DNA of 32,000 nucleotides, from positions 150,001 to 182,000 of the forward strand of contig BAAFHK010000003.1 of the NCBI GenBank assembly GCA_042852035.1, read 5' to 3'. This DNA is from Candidatus Saccharimonadota bacterium (lineage in GTDB: Bacteria; Patescibacteriota; Gracilibacteria; BD1-5; UBA2023). Positions 1 to 32,000 of this stretch are shown here, piece after piece; the first letter of the stretch is position 1, and the number at the start of each line of letters is the position of its first letter. The position numbers and the translations under genes are program-made. Below the pieces are notes generated by a model. It saw only the letters and a program-made list of their open reading frames with translations, was not told where the DNA came from and ran no database searches.

Positions 1-492
1 TTCCCTCAGTTCATTGCTCAAGATGGAACTATATGGACTATTCGCTCTATAAAAGGAACAAACGCTTCCAATACACAGATTGAAATCGGACCTCTTGGAA
101 AGCCATCAGTAGCTCGGAGAGCGACTCAACAAGAATTTGTAGAGGGACTCAATAGAAATATTTTAGACCTTACAGTTACCGATACTTTAACACGACTAGA
201 AAAGATAAAAAAGTGACTCAGTGAACTCAAAAGTCCAAACCTAGAAGCAGTCAAAAAATGGGCAAAAGAAAATAAAGGAATCCTTATTGCATGAGGTGTT
301 GTCATAACTCTTGCTGGATGAGCAGCTTACTTAATTGGTATAAATGGGCGCGGTGAGGTCCAAGTAGTACCTGCAGATAATTGAGCTGCTACTATGGATG
401 ATGCTGTCGATGGAGCCGTGGGAAGCACTATTCCTCGAGCTGCTACTATGGATGATGACTCTGCTGCAGCTTGAGCTGCTACTATGGATTAG
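1..492 (+). CDS. hypothetical membrane-anchored protein (5' end outside window) with a C-terminal (G/R)AATMD x3 tail
   Basis: Frame 1 has no TAA/TAG from nt 1 to TAG 490-492. Five in-frame TGA are read as Gly, two of them inside a predicted TM helix (GILIAGGVVITLAGGAAYLIGI). No family recognised. Confidence 0.5.
383..489 (+). repeat. three exact copies of the 17-nt coding repeat gagctgctactatggat (383-399, 437-453, 473-489)
   Basis: The exact string recurs three times in the last ~110 nt of the CDS, each time encoding (G/R)AATMD. Copies 1 and 2 extend to ...gatgatg. Confidence 0.85.
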
Positions 493-513
493 TACTAACC
501 CTTTGAATTAATT

Positions 514-541
514 TTGACATAATTATAAATTATATTATAAT
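514..541 (+). promoter_or_regulatory. sigma70-like promoter candidate: TTGACA (514-519), 16-nt spacer, TATAAT (536-541)
   Basis: Both consensus hexamers are exact and lie ~30 nt upstream of the ATG at 571. TATAAT-like strings are common in this AT-rich spacer, but TTGACA is not. Confidence 0.45.
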
Positions 542-570
542 TATAAAAATTACTCTTTAATTATTTATAT

Positions 571-1716
571 ATGAAAAAAATAATTGGTCTTGGTGGTGTT
601 ACTGAAAGATTTCCCACTGGTCGAAATGTTGCCCAACAAGAACTCTGAGTAGCAGCATACCGATTTGAAGAGTCTGCCAAGGCGAAATGAATTGATTGAA
701 TATCAGGATTTGAAGAGCTCAAGAAAAAAATTGAAGAGCTCACAAAGGAAATAAGCGAACTCCAAGGTGAACTCTGAACTCTCCGGGAGAATCGAGAGAA
801 AATACTGACTCTCAAGCAAAGAATGGTGGAAGCATTTCAATTTTTTATAGAAAGGTCTTTAACTATAGGAAAGGGGGCTCTCACGATAGCTCGACTGGTT
901 GATCCAACGATACCCACTCGTACAGTAGAAGCTGATCTTAAAAAACGAATTTCAAGCGCGGAATTTCGATGAAGCCTCATTGAATTTGTAGAGAAAATGA
1001 CCGATGCTACTTTCCAAAAAATTTCTAAAGCCGTAAAAGAATCTCAATCTACAGATTTAGCAAGTGATTTCTGAGTATTTGAACAGAATCGAACCTATTT
1101 TGCGTCGAGAAAAGATGAACTGGATACCATTGAGGCTGATATTAAGGCAAAGGATGGAGAAATACAAGATGCTAAAGTAAGAAAATCAACTGTGGAAGGA
1201 ACTTATAACGAACTCAAGCCCCTCTACGATACACTCAAACAGAAAGAGTGATCTGCAAATCTTCGAACATGAGCCTCTCGTACCCTCGCCATAACTCTAT
1301 GAGGAGTAGCTACAGCTTTAGCGCTTTCTACTACTGGGGCCCCAGAAAAAGCTCCACAAATATCAGGAGGAGGACAGACTGTAGCATGAGCAAGAAATAC
1401 GGCTCCTTCTGTAGGGCAGCCAAATGCCTGACATCAAGTTGTTCTCAGTGGAAATCTACTACAAATCTCACCTAATACATGAGGAGTCAATAATGCATTT
1501 CCATGAAAAAATGGAAAATACCAAGTGGAAATAAATGGTGACATTACTACCTGAGCAAGTGGAACACTTACCTACAGGATTGGATCTTCTCCCAAAGCAA
1601 GCATGCCAATAACTCTTAAAGAGGGTTTGAATATGCTCACCACGCCTACTGGCGAAAGACTCAGTATTGTCATCGTGAGAAGTTGAAATGGAGCATCTTT
1701 ATCAGTTCTTGACTAA
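571..1716 (+). CDS. hypothetical coiled-coil protein with one predicted TM segment and a C-terminal beta-rich domain
   Basis: ATG 571 to TAA 1714-1716 gives 1146 nt free of TAA/TAG in an AT-rich background. It contains 15 in-frame TGA. Features are a K/E/L-rich heptad-like N-terminal half, a TM-like segment ASRTLAITLGGVATALALSTTGA, and then a G/T/S-rich tail. No family recognised. Confidence 0.55.
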
Positions 1717-1722
1717 GAAAAG

Positions 1723-2625
1723 CTATTTTTTTGGAAAAACTTTATTGAGAACCCTCTCGTCCTTTCTCCAATTCCTCGCTACCTTCACTCGAAGGGCGAG
1801 GAATATTTTTTTTCAGAAAATTTCTTCAAGAATTATTCTTGATTTTAACCCGATTTCTCCGATTTTTTTCCCTCATTTCCCTATGACAATAACTTTCTGT
1901 GATTCTGTTTCAACATTTATATAAGCCTGAATAGAAAGCATTGGATGTGGCTTATCGGGGGTACCTCATTTTTCCTCGATTTGAGTTACTTGCACAAAAC
2001 AAGCATAAGGAACTTCTTCACCAAGTTCAAGGAAAAGTTGCTCACGAATGACCTCAGTGATTCGAAGATCCATCGACTGATCAGTATAATATTCCGGAGG
2101 ATAGAGAAAATCACCCTCAGGCAAAAATTCAAATATTTTTTCTAACAGAGCGCCGAATCCAGCCCTAGTTGTTGAATCAATACGAATATCGACTCACTTT
2201 TGAGGGTAGCTTTTATTCTCGAGGTCTTGTTTTGTCTCGATGCGAATGATGGGTTTTCCGATTTCTTCAAGAAGGGAATCAATTTTTTCATCCTCACTTC
2301 CATAGGCTCGAGTCGGATCAAGAAGACGAAGAACTATGTCAGCCTGATGAAGGGAGGCAAATGCTTCTGAATTTATTCGTTCATGGATATCATGTGATTT
2401 TTGACTCCCAAACTGCTCTTTCGTGAATTCGTGAACTCATGGAGTATCAAGAAATACCATTTGATAGCCTCTTGATTCATCCGTAAGAATACCTGGAATA
2501 GTTCTCTGTGTAGTTTGTGGACGATGTGATATAGCACTTACTTTTTCACCAATTAAGGCATTTAAAAGTGTTGATTTTCCTGCATTTGGTCGACCAACGA
2601 TGGTAATGTATCAGGTTTTTGGCAT
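1723..2625 (-). CDS. era: GTPase Era
   Basis: N-terminus [40 protein letters not shown] carries G1 and G2. The G3 motif is FLDTPG with its Gly encoded by TGA. The C-terminus ...[19 protein letters not shown] resembles an Era KH domain. 300 aa, starts 6 nt after the ispH stop. Confidence 0.9.
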
Positions 2626-2631
2626 AGTATT

Positions 2632-3558
2632 TTAAAGGTTTACTGTGATTATTGAGGAAAACTCTACTTTCTCTTCTGCTATTTTTAGTTCAGAGTGATA
2701 TATTCATCCTAAAGTTTCGAGTCCTTCGATAACTCATTGAACAAGTTCCTCTGGCCCTGAAGCTCATGCAGTTACTCCAACATTTTTTGCATATTTAAGC
2801 CAAGCCTGATCAAGTTCTCCAACATGATCAATTAGATAAGACGTCTTGCCAAGTGACTCAGCCACTTGCTTGAGTTTATTTGAATTTGAACTATTTTTTG
2901 ACCCCACTACGATTATGATGTCACATGTATCTGCAAGTGCTTTTACTGCATTTTGTCGATTTGTGGTAGCATAGCATATATCAGAGCTATTAGGGAGGGT
3001 AATATGAGGAAATCGGAGTTTTGCCTCCTTTATGATATTCTCTGTCTCATCAACCGAGAGAGTAGTTTGAGTAAGGAGAACAAGTGGACTTTCAATATTG
3101 ACCTCTTTGAGGTCATCTTTATCTTCAATCAGTGTGATATGGTCCTTTCATTCATCGATTACACCTATTGCTTCTTGGTGTCATTTCTTTCAAACATAGA
3201 GAATGTGGTATCCGTCTTTTATAAATTTTCTGGCCTCCTTATGGACTTTATCAACGAGAGGACATGTGGCATCAATCCATCGCATTTTTCGAACTCGAAG
3301 TTTTGCAAAAAATGATGGCCCCGCCCCGTGAGCAGATACAACAACAAGGCTTCAATCTGGAATCTTATCTAGATTACTCTCGAAAATGACTCCCTTGCGC
3401 TCAAACATATCAACAACAAAACGGTTGTGAATAATCTCGTGATTCACATACACTGGGGGAGGAAACTCGTTTATAATCTCTGCGAGCATGCTTATTGCTC
3501 GATGAACCCCGGCACAATATCACCTCGGAAATGCTGTATAAATAAGAAATTGATTCAC
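2632..3558 (-). CDS. ispH: 4-hydroxy-3-methylbut-2-enyl diphosphate reductase (IspH/LytB)
   Basis: Family motifs are present: PRG(TGA)YCAGVHRAI, HEIIHN, SAHG, DATCPLVDKVH, LTQTTLS, ICYATTNRQ, VVGSKNSSNSNKL and TAG(TGA)ASGPE. GTG start at 3558, with an in-frame TAA just upstream. 308 aa. Confidence 0.9.
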
Positions 3559-3571
3559 GAATTTAAAATTA

Positions 3572-3877
3572 TTATTGTAATTCTTTATTTGCTCCATCAT
3601 CTTGGGATTTTTTCTTCGATTCGCGATTTTTCCAGTCATTTACTTTTTTCCTAAGTATCTCTGAGGCCTTTATCGGATTCATCCCAACTTGTATATCGTT
3701 ATCAAAAATAACAGTGGGTCACTCTTGGCAACGATTTTGACAGTGACAATCCTCAATAACAAGCTCATCAGGGTACCCATAAAATGCGGTATCAGCGAGA
3801 AGTCTTTTTTTTATAAAAGAAGAAAATCTTTCTGAACAGGATTTTCCCTGACAGACCTTTATAACTTTTGTTTGCAT
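3572..3877 (-). CDS. thioredoxin-like [2Fe-2S] ferredoxin-type small protein
   Basis: The 101-aa product is MQTKVIKVCQGKSCSERF...IEDCHCQNRCQEGPTVIFDND. Its C-x4-C ... C-x3-C(..GP.V) spacing is typical of NuoE-like/thioredoxin-like 2Fe-2S ferredoxins. The stop lies 13 nt before the ispH start. Confidence 0.55.
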
Positions 3878-3979
3878 AGAGGGATTATAGGGAAAATATG
3901 AGAGAAATCAAAGTGAGTCGTGTACGAATGATTTATGTAAGAATTATATCTCAGGAATAATCTTTTAGATTTCTCAAGC

Positions 3980-4594
3980 CTATAAAAGTCTTCAGAGAAT
4001 ATTTGTTCGAATATTCTCATAATCTGTTGATATTATCATCAAATGATTCATGATTTCTCACTCAAGTAGCATTTGTTCTGCGGTCTTTGTATCAATTCCA
4101 TGAGATTCAAGGTAAAAAAGTTTTTCCCCTGATATTTCATGCACCTTGCAAGAATGTCATCATTCGATACTATCGGTCCCAACTTCAAGTACAGGTCTCC
4201 CTCGAACTTTTGCACCTTTTCCAAGAAGAATATTCGTCTGATCAACTCTGAGTTTTACTCATTCGCACCCATTTTTTACGATTCATATTCCATCAATCTC
4301 AATGTTTGATCATCATTTCGCCAATCAAAGGAGCTGAAGAGAGGCTTCGGAATTTGATCATTGTATTGAAACGAACATTTTTAGAACCATATTTGCTCAT
4401 AATACAATAGCCCCTCATCGGAATACGGCTCACTCCTCCAGACAAAAATGACGCTCATACACACCCTCAACCTCTGGGACAAATAGATATTTCTGACATT
4501 CGTTTTTCCCGATATTGAAGGATAAACTTGATACATCTCACCTATCGAAAATATGTGGAAGATGATGGACGATTTTTGGGTTATCACATTGCAT
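3980..4594 (-). CDS. sufD: SufD-like Fe-S cluster assembly protein (short form, 204 aa)
   Basis: The C-terminal half reads ...VDQTNILLGKGAKVRGRPVLEVGTDSIEGGHSCKVHEISGEKLFYLESHGIDTKTAEQMLLEGEI. This matches the SufB/SufD beta-helix signature (Q.N.LL...A.....P.LEI..DDV.C.HG......E.LFYL.SRGI....A..ML). A full-length SufB lies elsewhere in the window, so this is the D-type partner. The start at ATG 4594 is uncertain. Confidence 0.6.
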
Positions 4595-4616
4595 ATGGCG
4601 AAGTATAGACAGAGAA

Positions 4617-4666
4617 GGGAAAATGGCAAAAGGAAATCTTTGGGAAAATGGCAAAAGGAAATCTTT
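4617..4666. repeat. perfect 25-bp tandem duplication gggaaaatggcaaaaggaaatcttt x2 (4617-4641, 4642-4666), plus a degenerate third copy to ~4686
   Basis: The repeat was read directly from the sequence. It sits in the 114-bp divergent spacer between the sufD-like start (4594, -) and the ATPase start (4709, +). The unit length is not a multiple of 3. Confidence 0.9.
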
Positions 4667-4693
4667 GGAAAAATAGAAGAAATTTGATATTAT
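4665..4693 (+). promoter_or_regulatory. sigma70-like promoter candidate: TTGGAA (4665-4670), 17-nt spacer, TATTAT (4688-4693)
   Basis: The -35-like hexamer is formed by the 3' end of repeat copy 2, and copy 1 carries the related ttggga. An AAGGA string lies 6 nt before ATG 4709. Confidence 0.3.
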
Positions 4694-4708
4694 ACACAAA
4701 AGGAATAC

Positions 4709-7129
4709 ATGTCCCATAATCATCACTACATTACCTACGAAGTTGCTGTCGATCGAGCCAATGAAAAATGAGTATTTGTCGCTCGCGAAATGCTCTCCAC
4801 TCTTCATCATGCCGTTGAACATATACGTCCATGGTGGAAAATATGGGAAAAGAAAATTCACCCTGTATTTCGTTTTGAAATAGTTTCATCAGGAGGGCAG
4901 ATCCATTTTTATTTCACTGCAGAAAAATCATTTTCTTCATTTCTTACGAGTCAACTCTATGCTCATTATAGTGACATTGAGCTACTTGAAGTAGAAAATA
5001 GAGCATTCCCCCTATGACCATTTCGTACTCGAGAAATACAGATTTCTCACCACTCACTTGAGAGTATTAAGTTTTATGTAAATCTTAAAGATCGAACTGA
5101 AAAAGAATCTGTCGACCCACTTTCTTCACTCACGAGCGCACTTTCAAAAACTCCAAAAGATGAATATGGAGCATATATTATTGATTTTGGACCTGTAGAA
5201 GATCGGATATGGAGATACGAATCTCATCGAATAATATGGGATTCTCACATCATCCCTTCCTTTGCAAAAATGCACCTTCTGCATTTATGGTCATGGATTG
5301 GGTGGATGTTTCTTCCACTAAGTTGGTCACGGAAGATTATAGATTTTCTTTCCCCCGGGGAAGATGATGGTCATAACTCTCATGATGAGCACGATAAACC
5401 CACAAAAGTAGAAACAAAATCTGAGGGTTATGGATACCAAGTGCAAATACGGGTAATCAAAGATCAAAAGAACACTCTTCAAGACGAAGTTCTCCTCAAA
5501 GAGTTTGCGGGTGGGATGAATATTTTTGCCAACCCAAAAGGAAACCATTTCGAAATGAAGCGATCGAAATCAATCGACACTATCCCAACACTGAGAAAGC
5601 TTCCAACAAAATCCATGATTCTCTCATCAACAGAGCTCGCTGGACTTGTTCATATGCCAACACTCTATGTAAAAACTCCTGGAATTCGTTGGGTAACTAC
5701 AAGAAAATTTGAACCCCCTCATAATCTGCCAAGCGTTGAATCTCCAAATACACCTATCGGAATGGCAAATTACCGAGGAAGTTTAGAGTGATTCTGACTT
5801 AAGCCCATTGATCGTGCTCGACATGTCTATATCATAGGAAAAACTGGGATGGGAAAATCAACCCTTCTTGAGAATATGATCTATACGGACATTTTAAATG
5901 GACGTTGAGTAGCCGTTATCGATCCACATGGCGATCTTGTCGAAACGATACTGGCAAATATTCCCAAGTCTCGTACGAATGATATTGTTCTTTTTGATCC
6001 TGCCGACCAAGAATATCCGATTGCATTCAACATGCTTGAAAACTCGAGACCAGAGCTTCGACCCATTGTTGCCTGAGGACTTGTGTCGATATTTAAGAAA
6101 ATGTTTGCTGAAAGTTGGGGACCCCGACTTGAGTATATTTTACGAAACACAATTCTCACTCTTCTTCTGATTCCAGACACAACAATGATATCTATTCCTC
6201 TCATGCTTACCCATGAGGCGTATCGAAGAAAGGTGGTATCGAAGATTGATGATCCGATTCTGGTTCAATTCTGGAATGAAGAGTTCGCTAAGATGAGCCC
6301 GAGCATGCAGAGTGAATCAATTAATCCAATTCTCAACAAGGTGGGCCAATTTCTCTCTTCTCCCATACTTCGAAATATTCTCTGACAACCAAAAAATCCC
6401 TTTTCTCTACGTTGGATAATGGATAACTGAAAGATTTTTTTAGTGAATCTCTCAAAATGAAGAATTGGCGAAGATGCAAGCGCCCTACTTGGTGCAATGA
6501 TGGTAACAAAATTTCAGATAGAGGCAATGACCCGAGCTGATATTCCCGAAGATCAAAGAAGAGATTTTGGACTCTATGTCGACGAATTCCAGAACTTTGC
6601 CACCGACTCATTCGCCACGATTCTCTCAGAAGCGAGAAAATACAAGCTCTCACTTACGATGGCGAACCAATATGTCGAACAAATGGCAGAAACCGTACAG
6701 GGTGCGGTTTTCGGGAATGTTGGATCGCTTATTGCATTTCAGGTTGGGTACCACGATGCTGTTACTTTTGCGGAAGTTTTTGGTGGCGAAGATGTCATAA
6801 CTCCTCAGGATCTTACGAATCTTAAAAAATATGATATTTATACAAAACTTCTTATTGATGGTATGCCCTCACCCGTCTTCTCGGCTACAACGTATGCACC
6901 TCTGAGAGAGCGCATAGAAGTTCCACCCCAACAGACTCGCGACGTACTCCAGAAAGTTTCTCGTGAAAAATATACAAAGAAAAAGGATTTCGTAGAGAAA
7001 AAGATCTTTGAAAATGTAACAAAAATTCGTGAAGAAGAAAAAAAATTCCGTGAAGAACAAGAAGCTTATAAGGAAAAAAAGAAAGAGGAACGAGAGAGGG
7101 AAAAAAAGAAAGAAAAAGAAAGTAATTAA
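4709..7129 (+). CDS. VirD4/TraD/TraG-family (T4SS coupling-protein-like) P-loop NTPase, paralogue 1, with an uncharacterised ~340-aa N-terminal domain and a K/E-rich tail
   Basis: The 806-aa product is rebuilt from 5 same-frame ORF fragments joined by 9 TGA codons. Motifs are Walker A HVYIIGKTGMGKST, VIDPHGDL, Walker B-like FGLYVDEFQNF, and EARKYKLSLTMANQY (TraG-D_C-like). The C-terminal tail is KIREEEKKFREEQEAYKEKKKEEREREKKKEKESN. Without an HMM search I cannot exclude a VirB4/HerA-type assignment. Confidence 0.8.
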
Positions 7130-7218
7130 AGCTACTGCTGATAAGCTAAAATATCTCATGACACTGAATTTTGCTTTTTCTAAAATATAGAGTAAAGTAC
7201 GTTTATTAACCTCAGTAT

Positions 7219-8190
7219 ATGCTACGACTTCTTGCTCTCTTCGGAATACTTCTTCTTCCATTTTCTCTCTTTGCAGCAAATCAAGGAGATCCAAATCTAC
7301 GAAATCCTGCGAATGTTAAAGTTGATGGGAATATTAATGATGATTTGGCAACATTTTGAGCTCTAAACAATATATTTGATTTCTTTATTAGTCCGACATT
7401 CTCGGGTGATGCCGTCGAAAATTCATTTGTAAATATTGCCTGAGCCATAAAAAACTTCTTTATTCTTATAGCGGTTATTTTTCTTATTGTCGGAATCGTA
7501 AAACTCCTCTTTCGTAGTGGTGAGGAAGAAGATATGAAAAAATGGAGGCATAATATTATCTATGTATCTGTAGGTATTTTTGTTATGCAAATAGGCTACT
7601 CTGTATGGAAAACTCTCTATTTGAATACAAACTATTCATGACTTTTTGTAGACGGAAGGGTCGGATGGCTCTTTTGGAATAATATTCTCCTTCCCATCGT
7701 AAATATTATGTTTGTCCTCGCATCACTTGGATTCCTTGCGATGGCAGTATACGCCTTTTATATGCTTGTAACTGCGAATGGAAATGATGAAAAAGCAAAA
7801 AAATGAAAGAATGTTGTTCTTTATGCTATAGTTTGATTTCTTCTTATCCGAGTACCTATACTTTTTGTCCCCGCTATATACGGTGAACCTGACAATAATT
7901 GTAAAAATGTTGGATGGATGAACGTTTGAACTTGTGCTCTCACAAGCAAAAATCTTCCAGATGGAGTTAATATTTTTGGGAAGATCCTTACGTATGTTTC
8001 TACTTTTCTCGCACTTATAGCCGTTGTACTCGTGATATATGCTGGTTGGCTTATATTTAGCTCTGGAGGAGATGAAGAAAAACTCAAAAAGGCTAAATCA
8101 GTCCTTCTCTATGTTGTTATTGGTTTTGTTGCCCTTATTGCAAGTCACGTAGTATTTCGATTTTTCTTCCTTGGAACAGCAGGAGCATAG
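7219..8190 (+). CDS. membrane protein built from three tandem T4SS-pilin (VirB2/TrbC-like) helical-hairpin modules, with an N-terminal signal peptide
   Basis: 323 aa with signal-like MLRLLALFGILLLPFSLFAANQ. The unit 'hydrophobic helix - S/T/N-G-x-D/E-E-K..KK - hydrophobic helix' occurs three times: ...IFLIVGIVKLLFRSGEEEDMKKWRHNIIYVSVGIF, ...AVYAFYMLVTANGNDEKAKKGKNVVLYAIVGFLLI and ...VLVIYAGWLIFSSGGDEEKLKKAKSVLLYVVIGFVAL. The third copy is closest to the CPR T4SS_pilin pattern. Confidence 0.6.
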
Positions 8191-8235
8191 GCGCTTTTCT
8201 TTGCTTTTTTTCAACCCTTTCGATATAATAATCAC

Positions 8236-10665
8236 ATGACTCAAGAGGAGCTCATCGTCGTTATTTCGATTGCACTCATCGTAATAATTCTCTTCTATAT
8301 CTCCACTCGTCGTCGCATTGCATTTCGACGGTCTCTGGAGATGACTTTTTTGCGTGTTATTATAGCAAGAAAAGATAGCGATCAAGATGAAAAAAAGGAG
8401 ACCGTTAAAGACTTTCGGGAACAGATATCTATCATGGAACAGCTCCTTGCGAGTTTGAAATCCCTCTATTCAAGTACAGCAATAGGTTGGCTTTTTGGGC
8501 AGGAATATATTTCCCTTGAGTATGTGGCTCATGAGCAAGAAATCTATTTCTATATTGTTGTACCAAAGCACTCAAAACTTCTTGTTGAAAAACAGGTTCT
8601 TGGGTTTTATCCCGATGCTCTTATCGAAGAAACGAACGAAATAAACATTTTCGAAGGAAAAAAGGTTGTCAGGGGGGAAATCATGAAACTCAAAAAGCCG
8701 TATGAATACCCTATTAGAACCTACCAAAAACTTGAATCAGATCCGATGAATGGGATTCTTTCAGCGTTTTCAAAACTCAGAGAAGATGAATCGAGCGTTA
8801 TACAGATACTTTTACGTCCGGTTGATGATGATTGGCAGGAAAGAATTAAAAAACATATTCGGAAAACGGAAAAGAAGCATACTGGGATACATCTTTCCTG
8901 GAACCCCCTTCATTGGATTGGATTAATCTTTGATCTTTTCACTCGAAATGATAAAGAAGATCTTCATAGCACTGAAGAAAAAGATGGAGAAGATCCAATA
9001 GACGAGGATGGTCTGATGAAAGAGAAGGTAAAAAAGACTGGATATACCGTATCTATTCGGATTCTCACCACAGGAAATGATGACGATGCTGTTTATGCTG
9101 AACTACAAAATATTATTTCGGCATTTTCTCAGTTTACTTCCCCCGCATATAATAAATTCAAGCCTGTAAAACGAAAATCCCTTTCAATTCTTATTCGACA
9201 TTATATTTTCAGGCAATTTGCTTGGTGGCAAAGAAACAGCATTATGAACAGCGAAGAACTCGCTACCTTGTTTCATTTTCCACATAATAAATACAACAAA
9301 CAACCAGAGATTCGTTGGCAGCGTTTCAAGCTCATAAAGGCACCGACAAATATTCCCAAAGAGGGGCTCTATATCGGAGAAAATAATTTCCGAGGCGAAA
9401 GAAAGCCAATTTATGTGAAAAATGAAGATCGATTTCGTCATTTTTACGTTATTGGGCAAACAGGTACGGGAAAATCATCCATACTCTCAGTAATGGCAAG
9501 GCAAGACGTACGATCTGGAAAATGACTCGCCATGCTTGATCCTCATGGTGACCTTGCGAGAGAACTCATCGGATATATCCCAAAAGATAGAGCAGATGAT
9601 GTGGTCTACTTTGACCCTGGCGATCTTGCTCGTCCAATGGGACTCAATATGCTTGAAGCAGCAAATGAAGACGAGAAACAAATGGTAGTAGCTGATGCTA
9701 CTAATATCATGATAAAGCTTTTTGGAAATGAGATTTTTGGACCTCGTATCCAAGACTATTTCCGAAATGGGTGCCTCACTCTTATGGACTACCCTCAATG
9801 AGGTGCTATTACTGATCTCGTACGACTTTTTACTGATGAAAACTTCCAAAGAGAACGCCGAACAACTCTAAAAAATGCCGTTGTGCGAGCATGGTGGGAC
9901 TATACTTATGCAAAAATGGGGGAACGAGAAAAGTGAGAGATTATCCCATACTTCGCAGCAAAATTTGGTCAGTTCATCACGAATACAATGATGCGCAACA
10001 TCGTTGGACAAACAAAAAGTGCCTTCGATGTAAGTGAGATTATGAATCATGAGAAGCTCCTTCTTGTATCGCTTTCAAAGGGTATTATCGGTGATCTCAA
10101 CTCAAATCTTCTTGGCCTTATACTCGTTTCAAAGATTCAAATAGCAGCCATGCGTCGACAAAACATGGCAAAAGAAGATCGTAAAGATTTCTTTCTTTAT
10201 ATCGATGAATTCCAAAACTACATTACTGATTCGATTGAGTCTATCCTTTCTGAGGCACGTAAGTATCGACTTTGACTCGTTATTGCGCACCAATATCTAT
10301 GACAATTAGAAAAATCTGATGCTCTTACGAAATCGAGCCTCAACCTTAAGGGGGCAATATTTGGTAACGTTGGAACGGTTATGAGTTATAAACTTGGACC
10401 TGAGGATGCTGAATTTATGGCAAAACAATTTGCTCCCGTCTATTCTGAACAGGATTTTGTAAATATGGATAAATTTAAGGCGGCTATTAAACTTTCAGTC
10501 GATAGCCAACCAACACCAGGATTCTCTATAGCTCCTCCAAACCCATTTCTTGAGGTTCCAGATACAAAAACAGGTGCCGCCCTGAAAGAACTTTCCCGAC
10601 TTAAGTATGGCCGAGAAAGAGAGTTTGTTGAAAAAGAAATCATTTATCGTGTCGGAGCTAACTAA
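8236..10665 (+). CDS. VirD4/TraD/TraG-family P-loop NTPase, paralogue 2, with an N-terminal TM helix and the same uncharacterised N-domain
   Basis: The 809-aa product is rebuilt from 4 same-frame fragments joined by 5 TGA codons. The N-terminal TM is LIVVISIALIVIILFYI. Motifs are Walker A HFYVIGQTGTGKSS, MLDPHGDL, FFLYIDEFQNY and EARKYRLG(TGA)LVIAHQY. It is collinear with paralogue 1 over the whole length, including ELA.L.H.P and W.W/HWIG motifs in the N-domain. Confidence 0.8.
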
Positions 10666-10672
10666 TTCGCTT

Positions 10673-11650
10673 ATGAAGTATACACTCCCCCTCATCGCGA
10701 TAGTCACAGTTATTCTAGGTCAGATAGCCTATGCCGATGATCCAAAATTCGACTGTGATGTGAGAACCTACTCTTGTTATGAAAAGCATGTAGAGAACAT
10801 TTGTAATGCGAGAGATGAACCCTTTAAAAGTCAGTGGTGATCTTGACCCGATCTTTGAGCCCTAAAATCAATTGCCTCTTGTAAATATCCAGAACTTGAT
10901 AAAGATAAGATCAATAACACTATACGCTGTATTGAAACGCTTGAGCAGTCTGATTCAACTGCTCTCCAAGATGGCGTAAGCATGAGCTCCATGGGGGCAT
11001 CGAATTGATTTCGAATTGCCGAACTTTCAAGACTTATGTACCGGAGAAACATGAATAGCATATTCGCCTGTTGAGTGATTGCGAGTCGTTATTCGAAGCT
11101 CGATTCTCTCAATACAATTCTTATTGGAAAGCAATGATCTTCTGAGATTCAAGAAAGCATCAATAAAGAACGGAAGCGATATGAAACCTTAAAAAACCAG
11201 ATGAGTTGTGATCAAAATAGGCCTGCCAATAGCTCAACAGGGGTAGTAGAACGACTCATGAAAAGTAGCATGAAAGAATATTGTAAATACACTTACTACC
11301 TTGATTATGTTGATGCAAATTTAAGAGAGAACTTTGATGCTATCTCAAAACTTGATACAAAAATAGGAGATAATAATAGCTCAAAATCAGCATCAACAAC
11401 AAATGATGCTCAGAAGGAAATCATTTCACGTGGAAGGTTTGTGGAGGACGAAAGAAAGCGAGCCAACGAAGTACTCCCAAAAGCCATAGTTGCATTTCAA
11501 GAAATGGATCGAACATATGTTATTCATATAATGCTCACATTCCTCTATGATGACTACCTAAAACTTCGAGATCAACTCAATATTTATCTCACAACGATAG
11601 GGCAAACATTTGAAAAAGCATTTAATGCACAAGACGATAATCAAAGATAA
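10673..11650 (+). CDS. secreted Cys-containing hypothetical protein (signal peptide, 8 Cys)
   Basis: ATG 10673 lies 8 nt after the ATPase-2 stop, in the same frame as ORFs 10607.. and 11201.., joined by TGA codons. The N-terminus is MKYTLPLIAIVTVILGQIAYADDP, followed by FDCDVRTYSCYEKHVENIC. 325 aa. No family recognised. Confidence 0.6.
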
Positions 11651-11653
11651 CAA

Positions 11654-11685
11654 TAAAAAAACTCGCCATATGGCGAGTTTTTTTA
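11654..11685. terminator. bidirectional rho-independent terminator
   Basis: Perfect palindrome actcgccatatggcgagt (11661-11678) flanked by an A-run on the left and a T-run on the right. It lies between the convergent stops at 11650 (+) and 11686 (-). Confidence 0.8.
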
Positions 11686-11904
11686 TTATTTATTGAGAGT
11701 TTCAGTCTTTTTCTGACGAGCATAGAACTTGTCGACAGAACTTGTTTTAAGAAGAGTTTTCTTTCCAGTATAGAATGGATGACACTTAGAGCAGGTTTCT
11801 ACACGAATTTCTTCGTCCTTAATACTACTCATTGTCTCGAACTTATTTCCACAAGAACAAACAACTTGTACTTTTTTAAACTGTGGGTGAATATTTTTTT
11901 TCAT
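11686..11904 (-). CDS. rpmE: 50S ribosomal protein L31
   Basis: The product [27 protein letters not shown]...[11 protein letters not shown] is the classic L31 sequence with the CxxC...CxxC zinc ribbon. It contains no TGA. Confidence 0.9.
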
Positions 11905-12046
11905 AAGAAAAATGGTTAGGAGTATTACAATCGCTTGATACGAGTGTTCCTAGTATTTTTTATGGTGAAATACAAAACCGTTTGAGCGAAGAACTCAAAA
12001 TTAAGGACTCATTTTCGGAATTCTTAATTTTTAATTCTCCAGTGAG

Positions 12047-12131
12047 TGGTGCCCAGGAAGAGACTTGAACTCTTACACCGTAAGGCAACGGCTTCTAAGA
12101 CCGTCGTGTCTACCAATTCCACCACCTGGGC
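12047..12131 (-). tRNA. tRNA-Leu (anticodon UAG), class II with long variable arm, CCA encoded
   Basis: The reverse complement folds as acceptor GCCCAGG/CCTGGGC, anticodon stem ACGGT/GCCGT with loop CTTAGAA, and T arm AAGAG-TTCAAGT-CTCTT, ending in ACCA. Confidence 0.9.
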
Positions 12132-12143
12132 AGACATTTTGTA

Positions 12144-12228
12144 TGGTGGGCCGGGAGGGATTCGAACCCCCGAAGGCGAAGCCAAAGGATTTACAGTCCT
12201 CCCCATTTGACCACTCTGGTACCGACCC
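12144..12228 (-). tRNA. tRNA-Tyr (anticodon GUA), long variable arm, CCA encoded
   Basis: The reverse complement is GGGTCGG...GAGGA-CTGTAAA-TCCTT...GGGGGTTCGAATCCCTC-CCGGCCC-ACCA. The acceptor contains one G-U pair. Confidence 0.9.
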
Positions 12229-12239
12229 ATATACAAAAA

Positions 12240-12315
12240 TGGAGCCACTTATCAGACTTGAACTGATGACCGTCGGTTTACAAAACCGATGCTCTACCAA
12301 CTGAGCTAAAGTGGC
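12240..12315 (-). tRNA. tRNA-Thr (anticodon UGU), CCA encoded
   Basis: The reverse complement is GCCACTT TA GCTC AGTTGGTA GAGC A TCGGT TTTGTAA ACCGA CGGTC ATCAG TTCAAGT CTGAT AAGTGGC T CCA. Confidence 0.9.
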
Positions 12316-12376
12316 ACGTGGGGCTGATTGTATAAAAAACGGTTGTCTTGTCAAAATATTTTTATACACTCATTGT

Positions 12377-12832
12377 ATGATAACGATACTTGCTGTTACA
12401 GATGGCTTTAAGCATTTTGGTGAGGCGATTTCCGAATACGGAAAGCGTATACAAAAAGTGGTCACTCTGAAACCCATAAAACCAATCTCTCACACAAACC
12501 CGGAGTACATAAAAATTAAAGAGACTCTTGCCATTATTGAAGTTCTAAAAAAACAAAAAGGTAAGGTCATTCTTCTGGACGAGCGAGGAAAAAGCAAAAC
12601 AACACGCGAATTTATGGAAACTCTAGAAGATGCAAAGAATTCGAGCGATGATATTATATTTATTATTGGTGGAAGTTACTGAATCGATTTGGAGATATTT
12701 CGAGATATTCCCCATGAAACCTTAAAGCTCTCTGATTTTGTTATGCCCCATTCCCTCGCGCTTCTTGTCCTTCTGGAACAAATTTATCGAGCGCATGAAA
12801 TAATGAAGGGGAGTGGATACCACCACAGTTAA
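12377..12832 (+). CDS. rlmH: 23S rRNA (pseudouridine1915-N3)-methyltransferase RlmH (SPOUT)
   Basis: The 151-aa product reads MITILAVTDG...ILLDERGK...IIFIIGGSYG(TGA)I...LSDFVMPHSLALLVLLEQIYRAHEIMKGSGYHHS, which matches the RlmH C-terminal knot motifs. Confidence 0.85.
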
Positions 12833-12914
12833 GGATACACTCATTTGAAATTGCTCCCTTATTAAAAAAGAAGATCCTTTCTTACTTTTCAGCTATGAAA
12901 AGCGAAGAACAATC

Positions 12915-13180
12915 AAAAAACCCACGATCATGGGTATGACGCGGGTTCAGATTGGGGTGCCGAGCGTCATACACTGTGAGATTATAAAAGAATGAATCTC
13001 GGGTAGACGAACGGTCAGGGGGTGGGTGCTCAACCCTTAGCATAAATGCTAAGCTCAACTGGCCTTTCGACGTGATTTTTGAGACGTTCTATCGTGCCGT
13101 CTTTTGCCCAGCGAGGGGCCTGAATTATGCTTTCTAGTAAATAGAAGGTATAATACAGGCTCCCCACCAGTGTTTTGATT
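12915..13180. ncRNA. GC-rich structured island, candidate small RNA of unknown class (strand unresolved)
   Basis: The segment is locally much more GC-rich than its surroundings and is packed with stems. These include accca/tgggt (12920-12935) preceded by an A-run, which is a terminator if read on the minus strand. Others are atgacgc/gcgtcat (12936-12970), gagatt/aatctc, gggt/accc and cttagca/tgctaag. A ~51-nt extended hairpin at 13115-13165 has two G-U pairs that form only in plus sense and is followed by gtgttttgattcttt. No ORF explains the region. Confidence 0.3.
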
Positions 13181-13186
13181 CTTTCT

Positions 13187-13205
13187 GTATCTGTATACAA
13201 GAAAT
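13187..13205. repeat. copy 1 of the 19-nt direct repeat gtatctgtatacaagaaat (contains the palindrome TGTATACA)
   Basis: Exact match to 13515-13533. It is preceded by a partial ttctgta. Confidence 0.85.
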
Positions 13206-13503
13206 TGCTCTTTTTGTATTGATATGAAAATTTGTGAATCTTTGTTTTGGTATTGGTAGCAGGAAGGTCCTTTGAGGAAGGTTTCCTATTATTAGCCAGT
13301 CGAGTCTTTTAAGGGTCATTCACTTCCGTGAAGACATAAGCAGTATAGCAGGTTTTCGGAAAGTCGACGAGTTCACAAATCTTGATTTTTCTAGAAATAT
13401 TTGGATTACTATAGTTTAACACCATATTTTTCGCTCTACAAAGAACAAATTGAGAACATTAATTTTTCGTACAGTTATAGAACCTTTTTTGTATAAATAT
13501 TGT

Positions 13504-13533
13504 GTATCTGTACAGTATCTGTATACAAGAAAT
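13504..13533. repeat. copy 2 of the 19-nt repeat (13515-13533), preceded by the related gtatctgtaca (13504-13514, palindrome CTGTACAG)
   Basis: The motif GTATCTGTA occurs at 13187, 13504 and 13515. Confidence 0.85.
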
Positions 13534-13686
13534 CCTTTTCTGTAAAAGAAAACTCTGGATATCGAATATGATTTATCTCTCTAAAAAAAATTATCAAGCT
13601 CACTATAGAGATTCTACCACTATATATTGTGGATTGATTGTGTAATCCAATAGAGTAAAGGGATAGTGCAGGATTTATCTAGTGTT

Positions 13687-14385
13687 TTACTGATAAATAA
13701 GAGAAAAAGCGGTTACCACCCCAGCTGTTTCGGTTCTCATGATCCTCTCTCAAAATCGTACAAATATAAAACCATTTTCTTTCATTTTATTTCGCTCATT
13801 CTCACTCCAGCCCCCCTCTGGCCCCACCCAGAGTGATATCTCTTGATTTTGGGGCATTTCTGTGAGTTTTTTTGATATTCCTGTAGTATCAAGTACTGTA
13901 TTAAGAATATTGGAAGGATATTGGTTATACGATATTGAATCTTCAAATATGATTTCTGGCATCCTAAGGCCTCAACATTGTTCCAGGGCTTCACGAGCAA
14001 TTATATGAAAACGCTGCTTCTTGGAGTCAGAGAGAATAAGTTTCTGGGAAAAATCGGAACGAAAGAATATAAAACGTGAGATTCCTACTTCCACACCTTT
14101 TTGAATGATATATTCAAGTTTCTCAATTTTATTTGGCAATGCCTGATAAAGAGAGATTTGTTTTGTTGGTTCGGTTTGGGGGGTATTTTTTTTCTTCAAA
14201 CAAAGAGTGATGCTTTTTTTTGTAATACCTCTTATCTCATACTCACTCTCAGATCCATCTCCCGAAAAAAGAATAACTGACTCGCCAACTTGCATTCGTA
14301 ATACTCGAGTAAGTTGATGGTGAATATCTCAATCAGTAACTTCAATATCTGGAAGAAGTGAAAAATTTACGTAAAAACGCTGCAT
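13687..14385 (-). CDS. rsmE: 16S rRNA (uracil1498-N3)-methyltransferase RsmE
   Basis: The product reads MQRFYVNF...HHQLTRVLRMQVGESVILFSGDG...EALEQCG(TGA)ALGMPEI...WVGPEGGWSENE...RFG(TGA)ERIMRTETAGVVTAFSLIYQ. The true stop is TAA at 13687-13689, 63 nt beyond the standard-code ORF end. 232 aa. Confidence 0.85.
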
Positions 14386-14396
14386 AATAAATAAAA

Positions 14397-14936
14397 CTAT
14401 TTTCCTGAAATTAATTTATAAAGGTCTATTGGGAGCAGAAGTGCATCAAGTACAACTCTCCCGGCAAGCCAGAGAAGAAAAAGAGATCACTGAGCCAGAC
14501 CATACATAAATCCACCCATATCTACAAAAATGTTTTCCCCGATCTTTTGAGATTCGAAGTATTTTGTAAGCTCATTATTTGCAAGGGGATACATTTTCGG
14601 ATCAAAGACATAGTCTGGTATTGCATCTGGTATGTTATTCCTTTCATCTCATACATCTTCTCCTTCGATTCTTTTTAGGGCGTCCTTATAGGTATCGACT
14701 GAAATCTCTCCCCTATCGAGTGCTTCTTTTATATCCCCCTTAAGAAGCTCAAGTGATTGTCCTGTTTCGATTCGGCGCTTCAATTCAAACACATCAAGTT
14801 TCTTTTTTGAGCGAATTTTTTCCTTTCATTTTTCAAAACTCTCTTTCTTTTCTTCGATGACAATAGTTTCTCTTTCTTTATTTTCTTTGATGCGATTTCG
14901 AGCCTCATTATAGACTCAGGGATTCTCTCATGGCAT
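14397..14936 (-). CDS. hypothetical protein, charged N-terminal half and C-terminal TM segment
   Basis: ATG 14936 to TAG 14397-14399 gives 179 aa with 5 in-frame TGA. The C-terminal hydrophobic stretch is GSLFLLWLAGRVVLDALLLPI. The stop lies 12 nt before the rsmE start. No family recognised. Confidence 0.5.
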
Positions 14937-15071
14937 AGAGAAAGTATAGGGAATAATCTGAATTTTTCAAACTTGAAAATACGCTAAAAATCCCGAGAAA
15001 CAAGAAGTCCAAGGAACAAAAAATTTTCGAAATGAGTCTTAAAGAGATGTGTTTATTAGGAGAATATGTTT

Positions 15072-15092
15072 CAAAAAACCCTTTTCAGGGTT
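15072..15092 (-). terminator. rho-independent terminator after sufB
   Basis: The minus-strand sequence reads aaccct-gaaa-agggtt followed by tttttt, immediately after the sufB TAA. Confidence 0.7.
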
Positions 15093-16508
15093 TTAGAGTC
15101 ACTCCATTTCCATTCCGATAAGTATATTCATCTCTGCAGCATATTCGAGAGGAAGCTCTTTCATTAAAGGGGAAACGAATCATCTGACGATAAGTGTTTT
15201 TGCTTCATCTTCTGGTATACCATGAGAAAGAAGATAAAAAAGAACATCTTCATTTATCTTTCCAACGCTCGCTTCATGGGCCACAAGTGCATCATCTGAA
15301 GCAACACGAATATCAGGGATTGTGTCAGAGCGAGAATTTTTATCGAGGATAAGACCATCACAGTCAATCTTTGCGACAGCACCGGTTGCTGATTTTTTTA
15401 TATCGAGGAGTCACCGATATACTGAAATTCCCCCATTTTTCGAAAGGCTCTTTGAAATAACCTCACTCGAGGTATGTTTGCCAATATGGATAACTTTTGC
15501 TCCCGTATCAGTATTTTGTCAGGAATTTGCAAATGCAATACCATAATGTAAGGCCCGAGATCTGTCTCATTTGAGAACCGAGCATGGATAAAGCATAGTA
15601 ACTCAAGAACCAAGATTTCCACCAACCCACTCGATGGATCCTCCTTCTTCTACAAGGGCACGTTTTGTATTGAGGTTATAGGTATCTATTGACCAATTTT
15701 CGACACTCGAGTATCGCATTCTTGCGTTCTTCCCCACATATATCTCTACGCAGCCCGCATGAAGACTTGCTGTACCGTATTTCGGAGCACTACAACCCTC
15801 GATATAATGAGCTTCAGCATCATCTTCAACAATAATTAAAGTATGCTCAAATTGCCCACCTGCTTTTACGTTCATTCGAAAGTACGCTTGAAGTGGATCA
15901 GTGATTTTCACGCCCTTAGGGATATAGAGAAATGTTCCCCCACTCCATACCGCTCCATGGAGGGCCGCGAACATGTGATCACTATTTGGCACCACTCTCA
16001 TAAAGTGCGATCGTACCAATTCTTCATGTTCGATTATTGCTACTGACATATCTTCAAATATGACTCCAAGATTTTTGAGCTCCTCTCTGAGATTGTGGTA
16101 TACGACTTCACTGTCATACTGAGCACCGACTCAAGCAAGCATGGCACGTTCAGCCTCAGGGATTCAGAGTCGGTCAAAGGTAGATTTAATCTTTTCAGGA
16201 ACTTCATCCCATGATTTTGAATCTCATGCACCCTCAGGCTTGGCAAAGTAGTAAATAGATTCTAGATCAAGGAGATCTAATGAAGGTCACCAAGTTGGCT
16301 TTTTAAAAGAGCGATATAGTTCAAGTGACTTGAGTCTCTGCTGAAGCATCCAGTCAGGCTCCTTATTCGAAATGGATATCTGACGTACGACTTCTTCATC
16401 AAGTCACATCTTGGCTATCTGCGAATATACGATTGTATCACTCGAATCCAGCGTTTTTCTTGATATATCGCCAAAGGCTTGAATGTCATCTTGTGGGTTT
16501 TGAGGCAT
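15093..16508 (-). CDS. sufB: Fe-S cluster assembly protein SufB
   Basis: 471 aa. The product reads MPQNPQDD...YYFAKPEGAG...HGAVWSGGTFLYIPKGVKI...QFEHTLIIVEDDAEAHYIEGCSAPKY...GKHTSSEVISKSLSKNGG...ALVAHEASVGKINEDVLFYLLSHGIPEDEA...LIGMEMEGL. I checked codon by codon from 15093 to 15605 and found no in-frame TAA/TAG. Confidence 0.9.
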
Positions 16509-16520
16509 TTCTAATGAAGT

Positions 16521-17255
16521 TTAAAAACCATTCTTCCGAATATCATCTATTAGGGCTTGTTCGCCATGTCGATGAATTTGTCAAGAACTCATAATTACTA
16601 CTTCATCGACATTAATAGTGTCGAGTAAATGAAAATTATGAGAAATAATGATAACAACTTTTGACATACTTCGCCATTTTTGTATTTGCTTTGAGAGGAT
16701 TTCAAGCGCTCCGATATCGAGACCCGAATCGATTTCATCAAGGAGGATAAGTTTCGGATCAAGGAGGGCGATCTGAAGCATCTCTATTCTGCGTTTTTCT
16801 CAACCAGAGAAACCAACATAAAGATCTCTATCAAGAAATTTTGAATCGATTCCATATTCTGGAAGAAGCTTCTCCACCATTCTTCGAAAGACAAATGGAG
16901 TTGGAGCCTTTTCACCTGGATGACTCTTCTCAAATGAATGATTATATATGGTGCGAAGGTACTCTATAAGGCGGATACCTGGTATTTCTGGTACGTTTTG
17001 GAATGAGAGAAACATACCCCTTTCTGAGAGAATATTTGGCGTGAGATTACTCAGAGATTCACCGAGAAAGAGCGCTTCTCCTTCTATTGAATAACGTGGG
17101 TGATGAAACAGTGCAAAAGCAAGTGATGACTTTCCACTTCCATTTTTTCCGAGAAGAGCATAGATTTTGCCTCATGAAAATGAAAATGTAAAATCATTGA
17201 CTATGGTTTTTTCCTCTACCGTAACAGATATGTGAGAAAGTTGAAGCATGCGCAT
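16521..17255 (-). CDS. sufC: Fe-S cluster assembly ATPase SufC
   Basis: Motifs are Walker A LLGKNGSGKSSL, ABC signature FSGG(TGA)EKRR, Walker B LILLDEIDSGLD and H-loop IISHN. 244 aa, with the stop 12 nt before the sufB start. The start could instead be the second ATG at 17249. Confidence 0.9.
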
Positions 17256-17326
17256 ATGATAAGAAACTCAAAGAGAAATGCAAATTTTATTCGAGAAAGA
17301 TTCTCATTATACAGAATACACAAACC

Positions 17327-17352
17327 AAAAACCCCACACATAAAGTGCGGGG
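17327..17352 (-). terminator. rho-independent terminator after the S-layer gene
   Basis: The minus-strand sequence reads ccccgcac-tttat-gtgtgggg followed by ttttt, ~40 nt downstream of the TAA at 17389-17391. Confidence 0.7.
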
Positions 17353-17388
17353 TAAGTGGCAAGAGATCAATTCTCGGAAGAGAAAAGA

Positions 17389-20277
17389 TTATTGAGCAGA
17401 AGCTGTATAATCTTCAGTAGTACCAGTATTGTAAGTAATCTGGAGAACTTCACCAAGAAGATTAGTAGGATCTACGAAGTCTGAATCAACAAGGATCTCA
17501 TAAGAGTAAGTACCACCATTCTTAGAAAGAGTAGGGTAGCTTGCAAGAGTGAGGTTTGTTGCAGCACCAGGAACAGCACCAGTACTTGTAGAAGTAGAAG
17601 CTTCTGGACAAGTAGAAACGCTAGAACCTTCAGCGCGGAGACAGTAAATAGCCTTATATGAAGAGTTGTTATCTGCAACTGGTTTTACACGAGCCTTAAT
17701 AGCTTCGAGTTGAACAGTTGAATCAGAGTCAACGTTAGTTACCTTAACGAGGAAGACCTTAGCAGACTTCTTAGTAAGAGTAACAGTTGGAGGAACAACA
17801 CCAGTAACATAGTTAGTAGTATTTACTGAAGCAAGAGTAGTAGGAGCTCCTGAAGCAGAACCACCAGAAGACTTGTCTACAGTGTCAAGAGTAACACGAA
17901 GATCAACTGCCTTGTTGTGTTCAGCAGAAGAGAATGAAGTAGTAGTAGCAACTACCTTAAGGTTACGAGTTGTATCCTTAGTAACTTCAGCACTCATATT
18001 GTCGAAGACAATAGAACCTGTAGTAGTAACAGTAACTGTAGCAGAAACTTGAGAGTTAGTAGCAACATCAACGAGTTTTACATTGTTACCAGAAACGATT
18101 GTTGTCCAATCGCTTACACCACCACTTCCAGGAAGGACAGCGTTAGTAACAGTAAGCTTACGAAGAGTAAGGTTCTCAGCTTGAGCTTCTACTGCAAAGC
18201 GTCCGATTTCGAGATCAGCACTAGAGTAGATGCGGCGAGTTGAAGGAGGAGCAACAGTAGCATCCTTAAGGATTACTGTACCACTCTTCACAGTTACCTT
18301 ATCACCAGCTTGTGACTTAGTAACGCTAGAAGTAGCACCGTTAGAAACGTTTCGAAGTTCAGAAATAGAGAATGTAGTAGTATAGTCTACTGGAGTGTAA
18401 GCGTTAGACTTAAGATTTCCAACAACACGAACTGTTACAGGAACACCTGGCTCAACGCGGAATCGGTCTGCAGTAGCAGTCCAGTTCTTTGTAGAAGTAG
18501 TAGCTCCGGCTGTAGAGTTAGAAAGTTCGTAGTCTACACCATTGATGTAAACAGTAACCTTGTTATCAGAGAATGAAGAAAGTCCGCTTGCACTTGAGTG
18601 TGAAGCAACGATTTGAAGAGTATAGTTAGATACGTCGAATGTAGCATCAGAAGTGATAGTCGCCTTGTAGAGTTCTACGGCGCTTGCACCTGGAGCAACA
18701 GTAGCTGTACCAGTAGAAGTCTTCGTAATAGTAAGATCAACAGCATTAAGATCAAGATCTTTTTGAGTAGTACTTGAGTAACCAGATACCATCATAGCAT
18801 AACCTGTAGTCTTTTCAGTTGCTGAAACATCAAAAGATGAATCTACCTTAAATGAAGTCTTCGCTGGAGCACCAACGTAGATAATGTCAGCGCGGAGCTC
18901 AACAGAAGCTTGTTCTCCAGAGAGACGAGCAATGTTAAGACCAGTAACAGTAAGCTTATCAGTAGAAAGAGTAACTGTACCTACCTTAGCACCGTTGAAG
19001 TATGCTGAAACATTAGCAAACACCTTAGTGTAATCTTCACTACCAGTACCCTTAGTAAGAGTAAATGAGTTAATAACTGCATCTTTACCAGATGGAGTAA
19101 GCTTAACTGTATTGAAGAGTTGGTTAGACTTACCTGAAGTAACAGAAGCAGGAGTTCCACCAAATGAATCTACATTAACTGTACCAACTGTATAAGAAGT
19201 AGTGTTAAGAAGACCAAGAGTAACTGGAGCACCGGCAACAGTAGCACCATTAAGAGCAGTAACAGAAGTTACAGCAAATTGGTGTTGGTTGTTCTCAGCA
19301 CCAGAAAGGCTAACGAGAACATCTACAGAAGCAGAAGTACCAGCCTTCAGAACGAGGTTGTTAGTGAACTTAAGTGTAGCTGACTGAGATGAAGTACTCA
19401 TAGAGCGAGCATCAGAGAGAGCAACACCGTTCTGAGTAAGTTGAACTGATGAAATATCAGCAGCATTACCAAGACCAGAACGAGAAACAACGAGTGAAGA
19501 AACAGTTACATCAGCAGCACCAGCAGTAAGCTTAACAGATCCAACCTTAACGCTAGAAGCGTTCTTTGGAACGTATTGAGCCATAGCTGTACCGTCGAGA
19601 GCAACAGTAACAGATCCACCTGTAGAAGTAGTACCAGATGATGATGTACCTGTACCAGTACCACCATCAGTAGGTTCGTCTACAACAACATCGAGACCAG
19701 CACAGATAACTGCAACCTTAAATGCTTCACCACGAGATGATGATGCATTTGGGCGGAAGTAAGATGCATCAGAGATACATCCAATCTCGTTAGCGCGGTT
19801 AACGTATGATGCAAGATCACCAAGACCAGTAAGGTCCATGTAACCAGCGTCAACATCAGAACCGACTTCACCGAGAGCACCGAGGATCATTTTGACCATC
19901 TCAGCACGAGTTACATTCGCATTTGGGCGGAATGTAGCAGAAGAAGTAGATACAACTCCAGCGTCAGCAAGAGCTTCAACGTATCCACAGAGATCACCAA
20001 GACCAGAACCAACGTCTGAATATGTCGTACCAGAACAAGCAACAGGGTCGATACCACCGAGGTTCGCGACGACCTTTGCGATCTCAGCACGAGTGACGTT
20101 ATCACCGAGACGGTAACCAGCCTCACTAGACTGAGCTGTAATTACACCGTTGTCGGCGAGCGTTTCAGCGTAAGGGAGGAACTCAGAAGCAGCAGCAACA
20201 AGTGATGCACTTGTAGAAACCGCTACGAGAGTAGCTGCCCCCATAACTGAAGTGAGCTTCGTAAAGAAGTTACTCAT
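17389..20277 (-). CDS. SLH-domain cell-surface (S-layer-type) protein, 962 aa
   Basis: The signal peptide is MSNFFTKLTSVMGAATLVAVSTSASLVAAA. Three SLH-like repeats follow (...YRLGDNVTRAEIAKVV..., ...FRPNANVTRAEMVKMIL..., ...FRPNASSSRGEAFKVAV...). Next comes a G/T/S linker, then ~700 aa of T/S/V/A-rich beta-type sequence. The ORF is uninterrupted even under the standard code. Confidence 0.8.
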   Translation of the reverse strand: MSNFFTKLTSVMGAATLVAVSTSASLVAAASEFLPYAETLADNGVITAQSSEAGYRLGDNVTRAEIAKVVANLGGIDPVACSGTTYSDVGSGLGDLCGYVEALADAGVVSTSSATFRPNANVTRAEMVKMILGALGEVGSDVDAGYMDLTGLGDLASYVNRANEIGCISDASYFRPNASSSRGEAFKVAVICAGLDVVVDEPTDGGTGTGTSSSGTTSTGGSVTVALDGTAMAQYVPKNASSVKVGSVKLTAGAADVTVSSLVVSRSGLGNAADISSVQLTQNGVALSDARSMSTSSQSATLKFTNNLVLKAGTSASVDVLVSLSGAENNQHQFAVTSVTALNGATVAGAPVTLGLLNTTSYTVGTVNVDSFGGTPASVTSGKSNQLFNTVKLTPSGKDAVINSFTLTKGTGSEDYTKVFANVSAYFNGAKVGTVTLSTDKLTVTGLNIARLSGEQASVELRADIIYVGAPAKTSFKVDSSFDVSATEKTTGYAMMVSGYSSTTQKDLDLNAVDLTITKTSTGTATVAPGASAVELYKATITSDATFDVSNYTLQIVASHSSASGLSSFSDNKVTVYINGVDYELSNSTAGATTSTKNWTATADRFRVEPGVPVTVRVVGNLKSNAYTPVDYTTTFSISELRNVSNGATSSVTKSQAGDKVTVKSGTVILKDATVAPPSTRRIYSSADLEIGRFAVEAQAENLTLRKLTVTNAVLPGSGGVSDWTTIVSGNNVKLVDVATNSQVSATVTVTTTGSIVFDNMSAEVTKDTTRNLKVVATTTSFSSAEHNKAVDLRVTLDTVDKSSGGSASGAPTTLASVNTTNYVTGVVPPTVTLTKKSAKVFLVKVTNVDSDSTVQLEAIKARVKPVADNNSSYKAIYCLRAEGSSVSTCPEASTSTSTGAVPGAATNLTLASYPTLSKNGGTYSYEILVDSDFVDPTNLLGEVLQITYNTGTTEDYTASAQ

Positions 20278-20585
20278 AATAAGATATGGGTAAAAAAGTA
20301 AAAAGCGGTAAAACCGCGTATGTAAAAGGGTTGATAACTCTGGTCAGGAGCTATCGATTTGGAACTCTTGGTCAGAGAGATTCCGCCTTTCCCAAGACGA
20401 AGTCAAGAGAGAGGTTAAAGCTTTAACCTCAAGTTATTTGCATAACGAGAGGAAAAGAAAGAAATTTTTGTAGTCTAAATATCCGTCTTTTCCTCTCCTC
20501 ATACAAGAAACATTGAGTGACCAAAAGATATGAAACAAACAAGATGTTAAAGAACATCGGCGATGAAAATCGCAAATTACGCGCT

Positions 20586-20614
20586 CATAATATGAATAGT
20601 GAGCTCTAAAGTCA
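20586..20614 (-). promoter_or_regulatory. sigma70-like promoter candidate on the minus strand: TTGACT, 17-nt spacer, TATTAT
   Basis: The reverse complement of 20609-20614 is ttgact and of 20586-20591 is tattat. This would give a ~300-nt leader for the S-layer gene. Confidence 0.3.
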
Positions 20615-20854
20615 AATAAAAGTAGGTTCTCTTCACCTTATTTTCACTGCGGAAAATCACAAGCCTAGAAGAGCGCAAATAATCAAGTCATGAGTTTTCT
20701 TTTCTGGGAAAGAGCTAGAAAGGAAATTCAGAAAAAATAGTTCCATTTTCCCAAAAAAAACCTACAATACACATACCATCGACAAAACAACTACATAAAA
20801 CATGCGAGAAGAGAAATGTCGATGTGCTAATTACATTATCATCAAACTCATAAT

Positions 20855-22369
20855 ATGCCAATCCCTGCTCTGCTTACCCTCATCGTATGATGAGTTTTTG
20901 GTGCTGGTCTTATGTATTTCATTTCTTTGAAAAAAAAGGATGCTGTTGCTGGTAAAATCATAAAAGAAGCTGAAGATAAGGCGAAAGAAATAACAAACGC
21001 CGCCTACGAATCAAAAGAACAAACGAAAAAAGAAATTGAAGAAGCAAAAAATGATCTCAAAAGTCGAAGAGACAGTATTACTGAAAGCGAGGAAAGACTC
21101 CTCGAAAAAGAAAAAAGACTCGATGCAAAATTTGAGGAAATTGATGCAAAAAGAGTTGCACTCGTAGATAAAGAACGCTCACTTGAAGATAAAATTCAAA
21201 AGGCGGATGAAAAATCACGAGAACTTGCAGGAAAACTTGAAGAAATGGCAAAACTTTCTCAAGATGAAGCAAAAAATCTCTTACTCCAATATACTGAGGA
21301 AAGATATGAGAAAGATATACTTACTCTTATAGAAAAAAAGAAAAAAGAACTCAAAAGTCGAGAACTTGATGCTGCTCGAGAAATTCTCATTAAAAGTATC
21401 CAGCAATATGCATGAGAAGTTACAGGAGAAACAACCCAAACTCTCGTTACCCTTGAAAGTGATGATGTAAAGGGGAAACTTATTGGAAAAGAAGGTCGCA
21501 ATATTATTGCGTTCGAGAAGGCAACCTGAGTATCCCTCATCATCGATGATGCCCCAGATACGGTCTTTCTTTCGAGTTTCGACCTCTTCCGCAGATATAT
21601 CGCGAAAAAGTCACTCGAAGATCTCATCGAGGATAAACGAATCCAACCAGCAAGAATTGAGGAAATCGTGGAAAAAAATCAACAAGATGCTGACCGGCTT
21701 ATTACTGATCTTGGCCGAAAAACGGTCGAGGAAATGTGAATCATTGGCATTCCTGATGAAATACTCCCGCTTATAGGAAAATTTCGATTCCGAACAAGTT
21801 ATGGACAAAATATTCTCATGCACTCAAAGGAAGTTGCCTACATTGCAGAGGCTATAGCAAAACTTATAGGTGCAGATGCTACTCTTGCACTCAAAGGATG
21901 ACTCCTCCATGATCTCGGGAAAGCAATGGATCACGATATCGAAGGAACTCATCCCGAAATTGGTGGTCGCATCGCAAGAAAATATGGTCTTGATGAGAAA
22001 ACTATCAATATTATCGAGGGCCATCATGATGATGTTCCGCAGATATGTATTGAGACAAAGATTGTGCAAATCGCTGATGCTATTTCTGCAGTGAGACCAG
22101 GGGCACGAAGAATGAATGTTGAAGACTATATCAAGCGCATTCAAGAAATGGAAAACATTGCCATGAGCTTCCCTGGCGTTGCCAAGGCTTATGCCCTCTC
22201 TGCTGGAAGAGAAATACGAGTGTTTGTCGATGCCGATACCGTTTCTGATCTTTCCGCTGAAAAACTCGCACAAGAAGTAGCGGGACAAATCGAAGCCAAC
22301 TGCAACTATCCTGGTGAGATTAAAGTTATTATTTTCCGAGAAAAAAGGATCGTTGAATATGCAAAGTAG
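20855..22369 (+). CDS. rny: ribonuclease Y (N-terminal TM, coiled coil, KH and HD domains)
   Basis: 504 aa. The product reads [23 protein letters not shown], then a K/E-rich coil, the KH motif [16 protein letters not shown], the HD motif KGG(TGA)LLHDLGKA...H..IG and IIEGHHDD. It is rebuilt from 3 same-frame fragments. Confidence 0.9.
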
Positions 22370-22435
22370 TTTTGGTTTAAAAATTAATATCAAATTAAGT
22401 TTTTTACGTAGAATTATTTTACTTCAAATTTCCGT

Positions 22436-23257
22436 ATGTTTCCCACGATAAACATATTCTCGATACAAATATATACCTTTGGCTTTATCATTGCCATAAC
22501 ATGGCTTCTTTTTATATGGCTCCTTCATAGATTTTCACAAAAAAAGTGAATTATTCGGCCAGTTTTTGGAGATATCGCTACTTTTACTATTTCTCTGTTA
22601 TTCTTTGGTCGAATCTTTCACATACTTGCTGATTGGGTAAATGAAAAGTTTATATTTTGATACCTATTTCAGGGAGATTTTATCGAATTTTTTCGACAGT
22701 TTTTTACCCCTCCAGACTATCTTTTTTCACTGTTCGGTGGAATATTTGGGTTTATGCTCGTCTTTTACATCAAAACCCGTCACCAAATTGAAACCCGCCC
22801 GAAGTATCTCGAATCGATTGTTTATGCATTTCTTTGAGCGAGTATACTTTGATACTTTTGAACCCTTTTATGAGGCCAAATATACGGGATTCCTTTTGAT
22901 TCGTTTATATCAATCTCATACACACATCCTGATTCAATTGTGAAAGATAGTGTTCCCCTGTTTCCTTTGCCACTCTTTTACATATTTTTTATTATAGTCA
23001 TTCTATTCGGTCTGCGTCATATATCGAAGAGGCACCATCTCCCTGATGGATTTATTGGATATGTTTGAGTCGGTTTCTTTTCCCTTATTGTTTTTTTCTG
23101 AGAATTCCTTAGCGGAACAAGGGATGATATATTTTACGACTTAGTTATTCGCCTTACACACTGATACTTTTGACTCAGTCTGAACCAAATAGGGTCGCTT
23201 ATAGGTATAACTTTAAGCATGCTATGAATTCTGAGAATTACAGAAAAGGATTTATAA
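22436..23257 (+). CDS. lgt: prolipoprotein diacylglyceryl transferase-like membrane protein
   Basis: The 273-aa polytopic protein is collinear with Lgt blocks: GRIFHILADW, FSLFGGIFGFMLVFYIKTR, LGASILGYFGTLLGGQIYG and PDGFIGYVGVGFFSLIVFFGEFL. The track ORF 22641..22943 lies in a different, non-coding frame. Confidence 0.7.
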
Positions 23258-24780
23258 AGAATCCTAGAAAAATATTCTTATCAGGAGTGGTTCTTTTTAT
23301 GGCTTGAGATATACTATGAATTCTCCATGAGAGCTTTATTTTGTGGGGACTCATTGTAGTATGAGTCATCTTGATATTCTTCTGGGAATGAAAAAGGGGA
23401 TTCATTATATCCCTTTTTTTAGTGGCAATCTTGGCTATTTGATATTTTCTTTGAGGTGCTTCATATGAAAACAGATACAAGGATTACAGGGGGATTTTCG
23501 ATAAGACAAACGGATTTACGTATCAATGATCCATAGAAGGTACAATTATAAAAATCCTTTACAGAAAGGAAAGATCTGTGATATACTTACTAAACTTCGA
23601 CAACTTCGACAACTTCGACAACTTCGACAAAAATTATAAAAGGCCTTTTCCAGAGGGAAAAATGAGTATAAACGTATGATGACGATGAGATACGATATTT
23701 ATCGAAGTCCCTTCGAATTTATCAATATACCCATGAGATAGAATAGTATTTCATTGAAGAATCCAAGCGCTTCTAACATTCCCTCTCGTTGGATATCACA
23801 AGTATGCCTTCTTCCACGGATGATATGGATATGCTTTTGTGCCTCAATTTGAGGTTATTAAAAAAGCTCAACCATCGGTATTTACAAGATTTCAAAATAA
23901 GTGGGAACATCTCTTTAAAAAGTCATTTCCCAGAGAGGTTTCCGGAATTGCCCTTGGTATGACCATAGGATCAACGAAACACCTTACAGAAGAGGTAAAA
24001 GATAGTTTTCTCCTCAGTGGGATTACTCACATTCTTGTAGTGAGCTGATCAAATATAGCCTTTCTCATACTCGTCATAACTGTATTAACAAGATACCTTT
24101 ATTTTCCAAATTGGTTGAACTCAACAGTAATAGTATCTTGCATAGTATTGTATGTCTGTATTGTTGGTTGAGAAATTCCCGTTCTTCGAGCAACAATGAT
24201 GGGAATTCTTTGATACCTTATTGCAAGTTCATGATTAAAAACATCTGGAAGAGCCCTTTTCTGATTGGTTCTACTGATATTAACGGTTATTGAACCACTT
24301 TCACCACTCTATGATGCCGGATATTGACTCTCTTTTGGAGCAACCCTAGGAATAATTGTATTTCAGGGGCAGGCGAAAAACTTTCTTAAAAAATATCACA
24401 TTCCCGAAAGTATTACGGTTGGTATTTCTCTCACTATTGGTGCAACACTCGGTTCAATTCCTATACTTCTCTACCACTTTTGAACCCTTCCTGTATACAG
24501 TCTTATTACCAATATCATTATTTCTTGACTGCTTTGATGGATTCTTTTATCAAGTACGATTTTTTGAAGTATTGCACTCATATGATTCCCCTATTTAAAA
24601 TACCTTTGAATTTTAGTATATATTCCAATAAAGATTATTATTTATATCGCCTGAATTTTTAGCACCTGACCAATACTCACTTTGCAATGAGAATATGCAC
24701 ATATAGCATCTCTTTTTATTCTTTGAGCTATAGTATATTATTTCTTATTTGAGGAAGAATGAAGCTTATATTCAGAATAG
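23224..24780 (+). CDS. comEC: DNA internalisation channel ComEC/Rec2, short form (N-terminal TM + OB-like DUF4131-type region + Competence domain, no metallo-beta-lactamase domain)
   Basis: 518 aa. The product reads MNSENYRKGFIKNPRKIFLSGVVLFMAG..., ...IYPGDRIVFHGRIQAL...YHKYAFFHGGYGYAF... and ...ALGMTIGSTKHLTEEVKDSFLLSGITHILVVSG(TGA)SNIAFL..., which is the Competence-domain core, followed by multiple TM helices. It overlaps the lgt 3' end by 34 nt. Confidence 0.8.
23593..23628 (+). repeat. perfect 9-bp tandem repeat aacttcgac x4, in frame inside comEC (encodes NFD x4)
   Basis: The repeat was read directly from the sequence. It lies in frame 1 of comEC between LYRKERSVIYLL and KNYKRPFPEG. Confidence 0.9.
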
Positions 24781-25494
24781 ATCCCGTTCTTGTATTTCTT
24801 TTGTTTCTCGAAGATCATTATCTTGATGTAAAAGGCTCGAATCAAGAGAGGTTCGTATTTGGGAAAGGATAAATTCACTATAGGACCTTGCTCGGTCTGG
24901 GGAGAGGATAATATTCTTCTCAGTAAAAAAGAATGCAAATATCTTTGCAAGACTCTTTACAGCTATCTCACTATTTGGTGAATGGGAAATAAGATAGGAT
25001 AACTTCTGAAGAAGAACCACAGAAGCATCTGGCTGTATAATAAACTGTTCTCCTGTCGTGAGCCAAACGGTAACCCAATCCCTGAGTGGTGTATGAATAG
25101 AGTCGCTAAATGGTGTTGGTTCTTCTGAGCGAGTTAATGAGAGAATATAGGATTTATACTGATTCTGTTCTGTCTTTTCTAAGAGGTAGTAGGAAGCCTC
25201 TGGGTATATAAGAGCTATGAGAAAAAGAAGAAATCTTGATGGAAAATTTTCTTTAAGAAGAATTGTTATATCTGGTACAATTTCAGAATAGAGTGGATTC
25301 TGAATAAATTTGGAAAGTATTCGAAAGAGGTCCTCATTGTCATTTTTTGCCTTTTTCTCATCTTTTTGAACTTTTTGAAGCTGTGCTTGAGCGCGACGAG
25401 ATGACTCCCTTTGTTGTTCTGATTTTTCAGAGGGGGCTTCCTGAGATGTAATCCCTCCATCACCTGATTCGAGGGAAATTTCATCGAGTGACAT
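24766..25494 (-). CDS. hypothetical protein with an acidic/basic disordered N-terminus
   Basis: 242 aa. The standard-code ORF 24772..25494 is extended by 2 codons through a terminal TGA to the TAA at 24766-24768. It starts 10 nt after the glyA stop and its 3' end overlaps the comEC 3' end convergently by 15 nt. No family recognised. Confidence 0.55.
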
Positions 25495-25503
25495 AAAAAA
25501 ATA

Positions 25504-26739
25504 TTATGGAAGTGGGTAATGCTCACAAAGCTTTTTCACCTCGCTCTTTAAGTCAGAGAGAGCTGCTTCATCTTGGTGGTTCTTTAGGGCTTTTATTATA
25601 ATTTCTGCAACCTGCCTAGCAGCTACCTCCTTCATTCATCTTGTTGTTATTGCTGGGGTTCAAAGTCGTATTCATGATGGATCAAGGGGTTTTCTGGTAT
25701 CATACGGTATCATATTTTTATTACAAGAAATACCCACCTTCTCGAGGGCTATTTCTGCCTCTTTCCCAGAGATACCAAGCGATCCAAATACGTCCAAAAG
25801 AATTATATGATTTTCAGTGCCTCAAGATATGACTCTTAAGCCATTTTGCATGAATTTGTCTGACATGGCAATTGAATTGTCAATAACCTGTTTTGCATAT
25901 TCAGAAAAGGATGGTTCAAGAGCTTCTCAAAAAGCTATTGCTTTGGCGAGGGTTGTATGATCATGTGGACCTCACTGAACACCTGGAAATACTGCTTTTG
26001 CAATAAGTGGTCCGAATTTTTCCTTCGACATAATAATAGCTCCTCTGGGTCATCGAAGTGTTTTGTGAGTCGTTGTAGTCACAATATCACAATATGGAAC
26101 TGGATTCTCAATTGCCTTTCAGGCAATAAGTCATGCTATATGAGCAATATCAGCCATAAGTATGGCTCATGTCTCATCAGCTATATCACGGAATCTTTTC
26201 CAATCTAGGGACCGAGAATACGCTGAAAAACCTGCTAAAATAAGCTTTGGTTTATGTTCTTTTGCAAGCCTCTCAACTTCATCCATATCTATACGCTCCG
26301 TTTCTTTATCAAGTACGTATGGAACAATTCTATACGTCTTTCCAGAAAAATTCAGTGGATGACCGTGAGTTAGGTGTCATCCTTGATCAAGGGAAAGACC
26401 AAGTATAGTATCCCCAGGTTGTAAAACAGCCAAAAATACAGCAAGATTTGCCGGTGAACCAGAAAGAGGTTGAACATTTACATATTCTGCACCAAATAAT
26501 TTTTTAGCACGTTCTATAGCAAGATTCTCCACTTTATCAACAAATTCTTGTCATGCATAGTATCGTTTTCCAGGATATCATTCGGAATACTTATTCGTAA
26601 ATATTGAACCATTTGCCTCACGAACGGCCGGTGATACATAATTTTCACTTGCTATGAGCTCAAGCTCATACATCTGACGGGATTCTTCATCTTTGAGTAT
26701 CTCATATGCGAGAGGATCTTGATTTTGTATATATGACAT
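25504..26739 (-). CDS. glyA: serine hydroxymethyltransferase
   Basis: 411 aa. The product reads [28 protein letters not shown](TGA)[21 protein letters not shown](TGA)[16 protein letters not shown](TGA)PRG, FPGVQGG(TGA)P and IRLGTPAITTRG. Confidence 0.9.
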
Positions 26740-26829
26740 AGTAGGTAAATTAAAAAATAATACATAATACGTATCAATCTAATCAAGAAGAGTATTTGGA
26801 TTATAAAGAAAATACATAAATGAAATATC

Positions 26830-28152
26830 TTATTTTATAAAATCTTTTGTTTTTGCTTCGTCTATTACACTCTGAACTGATGATCAACTTAACGACAAGA
26901 GTCCTATAATTTCTTTTGCTGCTGAAAGTTGGCGGTCATTTTTTTCTATATAGTCTGTCTCAAAAATTGGAACCGTAACATCCGGAGTAATTCCATTTTT
27001 ATCAATATTTTGATCTTTTGGAGTATACCATCTTCCAATAGTAATCTTGAGAATACTTCAATCATCCAGAATAAATGGTTCTTGTACTGATCATTTTCCA
27101 TACGACTTCTCTCAGAGAATTATGGCCCGTCAGTAATCTTGGAATGCTCAAGCAACTATCTCTGTTGCTGATGCAGATAAACTATTTATAAGCATCACAA
27201 CTGGAAGATCTTCTCTAAAGAGCTTTGGTGTTTTGTGGGTTTTAAGTTCTTCTGTTTGTTTTGGATTATTTTGTCTTGTACGTACAACAAGAGTATTTTC
27301 CTTGAAAAAGTAAGAAAGAAGATCGACAGCTGTATCAAGATAGCCTCCCCCATTACCTCGAAAATCGAGTATTAAACTCGTAGCTCAAGACTTACTAAGA
27401 TTTATAAGCTCATTAGTAAATTCATTTGTAGTATTGTCACCAAAAAATAAAACCTCAACATAACCGATTGTCGATCATGAAAGAATTTTTCACTCAACAG
27501 ATGGTATCATAATAGTTCCTCTAGTAATCTCGACCGTCTTAACCTCATTAAGTCAGTGAAGGTATTCTATAAGGACCTTAGATCATTTTGGTCATCGAAT
27601 TTTTTTTACAGCTTCTTCAGTACTCACTCCCACCATAGATTCATTACCAACCTTTAAAATAATATCCCCATCCTGAAGTCAGGACTTTTTAGCAGGGGAA
27701 GTATCAAAAACCTTTCGAATAACAATACCTTTTGTATGTCGATCAATAACCGCACCAATTCATTCAAAATCTCAACGCAGAACCTCTTTAAATTCTTGTG
27801 CATCTTTTTGGTTAAAATACGTACTGTGTTTATCTCAAAGTGACTGTACAATACTTTCAAGTACTCCATCCTCTATTTCTTTTTTTGACTTTTGATTAAA
27901 CTGATAGTATTCTCGCTTTATTATACTTTTTGCTTGTTCGATTTTTGATGAATTAAAAACATCGACTCAAACTACATCTTCTCAAGAAAGGAATGATTCA
28001 CTATTTTTAAAAGCATCTCAATAGAAGAAATGTGAAAATCAGAGTTTAAAACTTAGTGTATCTACTCAAAAAATATTGAGAGTTTCTGTTAAAAAAACAA
28101 AAAATCAGGTTGTAGCAAGAATGAAAACTAAAATATTTCTCAATAATTTCAT
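26830..28152 (-). CDS. S41 family C-terminal processing peptidase (N-terminal TM, PDZ, catalytic domain)
   Basis: 440 aa. The PDZ-like block is SPAKKSG(TGA)LQDGDIILKVG. The catalytic motifs are LILDFRGNGGGYL and INSLSASATEIVAG(TGA)AFQDYG, followed by GEKSYGKGSVQ. Confidence 0.85.
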
Positions 28153-28449
28153 AAAAAAAATCAAAAGTTGTTTTAACGAATGAAGTTTAAAGAAATGCTA
28201 TAAAAAGACAAATCAATATATTTTTCTTTTTTACATAAAAATAATTGTGAAAAAAAGAAAAATAGTGGCTTTATTAAGAGATTTTTTTGTATTATATTTC
28301 TATAAAATGTAAAAAACTTAATTTTTATTTTATGAACTTTTCGAAATTCTGATTCTCACAAAAAGAAATAATACTATCTAATAAATAAATACTTTTAATT
28401 ATCTATTTTAAAGATTTGTAAAAAAACAAAAAAAATATACAATTTTCGC

Positions 28450-28680
28450 ATGATTGATACCTCGATTTTTCAATCCCGAAAAGAAAAAGAACTCTTTCTA
28501 AAAGAAGTTATTGGAAAACTTTCTATATCAGAAACGGAAAAAGAAATATACTCGATTTCATTAGAAATCCTTGAAGATAATGATTTTATGGTATTTTTTG
28601 AGAAGATTATTTCTCAAATTGAAAATGAAGCGAATTTGTGAAAAAATAGAATCGCCCCACTTACGTCAACCCTTTTGTAA
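28450..28680 (+). CDS. small hypothetical protein (76 aa)
   Basis: ATG 28450 to TAA 28678-28680 through one TGA. The stop lies 2 nt before the next start. No family recognised, and the short length lowers confidence. Confidence 0.4.
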
Positions 28681-28682
28681 TT

Positions 28683-30044
28683 ATGCAATTTAAAGCGGTT
28701 TGTTCAAAGTGAAATCAAAAACTTACCCTTTCACTTTCAGCCTCAAATATTGATGAAGCTCGTTCATTGCTCCATGGACAGGGCTATTCTATAATGGAAA
28801 TTCAGGAAGTAAGTTGAGATGTTCGATCAAATATTAACAATGGTTCAAATTTCTTTTATTTTGATGCTTATATTAATGGTCAGTTAAAGTCCTGAAAAAT
28901 ACAATCACTCGATGTTTTTAAGGCATATAAAAAATTAGTTGATGATCTTGGGTATGATATTTTGTATATCTATACTACAGAATGAATGAATGAGGAACAA
29001 AAGAAGATTATTACAGCAAAAGTAAAAGATGGGTATATCATGTATAAGAAGAGCATGGGGATTAATGTTCAGTCATCGAGTAAGGTAATAAATGAAAAAG
29101 AAGAGCAAATGGCTGAAATTTCCCCCCAAGTTTTACGTGAACTTGAGCACTATAATAACATTATAGATTCAACCATTGAAAAGCTCCAAAACCTTATTCT
29201 TAAATACCATAAAACCATAACTCCTGAAAAAAAGAAGGAGTTCGAAAATATTGAAAATATACTCGTACAATCAAAAGGATCATCGAACCTTTGAAGGATA
29301 AAAATCGTTGTCGAAAATGCTCTTACAACTCTTGGAAGAGTTGAGGCTGATCTTATAAAGTCAGGAGTAGATTCTGAAAAAGGAAAACTTCTTCAAGAAA
29401 CGAATTCTCTCCTTAAGCAAATTGGTTCAAGTGAGCGTATTGAAAGTGGTGCAATAACCGGTAAGGATCTTGTGAAAAATATCACAAACTTTTTAAATTG
29501 ACTTACCAAAAAAGAGGAATCAAAAGTTCAAGAAAAAAAGAAAGTAGATACAAACTCATTTATTTTTTATAAAAATCTCAGAGAACTTAATATTTATAAA
29601 AAAAATCTTAATAAAGTTGTTATTGATATTATCAAGGCTACACTTAGTTTTGATTTTGATCGAGTAAAGCGTTTAAAGTTAAAAAAACGACTTCTTGAGC
29701 AAGACATTCAAATTATTGATAACCGCATACATAATAGAAATATTTCTTATACGAAAATCATAAAATGAACTAAGTACTATACGGATGGCTTTTTAAATAT
29801 TTTACAAAGAATTTGAGATATTCTCCTTTATTGACTTTTTCTTTATACATTCGTTTTTATTGCAATCCAATCACTTGATAGAATTTGAATAGTTTCGTTT
29901 GAGCTTCAGGAAAGGTTTTTTCTCTATATTACAATTATTTCTCTCCTTGCATTTTTTTCTTCATTTTTTCGATCTCTTACTTCCCTTTTTGTTCTTTGAT
30001 CTATTTTTCTGGTTTGTTTTGTATTTTTTTCAGTGAATTTTTAA
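28683..30044 (+). CDS. hypothetical protein: two N-terminal alpha/beta modules, a long coiled coil, and three C-terminal TM helices
   Basis: 453 aa in one frame through several TGA codons. The modules FKAVCSKGNQKLTLSLSASNIDEARSLLHGQGYSIMEIQEV and FFYFDAYINGQLKSGKIQSLDVFKAYKKLVDDLGYDILYIYT resemble the extreme N-terminus of GspF/PilC-type proteins. The TM topology does not match that family. Confidence 0.5.
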
Positions 30045-30047
30045 ATC

Positions 30048-31250
30048 ATGTATGCTCTTATTATCGCCATACATGCGATTTTCATAACGGTTTCACACTT
30101 TCTTTGATATAAGATATTTGAGGGAATCTTTTTTTTACTTTGTGTATTCTTCCTTTTTTACTTTTCCCCCCTTTTTTTTCTCGATGATGATGAAAATAAG
30201 AATTGAAAAAAGTGAAGAAAATCACCTATGGATATTTTAAAACAACTTTCACCAAAAAATTCACTCATTCTTCCAGTTATTTTACTTTATATCGCTATTT
30301 ATGGTTTTCTTTTCTCTCTTTTTCCTCAGGAGGGAAATATTCTTATTTATCATAGTATAATAGTATCTGCGATATATATTATATTTATCTCCTATGCGAT
30401 AGCTTTTTATTGGAAAAATGATATATTTTTTGAACTTTTGCGGTTTCATACACTTTTCACAATTATTAGTTCAATTATTTTTACTCTTTCACTTCTTCTC
30501 CAATCACAAATACCATCTATCCTCCATCCAATTACTGCATTAATGTGAATTATTTCATGAACCTTTTTACTTTCCTATACTCGACAAGAAAATAATATTT
30601 TTCTTTGGAGTTACCTTACTGGTATATTTGCAACGGTAATTCTTACCGCACTTTGGCTTATTCCAGGTATTCGTATTATTGAGATTTGTGCACTTCTTAT
30701 TGCTCTTGCTCTCGTTGTATTTGAATATTTACCAAATCGTCCCATTTTTTATCCTTACTCAGATATATTTCGTTATTTTTCACTTGTAAGTGTTTTGGTT
30801 CTTCTTCTTCCCGTTGTATATATTGCTTTCGATACGGTAGATTCTATTGCCATTATTCTTCTCTCAATAACAGTAATATTTTTTCTTTCCATTCATCGAA
30901 GGTTTACGAATTATATCGTATACATAGTTGCAATTTTAGAAGTATTTTTAGTTTATTCACTTTTATTCTCGGGACTTTTAGTTCACCCTGATATCACTTC
31001 AGTATTTCTATTTCTGTTTTTTCTTCCACTTCTTTTAGTTATTTCGACCTATGTTTGGGAAGAATCACATATCTATGATTTTATTATTCTCCATTACTCC
31101 TCGATAGCATTTAGTATTCTTTATTCGCTATATACGATATTTTTTATGGGATGGGGATCGGATCTTCTCTTTGTTATTTCTCTTTGTGTATTTTGAATAG
31201 CATTACTCTTTTTTCTTTCTTACTTCCGTTTCTGACGCAATAAACACTAA
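30048..31250 (+). CDS. polytopic integral membrane protein (about 10-12 TM), unknown family
   Basis: 400 aa, from ATG 30048 (3 nt after the previous stop) to TAA 31248-31250. ORFs 30228.. and 30795.. lie in the same frame and are joined by TGA. The sequence is almost entirely F/L/I-rich hydrophobic segments. Confidence 0.5.
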
Positions 31251-31260
31251 CCCTTTATTT

Positions 31261-32000
31261 ATGATTTCTATTATTACTCAACTTACAAAAACTGATGCTT
31301 ATAATATTCTCATTGAAATAATCGACAATGAGTCAGTGAATTACTACAGAAACCTTTGATTTTCAAATGATATACTTCAATTTACTCAGGATCACCAAAA
31401 CGATAAAAAAAACAAAGGAAAGACTCTTACATTTCATGGGAATTTTTTTGGCGCGAAGATGCTTACGATTTTTTTTCCAAAAAAACTGAGTTTAAATGAT
31501 GATCGTGCAGATGCTATTCGAAATGCTCATAAAAATACACTTTTTTTACCCACAGAGAGCTTTGAAATGGCATATGAGATACTTACCCTTACAACATACT
31601 CATATGAGCGCTATCTCTCTAAAAAGGATGAAAAATCCTATAGTATTCTTGTTTCAGCAAATGCTAAAAAGCAAATACAAGAAAAGATACCTCTTTTAAA
31701 CGCTATAATCCGAGCTCGAGACATTATTAATCAACCCCCAACCGATACAAGACCAGAGGCTTTTGTTGAATATATATCATCCTATAAATGGAAAAACTTT
31801 ACTCTAAAAATCCTTGATGCAAAGGAATTAAAAAAAATTGGTTGTAATCTGCTTCTTGCTGTCGGTGCTTGAAGTGATTACCCACCATATATGGTTGTTC
31901 TTGAGCGTATTATTGATAAGAAAAAAGATACATATGCCCTTATAGGAAAGGGGGTTACTTTTGATGCTTGATGACTCCAAATAAAACCCGATACAGCCAT
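31261..32000 (+). CDS. pepA: M17 leucyl aminopeptidase (3' end outside window)
   Basis: The product reads ...ARDIINQPPTD...LLLAVGAG(TGA)SDYPPYMVVLE...ALIGKGVTFDAG(TGA)G(TGA)LQIKPD, which is the canonical M17 GKG.TFD.GG...KP block. Confidence 0.85.

Follow-up and report, generated by a model that had tools for sequence, protein, structure and literature searches.

A four-gene block encoding two coupling-protein-like ATPases, a triple VirB2-like pilin and a predicted exported cysteine-rich protein in a code-25 Gracilibacteria-group bacterium

Results

Layout of the locus

The window, i.e., the whole stretch of DNA analysed, is 32 kb (32,000 nt) long. Translation with table 11 yields short open reading frames only in the region of interest, while reading TGA as a sense codon reveals four long ORFs on the plus strand, here called A, B, C, and D. 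The intergenic gaps of this co-directional block are 89, 45, and 7 nt, exactly as stated in the initial annotation. In alignments with code-11 homologues, the in-frame TGA codons fall at invariant glycines, with TGA and Gly agreeing in 19 of 19 cases at residue 430 of C and residues 452, 611, and 636 of A. We conclude that the host uses code 25 (TGA = Gly), in line with the CPR-type organism proposed earlier. The features of the locus are as follows:

3980-4594, minus strand: SufD-like gene, divergent from gene A; start at 4594 placed by alignment
4595-4708, no strand: divergent spacer of 114 nt between the SufD-like gene and gene A
4709-7129, plus strand: gene A, soluble DUF8128 plus coupling-protein-like ATPase paralogue, 806 aa from the orthologue-supported start
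7130-7218, plus strand: A-B spacer of 89 nt with a promoter-like site at 7158-7186 (ATGACA-17-TAAAAT, 10/12; consensus match only)
7219-8190, plus strand: gene B, 323-aa exported membrane protein with three VirB2/T4SS_pilin hairpins
8236-10665, plus strand: gene C, 809 aa, membrane-anchored paralogue of A
10673-11650, plus strand: gene D, 325 aa, 8 Cys, N-terminal signal-like hydrophobic segment
11649-11690, no strand: bidirectional intrinsic-terminator-like hairpin at the block end, stem CTCGCCATATGGCGAG extended by A/T runs

The four-gene block is real, but its left boundary, previously set at 4594, probably has to be moved. Gene A could start at 4595 (the ATG chosen earlier, 844 aa) or at 4553; a start at 4709 is favoured because its orthologues begin at MSHNHHYITYEV and an AAGGA lies 4-9 nt upstream. 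Together with the SufD-like start at 4594, this start defines the 114-nt divergent spacer. Within it, a 25-bp unit is repeated in tandem (2.3 copies, 4617-4674), and promoter-like hexamers occur on the plus strand (4665-4693) and on the minus strand (4629-4602). The hexamers are consensus matches only, and the region has as many such matches as expected from shuffled sequence. No terminator-like site 3' of gene A was found in the A-B spacer. The terminator-like hairpin on the right has a stem of 16-19 bp, with an A-run on one side and a T-run on the other. A divergent spacer and a bidirectional terminator thus bound the block as first described.

The GC content of the block (0.34-0.42) is like that of its flanks, which consist of conserved housekeeping genes that are syntenic in relatives. 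There is a tRNA cluster 400 nt downstream, and a gene for ComEC without the metallo-beta-lactamase domain, the short-form ComEC noted earlier, was located at 23224-24780. No VirB4, VirB6, VirB8, VirB11, relaxase, or transglycosylase domains were detected in the main ORFs of the window, and no VirB3 gene is visible within its 32 kb. The block itself contains no VirB6/CedA-like channel protein, and no integrase, relaxase, or repeats bound it.

Genes B and D

Gene B, described before as pilin-like, begins with a signal peptide (aa 1-19). Three predicted TM pairs follow (about 80-98/110-130, 156-185/199-217, and 262-280/295-313), and within each pair, according to hydropathy, the helices are connected by a short charged loop (RSGEEEDMKKWRH, ANGNDEKAKKGKN, and SSGGDEEKLKKAKS, respectively). 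Three stretches match Pfam T4SS_pilin, PF18895 (65 bits versus a cutoff of 26.6, E 6.5e-18), and three stretches match NCBIfam NF045849 (57.7 bits versus 40), while the pilin units share only 20-25% identity. By its sequence, gene B is predicted to encode three diverged VirB2-like pilin hairpins fused into one Sec-exported protein.

In gene D, described at the outset as a signal-peptide protein with 8 Cys, 5-6 of the 8 Cys are conserved, as are, very strongly, the C-terminal ~60 aa. The search yielded only 27 homologues; the gene evolves much faster than gene C and has no sequence match in Pfam, NCBIfam, or PDB. Only the gene order and the export signal fit a VirB5-like minor pilin/adhesin. 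We classify the gene D product as a predicted exported Cys-rich protein without a known family.

Two ATPases with a VirB4-like N-terminal half

The products of genes A and C are paralogues (33% identity), previously called VirD4/TraD/TraG-like. Gene A has no N-terminal TM helix and ends in a K/E-rich tail; its Walker A and Walker B motifs are GKTGMGKST and LYVDEFQN, respectively. Gene C starts with a single TM helix (aa 6-24) and the residues RRR; then come a DUF8128 domain with a VirB4 N-domain fold in the predicted structure (aa ~35-362), a P-loop motor with GQTGTGKSS and LYIDEFQN as its Walker A and Walker B motifs, and conserved C-terminal helices. In the AF2 model, an all-alpha insert (aa ~478-604) places helices between the core strands of the motor. 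The Walker motifs are invariant.

Both ATPases pass Pfam models of type IV coupling proteins (T4CPs), with small margins over the cutoffs: gene A reached 31.8 bits for TrwB_AAD_bind (cutoff 20.5), 24.0 for TraG-D_C (22), and 21.4 for T4SS-DNA_transf (20.1), and gene C reached 36.4 for T4SS-DNA_transf (20.1) and 20.6 for TrwB_AAD_bind (20.5), remaining below the TraG-D_C gathering threshold (16.7 versus 22). The generic P-loop region of DUF87 is passed by both (28-36.5 versus 23.2), and TrwB was the best match in a PDB profile search with the family ATPase. The NCBIfam equivalog models for T4CP, VirB4, and Ced were all far under their cutoffs. Among them, the TraD/VirD4 models gave at best 45.5 bits (SXT_TraD, cutoff 366) and 32 bits (conju_CD1115, cutoff 250), and CedD gave 23.6-30.9 bits against 600. 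The VirB4 sequence models AAA_10 (15 bits, cutoff 27.5) and VirB4_plasma (19.4, cutoff 590) aligned to the Walker A region only and were not reached; CagE_TrbE_VirB did not match A or C, and P-loop_TraG, TIGR00929, and VirB4_CagE were also below threshold. These results support placement of A and C in the VirD4/TraD/TrwB coupling-protein lineage, as the initial annotation had it. An FtsK/SpoIIIE or HerA translocase identity was considered and rejected (FtsK_SpoIIIE, 14.1 bits versus 24; HerA_C, 14.1 versus 22; helicase_HerA, 13-20 versus 970).

Fold comparisons gave a composite picture. A full-length AF2 model of the ATPase (pLDDT 74.9) is collinear with TrwK and matched VirB4/TrwK over ~820-920 columns in a Foldseek search of PDB (E 8e-13), while the C-terminal ~400 residues matched Cag-beta, TrwB, and DotL (8dol, 1e9s, 1gki, and 6sz9; E ~1e-8, TMt 0.5-0.56). 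When the DUF8128 domain was modelled in isolation (pLDDT 79.3, pTM 0.78), all 14 significant PDB matches were to TrwK/VirB4 chains (E 3.5e-7 to 2.4e-5, TMq 0.40-0.44 over ~400 columns); the next match, at E 3e-3, was unrelated. The new observation here is that the modelled DUF8128 domain by itself matches only the VirB4/TrwK N-terminal domain by fold, and the N-terminal half of both ATPases is, in these models, a VirB4-like domain. The earlier statement that other T4SS parts are lacking nearby thus holds for the 32-kb window, but the argument that no VirB4-like protein is present is weakened by the N-terminal halves of A and C.

Distribution and gene neighbourhoods

The ATPase family has at least 599 matches in species-representative genomes from more than 12 CPR lineages, with 36-50% full-length identity across CPR classes. 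A-type and C-type proteins form two clades, both Patescibacteria-wide. The duplication, which had been taken for a peculiarity of this locus, is by this comparison an ancient one, a point not made before, and both ATPases are inherited vertically across the phylum.

The synteny is nested. The A-B-C-D order, for which conservation across Gracilibacteria had been suggested as a check, is kept only in close relatives (C identity at least 84%). B-C(-D) is kept in one Gracilibacteria subclade, and elsewhere C has other neighbours. In eight loci of relatives, pilin-C adjacency is retained as C identity falls from 96% to 67%, and the short B-C gaps persist down to 67% despite rearranged flanks. Gene A is elsewhere in the genome where C identity is 80% or less, its orthologue being solitary in varied genomic contexts, and in one relative gene D does not adjoin C. 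In most CPR classes, the C-type gene adjoins unrelated small proteins and housekeeping genes, with no pilin; housekeeping genes are the neighbours in most loci of the family. In a related genome, a separate VirB4-like gene is on the same contig as the A orthologue, ~8 kb away from it, and in oral relatives the pilin-C-D trio is 5-7 kb distant from PrgI/VirB3 and a TraC-like gene.

Full-length relatives were also found on plasmids. One of them, on B. subtilis plasmid NRS6116_2 (E 7e-33; 765 aa aligned at 22% identity), is directly upstream of a replication-relaxation family gene and clusters with TcpC, TcpD, TcpE, and an AAA_10 VirB4-like ATPase, and on haloarchaeal plasmids (Haladaptatus, Natrinema) the family homologue follows a VirB4-like gene. 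These plasmid relatives, not reported previously, appear to occupy the coupling-protein slot, beside a relaxase-like gene or VirB4.

Discussion

Comparison with known systems

Patescibacteria-type T4SSs derive from monoderm MPF-FATA systems. Within the phylum, 5,713 T4CP homologues were counted in 2,918 genomes, ~2 per genome and seldom near virB4, and arrays of VirB2-like pilins are known (Quinonero-Coronel et al. 2025, PMC12102498). A and C seem, from their copy number and their domain content, to be such VirD4-type homologues. The published patescibacterial systems (PMC12102498; Wang et al. 2023, PMC10633639) share PF18895 VirB2-like pilins and the absence of a relaxase with our block, but their pilin arrays consist of separate genes, whereas three units are joined in one ORF here. 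Those studies focus on the virB4 cluster; they contain no account of gene D, of a T4CP-pilin operon, or of the T4CP homologues as two ancient classes of paralogues with a VirB4-like N domain (DUF8128).

Like VirD4, TrwB, TraD, Cag-beta, and DotL, A and C have a P-loop motor with an all-alpha insert between Walker A and Walker B. In a canonical T4CP, an N-terminal membrane domain of two helices immediately precedes the motor; in A and C, a ~330-aa VirB4-like domain takes this place, with one TM helix in C and none in A, and, unlike canonical T4CPs, the two proteins score 10-fold under the cutoffs of the NCBIfam TraD/VirD4 models. VirB4/TrwK of the R388 T4SS (PDB 7o43, 8rtd) is likewise a two-domain protein of ~800 aa, its N domain is the sole significant fold match of DUF8128, and in virB operons VirB4 adjoins a VirB2-type pilin, as the ATPases of this block do. 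However, the A/C motor is closer in sequence to T4CP than to VirB4, and relatives hold a separate, genuine VirB4-like gene. The DUF8128-type ATPases of NRS6116_2, Haladaptatus, and Natrinema have the same N domain and motor, but their setting is conjugative: they adjoin a relaxase-like gene, or VirB4 and Tcp-type genes, and the annotation of the plasmid loci shows no pilin fusion. In CPR, the genes are on the chromosome, are duplicated, and have no relaxase beside them. Each gene B unit matches the mycoplasma ICE pilin-like model (NF045849, Mbov_0395/MMCAP2_0565 family), whose members are single ~80-aa units near VirB4, in contrast to the 323-aa triple fusion beside a T4CP-like ATPase.

Interpretation of the block

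The block is best explained, at slightly better than even odds (about 0.55), as a chromosomal island of a dispersed Patescibacteria-type T4SS. The separate VirB4-like, PrgI/VirB3, and TraC-like genes of relatives, together with the restriction of the four-gene block to close relatives, make a dispersed system more parsimonious than a self-sufficient machine. A dispersed island is therefore the most likely reading; the distinct minimal, stand-alone machine proposed initially is not supported and is less likely. From the predicted topology, C would be tethered to the membrane by its single TM helix, most of the protein lying in the cytoplasm, and A would be soluble. C would form a ring, possibly paired with A in the manner of the VirB4 dimers of the R388 machine or of the proposed CedB/CedD, and would use ATP at the inner membrane face. 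The ring would either pass a substrate (DNA or protein) into a conduit or pilus made of B or help to assemble that structure, B being in effect a pilin array fused in one polypeptide; D would act outside as a surface or accessory protein that is Sec-exported, rich in disulfides, and fast-evolving. The system probably cooperates with VirB4, VirB3, and TrsD genes elsewhere in the genome. Cooperation with VirB4, VirB3, VirB6, and VirB8 is extrapolated from relatives, with 32 kb of this genome in view. The analysis shows the gene structure, the genetic code, the family and fold assignments, the predicted topology, and the nested synteny; complex formation, substrate, direction of transport, VirB4 dependence, and function are what we infer in this scheme. 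Against it stand the absence of VirB4, VirB3, VirB6, and VirB8 from the 32 kb, the C-type genes without a pilin neighbour in most CPR classes, and the low NCBIfam T4CP/VirB4/Ced equivalog scores. In S. epibionticum the pilin array and T4SS are essential (PMC10633639), yet the T4CP homologue reportedly is not (PMC12102498), which argues for some functional independence.

That last observation would fit a self-sufficient, Ced-like machine, in which A and C replace VirB4 plus coupling protein and, with B and D, constitute an autonomous envelope-spanning pilus or DNA conduit that might import DNA. The Ced system of Sulfolobales (CedA1/A2 pilins, CedA/E, and CedB/CedD; PMC11868833) shares with our organism a monoderm envelope, VirB2-like pilins, two paralogous ATPases with VirB4-N-domain-like parts, and no relaxase. 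CedB and CedD co-occur and are both required for DNA import, and about half of them have TM helices, the anchored ATPases dispensing with VirB3/VirB8 (PMC11868833); C likewise has its own TM anchor, so VirB3 would not be required. The VirB4 fold of the N domain, weak NCBIfam CedD matches, the operon-like B-C(-D) arrangement (gaps of 45 and 7 nt), and the excess of CPR genomes with T4CP homologues over those with VirB4 (2,918 versus 2,417; PMC12102498), the homologues being seldom near virB4, point the same way. We nevertheless consider this reading unlikely. Ced replaces VirB4, and in Crenarchaea CedB/CedD and VirB4 are complementary, whereas relatives of our organism encode a separate VirB4-like ATPase, PrgI, and a TraC-like protein, and on plasmids the family co-exists with VirB4 in the coupling-protein slot. 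The block lacks the VirB6/CedA-like channel gene that Ced has, pilin linkage is confined to one Gracilibacteria subclade, and the CedB/CedD motors are of the HerA clade, with sequence similarity to the T4CP-like A/C motors confined to the Walker A region (CedD, 31 bits versus a cutoff of 600).

The conservation of the ATPases across CPR classes, very high for a T4SS part, raises the question of whether these proteins are exapted housekeeping factors with a T4SS-independent role, e.g., DNA or protein translocation at the membrane, their adjacency to a pilin having little meaning. Exaptation of T4CP homologues was raised by the authors of PMC12102498, and the housekeeping neighbours of most loci, the solitary A-type genes, and the lack of a relaxase in the window agree with it. 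The idea is improbable given that B-C adjacency with short gaps outlasts rearranged flanks down to 67% C identity and that plasmid homologues reside in conjugation clusters; the FtsK_SpoIIIE and HerA_C/HerA models are not reached, and in the PDB fold search the VirB4-like N domain matched T4SS motors only.

A decaying remnant of a recently acquired integrated conjugative element, suggested by typical ICE cargo (T4CP-like and pilin genes), the mycoplasma ICE protein as the best named family of B, and the nearby tRNA cluster, is very improbable, the block having flank-like GC content, conserved syntenic housekeeping flanks, no bounding integrase, relaxase, or repeats, ATPases inherited vertically across the phylum, and four intact ORFs in which TGA is Gly as in the host.

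An island of a dispersed T4SS remains our preferred reading. In the boldest, and unlikely, alternative, A and C would represent a third branch of the VirB4/T4CP superfamily, a hybrid of a VirB4-like N domain and a T4CP-like motor, and with the fused pilin and D would form an autonomous, VirB4-independent, Ced-like pilus or DNA conduit through which ultra-small Gracilibacteria would acquire macromolecules from their hosts or exchange them.

Gene structure and genetic code of the block

ORF calling with table 11 produced only short ORF fragments in the block region. When TGA was read as a sense codon, the summed length of long ORFs in the window, counted with overlapping frames, rose from 19 to 67 kb, while no comparable gain was obtained with TAG or TAA as sense, and four consecutive ORFs were revealed:

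4595-7129 (start more probably 4709), plus strand: gene A, ATPase, TGA-sense ORF
7219-8190, plus strand: gene B, pilin, TGA-sense ORF
8236-10665, plus strand: gene C, ATPase paralogous to A, TGA-sense ORF
10673-11650, plus strand: gene D, exported protein, TGA-sense ORF

The gaps of 89, 45 and 7 nt claimed in the initial annotation were reproduced by these coordinates. At the columns aligned with the TGA codons of residue 430 of C and residues 452, 611 and 636 of A, code-11 CPR homologues have an invariant Gly (19 of 19) and never Trp. The location of TGA codons on invariant-Gly columns indicates that the genetic code is code 25, which fits Gracilibacteria/Absconditabacteria. Several public gene calls among the database homologues of D (P0241-P0260) have Trp where the window and the other homologues have Gly; evidently, code 4 and not code 25 was used to translate them.

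Gene A was originally thought to start at 4594/4595. Its close orthologues begin MSHNHHYITYEV, which corresponds to ATG 4709 in the window, the more probable start. AAGGA lies upstream of this ATG, and the gene call for the A orthologue in the related locus L087 is 804 aa. Since the divergent SufD-like gene starts at 4594, as determined by alignment to its orthologue, the divergent spacer is 4595-4708. Consensus promoter-like hexamers occur in it on both strands, not above chance, and those of both strands are overlapped by a repeat, which may act as an operator or have arisen by a recent duplication:

4617-4674: 25-bp tandem repeat GGGAAAATGGCAAAAGGAAATCTTT, 2.3 copies, 96% match, in the SufD-like/A divergent spacer

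The bidirectional terminator proposed at the other end was recovered as a hairpin at 11649-11690, with a 16-19 bp stem between an A-run and a T-run and a terminator score on both strands.

Sequence and predicted fold of the ATPases

Over ~770 residues, N-terminal halves included, the paralogues A and C share 33% identity. Their C-terminal halves scored above the Pfam thresholds for TrwB_AAD_bind, T4SS-DNA_transf and generic DUF87; the TraG-D_C threshold was passed by A only, and NCBIfam matches to TraD, CD1115-VirD4 and CedD were all sub-threshold. In a profile search of PDB sequences the best match was TrwB. The assignment of both ATPases to the VirD4/TraD/TraG-like family is thus upheld. Neither protein matched the FtsK_SpoIIIE, HerA_C or helicase_HerA models of Pfam and NCBIfam, and we judge FtsK/HerA housekeeping translocases unlikely on these grounds.

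The N-terminal ~350 residues, which gave no match in a local copy of Pfam, carry the PF26449 (DUF8128) tag in all database homologues; the name DUF8128 was not found in the searchable literature. Structures were modelled for full-length P0001, a database protein 96% identical to C, and for residues 31-375 of C, a TGA-free stretch taken alone to separate the N-domain from the motor signal. For the AlphaFold2 model of P0001 (mean pLDDT 74.9), the PDB list was headed by full-length chains of TrwK/VirB4 from the R388 T4SS, at E ~8e-13 over 820-920 aligned columns; next came the coupling proteins Cag-beta, TrwB and DotL, which matched the last ~400 residues with E ~1e-8 and TMt 0.5-0.56. With the isolated N domain (pLDDT 79.3, pTM 0.78), all 14 significant PDB matches were TrwK/VirB4 (E 3.5e-7 to 2.4e-5, probability 1.0, TMq 0.40-0.44), and the next match was unrelated (E 3e-3). 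The significant matches being all of one kind, the predicted fold of DUF8128 is VirB4-N-domain-like.

The motor resembles that of T4CPs and has, between its Walker motifs, an all-alpha insert made up of helices 478-604 in the P0001 model. Both paralogues keep Walker A, Walker B and a SEARKY motif without variation. RRR comes directly after the single N-terminal TM helix of C; A lacks such a helix. A clear N-terminal hydrophobic helix was found in 73 of the 83 C-type genes scored; it is missing from Gracilibacteria A-types and present in one Berkelbacteria A-type.

The pilin and the exported protein

B consists of a signal peptide and three two-helix hydrophobic hairpins, with a short charged loop within each. 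PF18895 recognised all three, bearing out the earlier description of B as a triple pilin, and NF045849, a mycoplasma-ICE pilin-like model, also recognised the hairpins above its cutoff. The units are 20-25% identical to one another, a divergence close to that reported for the individually encoded pilins of patescibacterial arrays (PMC12102498), a paper in which fused pilins were not found to be mentioned.

The signal-type N-terminus and the 8 Cys of D agree with its initial description as an exported Cys-rich protein. Out of 5.8 billion clustered proteins, 27 were homologues of D, none with a Pfam domain, and its profile retrieved nothing meaningful, and no relative, from PDB sequences. Relatives with a C identity of 93-96% have a D identity of 70-76%, and at ~80% for C the value for D drops to ~45%. 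Five to six Cys are kept in the alignment, and the C-terminal ~60 residues are strongly conserved. The order pilin-ATPase-exported protein (B-C-D) may be likened, as an order of genes alone, to virB2-virB4-virB5.

Flanking genes

A Pfam scan of every larger ORF of the 32 kb window gave the order Era, IspH, SufD-like, the A-D block, three tRNAs, RlmH, RsmE, SufB, SufC, SLH S-layer protein, RNase Y, Lgt, ComEC (Competence and DUF4131, without the beta-lactamase domain), SHMT, S41 protease and M17 peptidase, with a few proteins lacking a family. No VirB4, VirB6, VirB8, VirB11, relaxase or lytic transglycosylase domain was found in these ORFs, and phmmer searches of the window with relatives' PrgI, TraC-like and VirB4-like proteins returned no match. 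The reported absence of other canonical T4SS parts around the block therefore extends across the 32 kb. The flanking features include:

3980-4594, minus strand: SufD-like protein, ~204 aa, C-terminal SUFBD_core part only
12047-12315, minus strand: tRNA-Leu(tag), tRNA-Tyr(gta), tRNA-Thr(tgt) cluster, between the terminator and rlmH
17389-20277, minus strand: SLH-domain protein, 962 aa, Ser/Thr-rich
28683-30044: family-less protein, 453 aa, C-terminal TM segments, in a low-GC stretch
30048-31250: family-less polytopic membrane protein, 400 aa, in the same stretch

A plus-strand TGA-sense ORF at 12035-12832 is partly an artefact, as it reads through the tRNA genes. The short SufD-like gene is encoded away from sufB/sufC (15093-17255) and adjoins the A orthologue also in relatives L004 and L087-L089. 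The 962-aa protein is likely an S-layer or surface protein; its position is kept in relatives L087, L088 and L092. The low-GC stretch (28000-31300) has a GC content of 0.25-0.29 versus ~0.38 elsewhere.

Conservation of gene order

The order SufD(minus strand)/A/pilin/C/D is kept in the close relatives L087, L089 and L088 (C identity 93%, 86% and 84%, respectively). In loci L001, L002/3 and L007 (C 67-80% identical), the pilin-C-D trio is kept and A is elsewhere. GCA_031539225 (C 75%) keeps pilin-C without D, with A ~45 kb and a VirB4-like gene ~35 kb away on the same contig, and L008 keeps C-D. In oral relatives, PrgI/VirB3 and a TraC-like gene are located 5-7 kb upstream of the trio. That VirB4 is lacking from the system because the window lacks it is not supported.

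Elsewhere, A-type orthologues stand alone, and their surroundings vary. The neighbours of C are different ones in Peregrinibacteria and every other class; often they belong to a family of small soluble proteins without a Pfam match. Evolutionary coherence of the four genes as a unit is not supported. A jackhmmer search against the ORFs of 86 loci found B in seven and D in six; a pan-CPR B-C-D module was rejected on this basis.

Small upstream proteins and small TM proteins beside C-type genes of other classes matched no Pfam family; several large membrane neighbours resemble unrelated transporters (by eye only). In many Parcubacteria-type lineages, a conserved soluble family of ~100-210 aa without a Pfam match is encoded directly upstream of the C-type ATPase, the gene ends often overlapping or abutting (L041, L043, L048, L049, L052, L053, L061, L064, L069, L074, L076 and L083-L085); it also occurs in L044 and L056, not as the called immediate neighbour. 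It is possibly a lineage-specific partner of the ATPase. Two non-Gracilibacteria CPR loci contain C-type and A-type genes side by side or near one another, which suggests that the pair may act together:

L036, 1128-3587 and 3587-6163: tandem C-type/A-type pair, adjacent
L038, 6100-8484 and 11621-14410: C-type/A-type pair, 3 kb apart

Spread and age of the ATPase family

When a single genome of each GTDB species was scanned with a profile, at least 599 confirmed matches to the ATPase family were obtained. The best 80 of these came from Gracilibacteria, Peregrinibacteria/Peribacteria, Berkelbacteria, Saccharibacteria, Woesebacteria, Curtissbacteria, Daviesbacteria, Levybacteria, Uhrbacteria, Magasanikbacteria, Falkowbacteria, Doudnabacteria and Paceibacterota; they were full-length, 36-50% identical, and every one scored higher to C than to A. 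In a neighbour-joining tree, the C clade holds all the listed classes, while the A clade comprises Gracilibacteria and the second copies from one Berkelbacteria locus and from one other CPR locus. Because the clades span classes, the duplication is older than class divergence; that it is special to this locus is not supported. The wide spread and old duplication agree with the 5,713 VirD4-type T4CP homologues reported in 2,918 of 3,035 Patescibacteria genomes, 148 of them near virB4 (Quinonero-Coronel et al., PMC12102498); possible exaptation was noted by the authors.

Relatives of the DUF8128 N domain were also found beyond the phylum, among them two full-length ATPases on plasmids:

L090 (Bacillus subtilis plasmid NRS6116_2), 8911-11652: DUF8128-type ATPase
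L091 (Haladaptatus plasmid), 7737-11402: DUF8128-type ATPase, after a VirB4-like ATPase

The 913-aa Bacillus protein aligns to P0001 over 765 residues (E 7e-33). Its gene is directly upstream of a relaxase-like gene for a "replication-relaxation family protein" and clusters with TcpC, TcpD, TcpE and an 854-aa AAA_10 VirB4-like ATPase. These contexts indicate that, in monoderm and archaeal mobile elements, the family co-exists with VirB4 and occupies the expected place of the coupling protein. All 30 matching plasmids in PLSDB/MOB-suite were typed non-mobilizable; current typing may miss this coupling-protein class. DUF8128-like N domains (24% identity) also occur in the jumbo Bacillus phages G (gp156, JN638751 91012-91785; E 1e-7) and 0305phi8-36 (ORF201; E 4e-4).

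Discussion

The best-supported reading is that the block is an island of a dispersed, MPF-FATA-derived patescibacterial T4SS. All functions of A-D discussed here we infer: a coupling-type ATPase whose N domain is VirB4-like would be expressed together with the fused pilin and with an accessory protein that is exported. An autonomous machine comparable to Ced, the DNA-import system of Sulfolobales, is favoured by the VirB4-like N domain, the self-anchoring TM helix and the precedent of the ATPases CedB/CedD (PMC11868833), but VirB4-like genes in relatives, and on plasmids with family members, weigh against it, and its probability is low. Slightly less probable still is an exapted housekeeping role of the ATPases, to which their high conservation and housekeeping neighbours point, and against which the persistent B-C linkage argues. 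The GC content of the block is like that of its surroundings; a decaying ICE is unlikely.

Patescibacteria depend on other cells. In their one genetically tractable species, a T4SS and a pilin array are essential (PMC10633639). The kind of system is already known, as a patescibacterial T4SS with T4CP homologues and VirB2-like pilins; a Gracilibacteria metaproteogenomics paper holds no specific data on the block genes. Judged by the literature that could be searched, what is new is the model-based fold assignment of DUF8128, the division of the ATPases into two ancient paralogue classes, the fusion of three pilin units and the apparent operon that includes D. A and C appear to belong to the near-universal coupling-protein homologues of Patescibacteria, and DUF8128 ATPases may represent an intermediate form in VirB4/coupling-protein evolution. 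A predicted VirB4-type N domain, an old pair of anchored and soluble ATPases, and, in one clade, an anchored copy apparently in an operon with a fused pilin would together provide a testable handle on how a surface conduit is built or energised.

Follow-up and report, generated by a model that had tools for sequence, protein, structure and literature searches.

Why should three pilin-type hairpins be joined in a single polypeptide? A gene of this kind had been predicted, with a triple fusion proposed behind one signal peptide, in the 32,000-nt stretch of DNA analysed here (the window), which comes from a contig assigned to a Candidatus Saccharimonadota bacterium and placed by GTDB in the Gracilibacteria. 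Recent reviews place the VirB2-like pilins of monoderm Patescibacteria among the most intriguing newcomers to the T4SS field (PMC12857230). In this phylum, VirB2-like pilin genes form essential arrays whose members have diverged to about 25% identity (PMC12102498, PMC10633639, PMC12857230); 441 such arrays of 2–11 genes each have been reported (PMC12102498), and the essential series of Ca. Southlakia epibionticum comprises six pilins (PMC12857230). These published surveys give separate pilin gene arrays only (PMC12102498, PMC12857230, PMC10633639), and we found no paper describing fused pilins. The triple fusion had been thought undescribed, which holds for the literature that we found, but the protein is widespread in databases, where some of its orthologues already carry the JGI label 'Type IV secretion system pilin'. 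We consider it most likely to be a VirB2-like subunit, made of three hairpins in a single chain, that belongs to a reduced envelope machine derived from a T4SS.

Genetic code and hairpin repeat

How is the gene to be read? Under table 11, only fragments of 46 and 52 aa are obtained, and this reading was rejected in favour of code 25 after a codon test. Over the whole window, ORFs of 100 aa or more add up to 18,580 aa with table 25 versus 4,545 aa with table 11. In a codon-level alignment of 77 orthologues, the other codons of the TGA-containing columns are GGN 1,116 times and TGG four times, and TGA never occurs in a Trp-dominated column. Because TGA alternates with GGN and not with TGG across the orthologues, UGA encodes Gly in this gene family; the six in-frame codons of the window's gene correspond to aa 47, 75, 141, 196, 206 and 237. 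All four strings quoted in the original prediction (RSGEEEDMKKW, TANGNDEKAKKGK, SSGGDEEKLKKAK and NNCKNVGWMNVGTCALT) are found in the translation, and one Gly in TANGNDEKAKKGK and one in NNCKNVGWMNVGTCALT are encoded by TGA. Annotation pipelines that use the standard code would thus fragment the gene, and surveys that count genes would tally it as one pilin. The gene, its parts and its neighbours are listed in Table 1.

Table 1. Features of the tri-hairpin gene and its surroundings, in nucleotide positions of the window.
Feature	Position	Strand	Description	Basis
Tri-hairpin T4SS_pilin/VirB2-like protein	7219–8190	+	323 aa under genetic code 25 (UGA = Gly)	ORF, Pfam PF18895, NCBIfam NF045849, homologues
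Six in-frame UGA (Gly) codons	7357–7929	+	nt 7357–7359, 7441–7443, 7639–7641, 7804–7806, 7834–7836, 7927–7929	
Sec signal peptide, predicted	7219–7275	+	aa 1–19, MLRLLALFGILLLPFSLFA; cleavage before A20	n-region, hydrophobic core and small −1 residue read from sequence
Hairpin module 1	7414–7614	+	aa 66–132; turn RSGEEEDMKKWRH; C-terminal conserved motif MQI[AGS][FY]SxW	30.6 bits alone (PF18895); profile; AF2
Hairpin module 2	7660–7872	+	aa 148–218; turn ANGNDEKAKKGKN	27.2 bits alone (PF18895); profile; AF2
Linker 2	7873–7959	+	aa 219–247; predicted extracytoplasmic; Cys228 and Cys239 near-invariant; conserved motif AIYGxP	
Hairpin module 3	7960–8172	+	aa 248–318; turn SGGDEEKLKKAKS, the protein's most conserved stretch	31.3 bits alone (PF18895); AF2
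ATPase-A, VirD4/T4CP-like, upstream	4553–7129	+	up to 858 aa; true start may be further downstream	
ATPase-B, VirD4/T4CP-like, downstream	8236–10665	+	809 aa; N-terminal TM helix	
p347, conserved secreted Cys-containing protein, probably helical	10607–11650	+	likely true start Met at nt 10676	orthologue comparison
Terminator-like hairpin, strong	11652–11687		stem of 16–19 bp, flanked by T/A runs; directly follows p347	
Promoter-like site, weak	7158–7186	+	ATGACA, 17-nt spacer, TAAAAT; 33 nt upstream of the tri-hairpin ATG	10/12 matches

Three lines of evidence bear out the proposal of three pilin-type hairpins behind a single signal peptide. First, Pfam family PF18895 (T4SS_pilin) matches the whole protein in three stretches (65 bits, E = 6.5e-18), and each of the three modules scanned singly also passes its gathering cut-off of 26.6 bits, with a margin of only 1–5 bits. 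The NCBIfam model NF045849 (Mbov_0395 pilin-like conjugal transfer protein) likewise gives three stretches and 57.7 bits against a cut-off of 40, a score that is the sum over three copies of an 80-position model and expresses the resemblance of the modules, not equivalog membership. With the TrbC family PF04956, module 1 reaches only E = 0.06. Second, the internal repeat is significant: the modules are 25–30% identical to each other, which matches the value of about 25% among the separate pilin paralogues of Patescibacteria; BLASTP of the modules against one another gives E = 2e-5, 6e-10 and 1.4e-11, and hhalign comparison of the module profiles gives probabilities of 97.9–99.2% (E 4e-13 to 8e-20). 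Third, AF2 models of two close homologues, P0001 (91% identical, its UGA codons read as W) and P0030 from NCBI, both consist of three long helix-turn-helix hairpins with a helix pLDDT of 80–90, the helices lying at about 62–98/103–133, 145–185/188–221 and 244–281/284–318. In one of the two models, their limits are 65–98/103–133, 146–185/190–221 and 246–281/286–318, and the other shows the same pattern. The overall pLDDT of these models is 73.5 and 75.3 and their pTM 0.49 and 0.56, the packing of the hairpins against each other being of low confidence.

The conservation of the individual parts follows the same layout. In the predicted signal peptide, whose hydropathy peaks at 2.18, Ala19 occurs in 53 of 66 homologues. 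Module 1 has a profile of its own that is conserved across orthologues, and its second helix is moderately hydrophobic, under the Kyte–Doolittle cut-off of 1.6 that we applied. The two Cys residues that had been noticed before the third module are indeed there and are kept in 61/66 (C228) and 62/66 (C239) homologues, together with Y221 (65/66) and P224 (54/66); linker 2, to which they belong, has low pLDDT and lies outside the hairpins in the AF2 models. In the turn of module 3, every residue from E286 to K293 is at least 90% conserved.

Might these family matches merely reflect hydrophobic composition, the protein being a generic six-TM protein or an artefact of stop-codon read-through that has no kinship with pilins? 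We consider this very improbable. The per-module Pfam scores do lie close to threshold, and the turn motif G-D-E-E-K is a generic helix-capping turn that also occurs in de novo designed hairpins of the PDB. Moreover, PDB profile searches, whether started from the whole protein or from a single-module profile, recovered no solved pilin (VirB2, TraA or CedA1), but de novo designed helical hairpins and barrels and insignificant matches, and Foldseek with both full-length models found no solved fold in the PDB (best E 0.12–1.0, TM ≤0.24). Because no solved pilin was recovered by either route, the kinship with VirB2 rests on the HMM families and on intermediate sequences. These sequences are multi-module relatives, found via the family profile, that match both PF18895 and TrbC/VirB2 PF04956 strongly (E 1e-13 to 1e-42) and so bridge the gap to TrbC/VirB2. 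Against an artefact stand the direct evidence that UGA is Gly and the conservation of the ORF, at 39–91% identity, over about 100 full-length homologues; against a purely compositional match stand the pilin-like families returned, in three stretches each, by two independently curated libraries (Pfam and NCBIfam), and a genomic linkage to T4SS-type ATPases that is independent of composition. A six-TM transporter-like family had been named as the outcome that would speak against pilins, and no transporter family or fold matched significantly: the matches in Pfam were sub-threshold and of composition type only (MatE 15.4 bits, Tetraspanin 15.7 bits). The Pfam scan of the protein returned no ATPase families, and the only ATPase-related PDB match of the module profile, V-ATPase subunit c'', was non-significant (E ~1.3).

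Conservation and gene neighbourhood

How widespread is the fused form? Homologue searches gave 108 homologues, the full-length ones mostly about 315–325 aa long; a full-length profile searched against a library of 1.84 billion proteins gave 170 clusters at 50% identity with E ≤ 1e-30; and orthologues were located in 77 species-level genome loci of Gracilibacteria, Peribacteria or Patescibacteria. These numbers indicate that the tri-hairpin gene is real and ancient. All complete primary copies have exactly three modules, and the order m1-m2-m3 is fixed in 76 of 80 primary genes. The tri-hairpin architecture is the standard form of the gene across Gracilibacteria and is not rare in databases. 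The original prediction had raised the existence of one-, two- and three-module versions: the three-module form is conserved, and mono-hairpin genes coexist with it in about 11 distant loci, but the apparent two-module forms (homologues of ~180–250 aa) were rejected, the 12 inspected being truncations, which either start from a Met inside the gene that follows a TGA or are incomplete. In the distant loci, a second tri-hairpin paralogue comes next after the tri-hairpin gene, with mono-hairpin pilin genes behind it; neither the window nor most of the close loci, within 10 kb on each side, contain a mono-hairpin pilin gene. Searches of plasmid and phage collections by tblastn gave no match for the tri-hairpin gene, and there was no sign of a mobile element.

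Outside this group, 3 to at least 15 concatenated hairpins are encoded in unrelated uncultured bacteria and in one apparently archaeal contig, which indicates that concatenation arose repeatedly. In one of these loci, which encodes a seven-module protein, the neighbouring gene for an 864-aa protein was checked as a candidate ATPase of the window's type, and it is not one.

On both sides, the tri-hairpin gene of the window adjoins a gene for a VirD4/T4CP-like ATPase, and 74 of the 80 loci have an ATPase gene of this type directly next to the tri-hairpin gene in the same orientation. ATPase-A matches the Pfam families TrwB_AAD_bind (31.8 bits, residues 421–752), DUF87, TraG-D_C and T4SS-DNA_transf, the TrwB structure 1e9r (E = 2.6e-10) and, weakly, the NCBIfam models for TraD, VirD4 and CedD; its orthologues lie upstream of the tri-hairpin gene in 14 loci. 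Its start is placed with caution, since a divergent SufBD-core (SufD-like) gene overlaps the region that encodes the N-terminal part. ATPase-B, a paralogue that shares 33% identity with ATPase-A over 770 aa, matches T4SS-DNA_transf (36.4 bits, residues 361–694) and DUF87 (36 bits), and it is 78.6% identical to the neighbour gene of locus L001, for which the precomputed Pfam families are DUF8128, DUF87 and TrwB. Because the NCBIfam equivalog cut-offs are far from reached, both proteins are classed here as T4CP-like and not as orthologues of any named coupling protein. Immediately downstream of ATPase-B, p347 has 33 orthologues in the same position, and it has no match in Pfam, NCBIfam or PDB-profile searches.

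The terminator-like hairpin after p347 probably marks the end of the transcription unit, and no comparable hairpin was reported on the + strand of 7219–11650. Promoter-like sites are no more numerous in this region than expected from shuffled sequence. Neither the window nor the annotated flanks of loci L001 and L002 yielded a VirB4, VirB6, VirB8, VirB1 or relaxase gene. In canonical VirB/D4 systems, pilus biogenesis is driven by VirB4 and not by the coupling protein. The lack of these genes in the regions covered speaks against the tubular assembly proposed below, as do the low confidence of hairpin packing in the models and the only moderate hydrophobicity of helix 2 of module 1.

Intact subunit, precursor or platform

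How might a chain of three hairpins be placed in the envelope? Behind the Sec signal peptide and an external N-terminal segment of about 50 aa, the three diverged two-helix hairpins would be arranged with the N- and C-termini outside and the three charged turns (G-D/E-E-E-K..KK) facing the cytoplasm; the linker between hairpins 2 and 3 would then lie outside, where it is probably disulfide-bonded. This predicted topology is supported by the signal peptide, by the density of K+R (4 per 13 residues in the turns versus 2 per 19 and 4 per 45 in the linkers), by the Cys pair of linker 2 and by DUF11 or TSP_3 domains, both of extracellular type, that are fused N-terminal to the m1-m2-m3 unit in some homologues.

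The original prediction had also offered a polyprotein cleaved into monomers. In that case, a Sec-inserted precursor would be cut by signal peptidase I after helix 2 of modules 1 and 2 into three normal mono-hairpin pilins present in equal numbers, with each even-numbered helix doubling as the export signal of the next pilin. The −3/−1 rule of signal peptidase sites is established, and two candidate sites can be read on this basis: the end of helix 2 is MQI-[A/S/G]-[F/Y]-S before xW, with small −3/−1 residues (Ser in 59/66), and the end of helix 4 is [V/I]-x-A before IYG (Ala in 55/66), with a conserved Pro upstream. Before each site, a K/R-rich turn and a hydrophobic stretch reproduce the n-h-c layout of a signal peptide, and the products would match ordinary CPR pilins, such as the 114–134-aa mono-pilins of locus L002, in size and layout. 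However, both candidate sites fall inside continuous helices in the two AF2 models, and these helices, which are predicted to span them, suggest that the protein stays intact. The same is suggested by the conserved linkers, in which the Cys pair, AIYGxP and other conserved residues exceed the needs of a spacer, by the strict m1-m2-m3 order that is kept across the class, and by the single N-terminal display domain that homologues carry per three hairpins. In addition, some relatives have near-identical modules separated by Gly-rich linkers in which there are no obvious −3/−1 motifs. We consequently regard processing into monomers as quite unlikely.

Might an uncleaved chain instead serve as a membrane platform, as the original prediction also suggested? 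Here the six-TM protein would stay in the cytoplasmic membrane and stand in for the missing polytopic VirB6-type component, as a translocon or assembly base docked to the ATPase, and any fibre would be made of separate mono-hairpin pilins. Several features fit such a role: minimal VirB6 proteins also have six TM helices; the cytoplasmic turn of module 3 (EEKLKKAK) hardly varies, as would be expected of a docking surface for a cytoplasmic partner; the linkage to the ATPase is tight; and fused and single forms coexist in the distant loci, where their roles may differ. VirB6 homologues have, moreover, been reported to be absent from Gracilibacteria (PMC12102498). On the other hand, each module is a bona fide hairpin of the pilin family, and the protein resembles none of VirB6, TrbL and PrgH in sequence or fold, according to Pfam (E ≤ 1), NCBIfam (0.01) and fold searches. 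The separate pilins that this arrangement would need are also missing from the window and from most close loci, although they could be encoded elsewhere in the genome. A platform thus appears to us possible but rather unlikely.

We infer that the best explanation as a whole is an intact tri-hairpin relative of pilins, several copies of which would pack laterally to build a tube of the VirB2 type, either a short conduit or a pilus; we hold its chances to be about even. Through this tube, the neighbouring ATPase would transfer macromolecules (DNA or protein) between the bacterium and its host cell. The protein would be the Gracilibacteria counterpart of the separate pilin gene arrays of other Patescibacteria, with three paralogous subunits locked in a 1:1:1 ratio and a fixed order. 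Its gene would be co-transcribed with one or two of the VirD4/T4CP-like ATPase genes and, in the clade of the window, also with the gene of the secreted helical protein, and their products together would form a reduced, chromosomally fixed envelope machine derived from a T4SS.

The fusion implies that, on the outer face, the C-terminus of one hairpin is close to the N-terminus of the hairpin that follows. Being class-wide, it amounts to a natural experiment, which indicates that three distinct hairpins are required jointly, with their order and ratio fixed. It also ties the pilin to the coupling-protein-like ATPases that are abundant in these genomes (PMC12102498). We speculate further, though we find it doubtful, that concatenated VirB2-type hairpins are single-chain blocks of an unrecognised T4SS-derived tube, with three hairpins in all Gracilibacteria and 4 to at least 15 elsewhere (the uncultured bacteria and the apparently archaeal contig). 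The minimal machine of Gracilibacteria would then consist of a coupling-protein-like ATPase, a 'poly-pilin' and one secreted protein, would be independent of VirB4 and VirB6, and would take DNA or other macromolecules from host cells. In that case, the covalent links would fix which subunits are neighbours and so disclose how VirB2 polymers are packed in monoderms.

Comparison with known systems

With the VirB2/TrbC/TraA pilins (PF04956, PF18895), the protein shares the hydrophobic helix, short charged turn and second hydrophobic helix of each module, every module being a member by HMM, as well as the N-terminal signal peptide, the predicted position of the termini outside and the turn inside, and a gene that adjoins T4SS-superfamily ATPases. 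It departs from them in that a typical pilin is a single hairpin of about 70–150 aa with its own cleavable signal peptide, whereas here three hairpins form one 323-aa chain with one signal peptide, modules 2 and 3 having none of their own; its partner is a VirD4-like ATPase and not a full VirB operon, and its host is a monoderm. The pilin gene arrays of Patescibacteria belong to the same protein family and phylum, and they likewise bring together several divergent paralogues of about 25% identity at chromosomal loci that have no relaxase. In contrast to the arrays, the paralogues are here joined covalently in fixed order within one ORF, and the linkage is to T4CP-like ATPases and not to virB4.

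The pilin-like protein of Mycoplasma ICEs (NF045849, Mbov_0395 family), the best NCBIfam match, is also a small VirB2-like membrane protein of a transfer system in a monoderm; it is, however, a single hairpin of 80 positions from mobile elements of Mollicutes, whereas the window's gene is triple and chromosomal. In the archaeal Ced and Ted systems of DNA import, the VirB2-like pilins CedA1 and TedC act with an ATPase of the VirB4/HerA type. The likeness is an analogy of composition only, namely a chromosomally 'domesticated', reduced T4SS-derived set of an ATPase and VirB2-like membrane proteins: the Ced/Ted pilins are single hairpins, unlike the tri-hairpin protein, and the window's ATPases match the NCBIfam model for CedD weakly, at 23–31 bits, far below the cut-off.

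Finally, the rotor c/K subunits of A-/V-type ATPases occur in duplicated or triplicated form, or with 13 hairpins per chain in some methanogens. They are not homologous to the tri-hairpin protein and belong to another assembly with another function, but in both cases a helical-hairpin subunit of a homo-oligomeric membrane assembly, in the case of the tri-hairpin protein a presumed one, has been repeatedly concatenated, so that neighbours are covalently fixed. By recalling these fused rotor subunits, the repeated independent concatenation of pilin-type hairpins, up to at least 15 in one chain, suggests that lateral contacts between hairpins may be the functional unit.

Reading frame and repeated hairpins of the tri-pilin

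Under the standard bacterial code, the region encoding the tri-pilin (a signal peptide followed by three pilin-type hairpins, m1, m2 and m3) contains only short ORFs, and its straight translation has six internal stops, every one of which is TGA. With translation table 25 the same region reads as a single ORF, in which the length (323 aa) and all four peptide strings (4/4) quoted in the original prediction are recovered. Over the window, ORFs of at least 100 aa sum to 4,545 aa with the standard code versus 18,580 aa with table 25. We tested the meaning of UGA inside the family by a codon-aware alignment of 77 orthologous genes. Among the other codons of the 35 columns holding at least three TGA codons, GGN occurs 1,116 times and TGG 4 times, and 72 TGA codons lie in Gly-dominated columns and none in Trp-dominated columns. 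Because TGA shares columns with GGN and never with a dominant Trp, UGA is glycine in the tri-pilin family, and the window derives from a genome of Gracilibacteria type. UGA is a sense codon across the whole window (1-32000), with in-frame TGA codons also in glyA and in era (six), and standard-code gene calling would break up nearly every gene.

The proposal of three pilin-type hairpins in one chain is borne out. The protein matches Pfam T4SS_pilin (PF18895) in three stretches (65 bits, E = 6.5e-18); scanned separately, each module passes the gathering threshold of 26.6 (30.6, 27.2 and 31.3 bits). The Mbov_0395 pilin-like conjugal transfer protein family of NCBIfam is likewise matched in three stretches (57.7 bits, cut-off 40). 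The internal repeat is significant by two methods: pairwise identity between the modules is 25-30% (BLASTP E = 2e-5, 6e-10 and 1.4e-11), and hhalign among module profiles, each built from 65 homologues, gives probabilities of 97.9-99.2% (E 4e-13 to 8e-20). The finding is real and its structural reading was right: the tri-pilin is a fused poly-hairpin VirB2-like protein.

Coordinates of predicted tri-pilin segments (residues) and of genes and features in the window and in related loci (nucleotides)
Feature	Sequence	Position	Strand	Remark
Signal peptide	tri-pilin	1-19
External segment	tri-pilin	20 to about 65
Hairpin 1	tri-pilin	66-132
Linker 1	tri-pilin	about 133-147
Hairpin 2	tri-pilin	148-218
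Linker 2	tri-pilin	219-247
Hairpin 3	tri-pilin	248-318
ATPase-A	window	4553-7129	+	858 aa
Tri-pilin	window	7219-8190	+
ATPase-B	window	8236-10665	+	809 aa
p347	window	10607-11650	+	secreted protein
Terminator-like hairpin	window	11652-11687		16-19 bp stem
tRNA cluster	window	12047-12315	-	Leu, Tyr, Thr
ORF opposite SLH gene	window	17356-20301	+	981 aa
SLH-domain surface protein	window	17389-20406	-	1,005 aa
ComEC-type channel gene	window	23170-24780	+	Competence and DUF4131 domains
glyA	window	25504-26739	-	13 in-frame TGA codons
AT-rich stretch	window	28000-31250		25-29% GC
Predicted membrane protein	window	28683-30044	+	no Pfam match
Predicted membrane protein	window	30048-31250	+	no Pfam match
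Mixed pilin array	locus L002	9983-13481
Toxin-like gene	locus L001	16272-20960	-	at least 1,738 aa
P0223 gene	locus L081	10001-15328		1,775 aa

Distribution and gene neighbourhood

A search of 5.8 billion proteins yielded 108 homologues; those of full length are mostly 315-325 aa long and 39-91% identical, and some already bear the labels 'Type IV secretion system pilin' (JGI) or 'hypothetical protein [Candidatus Gracilibacteria]' (NCBI). Twelve short homologues (179-246 aa) were inspected and rejected as forms with fewer modules, because they are truncated sequences, some beginning at an internal Met and others cut short. Scanning one genome per GTDB species returned 104 relatives and 77 loci, human and dolphin oral lineages among them, and almost all of the loci are labelled Gracilibacteria, Peribacteria or Patescibacteria (four are titled only 'bacterium'). 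Custom module HMMs find three modules, no more and no fewer, in each complete primary copy; module-specific HMMs, with 67-98 bits for each module in the eleven loci that are most distant, recover the order m1-m2-m3 in 76 of 80 primary genes (76 ORFs, one duplicate locus counted). The triplication is therefore older than the class radiation, and each module position keeps its own conserved identity.

Of the versions with one, two and three modules that the original prediction proposed to survey, the first and last exist and coexist, since in about 11 distant loci one-hairpin pilin genes come after a second three-module paralogue of more generic type, but no genuine two-hairpin form was seen in the tri-pilin clade. 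One such mixed array, in L002, comprises a tri-hairpin gene, a three-module paralogue of generic modules and mono-hairpin pilins of 114-142 aa; arrays of the same type occur in the distant Gracilibacteria loci L064-L069, L073, L074, L079 and L080. Two relatives, P0117 (603 aa) and P0124 (453 aa), join the m1-m2-m3 unit to a large N-terminal extension of extracellular type, made up either of DUF11 and a linker rich in Pro, Ser and Thr or of thrombospondin type 3 repeats, and from their domain make-up look like adhesins displayed on a tri-hairpin anchor. In about ten more proteins of 450-610 aa, the family-profile match is confined to the C-terminal part.

The tri-pilin gene is flanked by two paralogous ATPases (33% identity over 770 residues), both of which match the coupling-protein families TrwB_AAD_bind, T4SS-DNA_transf, TraG-D_C and DUF87 in Pfam. 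A profile search with ATPase-A finds the crystal structure of TrwB (E = 2.6e-10); the NCBIfam models TraD, VirD4 and CedD are matched weakly, far under their cut-offs, and the N-terminal 400 residues of both copies form an unassigned domain that public annotations of orthologues call DUF8128. In 74/80 loci a homologous ATPase gene is the immediate same-strand neighbour of the tri-pilin gene (of the other six loci, three are at contig ends), and both copies are present in only 14/80. In the clade of the window the genes run in the order optional ATPase-A, tri-pilin, ATPase-B and a secreted protein of about 320 aa that contains Cys and is probably helical; in the distant clade the tri-pilin follows an ATPase and, in some loci, precedes further pilins. 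The cluster ends with p347, whose conserved secreted product has several invariant Cys and a C-terminal motif, IIYDDYLxLR...SQTFEKAxNAQD, that is likewise invariant; its 33 orthologues always lie downstream of ATPase-B in this clade. It has no match in Pfam, NCBIfam or the PDB and could be a tip, an adhesin or another structural partner. A strong, bidirectional terminator-like hairpin, flanked by A and T runs, lies directly 3' of p347 and precedes the tRNA cluster, and there is none between the cluster genes in the window. What the data establish is a three-hairpin protein of the VirB2/T4SS_pilin superfamily, conserved throughout the class and sharing its locus with coupling-protein-like ATPases.

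Elsewhere the window consists of ordinary chromosomal genes (Era, IspH, SufBCD, RNase Y, Lgt, ComEC, an S41 peptidase, GlyA, tRNAs and an SLH-domain surface protein); it holds no VirB4, VirB6, VirB8 or relaxase, and the tri-pilin has no match in plasmid and phage collections. The ComEC-type competence channel gene, 12 kb from the cluster, would be relevant if the cluster takes part in DNA uptake. Opposite the gene for the Ser/Thr-rich SLH-domain protein runs a low-complexity, Ser/Arg-rich ORF, apparently an antisense artefact. The very AT-rich stretch (GC is about 38% elsewhere) holds two large predicted membrane proteins. On a 1.1-Mb Gracilibacteria contig (L001), a SpvB/TcdB/RHS (YD-shell) toxin-like gene is located some 5 kb downstream of the cluster.

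Topology and state of the chain

AlphaFold2 predicted three long helix-turn-helix hairpins in each of two close homologues, P0001 (91% identical, with W at UGA codons; pLDDT 73.5, pTM 0.49) and P0030 (from NCBI; pLDDT 75.3, pTM 0.56), with pLDDT of about 80-90 in the helices and low confidence in the linkers. A known six-TM transporter fold, the outcome set against the pilin reading in the original prediction, was not found, because neither model resembles any solved structure (best Foldseek E 0.12-1.0, TM ≤0.24). We regard it as very unlikely that the tri-pilin is an artefact or an unrelated membrane protein. VirB2/TraA pilins have their termini outside and their turn inside. Each 13-residue turn of the tri-pilin carries four Lys/Arg, against two per 19 and four per 45 residues in the linkers, and because the turns are K/R-rich, they are predicted by the positive-inside rule to face the cytoplasm; together with a cleaved signal peptide, this would place both termini and both linkers outside, as in the established topology of those pilins. 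Such a placement of linker 2 fits its two Cys, noticed at the outset and conserved (Cys228 in 61/66 sequences, Cys239 in 62/66), and an outside N-terminus fits the N-terminal fusions on P0117 and P0124.

Helical hairpins designed de novo and deposited in the PDB share the turn motif G-D-E-E-K. The closest PDB sequence matches to the hairpin profile, 8qag and 8qai, are de novo designed single-chain coiled-coil barrels whose helix-GD(E/K)E-helix turns look like the natural motif; we rejected them as homologues, the similarity being a coincidence of design rules. Because designed hairpins have it too, the motif is most reasonably taken for a generic, tight helix-capping turn and not a specific binding motif. 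In module 3, all positions of the turn EEKLKKAK nevertheless reach at least 90% conservation.

How might such a chain work? We infer, as the most likely mechanism and with about even confidence, that it stays uncleaved as a covalent heterotrimer of pilin units, copies of which would assemble side by side into a tube or short conduit of VirB2 type that the neighbouring ATPase serves. An intact chain is favoured on four grounds. First, the linkers are conserved, the Cys pair included. Second, the module order is invariant. Third, relatives carry one N-terminal display domain per three hairpins. Fourth, the predicted helices run through the candidate cleavage sites. At those sites, the ends of helices 2 and 4, positions -3 and -1 are conserved as small residues, and a K/R-rich turn and a hydrophobic stretch precede each site, so that a polyprotein cut by signal peptidase I may be envisaged, but we think this rather improbable. 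The main rival to the intact tube-forming chain is a non-fibre membrane platform standing in for VirB6, which is missing from Gracilibacteria (PMC12102498); in favour of this possible, though doubtful, role are the arrangement of six TM segments, the invariance of the cytoplasmic turn, the close linkage to the ATPase and the mono-pilins coexisting in some loci.

Concatenated hairpins and known secretion systems

The family profile has 36,071 matches at E ≤ 1e-3 (170 at E ≤ 1e-30) among 1.84 billion representative proteins, and many of the best 150 are longer, with several matched stretches. By Pfam or custom HMM, these relatives have three (P0242), four (P0213), five (P0192), seven (P0169, and P0142 from a Ca. 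Peregrinibacteria MAG), eight (P0136), 11 (P0216) and at least 15 modules (P0223, TrbC/T4SS_pilin hairpins). Several also match TrbC/VirB2 (PF04956; E 1e-13 to 1e-42), which ties the whole group to classical pilins. A ribosomal protein L39e gene and a Cas4/Csa1-type gene adjoin P0223, suggesting an archaeal contig, and no ATPase gene adjoins it within the L081 sequence. Since the modules of these relatives are generic or near-identical to one another and not m1/m2/m3-like, hairpin concatenation arose several times independently.

Fused poly-hairpin VirB2-like proteins are common in sequence databases and, as far as we found, undescribed: the original prediction knew of no such triple fusion, and we found no description of concatenated VirB2-type hairpins in the searchable literature, although absence there is not proof. 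A survey of T4SS in 3,035 Patescibacteria genomes, which counted VirB2-like genes with PF18895 and PF04956, does not mention fused pilins (PMC12102498), the essential predicted-pilin series of Ca. Southlakia epibionticum consists of separate genes (PMC10633639, PMC12857230), and a metaproteogenomics paper on Gracilibacteria treats type IV secretion in general terms only (PMC11452946). The tri-pilin constrains the ways in which VirB2-like units can assemble in ultra-small monoderm bacteria and links these units to enigmatic T4CP-like ATPases; VirD4-like genes are abundant in Patescibacteria, mostly away from virB4, and possibly exapted (PMC12102498). Separate pilin genes in this phylum form 441 arrays of 2-11 members with an average identity of 25% (PMC12102498), and the tri-pilin would be the fused equivalent of these multi-gene arrays of other Patescibacteria.
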